Assembly (NCBI GenBank): GCA_900088475.1
Contig: FLMG01002622.1
Location: 1 to 64,000, forward strand
Reading direction: 5' to 3'
Origin: Hyphochytrium catenoides
Taxonomy: Eukaryota; Protista; Hyphochytriomycota
Length of the DNA: 64,000 nt
Part shown: positions 1 through 64,000 of the stretch, one piece after another
Layout: each line of letters begins with the position of its first letter
Position numbering within the stretch: the first letter of the stretch is position 1
Notes under the pieces: model-generated
The model's input: only the letters and a program-made list of their open reading frames with translations
Database searches by the model: none
Told to the model about the DNA's origin: nothing
Position numbers and translations under genes: made by a program

Positions 1-903
1 TTGTTCTAGATGTTCCACCTAGTTCGATGTCGGAGTGCTTTTATCCTCATAACAAGTCACAACAGTTTCTCCATCACCGATCTGGGAGGGTTAGAGTACT
101 ACTTGGGCATCCAAGTAAAGCGGGATCGAGCTGCTAGGAAGATATACCTTTGACAGTCGAAGTATATCACCGAGATTCTTGGAGCGCTTCAACCTACTTG
201 ATGTTACCTCACTCCTATCCCAGCGGTGCCTAAGACATACTTGCCCAAAGCTTCTACCATTCCTCTTTCTGATGATGACGCTGACCGGTTGGCTCGCACA
301 CCTTATCGTCAAGCAGTGGGTTCCTTGCTGTATGTCATGGTGTGCACGCGGCCTGATATCCCTTATGCGGTGCAAGCTGTGAGCCAACACGTCACTGCGT
401 TCCGCCACGTCCACTGGGAGGCTGTCAAGCGTATCTTCACCTACCTGAAGGCCACCCAAGACTACTCCTTGTGTCTGGGGGGAGATACCCCTATTCAACT
501 CTCTGTCCAAGCTGATGCTGATTGGGCTAGTGACCCAGCTGACCGCAAGTCTATCACCGGCTATTTCTTGAGCCTCAACGGAGGTGCTTTTGCATGGAAG
601 TCAAAGAAACAATCTCTCCGAGCGTCGTCAACCACGGAAGCGGAGTGCGTCTCTCTTGGTCCGCAAGCCAGGTCGCAAGAGCACTTCAACGCTTTCCTGG
701 GCGAGCTTGGCTTCTCCTACCAGCTGCCCATTCCTCTTAACCAGGACAAGCAGAGCGCGATTGTTCTGCTCCTCTTCACGACCAAAGTCAAAGACTTTAG
801 ATGCAAGGACTGTGTCCTGCAAAAGAAGGTCGCCAATGATGGGAGATTTAAGCTGGTCTATACTCCCTCTGCAGCTATGGTAGCCGATTGCCTCACCAAG
901 CCT
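1..903 (+). mobile_element. Ty1/copia LTR-retrotransposon pol 3' fragment (RT C-terminus + RNase H), degenerate
   Basis: Translations show copia motifs ITDLGGLEYYLGIQV, PYRQAVGSLLYVMVCTRPDI, HWEAVKRIFTYLKAT, ADADWASDPADRKSITGY, WKSKKQ, SSTTEAE and MVADCLTKP. An in-frame TGA (~149) and a frameshift (~180) indicate inactivation. Confidence 0.95.
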
Positions 904-1274
904 TGTTGAAGTATGGACTATCTGAGCCTTACTTCATAGAACTAAGATGTACCAGACCAACTGTCCAAGTTACAGTCCCAAACTCCAAGTAGAAGCAGAG
1001 ATATGAAGGAAGAAGTGGACTCTAATGTTATCTATGGGTTATTACTAGGAGAGAACAGGTCCTTTCTATTAGACATACATCTCAGTAGTATTCAGGATTC
1101 TAAATCCAGTAGGGTCCCACAATCTAGAGACTACCCTTTCAGGCTTATAAGCCGAGCAGGAACTCATAATATAATTGTCTCCGAATCCCATACATTCATC
1201 AAGCCTTTACCTGCTAGCTCCTCTCTTTCGGACACCGCGTCCTCACCTTGGAGTGCTTCCTCCTAGTATCAATA
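904..1274 (+). mobile_element. Putative solo LTR (type B) inserted just after the LTKP codons of pol
   Basis: Begins TGTTGAA and ends ATCAATA (one mismatch from TCAACA); internal TATA-like CTTATAA at ~1144. Removing it restores LTKP-L. Shares CAAACTCC(A/C)AGTAGAAGC(A/G)GAGATATGAAG with the 3243 copy. No clean TSD seen. Confidence 0.55.
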
Positions 1275-1380
1275 CTCTTGCCACTACCCACCTAGCTTCG
1301 TGTGAGGGTGAGAGAGTGAGTGAGACCGACCATTAGGTGAGTTAATAATTCAACCCTCACCACTGATGATCCAGAGAAGC

Positions 1381-1416
1381 TTAGGGTCATAGACGTTAGG
1401 GTTAGGGTTAGGGTTA
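1381..1416 (+). repeat. Interstitial telomeric repeat (TTAGGG)n
   Basis: TTAGGG at 1381, then TTAGGGTTAGGGTTAGGGTTA at 1396-1416; flanked by a direct repeat AACCCTCACCACTGATGA (1352-1369, 1419-1436). Confidence 0.8.
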
Positions 1417-1434
1417 CTAACCCTCACCACTGAT

Positions 1435-1877
1435 GAGGGGGAGTGTTGAGTGCTACAATGTTCGTTGTCAGTAGTGCAGTAGTCACTCTCTATACACACC
1501 TAGCTCTCAGGGACATAGACATTACGGGTACACCTGTGTTATGGGAAAGAGAGATGTGAGAAGAATTCCAGACGTTGGAGCAGCAGAGGAGAGAGAGATG
1601 ATGAGGGAAGCTGGGCCGAGCAAAAGATCTTGAGACAGACCAGACAGACTCATGACTCAGTTCTTCAGAGAAATCTCAATCAGATGTCAATACCCAGTCC
1701 CTTTGTTATCGTTTTATCTAGATTGTGCTCATACAGAAGCTTCAGGCATTGCCACCCAGCTCTGTAGTTCATCAGAGCACCAAGAGAGACACTCCTCATT
1801 GAATCAATTCACAGATAATCATCATCAAGTCCCTTTGTTATCGTCTCATCTAGAAAGAGTTTCAGACGTCATCAACA
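1435..1877 (+). mobile_element. Polypurine tract plus complete 3' LTR (type A) of a copia element
   Basis: GAGGGGGAG (1435-1443) immediately precedes TGTTGAG; the unit ends ATCAACA at 1877, giving canonical TG...CA ends with a TGTTGA/TCAACA inverted repeat. Confidence 0.85.
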
Positions 1878-1943
1878 TCTACCTCTGCTAAATTTCATCA
1901 GGTTATGTGTAGACCTTGGGCAAGCGTGAGTGAGACGGACAGT

Positions 1944-2273
1944 GATGAACTTTGCAGAGCTGGGTGGCAATGCCTGAAGCTTCTGTATGAGCACAATCTA
2001 GATGAAACGATAACAAAGGGACTGGGTATATGTGATTGAGATTTCTCTGAATGCTCGCTGAGTCCTGGGAGTGTGGTCTCGAGATCTTTTGCTCGGCCCA
2101 GCTTCCCTCATCATCTCTCTCTCCTGTGCTGTTCCTGTGTTCTTCTGGAAATTCTTCTCACATCCCTCTTTCCCATAACACAGGTATACCCGTAACGTCT
2201 TTGTCCTTGAGAGCTAGGTGTGTATAGAGAGTGACTACTGTACTACTGACCACGAACATTGTAGCACTCAACA
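1944..2273 (-). mobile_element. Partial type A LTR, inverted relative to 1444-1877
   Basis: Reverse complement aligns with ~1444-1773 (e.g. GAGCTGGGTGGCAATGCCTGAAGCTTCTGTATGAGCACAATCTAGAT) and begins TGTTGAG on the minus strand. Confidence 0.85.
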
Positions 2274-2280
2274 GACAGTA

Positions 2281-2445
2281 TGAGGACCACCACTGACAAT
2301 TCAGAGAAGCTAGGTATGCGGGGGAGTGTTGAGTGTACAATGTTTGTTGTCAGTAATCACTCTCTATACACACCTACCTCTCAGAGGCATAGTCGTTACC
2401 GGTAAAAACTGTGTTATGGGTGAAGAGAGATGTGAGGAGAAGTCC
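2281..2445 (+). mobile_element. Copia internal 3' end + PPT + truncated type A LTR
   Basis: Encodes EKLGMRGSVE (typical copia pol end), with GCGGGGGAG abutting TGTTGAG at 2327; ~120 bp homologous to the start of the 1444 LTR. Confidence 0.75.
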
Positions 2446-2452
2446 CTGACCT

Positions 2453-2528
2453 TGGTGTACGCTCCGGGATTCGAACCCAGGACCTCTGTATTTGATGCCG
2501 ACACCCTAACCACCAGTACGCACCATAC
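2453..2528 (-). pseudogene. tRNA-derived sequence (pseudo-tRNA) with encoded CCA end
   Basis: GTATGGT...TGGTGGTTAGG (A-box-like)...CTGGG-TTCGAAT-CCCGG (T arm/B box)-AGCGTAC-A-CCA. Acceptor stem pairs 6/7; D and anticodon stems are degenerate, so no anticodon is assigned. Confidence 0.7.
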
Positions 2529-2636
2529 ACCAAACGTACTCTTTAACCAAACTCCGGTTTATTTATATACCAGAGTTTTTCCCCTCTGCGTCGGCCGCTG
2601 TACACTTTCTGGACTCAGCGCTATCACAGTTCAACA
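2453..2636 (-). mobile_element. LTR-like unit (type C) containing a TATA box and a tRNA-derived region, copy 1
   Basis: Minus strand starts TGTTGAACTGTGATAG, has GGTATATAAA, then a tRNA-like stretch; homologous along its length to 3725-3914. Confidence 0.6.
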
Positions 2637-3242
2637 AGATGAACAGAATGAGTAAGGGCTCAGTATTGGATGTAGAATCCGGTAGTATAGATGATGGTCA
2701 TTATACTGTCCAAATCTCAGCTTTAACTCTTTCTAGTTGCTGAGATATTGCCATTACAAGTTAGCACAGTTAGCTGCTAGTATTATGTATGGCGTAGACC
2801 ACCATCTAAATGAGTGGCTGTGAGGCATCCAAGTCCTCGGATGCTAGTAGGGCCGCCTCCTCTGGTCCGGCCCCCACTTCATTCTAATCTCACTTTCCAA
2901 TTTCCCAAGTACCCCACAAGTCAACATCTAAGACAGAAAACTCTTTTGTAGTGGTCCTTCTGCTACCTAGCTAAAGTACTAAAGTCGCTAACTTACTACC
3001 TACCACTACTGAACTACTTCCTATGTCCAAGTTTTACGATACAACTCCTAACACATGCAAAGAAAATAGAACTAGAACGGAGCTTGTTGGGAGAAAGACC
3101 TTAGAAGAGACACGAAAAAAGCGGTCTTTCAATGTACAGTTCCTTTGCATTCACTGAAGAAACTCAGAGCGCCATCAGAACTTCCATCTGCAATGTCTGA
3201 CGCAGAAGACTAGGACGGTCTAGTGCAGTGACACTGCGAGAG

Positions 3243-3345
3243 TGTTGGAGTCTGAGGGCACAGCTATGTGGACTCCAAGCTGGCAAGCTTAACTACTAAA
3301 GTTCCAGCTTCAAACTCCCAGTAGAAGCGGAGATATGAAGCAAAC
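3243..3345 (+). mobile_element. Type B-related LTR fragment
   Basis: Starts TGTTGGAG; shares sequence with 978-1010 and with 3998-4062 (CAGCTATGTG...CAAGCTGGCAAGCTTA). Confidence 0.5.
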
Positions 3346-3582
3346 AATGTGTTCCTGTTTCTATCTATGGCTTATGGTCAGTATCCCAGAACCTTCAGAA
3401 CTGACTGTTCTAGACAGGGATGTCTCTATGACTGAATATCTTAGAATGTTTTAGGAGTAGTTGGTGAAGTCAGACTAGCTCTAGATGTTGGGATCCCAGT
3501 TGGATTATAGTAGAGCACTCTGATCTAATGACATTGTCCAATTATCCCATACAAATTGAAGAAGATTTCATGGGATTTTTGT

Positions 3583-3722
3583 CCTCCTCACATCTCTCTT
3601 TCCCATAACACAGTAGTACCCGTATGTCTATGTCGCTGGGAGCTAGGTGCGCGTGTGTATAGAGTGTGGCTACTATACTAATGAAAACGAGCATTGTACC
3701 ACTCAACAGTCCTCCCCGCATA
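3583..3722 (-). mobile_element. Truncated type A LTR with adjacent PPT, minus strand
   Basis: Reverse complement reads TGCGGGGAGGAC-TGTTGAGTGGTACAATG...CTGTGTTATGGGAAAGAGAGATGTGAG, matching the 1444 and 2327 copies. Confidence 0.75.
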
Positions 3723-3724
3723 GC

Positions 3725-3967
3725 TGCTGAACTGTGATAGAGGCTGAGACCATAAAGTGCACAGCCGACGATGCAGAGGGAATATACCCTACCCTGCCTG
3801 GTATATAAACAAAACGGAGATTAGTTAAAGTGTACGTTTTTTGGTCTATGGTGCATACTGGTTAGGGTGTCGGCATCAAATACAGAGGGCCTGGGTTCGA
3901 ACCCGGAGCGCACAAACCTTTTCTGCGGTAGATTCAACCCCCCAATATTAATTCAAAGTGCTCAACA
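3725..3967 (+). mobile_element. LTR-like unit (type C) with TATA, tRNA-derived region (3846-3914) and T4 run, copy 2
   Basis: TGCTGAACTGTGATAG...GTATATAAAC (3801)...TGGTTAGGG...CTGGGTTCGAACCCGG, TTTT at 3919-3922, possible end CTCAACA at 3967. Confidence 0.6.
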
Positions 3968-4062
3968 CCAAATAAAAAAATCTTAATAGTACCTTACTGA
4001 GGTCTGAGGAGTGAGGCCAGAGCTATGTGTACTACAAGCTGGCAAGCTTAGCTACCAAGTTC

Positions 4063-4136
4063 TGTTGAGTGACAACGCCCGTTGTCAGTAATCACTCTCT
4101 TTACACACCTAGCTCTCAGAGTCATAGTCGTTATCG
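4063..4136 (+). mobile_element. Short 5' fragment of type A LTR
   Basis: TGTTGAGTG...GTTGTCAGTAATCACTCTCT.TACACACCTAGCTCTCAGAG.CATAGTCGTTA matches 2327-2398. Confidence 0.7.
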
Positions 4137-4534
4137 ATTGACTGTTTTAGATATTCTAGGTATGGACTTCACAGTAATGACCACAGCCAGAATAATAGCT
4201 CTCGAATGCCGGACCCCGGTTTATACCTGAACCTCTATCACCTAATGACATCGTCCAATGCCACCCATCATACAAATCTAGCGACTGATCAGGAGGACGA
4301 GAAGGGGACATGATAACTGGATGACGAATGCGGCCATGCCCCATATGCACGGTTTCTTTCCGGCACATCACTCGGCGGCTAGTTTATTAGGAGTGTCTTC
4401 ATCAGTCTTCAATTCCCATACATTACGTCAGTGCTCTTGGCACAAAGAGCTTTCCCTGAAGTGACAGTAGTGACAAACGGTAGGAAGCGGATTGAGCTGT
4501 CTGTCTGCTTTAATCAAGGGAAAGAAGAACGATT

Positions 4535-6795
4535 CTAGTCATGAACAACAAGGACACGCAACGGACGATCGATTGTACCTTCCGGGTCCAGCTCATCTTC
4601 TGCCATGTCCCGCAGCCCCGAAGAGATTTCATCATCTTCTGGATCACCTCTTATTTTGCGACACCCAGTCGGGGCTTCCCTGCTGCTCGCCGCCGTCAGA
4701 TACACTTTTGAAAGCTTATTCGCACTGCTGACGGCTGCTGAGTCTTGACGATAACTATATCGTTCGGGTGACCTGTCACCAGTTGTACGCGAGTGATGCC
4801 GTTGGCCCTGAGCTGGCCTGGTCGTGCTAGTAGTGGAACGGGGTTGTGAAACAGGAGAAGGACTTACACCTCCTTGGAGAAACTCTTGGTAGAACGACAC
4901 ATCTGCCTCAGAGAGAAGCGTGGAGGCTGAAGCTTCAATTCTGGTCATTATTTGTCCTCCATTTTCCTCATCTTCTGGTTCCTTCTGTTGTGTACTAGTC
5001 GCTAGGGGGTGAGGATGCGCTGCTGAAATGAGGGTGAGGAGGAGGAAGGAGCGGGGACATTCGAGACCAGAAAAGGGGAGGACAGGTCATTACATTGGGC
5101 GTCCGATGTGGAGGAAAAAGGTGTCTATAAGAACCTTCTCGCATGGCGTCAGCGTCCAGAACGCTCTTTAAACTCTCCTGCTGGTGGCGGGGGATATGAT
5201 GTGGTGGATCATGTCTCATGAGCGAGATGTAATAGTCTCTTTCCCGGTCACTTCCTGCCTCGGCCGCTATGGCCTTGGAGCCCCTGATTATGGCCTCCAG
5301 ATCCTCCACGGAGTTTAGAGCGAGACGACAGGCGGACTCGAGGGAGACATTTGAGCCTAAGGCGAGAAGAGTGAGGGGCACGGGAATAGGAGTGGTGTCA
5401 GGCAGAATATTATAGAAAGCAAAGTATGATTAACAATCAACGAGTGCTGCTCGACCCGGGCCAAGAGAACCAACACCAATCAGAGTCGTCAGCTTTAGAG
5501 TGGGTGGGAGGAGAGGAGGAGACTTGAGGAGGGAGAGAGAGTCGGGTCGCTCCACAATGGGATGAGAGGAAGCGCTGTAGGTTAACGACTTTGCAAACCA
5601 AAGAAGAGAAGTCGGGTTGACTACGGGCATGAGAGAATGCAATATCTTTTGAAAGTTGGGGAGCATCAGAGTAGCGTGCGGATCCCGGGCCATGGTAAAG
5701 AAGGGAACCAGTCGAAACCATAAATGATAGGCAAACTGACCTGGACCTCTTCTGGCCGCAGCGACTCGCCTGCGGATCTCTTCCACTGCTCCTTTCGCCT
5801 CTGCCGGAGTGAGTGTGGCGATCGCTATCTCTTTTCTCCGCTCCCTCTCTCTCCTTTGTTCCCCATTGGATCTGACCTCCTCACTTCGCGCCGCATTATG
5901 TTTCCTCTCTCTTCTTTCTATGAGATCAAAGATTGTGTCTGAAGGGGCCATCCTCGAGCACTGTAGACGTGAGTCGTCGTCCTGGTTCTCCCTTGCCTGC
6001 AAGACAGATTCCGGATTGGCCGAAGTTCCGCTTTTGAATGCTAAGAGTGAGAGCGAGAGCGATGTTCCACCTCGAGTGTAGAAGACAATGGAGTCGGAGA
6101 AGTTTTCCCATATATAGTCGCCTTCCTCAGCAGATGGAGGGACAAAGCTAACTTGGAACTGGAGCGCCGGACACGAGGTAGAGAGAGCCGGCATAAAGGG
6201 TGATTCACACTCTGATGGAAGAGAGAACAATGGAGAGAAAGAGTGACGAGGACAGCAAGAGGAAACGCAGAGACACTGAGTCATTAACGACATAGGCGAG
6301 ATATGCGAAGACAGCAAGAACGGCCGTCTCCGACAGACACAAGGAAGAGTTGTGGAAGATGAAAGGTAGTGTTGGAGGAAGGGAAGGGCGTATTCTGGAA
6401 GAGTCCAAGGTAGAGGAGTGATTTAGACACTTGTAACCTTAAACGGTCGGAGAATTAGAGAAGCCGAACGCAGAGAAGAATGCGGAGGCCCCAGAGGCCA
6501 GAACACACAGCTCGTTCCCCTTAAGGGCCGAGAAAGATGTACATGAAGCAGTGAATGCAGCACCAGAGGTATAAACCTAGGGAAGGGAAGGGAAGGAGAG
6601 AGAGAGGACGAGGAGATGGAGCCTCCTCGGATTGATAGGAAAGAACATAGAAAGACAGGAGGCAAAGTACCTGAGAGAGGCTGAAGGGAGAACCGCGAAG
6701 AAAGAGGCGGACCTATTACGACCCCAAATCTGTCATCTCCCTCCTCCCCTTTCTCGTCAAGACCAGTGATCGACACACTGAAGGTGCGCTTTAAC
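4535..6795 (-). pseudogene. Uncharacterised, disrupted coding-like region
   Basis: ORFs 6317-5430 and 5381-4995 are in the same frame separated by a single TAA; a frame change leads into 4948-4535. An exon-like segment with AG/GT borders lies at ~6794-6671. No family recognised. Confidence 0.3.
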
Positions 6796-8411
6796 TGAAG
6801 AAAGGGACGGAGTAAGCGGGAGGAATAACGGACAGCGAGACGAGCGACAAACCAAAAAAGAGAGAGAAATGGGGAGAGTGTAGCACGTCATGTTAGCACC
6901 TCATGGTGAGGAGAGAGGGAACCTCACTGGAGGGATGGTCCTTGTTATAATAGCCAGGGCAGGGAAGAGGAGAAGAGAAGTAACTCCGTAGGACTGAGAC
7001 CCACGTAGGAGGAGAGTCATCACCGGATGGGGTAGCGGTTGGCGACAGAACGGGAGAAGCAGTTAAAGAGAGGGAGAGAGGGAGAGCGAGAGAAGAGGAA
7101 CGAGAGAGGAAGATGCAGGTGAGAGTTGAAATTAGAGAGGATAAAAATTAAAATGACGTTACAGCTGACGGTACTGCTGCCCTTATTACCTTTGGTGAGC
7201 TGTCGCCCTCCAGCGCATCTCCCCAGCTATTGAAGATGAGAGGTCCGGGAGGGTCTAGAGAGAACATCGATGCTACACTTTAAGGGGAGAGAGGCGAGGA
7301 GGGAGAGAGACGAGGAGAGAGAGGACCTGCCAGAGATGGAGACCGATAGCAGCCAGGGTGGAAGCGGGCCAGTGGCATTAATAGGCAACAAAAGTAGAGA
7401 TTAGAGAGAGAGACGAGGAAAGGGAAGACGGAGCCGCAGGTCTATTCAAAGAATTACCAGCGCTCTTTGGCCACACTGCTAGAAGAGAGATGGATAGATA
7501 GATCGGGATAGAGAGGTAGTCGAGAGAGTGATGAACTGAGAGGCCGCGCCAGCCACGACAAGAGAGAGGACAGATAGAAGGAGGAGTTAGAGGTTAGGGT
7601 CAGAGGAGGATAGAGAAAGATTGGAAGAGGGAACGCGGAGGAGGAGGTGAGGAGACAGAGGAAGGGTGATAGCAGGAGGCAATCCTTTCCTTCAGAGAGT
7701 GAGGAGAGCTAACGAACCAGTGCAAGAGGAAGGTCAGGGAGCGGGAGGAGGAGGGAGAGCGGAGGAGCAGCAGGAGGAAGAGGGAAGAGAGGAGGAGGAA
7801 GGAAGCAAGCGAGAGAAGGGAAACGGAAGCGGAAGAATCAGAGAAAGACTAATCAGTTCCCGGTAATCACAGATCCGATTCTCTATTGCGACAATAGAAA
7901 GAAGGCCCACTGCGGGAGCAATGGGCAGCCTGTAGAACTACATTCCTTCCACGCTTCTTTGAGTAGACAGAGAATGACGATAATCTTGGGAGGCCTCACA
8001 CCATCGATCTACCTCTGCTTTCGTTGCTTCCTTCCCTCCTCCTCTGCCCTCTCTCTCTCTCTTATGCCTGTTCCTGCGCGCTTCCTCTTCTCTCTCTCCT
8101 CGCTCCTCTCCTCTCTCGTCTCCTCCTCCTGACCCTGACTCGGGGCTCCCTCTGTCTCTCTTCGCTCCTCACTCAGAGTCTCCCTTACCGTACACGTCCT
8201 CCCCTTACTGGTCTCCGACACCATCCTCCTCTCGCTCATCTCCGACTCCCGGCCTTGCTCTGCAAAGAGAGAGAGAGAGAGAGAGAGAGCGAAAGAGAAA
8301 GAGGGAGAGAGAGGGACGCTGCTATCGGAGGAAGAGAAGATGATGGGAAGGAATGGAGACCGCGCTATTGGCCTGTGAGCGCGCCGAGGGTCGAGGGAAG
8401 GCTCTGCAGAG

Positions 8412-10391
8412 ATGCAGGATCTCAGCGACGTTCAGAGCGTCCTGCGGGCGAGGTAGGAGCCCCAGTCCCGCCTGCCTTCGGCGTCTTATTATCTTAGCTG
8501 CTCTGTCTCTCTCTCCTGTCTCTCTCCCTATGTCCGGCTAATACGGCTGGTCCTCGTCTGTCACTCTCTCTTCACTTATCTCTCTGTCCGCATCCTTGCG
8601 CCGACCGGTTGGTGCTCTTTATCAGGAACTTTTTTGCGGTCTTCAAGCTTCCCGTGGCGGCCGTGGAGCTAACGACACTGCGAAGGTACGGGCATATCCC
8701 GCTTGGGACTTTCATCCCTTTTTCCCATTCTCTTTCCTCTCTCTGTGTGTTCTGCTCTGCCTGTCGCTCGCTCTGTGGTCTCATCTGTCCGTGCGGCTAG
8801 GCTGAGAGGATGCGACGTCCCTCCTGCGCTCTCCTCTGTCGAGATGGTAACTTTCCTTCCTCATGCAGTTCTGCCGCTTCTACCACTGTCTCTCAGACAT
8901 TTATGTTTTCAAGCATTCTTTCTCTTACTCTCTGGCTCTCTGCATTGGGCTGGCTCTCTTTCCCACTCTATGCGTCGGTCCGCAGTCTTTATAAGAAACT
9001 CGCGCTGGCGGTGCACCCCGACAAGTGTCAAGAAGAAGGTGAGTCAGGCTTCTCTTTTCTCTGTCCATCTGATAACTTTCTCGACTTATTTCCATGTTCC
9101 TTAAGGCCTGAGAGTCTGCCTACTAGCATGTGAGGATACTATTCTTTCTCTCTCCTCTCTATCACGCACTTGCTTCTCTCGTCTCCCGGTTAAGTCTCTG
9201 GCTCTCTCTCTCTCTGCTCTATCTTCTTCATTTATCTCCTTTTTCTCCCTTCCGTGTCCATGTCCGCTGCTGTTCCTGTAGTGTCTTAAGGCTGGAGGCT
9301 CTCTGTTAAGGCGCCACTTCTCACTCTCTGTCTTTCTCTCTTCTTTCTCTCTTTCTCTTGACATCTTCATCTCTCTCACTCTTTTTTCAAGGAGCCGCCG
9401 AGGCCTTCAAGAAGCTTGCGGAAGCGTTCGAGGTACTCTCCGATCCCACGCAGCAGAAGTCATACGTCAGAGGTAGATGCAGCTACTATAGATGGGAGAA
9501 TTGGGCCAGGTTAGGGAAGAAAGGAGAAGTGAAAGGAACAGAGAAAAAGCGAGAGCTACCTCAAAAATCCAAGAGAGAGGAAAACTTAGTAGTGGAAAGA
9601 TGAGGAGAGAGGGTTGAGGAGAGAGCCTAAATAATCAGATAGAGGAGGCAGAGCGAGGACCGTACGGTCCCTAGTGGAATGACGATGTTAGGGAGAGATC
9701 CATTCCATTGGGGACAGAGGGCGGCAGGCAGTCACCTCTGGTCTTTCAATCGCCTTTTCTAGGTCTCCACAGCTCAAAAAATCATTCCCATCGGCACACA
9801 ACCAACAGGGGAGAAGACTCGAGACCTAAGCGGCCAGAGAAAGAGAGACAGAAGAAGAGGAAAAAGAAAGAAGAGAATGAAAGCCCACGGCACTCTCCAC
9901 AGAAGAGGCGCGCGAGGAAGAAGAAGAGCCCTACCGAGGTCTGGGAAGAGTTTCTTAAAGAAGAATGGAAGTTTAGAGAAAAGGTGGCTGAGGAAGAGGA
10001 AAGGAATGCCGCCGCGAGAGAAGAAAGGAGGAAGAGAGAGAGGCAAAGAAGAGAAGAGGAGGAGAGGCAGCGATCTGCACTGGCAGAGCACATCCTCTCT
10101 TCAGGTTTAGAGGAAAAGACCGAGAGCTGGAGAGCCTTCCTCCGCCCTCCAGGAGAGAAAGCGAGGGACGAAGTTGAGACATGGTCAAAGGATGGAGTAG
10201 ACGCAACGGGGGCAAAAGATGGGAGACACGAGGAGGAAGAAGAGAGGTCAAGAGATAGGGAGGAGACCGTCTGCAATTTATGTCGACGCAAATTTAGAGG
10301 CGGCGCAGCTTTGAAGAGGCACGAGGCGCTCTCCGACCTGCACAGAAGGAACATCCAGGAGCGGGGGCCAAGGGCGACTACGAATGGGTGA
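8412..10391 (+). CDS. J-domain (DnaJ/Hsp40) protein, DNAJC8-like, with C-terminal C2H2 zinc finger; 5 exons
   Basis: Phase-compatible GT-AG exons 8412-8452, 8626-8685, 8986-9038, 9392-9472, 9763-10391 give NFFAVFKL...[35 protein letters not shown], a charged coiled coil, TESWRAF, and CNLCRRKF...LKRHEALSDLHRRNI. Confidence 0.9.
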
Positions 10392-11088
10392 GAGAGACAT
10401 GGTGGTCGCCTGCTTCTCTCTCCTTAGAGCTCTCACAGTGGCGGCATTCGCCCAGGAAGGCAGAGCCGTTCTTCTATGGCATCACACTCTCTTGTCCCAA
10501 TTCTCAGGAGACAAGTCATCCTTTTGAAGGGAGCGAGTCAGCATGCTCTTCTCACTTCGCCCTGGCACTCTGCTTCCTGTCTGGGCCTTTGTTGGGAGTA
10601 ATCGAAGAGATGTGCGGCGAGCCTCTGCCCGCTCACTGTGGATCCTACGCTTCCGCTACAGACACACAAGGTCAGACACCTGTTTCCTCAAGGCTCAGAG
10701 AGACAGTGCCAAGCAGGTCTTTCACCGCTCTTTATCTTCCCGCTGCCCGCTAAGGCTGGTCCAAGACCTTCCTTTTCTCTCGCTTCCCTCTATAAGCTAT
10801 TTATATCGTGTCGACTCCACCCGGTGGGTCATGAAGGGAGGTCGAGAAAGGCATGGACGACAAGGAGATGGGAGGAGGCGTGATAATAGCTTTGTTTTTA
10901 TTGGGAAGCAGAAAGTCGAGAGGCCAAAGGCCCAGGAGAAAGGAGAGAAAGAGATTGCGAGAGGAGTGAAGGATGGGAGATGAGGAAAGGTTCAATAACT
11001 CTATCGGATTGCTGTGGCGACGGGTCTTCAGTGAACAGAAAAGGAGAAGTGTCTCCTTACTCCTGTCTTCCCACCGGCCCTCGTCTTG

Positions 11089-14000
11089 CTACTCGCACTT
11101 GATATCTCTATAGATTCTCTTAACGAATATCTCACTACCGCAATAGCCAATGTACCCGCACATTATTGAGAGCGCAGAGCAGAAGAGAAACCTAAAGGAC
11201 GAAAGAGGGAGGAGAGAGAGAGAAGAGAGAGAGGGGGAGGCAAAGACTTAGTGAAGTCTTTCTCTCTAATACTTTTGGATGTGTGGAAGAAGTACCAGCG
11301 GATGCAGAGTTTAGAGAGAGTATACGTAGGTGAATTGGTCAATCAAAGTTTAGCGTGACCACCAGTGGAGAGGAGACAGCAAAGGAGGAGCGAGATAAGA
11401 GGAGAAGGGAACATCACAAGGTTATAGAGAGACAGAGAGGAGGGCTTGCGCTTACATATATCCAAAGTAGTAGGAGGTCTGCAGGAAGCCGTACATCCTC
11501 GTCTTGAAGAAATAGAAGTAAACTGCATAGGCAAACACATAGGCCGCCGTGCTCGCTGAGGCCAGAAATACTGGGTTGGGAACAGAAGGAGAGAGGCGTG
11601 AAGGAGTCAGAGAGCGAGATATAACGTTGCGCAAAAGGACTACAGGGCAAACACGACGCAGGATGGCCTAAGATGTATTACCGTGTAGTGACAGCGCAGA
11701 AAGGAGGAAATGGGAACAGAACAGGGACGTTGGAGTGACAAAGATATAGGAAGGAGATGAGATGAGATGTGGAAGAAGAGCGAGCGAGAGAGAGAAGGGA
11801 GAAAGAGCGAGAGAACCGAGCAAGAGAAGAACTAAAAAGATAGAGTGTACGCTTGTCATACAGATCAACAAGTGAGAGAGAAGACAAATGCCTCTGTCTC
11901 TGCTATTACCTGTCCAGTGCCATCGCCAGTTCTCAGAGTTGAGCAAGAAGTAGGTGGCGACGACGGCGACGCACATGGTGACGACGATGAGGATGAGGAA
12001 GATGAGGAGCATGAAGCCGTAGACGTAGTAGAACTTATAGTTCCAGAATGAGGTGAAGATGAAGTACATTTCTATAAAGATGGAGCCGAAAGGAAGGATA
12101 CCGGTGCTCAGGATGATAAAGCGCGGCTGGAGGTACCAGGGAGATGGAGGAATGTGGTGGGCAATGCGAGAGACTCTACGAAGGAAGAGAAAAAGGGGAG
12201 AGAGAGGGAGAGAAAAGAGACAACAGGACACACGTGTGTGAGAGAGAGAGAGAGAGTTATGAGACATAACAACGCGCCAATGAGCAAGTAAGGGGAAGAG
12301 AAGTAACTATATAGAGCGGCTCCTCAAAGAGAATTGACGCGGCAAGAAGAACGAAAATTGACTGAACAATAATCTAAGGGAAGACTCGTGTTGAGGTGGT
12401 AGGAATAAAAAAGAGAGAAGAGAGCATGAGCAGAGATCCTCCTTCTAACAGCAAGGGTAGAAGGTAAGCCAGGACACATGAGGACGTGGTGGATTGTTGA
12501 CAAGACAGAGAGGCTTCCAGGGTGGGAGAGCCGCAGTTAAGGAACCGTCAATGAGAAGAAGCGCTGAGAAAAAGACGAGAGAGACAGAGAAAGAGCGCAA
12601 GCGAGAGACACCTGCAAGGGAAGTCCGGCTTCCCGCTCCAATTTCTTCCAAGAATGGTTCCGCAGATTGCGAGAGGAAAAGCGACGAAGACCCACAGAAG
12701 TAAGATCTTCAGAATTGAGCCGAAAGGGAGAGCGAAGGTGGTTCCGTAGTACACTGCGATCCAGTTGATGCAGAAGATCACAGAAAAAGAGAGAGCCGGC
12801 AGGAGAGAGACCTGCAAAGGCAAAATAAGAAGATGGAAGGCTAAAGGTCAAAAATTTGGGAGAGAGTTTGCTTCAGCCTACTTCACTTCATCCCAATTTC
12901 GTCCATTTATCGATCTCCTCTCTTCCGTCTCCCTTTCCACGATCTCTTATAACTGCCCATTTGTTTCTCTCTCTCGCGCGCGTACTCTCTGAGGTATCTC
13001 TCCTTCTCTTTCGTCTCGGTCCCAGCGTTCACCCAACTCTGAAGTCCTTGTTTTCCTGTTTGTTGCCACTTCATTCCTTCTTCTCATCCTACCGTAAGGA
13101 GCATGACATGAATCCAGCCTTCGGAGGGCTGAGGGTAGAAATAGCGCTGATAATAGGCGCCGCTAACGTAACCGGCGAGGAAAGAAGAGAGAGAATAGAT
13201 GGCGATGACCGCCGAAGTGATCGCCCCGGGCTCTACATAAAGAGCACCAACGATCGCAAACAGGATCACGCAAAGGACCACCACTGTGACCTAAGAAGAC
13301 AGAGTGCACCGGGAGAAGAAGAAGGTAGGGCAAGGAAGGATGATGGAGGAAGGAAACACGAACATGATTAGCACTTGAAAAGTAAGAGCAAGATGGGCAT
13401 GAGAAGAGGAACAAGAAACCCAAAACGAGGAAAGCGTAGTATCAAGAGTCATGGAGGCGAAGCGAGGTCTTGACGACAAGAGCGCTAAAAGGGGAGGAGA
13501 TGTAAAGAGAGGGCCAAGCGAGGGAGCTAGGCAGAGAAGAAGCTAACAAGCTAACGAACAGAAGAGAGTGAAGTGGAAGAGAAACGGCCAACCTGAGCGC
13601 CTGACCCGAGAAGGGCAGAAAGGATCATCAAGTGTTCAGGTCGGCGGAACACATCGCCGCTGACCTGCGGTTCAGAAGGGTACGAGGGTTAATGAGAAGG
13701 AAATAGGAAAAGTGAATAAACAAGCGCTCACAAGGGAAAGGAAGCGGGAACAAGAGGGAGAGAGCGATAGCTCGCGAAGAAGGCTTAAGAAGATATGAAA
13801 AGCGAAGGTTATTTTTATCGTCAGCCCACACGCAGGAATGCCTAGCGGTCCCGCTCTCTCTCGCTTCAAGGCCTTACCTGCTTCCAACCTGTGTCATCTC
13901 CCATGCCCCTGTCCATCGTGTCTGCCTCCACGTCCTCTCGAGTGTACTAGAACGAAGGATGAGACGGACGAGCAACGAGATGGAGAAGGTGGGGCACGGA

Positions 14001-16748
14001 AAGGAGAGGTTTATACGGAAGGACGAGACCGACAAAGCCACACAAAGAGGGGGTAATATCGGAAAAAGACCAGCGAGGACACAAGCACCTGACCGACTTA
14101 TTCAAAGCCGGGCAGAGTAGGAGAGAAGGGGGCTCAGAAAGAGAGACGAAGACCATAGACGAGAGAGCAAGATGAATGAAGAATCCGAAAAGGTAAGAGG
14201 ATAAGGGTCACCTTGGCATAGTCATTCTTCAATGTCCGGAGAAGGATGAGCGCTACTAGTCCGCAAAGGAAGATGACCATCATAAACGAGTTGAAGATGG
14301 AGAACCAATGAATCTGATGCTCAAAAAAGCTGAGGAAGCCGTGCAGAAAAAGCAGAGATCAGTGGAAGGCAGATTGGCGCAACCACAGGGAGCATCGCAG
14401 TGAGCAAGGGAGAGATATAAGGTTACGAAGAAATATGATGCTAAAAGCGAGTGAGGAAGAGACATAAAAGCCATGAAGTCAGAGAAATGAGTGAGACCAA
14501 AACAGGAAATGAGTAGCGACCGAGTCCGCAAAGAAAGATGGCCATCATAGACGAGAGCGCGTAATAAAAGATTACGAGACTGCCAAAGAGGTCGAGGGTG
14601 CGCCGACGAGGGAAGAGACAAGCAAAGGTGCTAGAGATAAGGACCGACGGTCCAAATCTTACTCTTCCTCTAGGTATCGATCGAATCTATCATCGAAATC
14701 TATGTCTGTCTCACTCCAGCTAATCTCATACGTGAAGGATACCTCCCTGAAGGTAAAAGGGTTAGAGAATCTATGAGAAGAGCACCACGGCAAAAGCCAA
14801 AACCAGCAATTAAAAGCTGCCAAACCAGGGTCCTCCATTGTCAGACTCTAAATAGCAAATCGAGGAAGTAACAGAAAACTTCCAGGCAGAGTAGACGAAG
14901 AAACCTTGGCAACACTTCGGTAGCTGCAAAAAAGAAGCAGTGAAGTGAAAGGCACCGAAGAAGTGGAGAGAGATTGAGAGGAAAGATGGGAGAAAGTGTG
15001 AGAGAGAGACAGCCCTAAACGCCAACCTTCCTTCCTCCAGCATCTCCGCGTTATTGGTGTAGGAGATATTCACATGGATGATGTGGGGCCCATTGTAGGA
15101 GATGGAGAACTTCTTGTGCGTGAAGAGCAGACTGGAGCCTACCGGCGCCTGAAGTGGGAGACGAGAAAGACATACTTTAGAAAGATTTATGCTAAGCGGA
15201 TGCGGAACGCGAACATTAGAGACAAAGCCGCACAGATAGGGACCGTGACGGGGAGCGATTAAAATAACAAAAGCGAGAGGTGGGGGAGAGGAGAGAGAGA
15301 GGCAGAAACTGGGAGACTGAAGGAGAAATAGACAGAGAGGTAAGAGTGAGGGGGGCAAGCAGACCAACAGATTGGTGTTCTTCCCCTCTTATTGTCTTTG
15401 GCTATCTCTTACCTTCATGTTCTTATCCTCCGCTGCCACTACCTGATAGGGAGAAAGAGAAAGGTCAGTGTCTTGCCCCCTGCATCTCAGAGCGGTTGTC
15501 TCTCGTGAAATTAACCTCTTCTTTGAGCCTCACGGCTTTTTCGTCTCTTTGTTTCCCCATTCTTCTCCCCCTATTTCTCTATTCTTCCCTGAGCTTACCT
15601 TCCCCACCAGCCCCCAGAGCGGTAGGTCATCAACATACATTTGATACCAGTAGTGGTTCGTCACCTACAGAGAGAGAAGGACATGAGCAAATAAGGATGC
15701 AAGCCAAGGAGAGAGAAAAAAGAGGGGAGATCGAGGGCGGAGCGACAGGAGGACAAGGATGTAGGGAGAAGAGGGACAGAAACGTGCAGCTAATAAGGAA
15801 AAGAAGAGACTTTAAAAGAAGAGTTAATGAAGCTGTTCTTCTAGGAATAGAAAGAAGAGAGGAAAACAGATGGAGAGGATAAGTAAGAGAGGAAGAGAGT
15901 CAAGGAAGAGTTCAAGAACAGGTGCTGCGCGGGACTTACCGCGAACTTGAAGTCTTTAACATCTTCGGCTGACAGCTTCTGAGAGCAGATCTTCGAGACA
16001 GGCTGGTTAACTGCATAGAGAGGGTAGACAGAGTAAAGAAGGAGTACACAGAAAAGACGATAGATAGTAGCGTAGGGATGGAGAGAGAAAGAGACAGCGC
16101 GAACTGTCTCTTTCGCTTTCTTTTCTGCTCTGTGTGACTTTGCCAGTTCTATGTTGCCCTCGTCTCTTGCCTAGAAGCCATGCCGCCACCTCTAAAGATA
16201 GTCTCAAACTTTCCAGGTCCTTCTTTCTCTCTTGCCTATTCTCCCTGCATCTCCCTCTCTCTCTCTCTCTCTCCCTCCCCCCCAAACCCCTACTTAGTGT
16301 TTCTCCGTCTCCCCCTCTCTCTCTCTGTGTCTCTTTCTTACCCATGAACTGGGCTTTGATGTTGCTATTGACAAGCTCGTTGCCCTCCAGCACCTCTCCC
16401 AGCCCAACCGAGTGGACCTCTGGCTGCAGTCTCTCTCCTCTGCAGAACGGGAGAGAGAAGTACGGGTATGTCTCCATGGGATTGTGGTAGGGCCCGACCT
16501 TGTTCATCCAGAAGTTGACAGGATCTCCCTTATTATACTAGGAGGTAGAGAAAAAATGAGAGAGAGACAAAGTGGAGAGAGGGGGAGAGAAAAAGAGAGA
16601 TCGGAATAGCGAGAACAAAGAAAGGGAGTGAAATTAGTGTGCAGAGAGAGAGAGACACACAGAGGGAGAAGAAAAGGATGTGAGGAACTAAGGCAATCAG
16701 GAGAAAAGGAGAGTTCGAGATGGAGGTGAAGGACAAGCGAGAGGCAGG

Positions 16749-16783
<35 letters not shown>

Positions 16784-17245
16784 GGAGCAGCAACTACAAA
16801 AAGAGACACAGAGAGGAAGGGAAGAGAACACTCCAACAAGGTATCAGATGGATGAAGAGTGCAGACAGCGAAAAAGAGGGAAGCGGGCAAGGAGAGGAGC
16901 AAAAGAGAGTGAGGGCAGTAAAGAGAGAGATGCCGAAAGAGGAGCTTGAAGAAGGAAAGAGGCGGAAGTCAGCGCTGTCACTCAAAAACCGGGTCCATTT
17001 GAGCTGAGAGGGAGAGTAGAGGGCCAGGGATGAGAGAGAAAGAGGGCGACGTGGCAGAGCGCGCATATACGGAGACTGGGACGTAGATCGGTGCAGGAGA
17101 GAGAGACAAGAGAGAGAAAGAAAGAAGAAAGAACTTCTCTTCTTCATACATAGTGGGACTCATCATCTGCCTCTGCTGGCCCGGTTGTGAGACAGAGCAG
17201 CGAGCCCAGCAAGAGAAACGCCAACAGCCCGCGCAGCGCCGTCAT
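11089..17245 (-). CDS. Transmembrane 9 superfamily / endomembrane protein 70 (TM9SF3/TMN1-like); 15 exons
   Basis: Signal peptide [14 protein letters not shown]...; motifs [87 protein letters not shown]; C-terminal IYRDIKCE* (KxD/E Golgi motif). All junctions checked are GT-AG and phase-compatible, including a 30-nt exon at 15442-15413. Confidence 0.96.
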
Positions 17246-17915
17246 CCCTCTGGCCGTCCTTTCTCTCGGGGGCTCGTCTTCCTCTCTAGTAGTCTCTCTC
17301 TCTTCTAAAACCACCTTGCTCAGGGGCTCTGTTTTTCTCTCTCTCTCTCGTGCTTGAAAGGGAGAGAGAGGGTAAGCGAGAGCCAGGAGTCAAGGAGAGG
17401 AATTGTGCACCTCAGAGACAGACTGCGCTCAAGTGCCCGTACTGGAGGTGATGATGAAGCATTAACAGGTCAAGAAGGCCAGGCAGAGAGAGAGACAGGC
17501 AGATTATTGAGCAGGATAGGGCTTCAGACTGCCATCATGTCATTTCTTTTTTCTCTTTCTCTCTCTTCATCCTAAGGCCTTAATATACCCCTCCATCTCT
17601 CTCTCTCTCTCTCTCTCCCCCTCACTCTCGTTCTCTCTCTCTCTCTCACCATTTTTTGGTTCTCACTCCCTCTCTTTCTCCTTTCTCTTTCTCCCTTCCC
17701 GCTCTTCCTCTTTCTTCTCCCATTTCTCTTGTACTGTACCTCTTGACCTTTCTCTCTCTCTCTCTCTCTTCCTCTGTCCTGCCCTTATTAGCCCAGCCTC
17801 CAAACATTGTATCTTATTACTACTGCGCCTTTCAGCTCGGTGAAAGCAAAGCAACGATACGACTTCCTGAAATATTACTACAATGGTCTTCCTTATATAC
17901 CCCCAACATCCGCAG

Positions 17916-17973
<58 letters not shown>

Positions 17974-18971
17974 AGCTCTGGTCGGCTCTCTTTCTGTTCA
18001 GACTTTCCCTTTCTTCTCATCTCATCTACTGCCGGACCCCCATCTGAGTGTGCCCCCAATTTCTTGGTTTTCTTTACCTGTTTCCCTACTAAAAGGGGTA
18101 GGAGGTTCAGGAACAGCTTCAATCGCGCTCGTCTCCTCCCTTGTCCTCTGCTGAACGTCATGCTGTCTCTTCTTTCTGGTGCGCATGGGAAACAGAGAGA
18201 GAGAGAGAGAGAGGCTGTAGGTACGTGGCGATGCGGGTGATGAGATCTCTTTTTCCATTTATTGTACGACGAGCCTTTAGGCTTATACAGAGCAGCGGAC
18301 CGTCATTATCTACAGTGGAGGGAGAGATTCGTTTTCTTCTTCTTTCCTTCTCCTTCGCTTAACAGCATTCTCCTCTTTCCTTTACCTCCCTCTCTCTCTC
18401 TCTCATTCTGTCCCTTCCTCTTTCTCTCACCCCCCCTTTCTTTTCTCTCTGTGGATTCGCTCCTGTCTGCGTTTGAGCACTCTGCTGTTGTTCAGGCGCC
18501 CGCTGCTCTGGAATAATAATTATTGATCGAACGAAAGCCGGATCCTCACACCTCCAGCATGCTGCTGCTTAGACAGATAAGCAGAGAGAGAGAGAGAGAA
18601 GCGGGGGAAATAAATGGGCAGGCGAGGCGGAGAGGCAGGGAGGGAGGGAGAGAAAAGAAAGCGAAAGAGAGTGTCAGAGTCACTGACGCAGCCAGGTAGC
18701 CAGCTAAAGATAACTGGGGAAGGAAGAGTATCAACGAAAGGAAGGGAAAGGAACAAGCTTGAATAGCAGAGTATGATTTTGTTCGAGAAAAAGAGGGACG
18801 TGAAGTGAAAGGGATAAAAGGAGAGAGAGAGAGTGTAAGAGGAGAGTAAGAGCGGAAGTGACCAGGAAAGAGGTAGAGATAGTTCAACAGAGCCAAAGCA
18901 AGTCCACAGCCAGACAAAAGACTTTTAAGCCCATCAAGAACAAGAAAGGAAAGGACGAGGAGCTCATCCTC

Positions 18972-21169
18972 CTACCTTCTTCTGCCTTTTTTCTCTCCGT
19001 GCACTCCATACTGAAGAGAAATAGCCGAAGGAAGCTCAAGATTTCTTCTCAATCTGTTTCCTATCTTCAGCTGCAGAGAAGAGTCCGAGGATGTGGCGGT
19101 CCAGACAGAGATCCGATCCTGACCCTTCCGGCTTCCTACCACCGCGCCGCACACGTCCGAATTATCGTCCATTGTCTCTCCAATAAGGCCGAGGATCTAA
19201 GGACGAATAATATCGGTTAACGAGAGTCACGCCGCAGAGAGAGAGAGAGAGAGAGATTGGTCCCATCTTCGGAGAAAGATCAAAAGGAGAGACAGATGTA
19301 AGGGAAGCAAGAGAGAGATAACAAATGCAATGGAAGAAAGAGGGAGAAAGAGACGCAGACCAAAGGTGGCATGTGTAGGAACGAGCAGGACACAAGAATA
19401 GAGAAAGAGAGAGAAGGTGACAGCCAGCAAGCCATGGGTTCAAGAGGACACCGATAAGAATATATCAGCAACAACAGTGAAAAGAAAGAGGCAGCGGTGC
19501 AAGAGGACCGAGAGAGAGACAAAAGAGAGAGGAGACGGGAAGAGAGAGAGAGAGAGAAATATCTGCATCAAGCCAAGCGCAGGAGAGGGAAGAAGCACAG
19601 CACTGCGAGGTTAGACGGGCGAGAGGAAGGAGACCAGAGGAGGCGGCCAACCACAGAGGCTCACCGTGTGCAGCCACCAATCGTCCAACTTAGACTTCTT
19701 TCCCTTCGGCACAGAAAAGACCCATCGACCACCGTGAGCGTTCCTCTGGTCTTCCCACTCAGGTCTGATGCCCTCCTTGAAGAGATTGTAGTACGCGTTG
19801 AGAGGAAGCTTTGACGCAGGGATAATGTTGTTGTATAACCTGTGTGTTGAGGTGCAAGACAGAGTGTGCGAGAGAGAGAGACACCGAGCGACAGAGATCA
19901 GAGACAAACCGAGTTATGAGCCGAAGAAGTAAGACGTAAGACGTCTCGTGCATGGAAAGGTCAGCACTTGACGTAGGTCAGACAAGTGGCCCGGAGGCAT
20001 TATGTGTGTGTGAGAGAGAGAGAGAGAGGGCTAGAGATGATATGAAGAACTGGGAGTAAGAGAAGGAGGAGCGCCGGTAACTATAGGCGTGTCCAAAGCT
20101 AATAACGGACAACACAGATGTCACACAAGAAGAGGTCAGGTCATGGCACAGCGCGATTGTGCGGAGGCACCAGGAAAGGGTCATCACGACGGAGAAGCTA
20201 AAGGAACAGAGAAAGAGAGAGAGAGGAGAGAAGCGCCTAAGGTCTTACCTCCAAAACTCCTCCACTGTGCCAAAGGTGTAGACTGGAGTGAGGTTGGAGC
20301 CCCAAGATTCGTTTGAGTTCCCAGTGTTCCGGTCATACCAAAGCACCCAGCGGTGCTGGAGAGGGTGCTGCCGAAGAGGAGAAAGTAAGCACCAGTGGCA
20401 GAAGCAAATGAGGCAAGAGACGACGAGCAGGAAATGTATAGGGCGATAGGAGGGAAGCAAAAAGAAGCGACGAGGGAACCGACACAAGAGAGTCGAGCAC
20501 AGTTCGGATGTCGGGAGGAGCAGCCACAGTAAAGGGAAAAGGAAGCACAGAGAAAGAAGAAATACGAGACGGAAAGAATGAAGGAGAAGCAGAGAAGAAG
20601 TTGAAAGTAGCAGCCTTCAATTTGATAGGACGGAGCGATGAATAACCTAGGCACAGAACTGACGGAAGGACCACGAAGACCACGAATGCTCTAGGAAACG
20701 AGAAAGCACTGCCCTCTCCAGAAACACAGCGAAGAAAGCTTATTAGAATGAATGTAAAAAGGAGGATAACGGAGCACCACCACGAAGGGTAGCGGATAAG
20801 AAAAGGAGAATCTGAGGCCCTTCAGAGATAAAAGAAAGAGAGAGAGACAGAGAGAGTGAGAGAAAGACAGGGGGACATGGGACCGCGGACTCCTAGAGCG
20901 CGCCATCGGGCAGGAGAAGTGTAACATAGAAACAGATACCTCTTCTGGATTTAGGGTCATCTTGTCAAAGGAGGAAGCAGTCTCTGGCACCGCAGTAGGA
21001 GAAGTTTCTGTTTCTTGAGGAAGGCCAACCGAGACCGAAAGGCAGGAAGAGGGAGATTGACAAGGGGACGCAAGGTAAGAGAAGCTTCTTAAGGATATTT
21101 CTCACTTTGTGGGCTTGGAGGCTTACCTTCCTCACCGTTCTTGTGTCTGCTTTCCTGACCAGTGGCCAT
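18972..21169 (-). CDS. eIF4E: Eukaryotic translation initiation factor 4E (class I-type Trp pattern); 5 exons
   Basis: Exons 21169-21127, 21013-20940, 20367-20249, 19839-19665, 19196-18972 give HPLQHRWVLWYD, SWGSNL, TVEEFWR, FKEGIRPEWED, GGRW, LIGE, VCGAVV, DRISVW. The extreme 3' end could involve a further splice. Confidence 0.93.
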
Positions 21170-21459
21170 TCTGCCTACACTATCAATAGCCTCTCTCTCT
21201 TTGTGTATCCCTCGTGTCTCTGTACGGTCTCGTCGTCTGTCTTCTCTTCTCTCTTCGATAAACTCTAAGGCAAGAAGCCGCGAAGACGTTCTTCAATTGA
21301 GAGCTATTGATAACGAGCTCAGCGGAATGTGGCGCGGGGACAGACACAAGCAGATCTCTTGGACGTCGACTCGCCGGGAGAGCTTAGTGAAGCTTTTCGC
21401 ATTCTGTCAGAGAGTTTCTCTCACCTCTCTCTCTCTCTCATCTCTCTCTCTCTCTCTCT

Positions 21460-21523
<64 letters not shown>

Positions 21524-22062
21524 GTGTTATACCCCTCCCCTGTCACAAGGTCCTCTTCTTTTTATTGGAGGGATTTGCTTGGAGGGCAAGATGAGAACGT
21601 TTGGTGGAGTGGAGAGGAGGAGTAGGGACCGCTAACGGTATATTGATTCCCAGTTACTTTGACGTCTAGTTCTTCTGATCTCTCTTCTGATAACTAAAAT
21701 TGATCCAACCCCCCTGAAGTCCTGGGGTATTTCTGCGTCGTGCTTCTTTCCGTTATCGCCTTACCTTGTAATCGTACTGCTGTAGAAGAGAGACGCGACG
21801 GAGGAGAGAAAGAGTAATGCCAAAGTGGTTATACAATCAACGACAGAAAGAGGAGAGACAGGAAATCGAGACAGAGCGAAAGGCCAAGAACGATCAATGT
21901 ATGAAGGGGCGTGCAGGGCTGGGAGAGGGGGGAAGGAGACAGGGAAGACAGAGCAACCTCAAACCCTAAAGAGGGCCTAGGAGAGATATAAAGAGATGGA
22001 GCCAATGACAGAATAAAGAAAGAGCCAGAGAGAGAGAGAGAGAGAGAAGGAGAGAGAGCGAA

Positions 22063-22093
<31 letters not shown>

Positions 22094-23353
22094 AGCGAAA
22101 GAGGTAGAGAGGAGCCGCAGCACGCGGAAAGTGAGATAGTGTTATGAAGAAGGGAAAAGAGGTAAGGCCTTAAGAGTAGGGGAGGGCCGCTACGATGACG
22201 CGTTCACTTCTCTCCTTCATCTCCCTGTTGGTCTCCTTTCATTGTCCGTTACACCGCCCCTTCTCCCGGCCGCCCCTCGCCCGCCCACCTTCTTCCTCTC
22301 TCTTTCTCCTCCTCTTCTTTCTTCCTAACTTGAGCAACATAGCTCAGAGCCAAACAAAGGACACTGGAAGGGAGAGAAAAGAGTTTGTTCTTCCGGACTT
22401 TCATCCCTCTCTACTTGCAGAGAGCACTGTAGATAGATACGAGATCTTAGGCTTCTTAGGGCTGATCTGGAGCGATGCGATGATAGTGATGAGACAGACC
22501 GGCGGCCCAGCAGCAGCAGCAGGAATATACCGACGACGGGGGGAGAGCCACTCACAGGCAACCACAAAGAGGAAGGCTGGCTAAGCAGCAGAAGAGGAGC
22601 AAGACCTGGTGGGCCCCGACAAAGCAAACTACCTACACCTCCTCCTCCTTATCCAGCGGACCCTCTCCCTATCTTTCTTCCTCCTTTGTTCCTTATCTTT
22701 ATCTTCCCATCTTCAGCGGTTACTTCCTTTCACCGCGCTCCTTGCTTCATTCGAAGGAGGAAAAGAAGAGTTCTACTACCTGGTAATGAGAGAGAGAGAG
22801 ACCACCATAAGAATAGAAAGCCGAGTGATAGTACGCCGTGAGGAGGGATAGCGGGTCGTCCATCGCTATTCTTTGTTGTTAGTTGTCTTGGAGCTGGACG
22901 AAGGAGGCAGCAGGAAGGCGTTCAACGGCTGCTTCACCATTTTTCAGCTGCTGCTGAGCAGCACAGAGATCGACGGGTGCTGCATCACTCAAGCTTCTCT
23001 CATCTTCCCCTTCATCTTCGAATAGGGAGACAGTGCTTCACACTCTCTCTTCTTCATTTTGACGGGGTCTATTGGAAAAGGGTGCACTCCTTTTCTTTCT
23101 TCTTTCTCTATTCACGGGCAGAGAAACTGTGACTATTTTGTCTGTCATATCGACCAGATATACGCAGATAGAGGTTTGACTAAGAGAAAGAGAGAGAGCT
23201 CTTCACGCCCTCGCTCCTCTTCTCTTATTCTCTTCCTTAATGGGAGGCGTCATGATGAGTCTCCAACCTCAGGTCCTCGCCAAGACTTGTCCCACTCTGG
23301 GAGATGTTGCTGGAAGAAAGATCACATTTAGGAAATGGAGGCAACGAGCTCTC

Positions 23354-26300
23354 ATGAGACTGCTGCCTTTACTCTCTGTTCTTCTGTGTCTGTCGTGCCT
23401 CACCTCAAGTCAAGCCGCAGAAGAAGAGACAGAGAAGAAAGAAGGGAAATTTCCTGTCTGGGACTATTCGAACATTAGCGACTGGGCCAACCTCTGCTTG
23501 AAGACAGGCGGCGACCCTCGCTCTCTTATGGCGGGAAAGTGCTGCAACCCAGGCGCAACGCCTAGCAATTTCTATCCAAACTTAGCGCCTCATCCGTGCC
23601 CCAAGGGATACTATTGCCCCTTCATCTCCCCAGCCTCGGGCTCCTCTTTCCCGCAGTACTGCCCTCCGGCGCCGCTCTGTGGCGTGGGACTCCTGCAGGG
23701 AAGACTCTGTCCACCGCAGTCTCTCTTTCAACCACTCGTCTGTCCTAAGAGTTATTACTGCCCGCAGCGCAGCCTTTGGAAGGAAGGGGATGGAAAAGAG
23801 TATTTCTTTGCAAATGAGACGGTTATCTGCCCTGAGGTAAGAGACCAGAAAGTTCCAAGGAAGGGAGATAGAGTGAGGAGGAGTGGGAAAGGTTGCAGTG
23901 TCTGTGTCTCTCTCTCACAGTCTCTCAATTCTGCCAAACATCAATGACGTTTGACTCCTCCATCGCTCTCTTCACCCACTTTCTGTCTTTAGTCACTTTC
24001 TAACGCGGATCTCTCTCTCTCTTATCCCCTCCTCCCCCCTGTCCCTTTCGCTTCCCTCTTTGTCTCTCTCTCTCTCTCTCTCTCTCTNNNNNNNNNNNNN
24101 NNNNNNNNNNNNNNNNNNNNNCTCTCTCTTCTCTCTCTCTCTCTCTCTTTTCCTTACAGGATCACTACTGCCCACAGGGTCAGTCTGATCCTATCCCGTG
24201 CTCTCCCCTGTCTCAATGCCCTGAGGGTTCGGCCTCGCAGCGATATTATGGAGGGCTTATCTTTGCTCTTATCATCGATCTCTTTTTCCTGTTCTTCATG
24301 GTCGGCCTGAGAGGGCTGATCCACAGAGAAAAGAAACGTTCTCTCTCTTGGGCGGAAGAATGTACGAAGGAGGCGACAAAGCACGGAGTATCCCAGCAGA
24401 GCCCGACGAATAAAGTGAAAGGAAGTGTTGCGGGCTTTGTCATGAGTCAAGACTGTAAGTGCATCTTCTCTTACCCTCTTTCTCCCGCTCCCTGCTCTCT
24501 CTCTCTCTTTTTCTCCTCCTTTTACTCTCGCTTTGCGATCTGCTCTACGGTGCGGGGTCACTCTTCAACTATTTGGATGCATGTCGCTAGATCTCCGTTC
24601 TGACATTTGCGTACATTCCTCTTGGATGCCTGATTTCTGTCTCGCTGTGCCTCGTGTCTCTCTCACTCTCTTTTTTTTCTCCTCTCGATTTCTTGAGAAT
24701 TCAGCTTAACCTTTGTCCTTCGCTCTCCTGTGCATCCTCCGCCATTTCTCTCTCCCTCCCACTCTTTCTCTATTATCTAGTCAAATCGGCCAAGAAGGCA
24801 ACTTCCCATATTTCTTCTCTGCCGTGGGTGGAGCAGCTTATCGGAAACTTCCGTCAGGGAAGAGGAAATGTCCGCGAGCTATCCTTCGAGTTCAGGAATC
24901 TGGGCCTTCATATCCCAGAGAATGTGTGCAAAGAGCCTGGCGGCAGGACTCTTCTCAAGAATGTGAACGGCCAGCTTCGAGCAGGGAAGGTGACTGCCAT
25001 CATGGGACCGTCAGGTGAGGAGAGAACAGAGGCGAGAGACGTTAATAAAGAGCGACAATGAGAGAAAGACAGAGCATCACAGGCGAGGGAAGAGAGAGCG
25101 AAGTCGAGAGCATATATATAGAGAAACAAGAGCTGATACTACGGGAAGGAGAAACAAGAAAGAGAGAAAAGAGGAGAGAGAGAGAGTTTTTTGCGGAGAA
25201 GAGGACTTGCGTGAGCACGGCGATCAACAGGTGGAAGACCTTAAGAGAGAACGCAGCCGCCGATACGAACAACAAAGAAACAGGAGAAATTAGGGCTGGT
25301 GTTTGACAAAGTAGCGAGAAGCTCATAGGACAGAGAAAGAGAGGAACATAGAGATACCCTCAAAGAGAGATGAGTGTGGTGGGTGTGAGTGAGAGAGAGA
25401 GGTACCTTGAGAGAGTAGACGCTCCCGCTGGACATCATCTTATATAATCCACCAGGCGCGGGCAAGACGAGTTTCTTCATGGCTCTCATGGGGAAGACAG
25501 AAAAGTCCCACAAGCTGTCGGGCCAGTTGTTGATCAACGGCGTGGAGGTGCCAGCCTCAACGTACAAGTCCATCATTGGGTAATGCCCCATCTCTCTCTT
25601 CCTCTGAGTTCCCTGCTTCTTCCCTCTGTTCAAGTTGCACATAAGCTCTCTCCTTTGTCGCTCGCACCGTCCTTAGTCTCTCTTTCATTGCCTATTCTTT
25701 GCTCCTCTTTCTCCCACGTGTGTTTCTATCTTTCTCGTCGTCTCTCTCTCTCGCTCCGCTCTTTGTCTCTCTCTTTCTTCTTTCTTCTCCCTCTCTTCTC
25801 TGTGTCTTTATGCCTCTTTGGCTGTCTTCTATTTTCTACTTCTCTAATCTCTGTCCTCTGTCTCTCTCTTCTTCTTTCCTTCCATCTTCCGTCTCTCTCT
25901 TCCTACCTCTCCACAGTTATGTTCCTCAGGAAGACACTATGATTCGCGAGCTGACTGTGAGAGACAATGTGCTTCACTCCGCCCGCTGCCGGCTGCCTTC
26001 CTCCTGGACCGATGAGAGGAGGAGAAAGCACGTCGACGTTATTCTGCAGACTCTGATGCTGCACAAGGTAAAGGCAACAGGCGGCCAGGGGAAGGGGAGG
26101 AGGGGAGAGGGTAGCAACTGACTAGGTTCTGAAGGAGGATACTGAGAGGGAGCCGACTCTACCTGCTCCCGACGTGATTCTCTCTTTTTTTACTAACTCT
26201 CTCTCCTTTTTCTCTCTTTCTCTCACTCTTTTGCTTCCCTCTCTGGTGTTTAAAGGTTGCGGAGAGTCAAATCGGAGACGAGAGTACCCGAGGTGTCTCA

Positions 26301-29066
26301 GGAGGACAGAGAAAGAGAGTCAACGTAGCTATGGAGTTAGCCGCCATTCCTACCGCTCTCTTCCTTGACGAACCGACGAGTGGACTTGACTCTTCCTCTG
26401 CTCTACTGCTCTGCAACACGCTGAACACGCTGGCGAAGGTAGAGAGAATGGGATGTGGGGGAGAGAGTGGGGGGGAGTGAGAGAATAGGGAATATGCTTT
26501 CCTTCATGTTACCTCTCGTGTCTCTCCCACTGTCTCACTCTCTCTTCTGTGTTTTGAGTCTTCGTGTCTCTGTCTCTAGCGCTCGCCTTTCTCTCTGCGT
26601 CCCCTTCTTTCTCTTCTATTTTGTCCCATGGCTGGTCTTAACTCGTAGAACTTTCCTTCCCCTTCAATCTTTCTCTCATCATGCTCTTTGTGGGCCTCTT
26701 TCTCCACTCCTTTTCTCATATGCCTCGCGCTTACCAGGGATGTCTCACCCTCATTGTCCCTTCCATTCTATCGGGTCTCTCTTCCTCCTCTGTCCCCCCC
26801 GCACTCACGCAAAATTCTGTTTGCTTCTACCTCTTGTCTTCCCCTCCCTCTCCCCCTTCTTTCTCTCCCTCTTTCTCTCCCTCTTTCTCTCCCTTCTTTC
26901 TCTCTCTCTATCTCTCCCTCTTTCTCTCTCCCCCTTCCTCTCCCTCTCCCTCTCCCTCGTCCTCTCCCTCTTTCTGTTCCTGTCTCAATGCGCTACAGCG
27001 CACTAGCCTCACCGTGGCGATGGTTATTCATCAGCCTCGACCAGAGATCTTCAACGCTCTGGATGAGCTTTTATTTCTTGCGCCAGGAGGTCTAACCGTT
27101 TATCAAGGGCCGCAGCAGCTGGTCCGGAAGTATTTCCAAGAGCTGGGCGGGATGGGGCTGGAGGAGGGAGACGACAACATCGCTGACGCGCTGATGGACA
27201 TGATCGCGGTCAATGCCGACCAGCTCGTGGAGACCTGGACTTCTAAGGGTAAGACACCGTGGATTTAGAGAGAAAGAGGAGAGAAGGAGAAGAGAGATAA
27301 CAAGATTGAGAATGGAAAGGAGAGAGACGTAGAGAGAGCAAAAAGGAAGGTAGAGACAGAGAAAGAGATGATCTCAAGTAGGAAGAGAGAGAGAGAATTG
27401 GGACAGGACGGGGAGTGATAGAATTCTTAGAGGAATAGCCACGTGCGAGCACAAGATGAAGAGAAACTGGAAGTAAGAGTGACTCACAAAAGTGACCAGT
27501 TGGAAGACATGCATGCAAAGGAGAAAGACAAAGAGAAAGAAGGGGGGAAGCGAGGGAGAGAAATAGAGGGGAGAAAGAGAGCAAGAGAGGAGGAGCTGGT
27601 CTAGCGGGGGAAAAAGGCACTAATTCTTCTGCTTTTTCCTCTTCAGGAGTGACTTGGGTCCAATCGCACTCTATCCGGCCCATCATCTCGGAAGACCTGG
27701 ACAACCAGGAGACACCAGTCAATCTCTCTCCAACTCCTTCCACGGTCAGTGCCTCCTACAAGGGCATCATAGACTTTGGAGGAAGAGACAAAGTTAGGCC
27801 TGAGACGACAGACCCTCCATCTGCCAGTACTAGCGGTAAACTGGTTAGTGGAAAGGTGGTCGTGGGTGCTGGTGGAGGAGAGAAAGGCTCAGGAAGCACG
27901 GGAGCGAAAGACGGACATCCTGTCATCGAGCCTCGAGGTGCCTCTTTCTTAGGACAGTTCCTCTTCTGTCTCATGCGGAGCTGCAAACAGCAGTACTACT
28001 ATAAGATGGGAACCTTTCTCTATGAGATGTCTCTCGCTACCTTCGCGGCTCTCTTTGTCTATAAGACGGCGAGAGAGTACCGATCCTCTCTCTCTGGCAC
28101 CTACGTCCTCATATCTCCAGCTCCTGACTACGCTGCCATCGTAATGATGGGGCTCACTTTGGGCTTCTTCATCGGAATAGCTGGCGCCTCTCCCGCCGTG
28201 AAGTTCTTTACTGATGAGCAGGTTCGTCCTGCCGCCTCTCCTGCCTTAAATTTACTTCCTCAGCCCTTGCCACCGTCTCTCTTCGTTGCACTGTTTCCTC
28301 CCTCCTTCCCTCACTTCAGTCTCGCTTCGTTTCCTTCCTTCTTTATGCTCCTCTTCGTTTGTTCTCTTTTCTTCCTCATCCTATCGTCAGTGGTTCTGTT
28401 GCTTTTCTGCGCAGTCTCATTCTGTCCTTTCTCTTTTTGCCATCCTCGCTATTCAGACATTACTCTCATCCTCCTACTTCCCAATCTCAAGAAGAGATGC
28501 TCTTATCTTCGCTCTCTTACGTTTCTCTCGCTGGGCAGGTGGTCTACTGGCGGGAAGCAGCCTCGGGTCACAATCGCTTTGCCTACTTCTGTGCGAAGAA
28601 CGTCGCTGCCTTTCCACGAATGCTCCTCGCGTCCGTCAACTTCTCTGCGCTGTATGTCTATATGGCAGCGCCAGTGCTAGATTACTACGTCTTCTGGATC
28701 ATCTGTCTCGCGATGTGGTATGGCGTGTACGGCCTTGCAACGCTGGTTTCCACGGCTAGCAAGAAGGACAATGCGTCTCTCTTTGCCACGATCATGGTCA
28801 TCTTTGCTGCTATCTTCAACAGCACGGCCAACTTCCCCGAGGCGCTGGTGCAGACCTCCTACATGTTTTACGCTACAGAGGCTATCCAGAGCGAGATGGG
28901 CGAGTACTTCCTTGATATTTATGCAGTGGAAGAGGCTGGACAGGTGGTGGGCTTCACTGCTGACCGTGTAGTCTATGATTTACTAGTGATGCTGGCGATT
29001 GGATGTCTTTATAGAGTACTGGCCTACGCCGCCCTGGTATGGTTCAATAGGGACAAGCAGCGCTAA
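23354..29066 (+). CDS. ABCG (White-type) half-transporter with N-terminal signal peptide and Cys-rich extracellular domain; 9 exons
   Basis: Exons 23354-23836, 24160-24454, 24781-25014, 25456-25579, 25917-26067, 26256-26438, 26999-27248, 27647-28221, 28539-29066. Walker A GPSGAGKT, YVPQED, signature VSGGQRKRV, Walker B LFLDEPTSGLD, H-loop VIHQPR, VYWREAASG; CPKGYYCP repeats. An in-frame upstream ATG exists at 23240. Confidence 0.94.
24088..24121. other. Assembly gap inside a (CT)n microsatellite
   Basis: Run of N flanked by CT repeats. Confidence 0.99.
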
Positions 29067-32062
29067 GCGTAGGGAGACGCTGCGAAGAAGGAGAGACCCA
29101 AGAAAGAGAGAGGTAGCGCTGGGCTAGCTGGTAGGCAGCGATAGTAAGAGGACGCTAAGCTCTAAGTAGTAGTAAATGAGAAAAAACAAAGCAAATCATC
29201 GTCTTTCTAATATGAACGGCATTATGAGCAGCACGGCGAAGGGCAAGAGAGCTGACGCGTAGAATGGAGAGATAGAAAGAGAGGTGGACAGAGCAGGGAG
29301 AAGCATCCAGTGTCATATCTCGAGTCATCTTTCCGGAAAGCAATTGGCTGGCTGGGTATGTTGAACTCCACTCACTCTGACATCGTGATCACCTGTTGTT
29401 GCCCTTCTGCTATAAAGCTCATTGACAGCTGCTATTCGAGGTCGTAGGGTTGAAAGCGAGGAGAATGATGAGGTGGGGGAAGGAGTAGGTCGCGTCAGTA
29501 TTATCATCAGTACGTCTTGCTCTGAGCTTATGCCCACAACCCAGCCTCACTGCTGTGCAAGCTTGTACTCGCTGCCTGGCTTCGGCCTACTATGGGTTAG
29601 GTATGACGCCGGACAACAGATTGAAGACAGAGCCGCCAGGAGACTGTCTCTATCTCTGTCGAGGCGAACTCACTGGCATTTGCTACCCCTTGGATGCAGC
29701 CTTAAGAAGTGACCATGACCCTCTCCTGACCAGCCATAACCCCATATTTCTTTGGCTGGCAAGCTCTATCCATCGCCGGCCTACTACTTCCGTCATTCCT
29801 GCATCAGAGGTGAGTCACATACTACTTTGTAGCGGGAGGAGGAAGCATGATGGTGATGTGAAAGATGAGCCCGAGGAACTTTTCCCCAGCACGTGAAACT
29901 GCATTCTCTTCTTGGCCGGGCTCCTTCTTCTCCTTTCAACCTTTCTACATTCTCTATTCTTCCCTGCATATGAGCGTCACAGAAAGCGGAGCGTCCATGG
30001 CTAAAGAGTAGCACTGCGGCTTGCTTGAAGAGTTGAAAGTAGCAGAGGTATCACAGACAGAGAAAGAAGCCCGTCTCTTTGTCCTCCTTTGCGGTTGCCG
30101 ACTCTATCTATCTTTTCACCTGCAGCAGTCAATGACCGTGCTCCTCGGGCACACAGTGTTGGGACACTATCCTCCTCCTCTCTCCTAGCCGCATCAGCGT
30201 TATAGTGACTTCCTCTTCGCTCTACTAGAACCAGCAAGTCCTTCTATATATGTGCCAGTCGGTACTGCTTCTTCCTCCTATCTACTGAGTACTGAGACAC
30301 CATAGGAAGAGGACCGACTAGCAGGTGTCTGGGCGCAGGCGCGCAGGACTCGTGACTGAGGGGACAGCGGCCCTGAACAGCATTGTTTATTCCTGGCACT
30401 CTGGGTTAATGCGGCCTGGCTCTCTTCAGAAAGGAGACTTCTCTTCTTCTTGCTCGTCTTCTCTCTCTTTCTTTTTCATGCTGCTTCTTTGCCGAGCCAT
30501 CTCTTCTCTCACTTTCATCTCCTTTTATACCCACAGCCAAGACGATTGCCCTTGCTCAGGAAGAGGAATGCTACTGACATACCGGTCATCCATCCAGCAG
30601 ACTTCTCAGAAAGTCTTAGGGTTAGCGTTGTCTCTCTTATCCGAGGGAAAGACTATTTGAGACCCCTCACGAAGTCTTCTTGTGCTTCTTTATTTGAGCT
30701 GAAGTCTGGAAAGCCAAGGCAAAGACGGAGCCTCGGCATTGGAATCAGTCACAAGTTAGGTCTCATCGCCACTGCCATCCTTTGTCTACGTGCGGTACTA
30801 GAGCGATGCAGAGCCCTTATCGGCTCCATTGCTGTCACCTCGTCGCCGTTTTGCAGTCCACGATCTCAATGCTGGCCATGCGGTTGAGCCTCTTCTATTT
30901 CCAGACCTCTCCTGGTCTGCTCTTCGGTGCGAGGATCAGCAAGATAGCGGTCTTTAAAGGCGCTGATATTCTGATAACGTCCGGCCCTACTAAGTTCCTG
31001 ATCTTGATAATGAGGGCTTCCTTCCAGCATCGTGGCCAGGGGTCGATGGCCATGCTTGGCGGATCTTATACCATTATAGCTCTGTCTTTTGCGTTGTAGA
31101 GTCACCTGCAGGATCCTCGGAGTGGCTCTTCCTCTAGTGACGGAAGAGCGAGTCCTGCCGCGGGAATTCTTAAGAAAAGGCGATGATCCGCTGGTTTGCC
31201 CTAATTCCTGGACCTCTTCTCTTTGGAGCTCCCTCCGTTAGCTTGCGCTGCTAGCGCCACTGTCTATTTGGCAAGATTCACAGACAGCTGCCGGAAGGAT
31301 TGGCGACCCATGACTCTTCTTTGATCTTGGGCGACCAGTGCGCTGTTTATCAGCTAATATATTGTGTGACCGGGAGCCTCACCCTCAACCATTGAGGATA
31401 AACTGACAAGCGACACCTAGGCTTTCGGAAGAATTCCTTCGTGATAGCGCTGTGACCATCGGTCCTTGTCTCCTCTTCCAGTTCGCACTAGAGAAACCAG
31501 GGAGAAGAATATCAACTGGTCCTGCAGCAGGTGGGAGTGAACGGCCTGATAGGGTAAGAGGTTGGGCCAGGCCTCCTCTTCTGACGGAGGAAGGACCAGT
31601 CTGCGTAAAGGGGAAAGATACAGCTGGCCACGCGCCACTTATGGCCGGCTCTTAGCACGAAGCAACCACGCTGATGAAGCCAGAGAAGACCCGTCGCTCA
31701 CCTTTGAAATAGAAAGCGTTACCACGAAGTCCTCTCAGGCATGGAGAGGAGATAGAGTCTAGGACTATATCAACGACGAGGGCCACGATAGTAGAAGGCT
31801 ATGATCTAAGCAGAATGCTATGATCTAAGCAGAATGTTTGCCCTGTATATGAGCTACTGGAGAATCAAGAGTAATAAGCTTGGTGCTAGGGAGAAAGAGA
31901 CCGGGGGAGATGCTCCTTCTCCGTCTCTTTCAACACTAAAAGTCGAGCTATTCCCTTCTCTCCTCCTCCCCTTCGCTCTCCTCGCTCGGCACCTTGTGTG
32001 CTGCCATCTTGGTTCTTCTCTTACGTAACCAGCACCAGGCAGGGCACACGGGCCATAAGCGA

Positions 32063-32356
32063 GCAGCAGCAGCAGTAGCAGTAGTAGTAGCAACAGCAGC
32101 AGCAGGAGGAGGAGCAGCCTTGCTATCTCGCAGCAGCAGCCTTGCTATCTCGCAGCAGCAGCAGCAGCAGGAGCAACCTTGCTATCTCGCAGCAGCAGCC
32201 TTGCTATCTCGCAGCAGCAGCAGCAGCAGGAGCAGCAGCAGCAGCAGCAGGAGCAGCAGGAGCAGCAGCAGCAGCAGCAGGAGCAGCAGCAGCAGCAGGA
32301 GCAGCAGGAGCAGCAGCAGGAGCAGCAGGAGCAGCAGCAGCAGCAGCAGCAGCAGG

Positions 32357-32387
<31 letters not shown>

Positions 32388-32395
32388 GCAGGAGC

Positions 32396-32450
<55 letters not shown>

Positions 32451-32472
32451 GGAGCAGCAGCAGCAGCAGCAG
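32063..32472 (+). repeat. Compound (GCA/CAG)n trinucleotide tract with four copies of a 22-nt unit
   Basis: ~260 nt of GCA with GGA/GTA interruptions (32211-32472), preceded by CCTTGCTATCTCGCAGCAGCAG at 32118, 32140, 32177 and 32199. Confidence 0.97.
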
Positions 32473-33085
32473 ACGAGGAAAAGGCTGATGAAGATGTTGA
32501 CAAGGAGAAGAGCGCAAGGATTGAGCTTTGACTCGAACTGAGGATCGAGATCAATGATAGGTCACCTGAAGGTGAGAGACAGAGTGACATTTAAACAGAC
32601 GAATCCCGTAGCACCACACCGAGAGATTTCAGAAGGAAGCCAATAGAGAAGGGAGAAACGTTTTCTTTTTTGGGGGGGAGGGGAGGATCAACAACCTTTG
32701 TTATTTTCGTTCATTTATTTGTTAGTACAGGATCTGGACAGGTTTTCGCTATACCCCCTTCGGTAGGCAGCAGGAAACCTAAAAAGATACCCCTACTCTG
32801 GAGTATACATACGATTTCATTATTATCGATATCTTCCACGGATAAAATCGGATAAACTCGGTGGTATCAAAATCGGGTCCTTGTTCCGTTATGGTTGTGG
32901 CTCACAAGGAGGGAGGAGGAGGGAAGTGGATCATCAGAAAGGTGGCCCGCCCCAAAGGCACTCTTGGACGTTCAAAAAGGCAGTCATTTTATTAGAAGGA
33001 AGGAGGAGGAAGAGATCACAAGCCTTTGGCCTGCCATTGAAGATGGAAGCACTGGACACGATGATTGGAAGGGGGAAGGAGAGAG

Positions 33086-33117
<32 letters not shown>

Positions 33118-33911
33118 AGAGAGAGAGAGAAGAGAGAGAGAGACAGACGGCAAGGTATAAGAGTTAGAAGTAGCGAGAGAGAATTGGTAAGGACTCATAG
33201 TAGTGAGAGGAAGGAGATAACTTCTAAGGCCTAGGAAGGTCTTCTTCCATCGCTTTGCGCATTTCTTAGGTGTCATGGTGCCTCTGTGTTGGCTGTCACG
33301 TAGTCTGTTTATATGCTACAAGGTGTAGCGGAGAGAGGGAGAGAGAGCAAAGGGAGAGAGAGAGAGAGAGAGAGAGACAAAAGATATTTACACTCTGTCT
33401 TACTTCTTGCGTAGAGCTTGAGCTAGAAGAATGTTTTGCCTACGAAGAGAAGATGAAGAGAGTTGAGACAGCGGATAGTTCTACGAGTACTTGAGAGGGA
33501 GACTGCCCCCACTCTCTTCTTCTCTTCATGACAGCAAGCATCCAAGGTTTATAAAGATAGTACTCGTAGATACAGCGCAGCTCAGTCATCGATCACTCCA
33601 CAAGCTGAAGTTGTCTCCGCGCCAGAAGAAGTCACTCTCTTCCCAATCAATAGTATCTCTCTTATTCACGGTGCCCTGCCAACTGTCGTCGTCGAGCATT
33701 GCCTGCTGTCTAGTCCTACATCAACCAGCCAGTGCTCCACTCATTGACAGCCGCCGCAGAAGCCAGCCAGCCTCATGCAAAATAGTCAGGGATTGCTCTC
33801 AAGTCGTGGACACTAGAGAAAGAGACATCGCACTCAGTCGTGGAGAGAGAGACAGCAGGAACCCTTGTAAGCAGTTCAATCCCTTTCCTCTTATGACTGA
33901 CTCTCGACAGT

Positions 33912-34727
33912 ATGATGTGGCTGGGGTTGTGCTTTCCCCTTCTCCTCTTGCCCTTCCTTATATTGGCTTCCGGCTTGATCCTGAAGTGGGCGGCGGACCA
34001 GCCTCTCAAAGCCAAGTTTGCGGCAGGATTTCTCTGTGGATTCCTCCTGGCCGCGAGTGTCTTCTCTCTCCTGGTCAATGCAGGTTGTCTCTCTTTCGAC
34101 TCTGGCGGCTTTAGGCTGGGTGTCCCATTGATCGCGATCGTCTTGGGCTACGCTGCTGCCACACTCATGGGTTATATGATCAAGCTCTATCCAGGGTCGC
34201 TCCTAGCTGACGCGATACTGGCCTCAGGACCATGGATCCTAGCAGGATATCTTGGCCTCATCGTCATTGCATTAGGGGTGTCACTTGCCACTGCTTCCTC
34301 TGCAGCCTTATCGGCCATGGCTACCTATGGACCGCTCCTGGTGTGGTTGCTATCTGTGTCTGCCTCGGGTCTGTACCTCAAGACGAGACCAAACCAGCAA
34401 CGAATTGACGTTGGCACACGCCACTTCGTCTTCTGCTGCTGCTGTTGGGGCGGGTTAGGCCTGCTAATCGTTGCGATGGCATTGCTAATCTTCGTGGCAA
34501 CACTCTTCTCAAACTCAGCAAGAGGTTCGTCTTCATCCGCCTGGAGCTGGACCATGTTTGTTGCTCCGCCTATGGTTGTCATCGTCCTCTTAGCTGTTGC
34601 TCTGTGCCGCTATGGATTTCTCTCCCAGCTGGAGAAGCTCAAGCACGAAACAGCGATCCCTGTGCTTTATGAAGAAGAGCCCGTTGCCGTGGAGGTGGTC
34701 TTGGTGGCCGAAGAAAGGCAAAGATAA
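33912..34727 (+). CDS. Intronless 7-TM membrane protein, paralogue 1 (most divergent)
   Basis: 271-aa ORF with seven hydrophobic segments; family motifs WAADQP, AGFLCGFLLAA, AILASGP, GTRHFVFCCCCWGGL, GFLSQ. Confidence 0.85.
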   Translation: MMWLGLCFPLLLLPFLILASGLILKWAADQPLKAKFAAGFLCGFLLAASVFSLLVNAGCLSFDSGGFRLGVPLIAIVLGYAAATLMGYMIKLYPGSLLADAILASGPWILAGYLGLIVIALGVSLATASSAALSAMATYGPLLVWLLSVSASGLYLKTRPNQQRIDVGTRHFVFCCCCWGGLGLLIVAMALLIFVATLFSNSARGSSSSAWSWTMFVAPPMVVIVLLAVALCRYGFLSQLEKLKHETAIPVLYEEEPVAVEVVLVAEERQR

Positions 34728-37475
34728 AAAACTGCGCTGCCTTTTGCTAGAACCTTCTTGTCCGCTGCATGGGACGTAGTGCTCGCCCTCCAGCCGAGAG
34801 GCAACCTTATTCTTCTTGACTAGTCCACCATCACTTTTCTTATAGTTAGTAGATCGTACGTCCAGAGTCAGCGGCGAAGACTCATTCCCTATGTAGCTAC
34901 TGTCTTCATGGCGAACGTTGCCATCTGTTCCCGATGCTGTCATTCCTTCCGTTCTGTTAAGATCAAGGGAGAAAGAGAGACGCTGGTGGTCATCATCAAC
35001 CTAAGACCTGCAGCCAATAGGTGGCGGTTGGACAAGATGTTCCGCTCTATAGCTCAGTAGGCCCTCGTCGTAGCGGTAAAGCAGCTCTTAGTGCATGATA
35101 AACCAGCGCTTGTGATCCCTGTTCACTGCTTGCCTTCAAAAATTTCTCTCTCTTTTGCCTCTTCTCCTCTCATTTCCCTCCTGTTCCCTTCTTATCGACT
35201 ATGTCGAGCTCTCTCCTCCTTTGTCCAATGCTACTTCTGGGGATACGAGGACCACTACAAAGCTGGTAGGTAATGTTTAGCGTGCTGTCCTTCAAGACGC
35301 TTCTCTTCCATTAAAGAGGAGCTTCACCTTTCTCCGGACAGGCATTCAACGTCTCAACGACAAGCAAGCGAATGTCTGTGGAGTCTCCAGCTCTTGATGA
35401 AGGCAGCTTTTCTTCTCCGAGCGTCATCCTACATGAGGACACGAACGAAGCAGCGTCAGCTCAGATGTTAGGGCCCTCACTTACTGAGATGCCAGCTGTT
35501 GAGTTGAAGTCTACGTGGCGCACACTACCGTCCTTGCTGATTAGCTATTTGTGTCGGTACCACGGTGACAGGAGATGGGCACGAGGAGGTCCGTATCATT
35601 GATCGTTGTGCAAGGATAGCGGCCTGGTTAGGTCGTAGTAGATACCACTTTGCGAAGAGAAAAGAGAAGCAGAAGACAGATTCTCCAAACATTGAGAAGC
35701 TGTATAGATCTCTGCTTATCAACATGGAAGTCTACAGGGCCACATATTCTGCTCTAAAGGTGTCTGCGAAGATGTGTTAATGACAGAAAGGAAGGAATGA
35801 GGAATCGGCGGCGCTATAGTCCGTCGCCCTCGGAACTCAAGGCCCTCGTGCTGGCTGCTACGGCCCTGGTTGATGAAGATAGTGCTTATATTATGCATCA
35901 GCTTCGTCTGACAGCCTCTTCTGACAGTGAACGAAGACATATCGCGATGCAAGGGCAGCATATACTTCTTCATTCCGGGTCCCGTATAGCTTCTCATCCA
36001 AGACCTCGGGACACTTCTGATGTGAGAGCATTCACCTCCTTGTGATGCCCTTTGCTTGCCTGATGAAGTCGGAGTGAATGGAGGCGGAGGACATGTAGGA
36101 GCTTGCTGCTCTCCACCATCCGTCTGTGTGCCTAGGTTTGCATACAGGTTCCCATTACCCAGCTGCGCTGAAACGCTTCCTTGCATTCTGCATGTTAGAA
36201 CCGCCGTCTCTATCGCGGTGTCCTTGTTGAAGGTTGCCCTTCAGAGGTACAAAGTGCAAGGACGCTTTTCAGTTTGTCCGAGGGCAGTCAGTCTCTATGA
36301 TTGCCGTCCATACCGTCGCCTCTGTCATTTTGTCAGCTGATTCGAAGGAAAAGCCTTGTCCTCCACATCAGACTCCTGAGGAGCTGGCCACGCAAGAAGA
36401 GCCTTTGCGATACTCTCGTTCCTCCTGTGATGATGTGATGATGATGATCTCCTTTGAGCCTTCCGCAATGGCAGGCTTTCTTCTTGTTCCTCTTCTTGTT
36501 TCCGCTTGAGGTAGGAAAAGAGGATGATGGCTGGCTGCGACGGTTTATCTCTAGAGCAGCTGCAAGCATCGATGTTCGTCAACCATGGCCTACCAAGGAC
36601 TGAACAACAAGAAGGCGGAAGCACAATGACCGGGATCAGAGACTGAGAGACGAAAGCAAAGCAGCGATGGATGGAACATTGGTCAGGTCTCAGTCCAAAA
36701 AACATTGGCCAGACCTCAGTTCCCACACACTCCCAACGTGTTGACCTGATGAAGGACGCCTCGGAATCAGGTTTCTTCTCCTCATCCTGCTTGAATTCCT
36801 ATCTTCCTCATTGCCAGCTGCTGCCTCTTCTACACCTGGGCGCCATCGACCGTGCTCCTCCGTCAACCATTTTGCCCAGGGCGTGGGACAGCTCAACACT
36901 ATGGCCACCAGAACCTGACCTTACTCCTAATAACTGGGGCTCCTCCGGTCTTGAAGACTACGTGGCTGGAGCTAAAGCGCCTCTCTTCTTTTGGACGCAA
37001 CAAGGATGGATAGGGAGGAAAGTTGGCTGTCCAACAATGCATTCGTTTACTAGCTGCAGCCACTCCCGCTTCTGCCTGTCCCCTTCTCTTTCTCCTTCCT
37101 TTCTTGCGTCTGACCGTCGTTGGGCGAGTGCTGTGCAATGTCCTCGCTGCGCTTGAGCAACCTACCTGCCTGTCTCTTTACTTATCAACTTCCCTCACAA
37201 GATCCATCTCCCATCCTCCTTTTATAAGAAGTACCTGACGCGCCGACAGTCTCGTGCAAAAGATCTCCTTTTCTTGCCTTTTTCTCAGCAGCATCGAAGA
37301 GCATCTCAAGCGTGTTACCATCAGCAGCAGACCAGTCAGCGCCTTCGTATTGGCAAAAGAGGAGACGAGGCATAGTCTCTGTACTTCTCCGGCTTAGACG
37401 AGCCTTTCGTCGTGTCCGGAAAAGTAGCAGCGGTTGGCTCAACAACCAGCAGACTATCAGGCAGTGCGGACCGTC

Positions 37476-38303
37476 ATGGACACCTTCTATGATAATGATT
37501 CCTTTACTCGCGAGGAGACGGTCGGGATAGCAATAGGTTTTTCGCTGATCCTAGTATTGCCCTTCCTAATCGTGGCTTCTGGAATGCTAGGGGATTGGTC
37601 TGTGGACAAGCCCAAGAGGGCCATGGGCGGCGCGGGCTTTTTCTGTGGCTTCCTGCTGGCAGTGGGAGCCTTCTCTTTGTTAGTAAGCACAGGATCTATC
37701 ACACTTTCCTCCTCCATTGGTACGGCTCTTGGCGAGCTTGTCGTGCTCTATCTTATAGGAGCTGTACTAGCGGCTATAGCAGCAAGTAGCCCAAAGAGCG
37801 GACTGACAGCGACGATACTCTGTGCAGGACCAATGTTTCTTGTCGGCAACGTTACGCTCCTCGTGCTCCTCGTTGTTAGCTTAGGTCTACATGAGGATGA
37901 TAGGGATTCCTTAGTAAGCGCAGGAGGAACGTATGGGTTGTTGGCGGTCTCGCTCTCAGCCTTAGGTTTCGGCTTTATGAGGTCCAGAGCATTCTCCAGC
38001 AGCGACCAGCAGCTGCTGCAGGGCACAAGTCACTTCGTCTCATGTGTGTGCTGTTGGGGTGCGCTGGCCCTGTTGATGGGCCTGGCGGCTATGATGCAGC
38101 TGATCATCGCGGCAGCCTCTCTTTCTTTGGCACTGACAGCCGTTCTCCTGGTCCTCACCATCCTAATCACTGCTACGGTTGGTCGCCATGCGTACGTCAT
38201 TCAGGCCCAAAGGCTTAACGCAATCCCCCAGTGGAGCGAGGCTGAAGAAGCTCCTATGCCAACGGATATCGTGTATGTAGAGACTCAAAGAAGCCGCGTT
38301 TAG
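37476..38303 (+). CDS. Intronless 7-TM membrane protein, paralogue 2
   Basis: ATG at 37476 (MDTFYDND); motifs WSVDKP, GAGFFCGFLLA, TILCAGP, LQGTSHFVSCVCCWGAL, LNAIPQW, TDIVYVETQ. Confidence 0.88.
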   Translation: MDTFYDNDSFTREETVGIAIGFSLILVLPFLIVASGMLGDWSVDKPKRAMGGAGFFCGFLLAVGAFSLLVSTGSITLSSSIGTALGELVVLYLIGAVLAAIAASSPKSGLTATILCAGPMFLVGNVTLLVLLVVSLGLHEDDRDSLVSAGGTYGLLAVSLSALGFGFMRSRAFSSSDQQLLQGTSHFVSCVCCWGALALLMGLAAMMQLIIAAASLSLALTAVLLVLTILITATVGRHAYVIQAQRLNAIPQWSEAEEAPMPTDIVYVETQRSRV

Positions 38304-40699
38304 CTGCTGGCGTACCGGCCAGCCCACGATAACAGAGGAGAAACTTCAAGACAGGGCACGGGAAGGTTGATGGACAAAGAGCAGCAGTGCATAAGCCATC
38401 TACCCCGACAATCTACGTTGGCCCCATTACTTCTTTCATAAAATCAGAGATTGGACACCTCGTTCACCTCTTCTTCGGCAGTATGGGAGAAGGATGTACG
38501 GAGCAGACGGGCATAGCGTGCTACTCTTCTCAACCAGAGTGTTCCTCTGTCATCAGTCACCAGTTCGGAGAAGAGTGCCTCTTAAAGTCTTCTTTATAAC
38601 TGTCTGCCGCCAGACCTTAGGCTCATTAGTTAGGTAAGGGAATAATAAGACGCATGCTATTGGCATTCAAAAGAGTAGACCTCTCCGACAGAGATAGACC
38701 TCTCACAACAGTTGTAAAGAGACAGCACTTATTAAGCCACAGCTTACTGCCGCAAGGAGAGTTATAGATGTGTGTCACTTCCCTGGTAGATCTCCTTCCA
38801 TCATCTCTACGGATCACTGCTGGGATCGGCGTCAATCAATGGCTCTCAGGGAGGAGGAGGCTTCTCCTTCTCTCTCCCATCTTCTCTCGTTCTCGACCCA
38901 GCTAGATCGCCATTGCTATTGAAACTTTCTTCTACTAATGCATTCAGTCGTCTTCTGATCCATTCAGTCGTTGACTACTTCTTAAAAAATCTCTTACTAA
39001 GATCCCTTACCACGAGTGTCTTCCTTCCTTGCTTGTCTGACCTGATGAGGCTTGGGCCCAGAGCTCATTAGCACACTTTTATAACTCTGTCTTCTTCTAT
39101 AACCCAGAAGAGCAGAAAGGTAAGAGGCTCCTCTGACTGGGGATGTCCCTTTCACTCCTGGCCTTGTTCGCTATTAGCCGAAGGGATATGTACCGCCCCT
39201 TGAAAGAAGATGCTAAGACCTAAGAAAGCCTTCACAAGCAAGGCGTCTCGTGATCGACCAAGAAGTGGTGCGGTGGACTTAACCGACTAAGGCGTAGCAG
39301 CACTGGCTTTGCCATTGCTGATGAGAAGAAGGCTGATACTAGCTTTCCCTTAATAGAGTGATGTCACGTCAATGATGACTGCCTCTCGTCAGTCACGAGT
39401 AAGCGAGTCAACAACAGACGGTGTCTCCCTCTCCTTTCTCTCACCTGTTCCCCTATTTCCTGCTTGTTCTCTCTCGTCATCACACAGACACAATCTAGGC
39501 CTCAGCTATGAAGAACGAGGGCAAGGTATGCTAGTCGTATCGCGCCTTATGGTGGCTTCACTTCTTTTTATTGGCTTATTAGCAGTGGTGGCTTACTCTG
39601 AGTAGCCGCATATCCTCAACAAAAAGGTCAGCAGCCATCCGCTGATCAGCAGACGTGTTTTCCTCCGCAGGGACAACAAGGAATCGGCAATTAAGCAGCC
39701 CATTTTGGGACCTGTACATGGATGAAAGGATGTTCAGCGACGAGAAGTTGGTGAGACGCCCTCTCTGGCAGGATATCAAGGATGAGAATAACGACGGAGA
39801 TGACAGCGACGAAGTGGTGGTGATCAGGCCTGACCAAAGAAAACCCACCTAGTAAGAAGTTGGGTTGATCGAGATCGTCTTCTGTGCTTCACCTTTGGTG
39901 GCCCAATCGCCTCCTCCCAGAAGCCTTTCACCTTTGGTGGCCCAATCGCCTCCTCCTCAGGACAGGCTTCTGGGAGGTCGAGCTGCCTGAAAGGCGATGA
40001 TAGCAATGGGCCAGTCACTTAACTAGGTAAGCCGATCAAGCGGGTGCGACGACTGAACTATCTCATCGACGAGCGAATGAGACCAAAGGGACCAATCCCT
40101 TGCTACGAATTCTTCGTAGAGAACTTCGTGCTTCAAAGCGTCATGTTATAGAGCGGCAAATTGTGTGCTGCCACCACCGGGTTCAGATGTTGAGTCTGGA
40201 TAATAAAGAACTGAAGTTGACTAGTATCAGCTGGTGCTGGGAACACGGGACCGTTGCCTGCCCATCTTGCACCGACTAAGTGGTCAGCCGTGATAAAAAT
40301 CTGACTTTGACACTGAACGCAGAGGTAGCTCTATCATTGTATGAAAGACGGCAGCGAACGGCACCATAGAAGAAGAAGGAGTGCATGCGATCAGGCAAAG
40401 ACGGAAGCCTGCTGCCATACAGTTGTCTTGAGCTGTGCTTGCAACACTAAGAGCATCATCACATCCCGCTGCTGCGCCGAAAACCTTCTTGCAGGACGAT
40501 CTCGTCCCCAACGCTGCCTTTTTGAGGTTAACCTCGGGGACCTACGATCGACTTCCTTGCTTAGGGTTGATGGAGATGACGTAGAGGAGAACAGAAAGAA
40601 AGCGCAGATGCTGGGCAAAGAGCCAAGAGATGGAGAGTGAGAGGGAAGAGCAGCGCATACTTGGCCTGTTGTGGTGCTTGCGCTTAGGTTGGGCCAGTA

Positions 40700-41020
40700 A
40701 AGGGTTGTGCCACTTTTTGCCCTACTACAGTTATGCCCACTCCTAACATAATGCTCTACGAGTAAGTTGGGTGGGAATCCAGCGTGCCTGACCCCTCCAG
40801 CTATGAAGAGTTGAAAGATCACACTACTGTATCCTGTGCTAATGTCCTTCACCATTTTCAACATAACTCCTTGACGGCTGGGAGTTAGAAGGTGCCCTTG
40901 AAATATGTTGCCTCTGAACTCTATGGCTAGCAGAACTCAAGACGGTTTGTCCATGGGGTGGCGTGGGAACAGACGCCACTTGTTCTTGCTTAGGTTGGGC
41001 AAAACAGTGGCACAACCCTT
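40700..41020. mobile_element. Putative MITE with ~24-bp terminal inverted repeats and TA flanks
   Basis: TA|AAGGGTTGTGCCACTTTTTGCCC ... GGGCAAAACAGTGGCACAACCCTT(T)|TA; non-coding; both halves recur at 60911-61273. Confidence 0.8.
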
Positions 41021-42118
41021 TTAGTTGTGCCACAAGATGGCCAATACACTGCAGACTCCGCTCTAAGAATTATAACGCCTTACCACAAGAAAGACAGGAC
41101 TTTTGTTTCCCCCTAAGAAACTAGGAATAACCCTCTCCCCCCCTCCAGCCCCGCCGAATAGAGGTAATAAGGCCTAGGAAACTAAAAAGAAATGATTTCA
41201 ATAATGGAGGTTTGGACTTTGGACAGCATAATTATTCGGGGTAGAAAAATCTATTGGATTGCTTTATCTATTGGATTGCTTTATTGGTTGTTATTTTTAT
41301 GAATAGATCTACCAATTACATCCCACCATTTATGTCCCGGAGTGTGCTACAGTATAATAAAAGTAAAACGGTTTATACCCTACAGTACCAGTTTATGCTT
41401 TGAGGCGTTTTGGTCGTAGGAATAAAAGCCCTTATTATTATTAGCAGATAAGACCTGTTCTTTATAAAATTGATAATAAAGGGCACATCAACTGCAAAAA
41501 GAAGGAATAACTGTTAGACTTCTCTCTATCAATTATAATGCCTTGGCCGACACGGTCACTATGGCTTGGTAGCGATGATGCCGACGGCGCTGTATCATCA
41601 GACGGCGCTGTATTATCAGGGGAAGGACACCGTGGACAGTGAGGTCACAGGATTTGGCCAGCGCCTAAGCTGGCTTGCTGACGAGCTGGTAAGCTAGTGA
41701 GTAGCAGGACTGAGAGTCGGACTGCTAGAGCAGCAGGGACGGCAGGAGTTGAGCTGGGTAACCAGCCCACTGGCAGCAGCTTGTCCGCCTGCTGTCTCCT
41801 CTTCTATCTTCTCTTTTCTTCTCCTGATGCCATGGCTTGGTCGATGGGTCGATCAATACACAGGAGGCCTGGCTTCTCTTTCGAGTGTCAGAGCTAGGAC
41901 CTTTCTGTCTCCTTATTTATCAACTTTCCTTACGAGAGCCAAAGCAATCATCCTTTGGCTGACCGCCGGCAGTCTAAGGGAACTCAAAAAGCACTCATAT
42001 TGGTGAAGAAGCAAAGAAGTCGGCTGTGCTGTGCGTCTCCGCACAAGGAGGAGGAAAGCCTTTCATACAGCAGAAGCAGTGGCCGTTTGCCGCGGAATCA
42101 AGAAGGCTCTGATCTATC

Positions 42119-42940
42119 ATGGATACCTATTATTATGACGATGAAGATTATTCTTCGTCTCTGAGAAGGACGGCCGTGATAGCAATAGTCATTATGCTGA
42201 TTCTGATCTCGCCCTTCCTGGCCGTGGCGGGTGGGATGCTAGGAAAGTGGTCAGTGGACAGGCCTCAGAGCGCCATGGGCGGCGCGGGATTTGTCTGTGG
42301 CTTCTTGCTGGCCGCTGGAGTCTTCTCTCTATTGCTAGGGACGGGAGCTATCGGATATTCCACTGGCACGGCTCTGGGCGTGCTTTTCATGCTCTACCTC
42401 ACTGGAGGTGTACTAGCGGCTATTGCCAAGAATAATCCAAGGAGCAGACTCACAGCGACAATACTCTGTGCCGGACCAATGTATATTATCGGCAACGTTG
42501 TACTTCTGCTGGTGCTACTCCTGCTTTGCTTTGTCGTAAATGAGGATTTTAGGGATGCCCTTCTGGTCGTAGTGGGAGTGACTGGCCCGTTGGTGGTCTT
42601 GCTCCTAACCTTAGGTTTCGGCTCTATAAAGTCCAGAGGATTCTCCGGCAGCGACCAGCAGCAGCTACAGGGCACACGTCACTTTGTCTTATGTGTGTGC
42701 TGTTGGGGTGGGCTGGCGCTAGTGATCGGCCTGGAGGCTATAGTACAGCTGATCGTCGCAGTTGCCTCTCCTGGCTTGGGGCTGTCAGTGGCCTTCTTCG
42801 TGTTCATCGTTCTCCTTTCCGCTTTGCTTGGCCGCCATACCTTTGTCACACAGACCCGAAGACTGAACTCCATTCCCCAGTGGACCGAGGCTGAAGTTGC
42901 TACGCCCACGGCTCTCGTGTATGTGGAGACTCAAAAGTAG
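42119..42940 (+). CDS. Intronless 7-TM membrane protein, paralogue 3
   Basis: 273-aa ORF (MDTYYYDDEDY...); motifs WSVDRP, GAGFVCGFLLA, TILCAGP, LQGTRHFVLCVCCWGGL, LNSIPQW, VYVETQK. Confidence 0.9.
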   Translation: MDTYYYDDEDYSSSLRRTAVIAIVIMLILISPFLAVAGGMLGKWSVDRPQSAMGGAGFVCGFLLAAGVFSLLLGTGAIGYSTGTALGVLFMLYLTGGVLAAIAKNNPRSRLTATILCAGPMYIIGNVVLLLVLLLLCFVVNEDFRDALLVVVGVTGPLVVLLLTLGFGSIKSRGFSGSDQQQLQGTRHFVLCVCCWGGLALVIGLEAIVQLIVAVASPGLGLSVAFFVFIVLLSALLGRHTFVTQTRRLNSIPQWTEAEVATPTALVYVETQK

Positions 42941-45018
42941 CCACTTTGAGCATAATAAGAGTGCAATAGGAAGCTGGTCCCGGATGATAGCAGAGAAGAA
43001 GCTTGACGAATGAAGGCAAGCTAGCCTTGTCTTACGAAGGGGGAGCCGCGCATAAAGGCGCTATGTTGCCCATTTACTGCTTTATAATATCCAATATAGA
43101 GAAGAGTTCTCGAGCCTCTTCCTTGCCGGTGTAGAAAGAGGAAGCGACGGTCGAAGAAGAAAAGACAATAGCGTGAGTGGCAGCCCAAGAAGATTGTCCG
43201 TTCACTATTGAGAGTAGCCTAAGCCTGGATGCCTTCTATTTCTCCAATGGAGGCGAAGAAGCATCCTTCCTAGCTTCATGAAAAACTAGTATGGGAGCGA
43301 GCGCTGAGGATGCCGTGTTCGTGTGCGACCTCTTATTGCCCTAGCTTTATGACGTTAAGCTGCTCTTCTCTTGTTTCTTACGGTCAGGACTTCATTATCT
43401 ACCTCGCTGCTATAGCAAACGTATGTCCAGGCTCTCAAGTATCGTCTGTCGACTTTTGACTACTCCAGTCTTTCATCAATCAACAAGCTGTCGGGGCACG
43501 ATCGAAGTCGACACGGCACCTCGGCGGCCCTCGTTGCTATGCAACATTCCCTAGTAGTACTTCAGTTAGTCCTCTTGTTCATAACGCATCTGCCACTGGT
43601 GACGTCGAGCTGTCATTAATACTGAAACGACTGTTCTTCGCAGCGGCTGAATTGGAGCAGCAGTAAGCTGTCTGTTGCAAGGAAGCGTTGCGCTACTACT
43701 GTTTGCCATCGGTCGAAGTCTAGAGCGTGTCTTCTCTGGACGAGAGCTAGGCTAATCAAAATGTAGAACGAAGGCTTATGAGAAGGAACTCGTGATCCTA
43801 CTTCTTGGTGACACTGCGTTCCGCCTGATAGCACATCCTGGCTGAGCAGCAGTCGGGGAACTAACATCCTGACTAACTAATGAAAGTAACGACACGTTAT
43901 GTGCAGCACCAGCGAAGGAGAGGACGTCTGCAAAGACTCACCTCAGAGGTACCCTAGACGCTTGTTTTTCACTTGCATCGAACCTATAAAGGGTAACATG
44001 ATGTCCAAAGGGAGGAAAGTATCAATGCAGAAGGAGCACGAAGATGGCTGTGAGCCAATGACAAGGCGCCGCTCAGATTTTGGTCAGGTCCTCAGTCCCA
44101 CATCCCACGCAATGGCCAGCTCTCCGTCCAAACTAAGGCCCAGTCTCAGTCCAATACAAGGCCAGTAATGAGCAGCACAAGACGCTTGCCAGGGGCGAAG
44201 CTCTAATAAAATGACAGACGGAGCACGAAGAGTTATACGTCCATCAGTTTCAAGCACAAGGCAAGGCCAAAATTTGATCGGTAAATTGTCAGGCCTTTGT
44301 GTCAAAGGAGCATTATCTATCGCATGTGTCCCCTTTCAGTCCCACCAGACAGGAAACCTTCAAGATACAGCTCCCAGACCACCGCAGACCATCGCTAGCA
44401 CCTTGCCTAGGAAGGGCAACCTCGTCGTCGTAGACTGACGGTGACTCGTTAACATTCTCTCTGTCTCTCGGTCCAAGCATCTTACTCGCCCGTCATGTTC
44501 ACCCGCAGCAGCAGGAGGTGGACAGGGCTACGAAGATTTGGTCTCAACCTCCTTCTTCCTTTTTTACGAAGGCTTATAAAGAGGCATTGCTCACCTGCTC
44601 ACAGAGTAGGGAGGCTAGGTAACCAAGTGCTATGCCAGGCCATAGCGGGGCTCTTCCATCCTTCATCCTCTCTTCTTCTTCTAGATAAACGATCAGTCCC
44701 TTGCTAGCTGCTCTTTCAGAGTCTGGAAGCTAGTTCCCGTCCGCCATTATTCATAAATAAACTTTCCTCGTCCTGTGAGAACCAACCCAGTATCTTCCTT
44801 CCCTACCCCGTGCGCGGTCTAGTGGAGCCCCTCTTCTGACTTCTCAGTGACAGCTGAGAATCTCCCAAGCATCGTATTGCACCCAGAGAGGAGCAGCGAA
44901 AGCATTATTGATTGTCGAACCCTACTGTCTCCTCTGCTTCTCCGTTCCAGAGAAGCTTTTCATCCAAGTAGTAAGCGTCGTCTGGCGAGCGCGATCAAGA
45001 AGTCTTTGCACCATCATC

Positions 45019-45828
45019 ATGGGTACATATGATGAAGATTATTCTTCTTCTGCGAGGGAGACGGCCGTGATAGCAATAGTGATAATGCTGATCCTGGTCT
45101 CGCCCTTCCTGGCCGTGGCTAGCGGGATGCTAGGAAATTGGTCTGTGGACAAGCCTCAGAGGGCCATGGGCGGTGCTGGCTTTGTCTGTGGCTTCTTGCT
45201 GGCCGGAGGAGTCTCCACTCTGTTGCTTAGCACAGGATGTATCACAGTTTCTACCGGTACGGCTCTGGCCATTCTTATCTTGGTATATCTCACTGGAGCT
45301 GTACTAGCAGCTATTGCCAAGAATAATCCAAGGAGCAGACTGACAGCAACGATACTCTGTGCAGGACCAACGTATCTTATTGGCAACGTTGTGCTCCTAG
45401 TGCTACTCCTTTGCTTCTTCCTAGTAGAAGATGATAGGGACGCCCTTCTAAATGCACTGGGAACATTTGGCGAGCTGGTGGTTCTGCTCTTAGCCTTAGC
45501 ATTCGGCTCTATGAGAGCCAAGGAGTTCTTCGACAGCGACCAGCAGCAGCAGCTACAAGGCACACGTCACTTCGTCTTATGTGTGTGCTGCTGGGGTGCC
45601 CTGTCACTGGTGATCGGCCTGACTGCTATCATTCAACTTATCCTCGCAGCATTCTCCTTTAACTTGGCGCTGTCTGCGCTCTTCCTGGTGCTCATCGTTC
45701 TGCTATCTGCCATGCTTGGCCGCCATACATTTATCACTCAAACCCGAAGACTGAAGTCCATTCCTCAGTGGAACGAACCTGAAGCTCCTGTGCCCACGGA
45801 TATCATATACGTCGAGACCCAAAAGTAG
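45019..45828 (+). CDS. Intronless 7-TM membrane protein, paralogue 4 (closest to paralogue 3)
   Basis: ATG at 45019 (MGTYDEDYSSS); shares long identical stretches with paralogue 3, e.g. AIAKNNPRSRLTATILCAGP. Confidence 0.9.
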   Translation: MGTYDEDYSSSARETAVIAIVIMLILVSPFLAVASGMLGNWSVDKPQRAMGGAGFVCGFLLAGGVSTLLLSTGCITVSTGTALAILILVYLTGAVLAAIAKNNPRSRLTATILCAGPTYLIGNVVLLVLLLCFFLVEDDRDALLNALGTFGELVVLLLALAFGSMRAKEFFDSDQQQQLQGTRHFVLCVCCWGALSLVIGLTAIIQLILAAFSFNLALSALFLVLIVLLSAMLGRHTFITQTRRLKSIPQWNEPEAPVPTDIIYVETQK

Positions 45829-46379
45829 CCAAGAAGGGTAGCAAATCTGTGGCATTAGGAGCAGTGGTGCTGCCGTTTGAGCGGCAGCAGTGGATCTGCC
45901 TGCTCCTCCGGCCAATCTGCGTAGAAGAGGATTGACGCTTGCCTGTTGATACATTTCTCTAAACAAGTTCCATATAGAAGACCATCGCTTTTCACTTTGT
46001 TATCGCCTCATAACAGTTCTCGTCGCTAGTGAAGTGACAGCGTCCGTCCCTAAGCAATTTTGTCGGGACGCCTCACCTCTGGACACGAAGAAGCATTCTT
46101 CCTGAACAAAAGCTTTGCGCCCTACCAGACCCTATAATCTCCCAGCGTGCTGGCACAGCGCTGTATCCGTCGTGTCGATGATGGTCCAGCAGAGCTTGAT
46201 AGTTCTTGGCGCTGAGAGAAATGATAGCTCTTACGCGCCTCCAGTCATGACTCATCTATAAGAGACTGATAATAGGCCTTCGTCTGACAGTCCCAGGGAG
46301 AGGTCTAGTAGTGGCAAGATGCAGATTGGCTCTGCTAACCCCACCATAAGGTAAGAAGACCAAGGACGGGTCTGGAAGG

Positions 46380-46805
46380 AGACTGAGAAAGTGTTTGTCT
46401 GATCTTGGCTGGCCAGGTCTCAGCTCAGACAAGCACCACGCAGAGGAAGACTTCAAGGGAGAACGCGCGTAAGTAAGAACGCTTTCTAGTTCAGAAAGAA
46501 GGTCTTTGATCGAATGATAGAGGGTAAGAAGAGAGTCTCCCTTGAGAGAAGAGTCAGTCTACCTGATAGTTCAAAGATAGAAGTCGTGACATGCAAGAGA
46601 AAGTGAATCAAGAGGCTATCCTAGGAACATGCAAAGAAGAAGAGAGCAGAAAGGGAACAGAAAGAGAAGAGCATTCTTCGTCAGAAGCCATCCATGGCCT
46701 ACTCTGATCAGGAGTACTCTCAAAGAGGAGAGGTCACATCGCATAATAAACCCGCCGATCCTTATCCAGCGGGCAATCAGATGGCTGGCAGTTGTTAGAG
46801 GAAGT
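46380..46805 (+). repeat. Dispersed diverged duplicate of ~62215-62605
   Basis: Collinear blocks such as CTTGGCTGGCCAGG.CTCAG.TCAGAC, GCAGAGGAAGACTTC, TAGAGGGTAAG..G.GAGTCTCCCTTG.GAGAAG and GAGTACTCTCAA...AGAGGAGAGG.CACATC occur in both loci. Confidence 0.8.
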
Positions 46806-48907
46806 ACACATTCAGCGCCCACTCCTGAGCATGATACCACCATCGGTCTGGCACTCTTCTGATGTTCACGAAGCATCGGGGTACCTTCCCTTCCTCATGA
46901 GAATAGGCAAGGCGGAAGAGACAACTGAGCAGGCAGGTGCTAGGCGCTTTTCCACTCGTGAGCATGTGAGATATGATGGCGAGACAGTGGCAAGTAGCGC
47001 AAATGACAACTATTCTGAGCTCGCCTTCTGATCTAAGCTTCACTCTTTCTGTCCACACCTTCCGAGCCGGCCGCTCGGTTGAGCTGATTTTCTCTCCCTT
47101 TTTCTTCCCGACAACTCTTCTTTCACACTCTATTCTTCCGCTCCTTTCCTTCTTTTATACCTAGTCCATGCACCCTACCCTCTCTTGCTCCACTAACGGT
47201 TTGATGGGAGGTACAGGGTTGAAGGTACAAGGGCTGCACGCATCGTTGCAGATCTTGACAGGTAGCAGCAGGGAAGAGGAGAAGAGGACGGAGCGGTCCA
47301 TCTCCGCTCTGTCCCGTTCGATACCACATGTTCCATGGGTCTCTCCTCCCGACTGTGCCTTCACCTTTCCATGTCTCCCCTTCCTGAGGATAGACAGATA
47401 CTGGTGACAGTCAGACCTTCTTGTTGTCTCCCTCTATTGGGCTATGCGGCTATCTGGTGTTCGGCAAATTCTGTAAGTTGTTCAAAGGCACTAAGCAACA
47501 ACGTTTTCAAAGCCGTCAACTTATATGTTGCCATGACGCATCGTCTCGTCTTGAAGTGGGACGACATAGAGTGACCAAGCAAGAGAGACCGTCCGAATGG
47601 AGAGAGGAGAGGAAGTAGAATTAGAAGAGAGAGAGAGTGAGACAGGTCTCGGGATTAGCCAAGACTGCGCCACGGATCAAATCTGCAGACTGATTTCTGA
47701 AGCCACGATAAGCTCCAGATACCGGCCGACAGATACCGATAACGAATCCGCAACGAGAACTAATCTGAGCTGGCAGCGCAACAGTCAGAAGAGCCTCAGT
47801 GCAGCTTCAAGGCAGTAAGTCTAATCGAGCGGCCTTCTAACAGGAAATAGCGTGTTTAGAGTTATCGAGATAGAGCCAAATCCTGACTGACTGTCACTGC
47901 TTTCTTGTTCCTACTTCCTACTGCTCCTATCATCTATCCTAGCTTCTCTTTTCTCTCTCTCTGTGCTCTCTCTGATCTCCTCGTCTCTTGCTGCTCTTGC
48001 CTACATCCCTACATCTTCGTGTACCCTATTCTACTGCTTAACACACATGATCCCCCTACTGTTCTCCACACCCGAAGATCTCTCCCTTCTGACCATCACT
48101 CCTTGAGTCCCTTACTGACTTCTCCTGCTCCTTCCTTACCTTCTGACAGCTCCAGTCCCTGGCCTGTTCTGATCTTCTGATGATGCACTGTGAAGCTCCA
48201 GCCATCTCCAATTAGCATGAGAGAGTCCCAGAATCTTTCTCATCTAAACCGCAAATCGGCCAGTCAAGAAGCCTCACAATGTCCCGCAGCTGCTTCAGCT
48301 CAGACGTCCTGTTACAGAGAGTAGAAAGCGACAGAGAGCGGAAAAAAGAGAGAGAGCGACGGCAAAGCGAGAGCGAGAGAAACAGAAAGCGGCAGAAGAC
48401 GGAGGAGAGAGAGAGAGAGCCGGGGAGAGAGAAAGAGGACTCAGTTGGAGTGGCCGAACCAAGGGGGAGGAAGAGAGATAGCACACACGGTAGAAAGAGA
48501 CACAGAAAGAGACATAGGGAGAGAAAGAAGAGGAGAGAGGAGGGATGAAGTGGGCTGTGATTAGAGATGAGATGAAGAGAGACAAGCCGATGATGGTTAA
48601 ACAGACAAACTAGTTTTTGCCTAGTTCCTAATTGGAGTTTGCCTAGTGCTCAAACAACATCGGTTTGAATCGCACAGCCACCATATCTCTCCTGTTTAGC
48701 CTTCAAATGAAGCGCCAACAAAGACAAGTGATGAGTGAGATCGGAAGAAGCCAAGGTCAGCCAAATGCGGAGCGAACTTAGAGAGAGAATGGCGCAACGC
48801 TTCTTCACGGACAACAAGGAACTCAATTCGAGAACTATAGGTCCCATCAAGGTGATAGAAACTTGGCTGGCGTGCTCGAGCCCCCGAAAATCGGCGGTGT
48901 CAGAACT

Positions 48908-48958
48908 GATGAGCTTCACGAAAGGATGAGCTTCACGGAAGGATGAGCTTCACGGAAG
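48908..48958 (+). repeat. 17-bp tandem repeat x3
   Basis: GATGAGCTTCACG(A/G)AAG repeated three times. Confidence 0.9.
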
Positions 48959-50803
48959 GATCAGCTATACCGTCAGACAGTAAGATAGTAGCACCATCAC
49001 AAGCAGCTTTATTTGGCAAGCTTGGGGGCGCGACGGGGGTTGGACAGAAGAGCCAGATGAGAGTCCGCGGAAGCAAGAGACGTCCTGTTGCATGGTCCCT
49101 GGAAGCTGACATGCCGATCAAACGCTTTCTGTTACTATTCTTTACTATTCTCAATACAGAGGTCATATGTCCGCCGCCATGAGAAAGGGCGGTCCCGGAT
49201 CTGTCTGGACACTGGACAGACTGACGTCTTGACATGTCCAGTAGTTCTCCACCAGAGGAACGTGTCCAACATACAGACACAACGGCTAATAATAAAACAG
49301 TAGTGCGTCTCTAAAACAGTAGTGGGTCTTTGTGCCTTAGATTACCGCTACTCGTTCTCAGAAAGAGAGAGAAAAAAAGAGGGGAAAAGAAGAAGAAAAA
49401 TAATAACCTAGGAACTCACCTCCTGTGTGGGTATAATGATAACGGTGCACTTAGCTATTCTTTATTCTGTTTTTTATAGAACTGCGAGAAGAAGAAGAAG
49501 AAGGGAGAAGAGGAATATAACTGAAGACGAGACGAGAGCTACGGAGTCCTGGAGACATCTTCAACACACTCTCCTCCGCCTACCTTCAAGAATGAACACC
49601 TGAAAATGAAGAAGAATCATGATTACTTCTTAAAGCGGGGGAAGAAGTAGAAAAAGGAAGAGAATAAGAAGGTGAAGGGTAAGGCAGCGGAAGAAGAAGA
49701 GACAAGAAACCTTGAACAATAGAAAGTTATTAGATCAGAATAAAAGGTCAATATAACTAAAGCTACGCTATGTATACGGAGCACTCCGTCTTCATTTACA
49801 ATAGAGAAATTCGGTGCACTTTTGCGAGTGTAGGAAGTTCTCCCAAGAATCAATGCTGGGTCATCTTGCTTCCCGTCGTAGTTCTATGTCAAGCTTGTTC
49901 CTGTGAAGGTTCTGAAGTCGGACAGTACTTAGTACTATGGTGACAGAAGGAGAGAGCCTTACTACTCGTACCTTACTACTATGATGGCCACGGTATCTTT
50001 GCTGAAGTTCAAGACGACGATATTCGGCGAGGCGTTCCTTCAGTTGATGATGAACAATAATCACTGTGGACGGCTACAGCTAGTTCTATTCTTTTTGCAA
50101 AAGAGAGAGGAGAAAGAGAAGAACCACAAGGCCTCTTCTCTGTCTTCTCTTCAGTAGAAAATAATGTCAGTGAAAAACTAGATGGGGATTATTGTCCATC
50201 TCTTGACTGATGATTGAGGGAGCTATCTGCATAACAAACAAGGGCTAAAAGCAAGGAGAAACGCGTGCCCATAGATAATGTGCCTAGCAGGACCAGATCG
50301 GACCGTTGTTTCCTGGAGACATTATCTATTCGTAGTTGTACGCCGACTTTTTTGCCTCTTCTTTCCCGTATAGTGTAGAGTTCTATCCCAGTCACTTCTG
50401 GAGGCGAACCTATGCACATTCCATGAAGAAAGCGACGGGAAGCCTGGTCATGACTAGCAGTTCTACTACTGTTACACTTGTACAATCTCGTTGCGTCCGA
50501 GTACGGGATGCTTGTCCTTGATTAACAGGTGGCGACACTTCGGTCAACCCCAACCTGGTCCCGACCACTTCACTCATCAACTTTCCTCACCTGCTGCTAC
50601 CCCAATTCTTCCGTCGACGACGGCCGATAGCAAACATCTTCTTTGAGTGGGTGGAGCAGCAGCTTCACAACATCACAAGCTTCTTACCATCTCCAGCACT
50701 GGGTTGGCGCCTGTTGTCTGTGGTTGTGCGCTTACGCCTCCTAGTCGTCAAGAAAAGCTTGTAGCCGTTCGCCGCACAGCGAGAAATTAGAGTGCGCACC
50801 ATT

Positions 50804-51618
50804 ATGGTTGAGGACGATTCTGCTCCTAATGCCGCCCGTGTGGTGATAGTACTACTGTTTGTCGCGCCGCTTCTACTCTCACCTTTGCTTGTCATGGGTT
50901 TCATGATGCTAGGAAACTGGTCCGTGAACAAACCTCGGAAGGCCATAGCGGGCGCGGGCTTTATCTTTGGCATCCTCCTGGTCATCGACGTGTCCTTTCT
51001 GTTAGCAGCAAGTCTAGAAATGGCTGCAGTCTTATTTGGGCCATGACGGGTATTGCAATGTATATTACTGGGGCAGTGCTCGCGGCTATTGCGTATAAGT
51101 ACCCTATAAGCAGACTGGTTACAATGATTCTCTGCGCAGGACCAGCCACTGCTATTGGCATCGTTGTACTACTCTTGGTGGTATATCTTAGCCTTCTTTT
51201 CCCATCAGGCAAGAACTATGATAAAGACGCTTTTCAACGTGCACTAGGTACATATTGTCCGTTGGGGCTTCTGCTCTTAAGTATGGTTTTCGGCTTTATG
51301 ATGTCAAGAAACTTTTCCGGCGGGAATCAGCAGCAGCTACAGGGAACACGGGAGTTCGTCCTCTATATTTGCTGCTGGGGTATGCTGTCATTGGCGATCG
51401 GCTTGTCTCCTGTACTAACATTCTTCACACTATGGTTGATGGCAGCGAGCATCCTAGCGTCAGCCTTCGTCCTGGTACTCATCCTTCTTACCGTTGCCAT
51501 GGTGGGCCGCAAGATTTTCATCACCTTGACTGGAAGACTTAATGACATCCCCCAGTTCAACGAGGTTGTGGACGAGCCTGTGGCCAAGGATACCGTGTAC
51601 GTGCAGACCCAACACTAG
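50804..51618 (+). pseudogene. 7-TM paralogue 5, split by a frameshift near 51030-51046
   Basis: 50804-51046 encodes TM1-2 (WSVNKP, AGAGFIFG); 51043-51618 in another frame encodes TM3-7 (MILCAGP, LQGTREFVLYICCWGML, LNDIPQF, VYVQTQH). The frames overlap at ATGA. Confidence 0.8.
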
Positions 51619-52483
51619 CCACGTTCATCCTTACTATGGACTGTAAGGCGCAGATCCGGAAGAGCAGAGCAAAAGAGCAGAAAAAGGACCTCAAGAATAA
51701 AGGCACACGGAGCTCCTTACAACCAAGGAGCAGTGTATTTGCCCTCTGCCGGAGGCACTTACAGTCTTGGAAGAGGATGGAAGTGCGCGCCGCCCACGAG
51801 CTGCTTCTTGGCTAAGATCCCAGTGATCATCGACCATTCTTGTACTATCTACACTTACTGAGCACGCCTGTTAAGGCTCTGAAGAAGGGAACAGGCTGCC
51901 CTACAGGTGAAGTCCTTGTGCGGACGGACGTTCGCTTTTCTTTCTTATTCGGAGCCGGTAAACCTTTGGGGCTCGGGGGCTCGGTCCCGCGTAGGATCAG
52001 TCCTATCAAGAAAGCTGGTGCTCCATCCATTCACCTTTAATGTTCCATCTTATACTCAGCCTTTCCTTCACTGCCACTAGCAAGCTGGTCCTGCTGGTAG
52101 GCACTTCAAAAAGAATAAATTTTGCTTCGTTAAGTCTATTGTCTCATACATCGGCCGGCCGCCAAAGAGGTCTTCGATATAAAGACAGTGAGATCCGCAA
52201 TTGACTAAGAAACGAATGCAGATTTCAAAGGGCAGTTGTTGGGCCGAAGTTAGGAGTGGCGCTGCGACACAACTTGGTCCTGTTCAGCTTCAGAGAAGAA
52301 AATAGTGAGCGGAGAGAGGTGTTTCCTGGTGGTCAAGAGTATAATGAGAAGGCGTGCGCTTCCAGGAATGCAGCGAGAAAGGCAATAAACTATATATGAG
52401 AGCAGGGGAGTGAGAGAAAGAGAGAAGTTTCAAAGAGCAAGAAGACTTGAGATCGCGAGCGAGAGAGAAAGAAAAAAAAACCC

Positions 52484-52537
<54 letters not shown>

Positions 52538-52762
52538 GAGAGAGAGAGAAAGAGACTTGATGGATTCTTCACAGGTCATTGAGCCACCGAAACGTCAACT
52601 GTAACCAACCAGAGTCATATAAAGCGAATATTCCCTTCTGTTGAAAGATTTCGCTCTATTTACTATGCTATGTAATGTAACTTTCAAGAAGACATTGAGA
52701 ATGAAAATAAAAGTGATGGAGTCTGTTTCACCTGGTGAATAGCTCGCCCCCCACCTTCTCTC

Positions 52763-52816
<54 letters not shown>

Positions 52817-52838
52817 NNNNNNNNNNNNNNNNNNNNNN
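52817..52838. other. Assembly gap inside a (CT)n microsatellite
   Basis: Run of N flanked by CT repeats. Confidence 0.99.
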
Positions 52839-52874
<36 letters not shown>

Positions 52875-53842
52875 CTTCTCTTTGCTCTCCCTTCTCACAA
52901 TATTCCTCTTTCTCTCTCTCTCTGTATTTCCCTCCCTGTTACCCGTCTCTCTCTCTTTTCCTGCAATACCTATCGTTTATAAGACACCTTCGTCCGCCAT
53001 GGTAACCCTCCTCCTCTCTCAGAAGTCTTGCTGCGGCTCATCAGTCCAACCATCAAGACAGCTCGAGCAGGGAAGGATGGCCGTTGGGAGGTTGGCTGCT
53101 CCGACTGACCGCCTCGCCGCCCACGAGGATGTGGAGGGTGCTGCATGCCTTCCAGGCAGCCAAGCGGAGAGGTCTAGAGGTCTTCTTCTTCTTCTTCTTA
53201 CCGTTGAGCACCCTCCCACCGGCGGCTCTCGATGGCGCCCAGGGGCCGCAGAGGGAGAGTAGAAGAAGAGAGCAGAACAGGAAGAAAGATTGGATTGGGA
53301 GAAGGAGAGGAGAGAGAGAGAAGGTTCCCTCTCGAAATCTCTTTCTAAAGCATACGCAGTCTTCTGCATTCTCCCTCTAGGAGACATACCTTCTTGGCGC
53401 TGCGTCGTCTGCCAGGAGTTAGGCTTAGCTTTCGATGGAAGAAGCCAACCAGTTAGGGTCCATTTCCTCTTCTTTCTCTTAGGATAGAAGGCTGGCTCAA
53501 GCTAGTCCCAGAGGTCTCTCTCCCTACTGTCTCTTGTCACTACCTCTCCCTATCCTTCAATCTGCAGAGATGATGAGGGAACTGAACTAGAAGTAGATTT
53601 AAAGCGGAAGAGGAAAAGGAGAGAGAGAGAGAGAGAGAGAGAGAACAGAGAGAGAGAGAGAAAGAGAAGAGTGGGGCATTCTGCTCGGGAAGCGAGGGAG
53701 AGAACCACCGGTAGACTTCTGCCTGACAGAAAGTCAGCTATAAGCGATGTCTGGGCCAACTCGCCAGCAACAAGCAGCAGCTGCTCTTCCTCCTTCTTGT
53801 CCTAAGTCTTCCCAGCTTTCTTCTTCTCCCCACTGGCGGTGG

Positions 53843-56800
53843 ATGCTGCCCAGCAAAGCCCTGCTGGGTCCTCTGCTTCTCGCTATCAGTCTGTTGCTTC
53901 TTCCCCAGCAGCTGGCCGCGCAACGAGAGCTAGAGTCAGGTCTTGACTCTCCTCTTCTTGGTTCTGATCTCTGGGCTCGCGATGCTTCTCTTTCGCACCA
54001 TAGGAATAACCCGTTCCAGACCTCTGGAGGAAGGAAACATCCGCGTTTCGCGCCTTTCCATGGCGTCCACGGCGGCTTCGAACATGAGGAGCTGGCGCAG
54101 TTTAGGCTGCAGGGACAAGGAGACAATGGTCTATTTCTGAGTCGAAGAGTAGTGAGGACAGCCATGGAGCTAGTAGCTGAACTACGAGAAGGGATGACTG
54201 AGCTGCGAGTGGTGCAAAGCTTAGCTGTTAAAGACCAGCTCCCTGTCTCTGGAGTGTGGGAGAGATCGAGAAGGAGGGAGAAGAGGAGTCTGTCTTCTCT
54301 GGCCGGGAAGTCGTGAGCTGAGAGCGCCTGGTGGGCTGATCATCTATGAGACAGAGAGAGCTCAACTGCAGGACTATGTGCAGCGAGTGCTCCTCCGGAC
54401 GGCGAGCCCGAAGAAGAGTTGCGAGGAGCTGGTAGAAGAGATTGCACGGCAATCCTTCCTCGGCCGTCCTTCTGCTGAGAGAAAAGAAGACGACCAACCG
54501 CGAGCAGATGGGCAACAAGGAGAAGAAGAAAGGACGAGGGAAGAGATGGTGGAGACGCACCCTGTCATCTTTCTCCATCTTCTGCAGGATGTGATGGGAT
54601 ATCTGCAGCAAAGCTCTCTCTTCATTGCCACGCAGGTGCCAAGTCCCACGGGAGAGCCACTCTGCATACTAAGGGACCACTCTCCCATCACGAGCAAGGA
54701 ACGAAGCGCATCTGCGCCAAAGAAACTCCTCTGGGAGAGTGCCAGACTTCAGCGTAGCCACATACGCGCAGAGTCTTCCTGTCAGGAGCTGGTAGATGTT
54801 ATACAGCCTCAGAGACATCGCGCTCCTTCTCTTTTTGGTTCTGTGCCATCAGAGGCCATGGAGAGAGATCATCCTACTACGGATGCCCCGTCCGTAGCTG
54901 TTCCAGACAGGGATATGACCTCTCCTCTTTCTTCTAGAGCCAAGGGTCTAGGGTTGCAACTGCCCATGATGGATGATGTGAAGAAAGAAGCAAGGCCTTG
55001 GCCGAGAGGGAGAAAAAGAAAGGAGAGCGTTGAGGCTCCTCGACGGCTGCACTGTCTGGGCTACCTTCCACCCTCGGAGTGGTCTCTGTTCCTCTCTTGC
55101 TCAATTCCGCTGCCTGGACCTGACGCTGCTCGTGGCAGCTGCTTGCTGGCGGACAGAGAGACGGGAGAGCTCTTTCTTGTGGACACGCGGACCTTATCGA
55201 GTCGGACAAGTCTCCGTCCATTTCAGACCTGTATGGACGCTACTCGGCCGCCAGGCCGCGAGGCTTTTCAGCAGAAGGTGCAGATGCTGCCTGGCTCGTT
55301 TGGGACGCTGGACGAGCATCGCAGGCTTGTCTGCGTCAGTTATTATGGCTCTTCAATGGACGGAGCAAGACATTGGGACGCTGGACCGAAGAGGTGGGAC
55401 TGTGGATTGACGGTGGCGCTGCCTCAATTGGATGGCATCTGTGAGTATGTTGACCCTTCAACAGGCGTTCTTTATACTCTCTCTCTCTCGAGTCTTGGCG
55501 CGCGATGGCATCCTACCAGCTGTGCCTCTCTTCTTCGAGAGCTTAAACAACAGGGAGAGAGAAGACATGGCGCAGGAGAGAGGAGGAGGGGGAAGTACCA
55601 TATGGTTTACACCTTCCAGGAAGCCAAGAGTCTTCTTCAGAGCAATCCCAGTCTGCAGTGCGTAGCGAGGCGGCGTACGCAGGGCTGTGACCCTGATGGG
55701 CCTCTCATATCTTTTTATGGTTATGACACCGCCTCCTTCTCCTGCGACCAAGAGGTAAACAAGCTCGAGTCTGGCTTCTGCGAGTTCCAGGACAGAGAGA
55801 CAGGCGAGTATTATGGCCTCCTGCCCATGGGCTGCTTTGAAGTCTCTGCTTTTAAATGCTCACAGCTGCGGAGACTCTTTGACCTAGCGGATGCTATAGA
55901 GACCCTTGCTCATGGGAACAACTCTTCTTCTGGAACGGAAGAGGAAAGAGATGCTGCTTCGTTGACAAAAGAGCCAATCCAGAAGGGAGAGAAAGAGAGA
56001 GAAGCCGTCTCCCCTGCTTCTCTGTCCTTCCTGAAGAAGGTAAGAAGAGGAGGCGGCAATGGAACTGCAGACAGAGAAGAGTTTGAAGATGCCTCTTCTT
56101 CTCTTCTTCTTCCGACAGAGCTCCTGCCTGCCAGACGGGGGATAGTCATTTGCTTGAACCCTAAGGACTTCCTCAACGCTAAGGCTTTGTTGGCAACGCT
56201 GAAGAGGCTAGGGACTAGCCTGCCAATAGAGATATGGGCAACAGCGGAAGAAGAAGAGGAGATGCGAGGGATCCAGAGCAGCCTGCAGCAGCTGTACCCT
56301 CTCCCTCTTTCTTTTCGCTTTGCCTCCGCCTCTCTCTCCTCTCTCTATCGAGGTGGGGCCAACGCGTGGAACAAGCAAGAGTTCCGTTATATGATCAAGG
56401 TCTATGCGCTCTTATGGACTCACTTTGACCAAGTTCTCGTTCTTGACGATGACAACATCCCTATCCGTGATCCTTCCTATCTCTTTGATTCTATGGCCTT
56501 CAAGGAGCATGGCAGTGTCTTCTGGCCTGACTTCTGGCACAATGAGAACGTTCATTTCCTAAGGCTGGATAGCGCTAGCTATGTATGGGACCTGCTCGGC
56601 GTGAGAGCCAGGAGAGGAGAAGGAGACGAAGGCAAGAAGACCATGATGATGGACATGCACGAAGTAGAGAGCGGACAGCTCTTGGTAGACAAGAGAAGAG
56701 CCAAGAAAGCACTCGAGGTTCTCTCTCTTCTTTTAGAAGAGAATGACCTGATCAACTACTTTACCTGGGGAGACAAGGAGATGTTCCGCTTTGCCTGGGC

Positions 56801-58232
56801 CGCCGCAGGGGAAGGCCACTTCATGATCCCATACAAAGCAGCCGTCGGAGGCTACTTAAGAGCTGATGGGCAAGGCTTCTGCGGCCAAACGATGGTGCAG
56901 CATGACCCTGAAGGCAGAGTTATCTTCCTTCATAGAAATGCGGCGAAGCTGAAGAGAGAGGACGGCCGACAGCTCATCTGGCAGTACGTGCAAGAGTATA
57001 ATGGCCCGGGTCGGGGTCGCGTTGACTTTAAGGATGACTGCTATTACTACGAGGACTCCACTGACCTTGTCCCTTTCTCTAAGATTGGAGCGTCTATCTC
57101 TGATCTGGAAGAGTATCTCCTGACCGAGGTAGCTGCTGACACGCAGAGAGCTGTGGAGATGAAGCAGCGGCAGTGGGCCCAGCATGCGCTGCCCCGCGAG
57201 GAGGAGAGACGGGTGCAGTATGAGAGTCATCGCCGTCTCTTAGAGAGAGGAAGCGCGCTTATGAGAGAGAAAGTGGCTGTCTTCGGCCTTTATCTCCCTT
57301 CTCGATCGACTCATAGCCTTCGCAGCGTCAAGCCTTTTGTCCAGACAGCAGCCAACGTGTTCAAGGACTTCTATGTCGTTCTTTCAATGGAAGCTGGCAT
57401 AGCTAAAGCCACTGTGGAGCTCGCCGCCTCGTGGAAGAGTGACGATCCTCAACACGTCTTCTACTTCCAGAACATGACTGGAGAAGAACAGCAAGTTCCT
57501 CCGTTGCACAGTGGAGAGGAGAGAAAGAAGAAGGGAGAACACTTAGGCGGAGGAAACAGAGCCAATAATAGGGCAAGAGAAGAGGAAGAAAGGGAAGAGA
57601 GCTTCCTCCGCTCGCTTCACTCTCTGTCGGCCGACTTTGCGATTCTGATAGATCCACGTGCCTTGCCTTATGGCTGGACAACGGACGGACTCTTCTCTTC
57701 TTTCGGATACTTGGCGCGAGCGCGGGAGGAGGAAGAGACAGAAGAAAACCTTGGGAGAAGAGGAGAAAAAGAGCCGGGTCAACACGAGGAAAAGGAGGAG
57801 GAGGACAGGAAGGACTGGGCTGTCCTCTGTTCTCATCCGACGCGATGGGACGGGCTTAGGGATCAATCTCTTGCTTACAAAGTGCTAAAGAGACCCATCC
57901 ACGACCTACTGGAGCAACCTTACGAAGTAGACTCCTGCTTGGCCAACGGAGTTCGGATCTATGATCTTTCAAGAGTTGGGGAGTGTCTCTTGTCTACTTC
58001 CTCCTCTATTGAGGGACAGCAAGAGCGGGATAATAGGAGAGAGGAAGATATATTTCCCGTTTTCTCTTCATCTTCTTCTCCTCCCCATCTCTGTTCTTCC
58101 TCCGTCGATGAACCAGTGGCTGCTGTTCCACCAGTGGACGAACAAGAGAGCTTCCACTCGTGTTTGAGGAGTAAGCACTTGAGAATAGGGGTGAACCCTG
58201 CGCAGGTAGCCCGCCAGGCGAGAGACGGTTGA
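53843..58232 (+). CDS. Large secreted/Golgi glycosyltransferase: Cys-repeat N-terminus + GT71 (MNN2-like alpha-mannosyltransferase) domain + degenerate second GT-A-like domain
   Basis: GT71 motifs RRGIVI, LPIEIW, IKVYALL, LVLDDDNIPIRDP, VFWPDFW, ESGQLLVDK, WGDKEMFRFAW, MVQHDPEG, FLHRN. The frame is open 54225-58232; a signal-peptide ORF starting at 53843 joins it through a frame change at ~54224. Confidence 0.85.
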
Positions 58233-58590
58233 ACGTCGGTAAAGAGAGCGAAAAGAACAGGGGAGACGAGACTGACCCCATAGCGGCACACAGGAGAGAG
58301 AGGAAAGGAAGCAATGTGTCGTTGAGGCGGGAACGCTCGCGCGCGAGAAAGACTATCGTGGGACGGGGGCAGAAGGTGGATGGCTCAGTGGAGGTTCCTC
58401 TCTTTTGTTTAGAGGTTACTTCCTCTCTTTTCTTATATTTATGAATAGATAGCGTCCTTATATCATCCTCGGGTCCTCTCTTCTTCTATTTCGTCTTGCT
58501 CTCCTCCACAGCGTGCGGACAGCACTACCGCTTGATGATCTTACTTCAAAGAGAGGACGAGAGAGAGAGAGAAAGAAAGATGAAGAGAGA

Positions 58591-58653
<63 letters not shown>

Positions 58654-59165
58654 GACAAACTGGCGACATAATTTTAGAGGAAGACCAGTACTATAAGCGG
58701 CCAGCGTTCTCTTGTCTCTCTCTACAAAGTGACTCAAGTAGGCGCAGGCGGGCGCCGCTAGAACCTTTGACGCGCCCAAGCGTTCTTCCACTTTTTCCTC
58801 TGGCCATCCCCACCACCGTTCGCTGAACGCACTGTCTCTAGAATGCCTCAGAGGACCAGCAAAGCGGGCGATTGCAGCTACGTTTGAAGGAAAACAGATC
58901 TGTTCTCTCATCCTATCCAAGCGCCGCGCCCTAACAAGCCAACTCGATCAATCAGTAGAGGAAGGACTAAGCCGCCACCCTTGCGAAGGAGGGCTAACTA
59001 CTATCAAGAAGAGAGACGCTTCTTCCTTGGTATGGACTGCTGTCAGACGGCAGGTGATGAGAGGACGGCGATTCATTAGCTTTCTAGGGCGTTTGGGACC
59101 GAGCCCAAGCACGTGGAAACCTGGGCGCTGTCGGGTGGTGGTGTCTGCTGGGTAAATTGTAAGGC

Positions 59166-59435
59166 CTACTGAGGCCTCTTGCCACTCTTCTCTTTGGTCT
59201 TGTTGCTCAAGTCCAGGGCACCAGAGCTGCGATGGCTTTGGAAAGTAGTAGAGAGCCAGGTAGGAAGCACCACTGCCTGCTTCTTCTTCGGCACCGATGG
59301 CGCCGCCGCCGTGCCGCGTTGATTTTTCTGCGCCTTTTCTTCTTGTGATTGCTTGGCCTTCACCATCTCTTCTTCCTCCTTCTTCAGTCGATCAGCCTGC
59401 AACTTAGCAAACAGATAGCTTGCACGAGTTCCCAT
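59166..59435 (-). CDS. Possible small basic/coiled-coil protein or isolated exon
   Basis: MGTRASYLFAKLQADRLKKEEEEMVKAK... has protein-like composition; no family recognised. Confidence 0.25.
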   Translation of the reverse strand: MGTRASYLFAKLQADRLKKEEEEMVKAKQSQEEKAQKNQRGTAAAPSVPKKKQAVVLPTWLSTTFQSHRSSGALDLSNKTKEKSGKRPQ

Positions 59436-60740
59436 CGTCCTTTCGTTTCCTTCCAAGAGAGAGAGAGAGAGAGAAAAGCTCTTGCTCTTTCTGTTGATGG
59501 GTCGTCCTAACCCTTAGTCACCTCGTTGAGTGCGCAGAGATTGGAAAAGTGATGAGCCGCTGCTGGAGCACTGAAGATCGTGTCTTCTTCGTGCGGTCAT
59601 GTCTCTCTCTCTCCCTTCCTTCGTCTTTCTCTCCGTCTTCTGTCCTTGAACCTTCTCCCTCTTTTTCTCCTTCGCTATCCTAGACATTGAAGTTTGGGTG
59701 CAGGTCTAAGTTGGCTCATCTTGGCCTACTCTTCTCTGGCTTGCCTTCTGTTTTTGGACCTTGTTGCCCGTCGTATACTACGGCTCTGTCTGGTGCCGTC
59801 AAGGCTCATGCTCTTCTTCTAACAAGGATGACGCGGTTCTTACCTTTGGAATGGAACTCGTGTTGCTTTAGAAGAAGAAAAAAGAAGAAGAAGATCTTGC
59901 TGCCGCCGCGCCATCAGTGAGTTTCCCACCCACGTGGCCCTTTCACCACCACCACGTCACAGCAGCACTGCCACTTAGAACTCTATCTTATTCACCTTCG
60001 TCGGCCTCCTGAACTCAAGCAGTAGAAGAATCCGTGCTGCCTTGTTCCTTGCTACCTTCTTCTTCTGCTGCTGTCGCTGCTTGCCTGCTGCCAGGTCGTT
60101 GCGCTCCACGCCCTTCTCTTCTTCTACTGCTGTCTCAGACAGCAGCTGCCCTAGAAGAAGAAGATTATTGTCAAGTCAGAGAGAGGAGCCAGTGCATTGG
60201 ACACCACGTCCCTCATCTCTTGAGAGAGAGAAGACAGGGAAGTTGCTTGTCCTCTTTCCTTTGGCCTGGTGCAGGCTTCATCAGTGTTGATCATTGTCTG
60301 AGGGAAGTGATGAGCCTCAAAGTATATAACTTAGAAAGGATCTCCATGTTGCGCAAAGAGCCCGTGCTCCCCTCGCTTTTTTGGCTGTCAGTGTCGCTTC
60401 TTATTCTTCCTGGCACGGCCTGCTGGAGGGACGGAAGAGACAGAGAGAAAGAGAAAGAGAGAGAGAGGGGGGCGATAGAGAGAAAGAGAGATTAGTGAGA
60501 GAGGAGAGAAAGAGAGAGAAGTGAGAGATGAGAGAAAGAGTAAAGAACAGAGAAAGAGAAAGAGTTAACGAAGAGAGAGAAAGTGCGAGAGGAGAGAACT
60601 TTTTTATAGGAAGCAGGTGTTGGGATCTTTATTAGTAGCTGAGCGTTTGGGCGGTCATCAGTCATCAGCAGAAAGAGAGAGACCGAGACCGAGACCGAGA
60701 GACCGAGAGAGAGAGACCGAGAGAGACCGAGAGACCGAGA

Positions 60741-60805
60741 NNNNNNNNNNNNNNNNNNNNNNNNNNNNNNNNNNNNNNNNNNNNNNNNNNNNNNNNNNNN
60801 NNNNN
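60741..60805. other. Assembly gap after a (GAGACC)n repeat
   Basis: Run of N preceded by GAGACC/GAGAGACC units (~60678-60740). Confidence 0.99.
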
Positions 60806-60910
60806 CTGGGTCATAATATTTAGTTAGTTATAATATATAGATAGACCATAGATCGGTTATGTAAATAGACCATGCTTGTCCTCCATTTCACCCGTTTATT
60901 GTCCAATCTA

Positions 60911-61273
60911 AAGGGTGGTGCCACTATTAGTTTGCCCTACTACAGTTATGCCCACCCAACCCTAACATAATGCTCTACGTGTGAGTTGGGTGGGAATCCA
61001 GTGTGCCTAACCCCTCGAGCTATGAAGAGTTGAAAGATCACACTACTGTATCCTGTGCTAATGTCCGCTTGCTAGTAGTAGTGAAGCTACTAATAATAAG
61101 GCTGAGTAAAGGGTTTGTGCCACTATTTTGCCCAACCTTCCTAAGCAAGAGCAAGTGGCGTCTGTTCCCACTACACCCCATGGACAAACCGTCTTGAGTT
61201 CTGCTAGCCATATAGTTCAGGGGCAACATATTTCAAGGGCATCTTCTCACTCCCAGCCGTCGAGGAGTTATGT
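60911..61273. mobile_element. Rearranged copy of the 40700-41020 MITE
   Basis: 60911-61066 matches 40700-40847 directly; 61109-61273 matches the reverse complement of 40861-41020; both halves start TA|AAGGG. Confidence 0.8.
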
Positions 61274-62214
61274 CTAAAACTGTTTTCTCCTCTCAAAAGA
61301 GCTGCTACTGTTTCGCCCATGAAGGACATGGCGGTAGGCACTTTTTTTATATAACTTTTCTTGAGAAACGAGCCACGAGGAGGCGGCAGCCCGAATGAAT
61401 GATGCTTGTCTCCCGATTGGCCCCTTCCACGTCTTTTCCTGCTGCTGCTTTCCACTTCTCTTCTCCGCTTTCTTCTTCTTCTTCCTCTCTTTCTTTTCCT
61501 CCTCCTTCTTCTTCTTCTCAACCTACGACCGCCCCGGGCTCCTGTTCCTCCTCCTGTTGATGATGTTTAAGAAGAGAATCAAGAATTTTTCCTCTTCTCT
61601 CGCATTATTCGTGGTGAGGAAGATGATCTCCCCGCGTCCTCCTCAGTGTCCCCGCTGCTCTCGCTTCCTGCCCAACATCCTCCTTCCCCGGCCGCCGCCG
61701 CCCTTCTTGGTGGTCGGGTGATGATGGAGCTGCTTTCTTCTTCCTCTTTTTCTCTTCTTTTCTGGCCTACCAACTAGTAGTTGTCGCTCTTCCTTGTTCT
61801 TCTTGTTCGTTGTACATTTTTCATACCTTCTTCTCTAAAACAGTAGTCTACTAGTCACTCCTTAATCATTGTTCTCAGCCACCAGCCACCAAAGAGATCA
61901 CTCAGAACCGTGTTCCGCTCTCTTTCTTCTTCAGGTGAGTCTTGTTGCTTCTTCGTCTCAGCATGAACACGGCTGGCCTCCTGGTCTTAGTGTGAGGAGC
62001 TTCTGGCCTTACACCCTGGTACTTCATTGGCAATTCATGATGAAGAGGAGCAGGATCCCTTTGTTCTTCTTCTTCTGACAGGAGAAGAGTGAAGATCGTG
62101 TTGGCTTGGTTCCTCTTCTTCTCGTCGTCGTCCTTCCTCTTCCTCCATTATTCTTCTGGGTGCGTGAGAAGAAGATGTAGTTTGTGAGACTGAGGCGGGT
62201 CTCAAGAGAGAGAG

Positions 62215-62605
62215 AGTGAGAGAAGAAGGTGCTCTGTCTGTTCCTTGGCTGGCCAGGCCTCAGTTCAGACAACAAGCGCCAGGCAGAGGAAGACTTCGCG
62301 AGAACACACTGAAGCAGCAAAGGGTCTTCTACTTCAGAAAGAAGTTTATTAACTGAAATATAGAGGGTAAGAGGGAGTCTCCCTTGCGAGAAGTAGTGTC
62401 AACAGGCTACTCTAATAACATGAATGAGAGAGAGGGAAGAAAGGGAAAAGGAAGAGAGCATCCTTCGTCAGAGCCACTCGTTGCCGACTCTAGTCGGGAC
62501 TACCTGCCTGAGAGTACTCTCAACAAAGAGGAGAGGCCACATCCCATACACCGGTCGATCCGTGTCCAGTGCGCAATTAGGTGGTTAGCAGCCGTCAGAG
62601 GAGAT
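62215..62605 (+). repeat. Dispersed diverged duplicate of ~46380-46805
   Basis: Same collinear blocks as listed for the 46380 copy. Confidence 0.8.
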
Positions 62606-64000
62606 ATACATATAAGATGGGCTGACAAAGAAAGAAGAGCAAAGAGGTCCTCCCAGGAAAGATGATTCCCCGCCACTGCCATTGGGTGATGGTGCACTGG
62701 CCCAAGGACGGGCACAAGGACTCTTCATCTCTTCTTGCCGCCTGACTCTTTCTGTAGGTAGCAGAAGAAGCATGCTTCCGCGCATGAGATGTGGTCTCAA
62801 CTGCTGTTGTTCATGGCATAATAATCTTCTATCGTCGTGTAAGGCAGAAAGAAGGGAGGGCTTTCTTCAGAGGTTCTCTTCTCCTCTGGATCACCCGTGT
62901 GATGTCCAACCATGGGGCGGTCTCTTCTCCCCTCATCTTTCTATTCTGCCATCATCTGCACTATTCCTCTTCACCAATTATTGGAGCACGACTACTAGGG
63001 AAGCAACAAAGGCAGAAGGAGGAAGAAAGATAAACAAGGCGCTTGCTGGCTGCTTGCAGAGACAAGACCACGAAGGAAGGGCTAAGTCACGACTGTTTGG
63101 TTGGAAATACGCATGTTAAAGTCCTTGACAGCTGCAGCGGTCAAGCAAGATGCATCAGAGCACTCTCCAGTCGCAGCGTTTTGAAGAAAGATGTTGAGAT
63201 AGTAGGGAAGAGGAAGCCTTTTCTTCCGCTTCTATCAGTAACATGAAGTTCATAGGTATGAGGGCAACAACAGCCAACAAAAGACAGGTCCTGAGAGAAG
63301 GGAACAGGCAGCAGAAGTAGAGCAGAGAAACCAAGCCACCAAAGGCCCTCGCTCGACTTCTCCCGAGGCCCGTTGTCATCATAGCCTTGACAGAGTAGGA
63401 GGAAAGACAGTGATAGGAGCTTTCTTAAAAGCGCTTCACCAAGAGAAAGAAAAAGCAGAAGAAGAAAGCGCGACCTACTCGTAAGTGGGCCACAAGAGGA
63501 GACAAGAAGAACAGGCCACGACAGTATAATCTCAAAGATACGGAAGAGTAGCAGCAGCACATCGGCGGTGCGGTGAGGAGAGAGAAAGTCATGAGGAGTC
63601 TCGGTCACCAACGACGCTAGCATCAGATACATCTTTCCTTCTCCCTCCTCCTAATCCCAGGACTTCAGCGTAGAACTGCTCGCTAGAGACGTAGTAGTTC
63701 CTCCATTTCTGGGTGTAATGGACTGAGCTCACGAAGCGCAAGAAGAAGCCAGAGTCTCTGGAGCTGCGAGAGACGGATCTGACAAGCCTGAGTCTTCATG
63801 TACAAAAGAAAATGTTGAGATCCTCCTCCATGTGCGCGGCAGCCCATCGCTTCGAGCGCAAAATGGTTCAGAGCTTGTCCGCAGGGATAATCGGTAGGCT
63901 TTCTAAGGCTCAAAGAAGAGTAAAAGGCTTGAGAGGGTACTGCCCGCTTGTTGCCAACGTAGGAGCTAGACCTCAAGGTCAAGGAAGGAAGAAGATAAAG

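Follow-up and report, generated by a model that had tools for sequence, protein, structure and literature searches.

Within the 64,000-nucleotide stretch of Hyphochytrium catenoides DNA that we analysed (the window; assembly GCA_900088475.1, contig FLMG01002622.1, positions 1 to 64,000), we identified a tandem array of five paralogous genes whose products are small proteins with seven predicted transmembrane (TM) helices (Table 1). A preliminary description of the region had listed five intronless reading frames on the same strand. Four of these (c1–c4) are uninterrupted, single-exon frames from the starts it had assigned (269–275 aa). For the fifth (c5) the assigned start is right, but the frame is broken by a frameshift, and the statement that all five are intronless was to that extent too strong.

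The array lies among host genes for a TM9SF protein, an ABCG protein and a mannosyltransferase, and its G+C content is in line with that of the surrounding sequence. The neighbouring genes had been described as intron-rich, and the TM9SF gene (minus strand, approximately 11.9–16.5 kb) is indeed split into at least seven exon pieces; the genome mean is 3.64 introns per gene (PMC5795050). Searches of the spacers with tblastn and the family HMM found no degenerate extra copies or relics. A TCAAGA..AGCTT-like motif is present 15–60 nucleotides upstream of the ATG in c3, c4, c5 and two family members located elsewhere in the genome (C2090 and C3518), with window-wide counts that are not above chance.

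Table 1. Coordinates of the array genes and of the TM6 signature in the reference copy (positions in the window)
Feature	Position	Strand	Description
c1	33912..34727	+	uninterrupted single-exon ORF, 271 aa
c2	37476..38303	+	uninterrupted single-exon ORF, 275 aa
c3	42119..42940	+	uninterrupted single-exon ORF, 273 aa; reference copy
c4	45019..45828	+	uninterrupted single-exon ORF, 269 aa
c5	50804..51618	+	frameshifted copy, ATG to stop 815 nt
TM6 signature in c3	42674..42712	+	R-H-F-V-L-C-V-C-C-W-G-G-L, residues 186-198, cytoplasmic end of TM6

The copies differ considerably in age. The closest pair within the array is formed by c3 and c4, which share 75% identity (dN/dS 0.34, dS 0.48) and whose nucleotide similarity spans only the interval from 22 nucleotides before the ATG to 3 nucleotides after the stop codon. 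The second copy is 59–60% identical to c3 and gives dN/dS values of 0.38–0.53 in comparisons with c3 and c4. The most divergent array member in both the alignment and the tree is c1, with 36–38% identity to c3. Its N-terminus is not acidic, the inner end of its TM6 reads FCCCCWGG, and the family HMM matches it with an E-value of 1e-94.

The fifth copy contains a net -1 frameshift between approximately positions 51014 and 51051, in the outer loop between TM2 and TM3, where the DNA alignment shows a net loss of 10 nucleotides. The ATG frame, which carries the N-terminal piece, ends at a stop codon at 51044–46, and the remainder is found in another frame that is open from 50830 to 51615, has its first ATG at 51043, spans TM3 to TM7, and shares about 50% identity with c3. 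Because only 38 nucleotides (51014–51051) separate the two pieces that match the family HMM, less than an intron requires, we ruled out an intron-split gene. The frameshift thus leaves c5 either broken or mis-assembled, and it is probably a recent pseudogene, a null allele or an assembly error. Compared with their siblings, its two pieces give omega values of 0.34–0.74.

A tBLASTn search for further members, as had been proposed, together with an HMM search, located eight family loci in the H. catenoides genome, five of them in the array; those outside it include C2090, C3518 and C637. Seven of the reading frames are intact (242–276 codons), and the family proteins are small (240–320 aa). C2090 and C3518 represent one recent segmental duplicate, with dN 0.035 and dS 0.065 in the coding sequence and 80–82% identity in the outer flanks. 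Among 1.84 billion (1.84e9) cluster representatives of predicted proteins from public genomes and metagenomes there was a single match. Outside H. catenoides, we found a relative on a public contig (run ERR505057) from a different organism, where an intronless gene (L010 4814–5764) encodes a protein with approximately 27–31% identity over the matched stretches. The family was found only in the genome of H. catenoides, an oomycete-related protist, and on this one other contig, in agreement with its description as a lineage-restricted set of paralogues.

DNA similarity ends at the edges of the coding sequence, dN/dS between copies is 0.34–0.53 rather than neutral, and a distant intronless relative exists; for these reasons the array, judged from its sequence, is a real and selectively maintained gene family. 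The family is expanded by tandem and segmental duplication. The birth-and-death pattern put forward in the preliminary description is likewise supported at the sequence level, since one copy is frameshifted, divergences range from a dS of 0.48 to saturation, and one segmental duplicate is recent.

Seven hydrophobic segments had been recognized in each protein, and hydropathy and two AlphaFold models agree with this count. The model of c3 (m498c04863f7b), for which pLDDT is 79 and pTM is 0.77, consists of helices at residues 9–47, 49–75, 82–105, 110–139, 142–173, 187–216 and 220–251. A second family model also has seven TM helices, at a pLDDT of 75; the input alignments contained 7–8 rows each. 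In all eight proteins the loops predicted to lie inside carry 7–13 lysine and arginine residues, and those predicted to lie outside carry 0–3. By the positive-inside rule the N-terminus is very probably outside and the C-terminus inside, as the earlier reading of the charge pattern had held. N-glycosylation sequons are too few to inform topology. Membrane-buried residues make up approximately 62% of the sequence. The outer loops are only 5–18 residues long, and therefore offer little surface for ligand recognition.

Conservation within this bundle is strongly polarised. The preliminary description had placed it on the predicted cytoplasmic side, with a variable outer side, and our measurements bear this out. 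Pairwise identity falls from 0.45 in the cytoplasmic halves of the TM helices to 0.26 in their outer halves (p<5e-5 by permutation), and 13 of the 16 invariant residues other than Met are on the cytoplasmic half. Likewise, omega is 0.31 in the cytoplasmic half versus 0.53 in the outer half (p=0.03), and it does not exceed 1 in any site class tested. On the predicted topology, almost all deeply conserved residues belong to the inner loops and to the half of the helix bundle that faces the cytoplasm, and the outer half, with its very short loops, evolves about twice as fast.

Residues that are invariant family-wide include P32, W44, P49, A52, A56, G61, G119-P120, G125, F189 and C194-C195-W196. 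The last two entries form an F-x4-CCW signature at the inner (cytoplasmic) end of TM6 that is retained in every one of the eight proteins, which come from two organisms, and that we infer to be a candidate S-acylation cluster. Small-residue motifs are present in TM2 (GGAGFxCG) and TM4 (AGPxxxxG). The motifs quoted in the preliminary description are present, but KNNPRSRL, IPQW and VYVETQ are confined to the young clade formed by c2–c5.

Our searches show no detectable relationship of the array proteins to a known family or a solved fold, and no full-length match to a characterised family emerged from the Pfam, PDB or Foldseek searches. At E<=10, Pfam gave only noise on all members scanned (for example DUF6057, DUF7269 and EMP70, at E>0.02), and a sequence profile search of the PDB gave no match. 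A word-index search of proteins, run with a single copy and again with an 8-row alignment, returned nothing but P0001. An ESM Atlas feature search with two members gave nothing usable, and in the Atlas structure search the TM-score, normalised by query, was at most 0.39. Foldseek found nothing at E<=0.001 against BFVD or, with two models, against the PDB, where the best E-values were 0.53 and 0.17 and the top matches included no G-protein-coupled receptor (GPCR). In a wide VIA search with two models, the best Z-scores were 7.8 and 7.0, mostly for matches to two-helix hairpins. Scans of IMG/VR and JGI metagenome contigs produced pattern matches, none of which was confirmed.

Two specific candidates were considered and rejected. 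Microbial rhodopsins and channelrhodopsins are known from H. catenoides. As read from the sequences, no member has a lysine inside TM7, in the middle of which rhodopsins carry the one that binds retinal (L010 has a lysine at the outer edge), and no rhodopsin was among the fold-search matches. A PQ-loop or SWEET-type 3+1+3 repeat, in which TM1–3 would correspond to TM5–7, was rejected because hhalign gave a probability of at most 0.2% for the N-terminal part against the C-terminal part.

We favor the view, with a probability of roughly 0.45 and thus somewhat short of even odds, that the array represents a maintained orphan 7-TM family whose conserved inner face works with a shared partner and whose outer half senses. 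The inner face, including the invariant F-x4-CCW, would be the working surface. Its cysteine cluster would probably be S-acylated, and the face would engage a common cytosolic or inner-leaflet partner. The paralogues would differ in what their outer halves bind or sense, and the proteins would act as receptors or adaptors rather than as transporters. A receptor or sensor with a shared intracellular partner is compatible with the polarised conservation observed in the sequences. However, conservation of the inner half would be equally expected if it formed a gate, a site resembling that of an enzyme, or one facing lipid. A bolder version is doubtful, although worth stating: that the seven-helix proteins are a novel class of surface receptors limited to hyphochytrid-like stramenopiles, in which a probably S-acylated cytoplasmic face centred on F-x4-CCW signals and the outer half recognises small ligands that differ between paralogues, and that neither their sequence nor their helix packing is related to that of GPCRs, rhodopsins, PAQRs or insect odorant receptors.

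The strongest competing explanation, less likely than the orphan sensor family but to be taken seriously, is that the proteins do no sensing and are small-solute transporters, channel subunits or membrane-organising scaffolds, with the copies serving as dosage or stage-specific isoforms. The deep membrane burial and very short outer loops would suit such a role, and the small-residue motifs in TM2 and TM4 suggest tight helix packing. Cytosolic, membrane-adjacent cysteines are typical of S-acylated scaffold proteins, and membrane-organising scaffolds of this kind include palmitoylated tetraspanins, claudins and MARVEL proteins. The weak fold matches are also mostly to transporters and channels. 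However, no transporter family or fold was matched significantly, and the internal repeat common in small transporters is lacking. Moreover, substrate sites in transporters are usually at mid-membrane, and the invariant residues here are at the cytoplasmic end.

It is improbable that the proteins are true GPCRs of the GPCR clan that have diverged beyond recognition. Seven TM helices with the N-terminus out and the C-terminus in, the inner half conserved and the outer half variable, would be expected of such receptors, and the genome contains G-alpha genes, which permit coupling to G proteins and do not show it. Weak structural matches were also found. With the first model alone, VIA aligned CB2 (Z 7.2, 127 aligned residues, rmsd 5.9 Å), LPA6 (Z 7.2, 113 residues, 6.8 Å) and BRS3 (Z 6.2, 155 residues, 7.1 Å), and a GPR157-like Atlas cluster gave a TM-score of 0.39. 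However, these VIA alignments are partial, with rmsd values of 5.9–7.1 Å and Z-scores below the helical-bundle background, and no GPCR was among the best 50 matches for the second model. No Pfam entry of the 7tm clan (7tm_1/2/3, Dicty_CAR, Frizzled and others) was matched at E<=10. The preliminary description had remarked on the absence of DRY and NPxxY, and neither motif was seen in the printed alignments. GPCR-type receptors were not treated in the H. catenoides genome paper (PMC5795050).

The preliminary description had also suggested kinship with TMEM198/TM7SF3, and a very divergent TM7S3/TMEM198 branch (DUF4203, PF13886) could in principle account for the motif likeness (AGFxxGF and a Gln after TM7), the similar size and the seven TM helices. 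This proposal did not hold up, and we consider it very unlikely. True DUF4203 genes, at least seven of them, were located by a genome-wide scan with PF13886 in other parts of the genome (seven other loci exceed the gathering score of 29.2 bits), with none among the eight family loci, and no scanned family protein matched PF13886 at E<=10. In addition, when the family alignment of 8 sequences was compared by hhalign with five DUF4203 paralogues from the same genome, the probability was 0.25% over 14 columns. In short, the family is not demonstrably a GPCR, rhodopsin or DUF4203 protein.

Equally remote is an origin as decaying reading frames, or as genes recently acquired from a giant virus or bacterium, which might be suspected from intronless genes in a genome whose genes average 3.64 introns each and which carries giant-virus insertions (PMC5795050), from the near absence of homologues and from the broken c5, but which is opposed by dN/dS below 1 with conservation limited to the coding sequence, by G+C content like that of the surroundings, by the intron-rich host neighbours (TM9SF, ABCG and mannosyltransferase), and by the lack of any relative in IMG/VR or BFVD and of any viral or bacterial homologue among the proteins predicted from publicly available genomes and metagenomes.

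The array family provides a handle on how this 'pseudofungus' senses its surroundings or organises its membrane, and it is a candidate new membrane fold. H. catenoides is also the source of the potassium channelrhodopsins, seven-helix proteins that were not expected and are of practical use. Protist genomes commonly contain orphan membrane families, and we regard the array as a promising find, not a surprising one.

Several known systems resemble the array proteins in part. Human TMEM45A (PDB 7oqz; DUF716) is among the few solved structures whose alignment spans almost the entire bundle, and the only one for which both models gave such an alignment (Z 6.7, 147 residues, rmsd 3.9 Å; Z 5.4, 148 residues, 4.3 Å). 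However, both Z-scores are below the helical-bundle background and identity is 9–14%. PF04819 has no match in the whole genome or on the family proteins, and we rejected kinship with DUF716/TMEM45; the modelled likeness is at most one of general shape. DUF4203 proteins share the size, the seven predicted TM helices and the Gly/Ala-rich helices, but neither HMM nor profile-profile comparison shows any similarity, and the true DUF4203 genes of this genome form a separate set. Class A GPCRs likewise have seven TM helices in the N-out/C-in orientation, conservation of the cytoplasmic half and, in TM6, a Cys/Trp motif. However, the CWxP motif of those receptors is located mid-helix and the CCW of this family at the cytoplasmic end, and the likeness extends to just partial structural alignments at high rmsd, with no Pfam match. 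The nematode sr and insect OR/GR arrays, examples of chemoreceptor-like 7-TM genes expanded in tandem within particular lineages, differ from the present one, which comprises eight loci encoding proteins with tiny outer loops, no detected positive selection, and no sequence or fold link to those receptors. Nevertheless, they share with it the seven TM helices, a tandem birth-and-death organization that includes a broken copy, one conserved and one divergent face, and a restricted taxonomic range.

We identified a family of seven-transmembrane (TM) proteins that is selectively maintained and shows birth-and-death dynamics, in support of the preliminary description of the array. Searching the 61.0 Mb Hyphochytrium catenoides assembly (4759 contigs; 4758 scaffolds plus the mitochondrial genome in Leonard et al. 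2018, PMC5795050) with one protein or with a family HMM gave the same eight loci, which are the array copies c1 to c5 and loci on contigs C2090, C3518 and C637. Self-comparison of the 32–53 kb region places the DNA similarity between copies from about 22 nucleotides before the ATG to about 3 nucleotides past the stop. The spacers of 2–5 kb have nothing in common but (GA)n microsatellites, and microsatellites and simple repeats are the only noncoding self-similarity in the array region. A six-frame scan of the window with the family HMM found no decayed relics in the spacers. Pairwise dN/dS (Nei-Gojobori) is 0.34–0.53, with dS at 0.48–0.62 among c2–c4 and saturated towards c1 and the unlinked loci; that these are decaying ORFs is very improbable.

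Coordinates of family members, neighboring genes and associated sequence elements
Feature	Location	Strand	Description
c1	window 33912-34727	+	271 aa, uninterrupted ORF
c2	window 37476-38303	+	275 aa, uninterrupted ORF
c3 (reference copy)	window 42119-42940	+	273 aa, uninterrupted ORF
c4	window 45019-45828	+	269 aa, uninterrupted ORF
c5	window, start 50804		two reading frames
L006, family locus	C2090:8341-9165	+	
L007, family locus	C3518:2385-3209	-	
L010 ORF, outside relative	ERR505057_3362: 4814-5764		316 aa, intronless, TM1 included
TM9SF/EMP70			host gene near array, at least 7 exon pieces
ABCG-type transporter			host gene near array
Mannosyl_trans3 ORF	window 54378-58232	+	1284 aa, uninterrupted
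Upstream motif sites	window 42097-42118, 44994-45018, 50747-50760		
Upstream motif site	L006, about 1490-1515		
Upstream motif site	L007, just upstream of 2322	-	
(GA)n/(TC)n microsatellites	window 33079-33377 and 52484-52923		both array ends
(GCA)87 tract	window 32211-32472		

The ORF listing agrees with the starts and common strand first reported for c1–c4, and the claim of five intronless copies is accurate for these four. However, c5, whose start was also correctly placed, is split over two reading frames. Its first frame meets a stop at 51044–46, about 80 codons in, and the remainder, from TM3 to the C-terminus, lies in another frame that is open at 50830–51615. The distance from ATG to stop is 815 nucleotides, no multiple of three, and the DNA alignment with c2–c4 has indels totaling -10 nucleotides in the TM2–TM3 loop. 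An intron is ruled out because just 51014–51051 separates the two pieces matched by the family HMM. We conclude that c5 is a frameshifted copy, an assembly error being less likely. Both pieces keep an omega of 0.34–0.74 relative to their siblings, and the break is therefore recent.

The loci on C2090 and C3518 can be aligned along the whole 3.8 kb, and their coding sequences (dN 0.035, dS 0.065) are better preserved than the outer flanks, which are 80–82% identical. Flank divergence exceeds the heterozygosity published for this genome (roughly 2.75%). The pair either arose by recent segmental duplication or consists of strongly diverged haplotypes, and duplication looks more likely than simple haplotigs. 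In a maximum-likelihood tree c2, c3 and c4 group together with c5, and c1 stands apart; C637 joins the relative from outside the genome, an unsafe placement where long branches meet.

The array is flanked by ordinary host genes. The contrast drawn earlier between intronless copies and intron-rich neighbors is real, since the TM9SF gene lies in at least seven exon pieces; H. catenoides has 3.64 introns per gene (Leonard et al. 2018, PMC5795050). Because all copies have one ancestor, intronlessness counts as one event rather than five. A large glycosyltransferase gene, apparently without introns, lies a short way downstream of the array; its Mannosyl_trans3 domain (PF11051) spans residues 587–843 of 1284 (E 2e-35). 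Microsatellites occur at both ends of the array, and a (GCA)87 tract is also present (table). Five members, including the very divergent C2090 and C3518 loci, carry a short purine-rich motif 15–60 nucleotides 5' of the ATG, which reads (G)ATCAAGAAG in c3 and c4, TCAAGAAAAGCTT in c5 and, in the C2090/C3518 pair, ATCAAGAGAAGCTT. The motif may represent a start-site or leader element common to these genes; its counts across the window are no higher than chance.

A word-index protein search with c3 alone returned no match. With an eight-row alignment as query it returned only protein P0001, which was also the single match (E 3e-17) in an exhaustive HMM search of 1.84 billion cluster representatives. 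No relative was confirmed among IMG/VR or JGI metagenome contigs, and a viral or horizontally transferred origin for these genes, set among host genes, has very little probability. P0001 is a singleton from the Logan assembly of run ERR505057. Because the start of its deposited call (288 aa) is placed 28 codons too late, TM1 is missing from it. The complete protein encoded on its contig, L010, is 23–31% identical to H. catenoides members over matched stretches, and the contig has no other DNA in common with the assembly, so it comes from a different organism.

AlphaFold2 models of c3 (seven aligned sequences; pLDDT 79, pTM 0.77) and of the L010 protein (eight sequences; pLDDT 75, pTM 0.71) both have seven long or transmembrane helices, and hydropathy agrees, bearing out the seven segments first described. 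In every member 7–13 Lys and Arg residues fall in the tail and the loops that follow TM1, TM3 and TM5, against 0–3 in the N-terminus and remaining loops. By the positive-inside rule the predicted topology is very probably N-out/C-in, as originally proposed. Outer loops are very short (5–18 residues). N-glycosylation sequons occur too seldom to inform topology.

Using c3 helix boundaries and leaving out the near-duplicate C3518, mean pairwise identity is 0.45 in cytoplasmic helix halves, 0.35 in inner loops, 0.26 in outer helix halves (permutation p<5e-5 for inner versus outer halves) and 0.22 in outer loops. The cytoplasmic half also holds 13 of the 16 non-Met invariant positions, and the earlier claim of conservation inside and variability outside thus holds in a stronger form. 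Among c2–c4, omega is 0.31 in the cytoplasmic half versus 0.53 in the outer half (p=0.03) and exceeds 1 in no class. The predicted outer half shows relaxed constraint; diversifying selection is not demonstrated. Residues invariant in both organisms, numbered as in c3, include P32, W44, P49, A52, A56, G61, L64, G119-P120, G125, F189, C194-C195-W196 and E259. Several of the cytoplasmic motifs listed as conserved (KNNPRSRL, IPQW, VYVETQ) are so only within the young c2–c5 clade, and the deep family signature is F-x4-CCW, located where TM6 ends on the cytoplasmic side. Groups of cysteines at the inner edge of the membrane are classical targets of S-acylation; C2090 and C3518 have an extra CC pair just after TM5.

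A receptor or adaptor logic best fits these sequences, with a probability of about 0.45, and the receptor function is hypothetical. The inner face around CCW would be a functional surface common to all members, probably lipid-anchored by S-acylation, as we infer, and would contact a common cytosolic or inner-leaflet partner, while paralogues would differ in the outer half. A transporter, channel or scaffold is a lesser possibility, consistent with a largely membrane-buried protein and with small-residue packing motifs in TM2 and TM4. However, the invariant residues of transporters are usually mid-membrane, and polarized conservation therefore favors a receptor or adaptor. The G-alpha genes present in the genome would suit a true but unrecognizable GPCR, which we consider improbable. 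The suspected DUF4203/TMEM198 kinship is refuted, and membership in that family is highly unlikely: PF13886 matches none of the family's eight loci, even with the threshold relaxed to E<=1, and hhalign of the family alignment against five true DUF4203 paralogues from the genome gives 0.25% probability.

Elsewhere in the assembly PF13886 scores above cut-off at seven or more loci (C773, C3822, C3735, C4384, C939, C4289 and C2941). In most of these DUF4203 (TM7S3/TMEM198) genes one open frame contains the domain, and the set is a sizeable expansion of a little-studied family.

A Pfam search, among the checks suggested in the preliminary description, matched no family beyond noise at E<=10. The genome contains no match to DUF716/TMEM45, an internal TM1–3/TM5–7 repeat is absent, and rhodopsin identity is excluded because TM7 has no Lys. 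For the two models, Foldseek gave best E-values of 0.53 and 0.17 against PDB; the best against BFVD was 0.33, and structural search of the ESM Atlas gave query-normalized TM scores of at most 0.39. Among 48,161 chains, VIA-align reached best Z-scores of 7.8 and 7.0, mostly hairpin matches, with a helical-bundle background stated by the tool as about Z 13. The fold, as modeled from shallow alignments, may be new. Against that background, the GPCRs CB2 and LPA6 match model 1 only, and partially (Z 7.2, rmsd 5.9–6.8 Å). TMEM45A, also below the background of about Z 13, is the only chain whose alignment covers almost the entire bundle for each of the two models (Z 6.7, 147 residues, 3.9 Å; Z 5.4, 148 residues, 4.3 Å).
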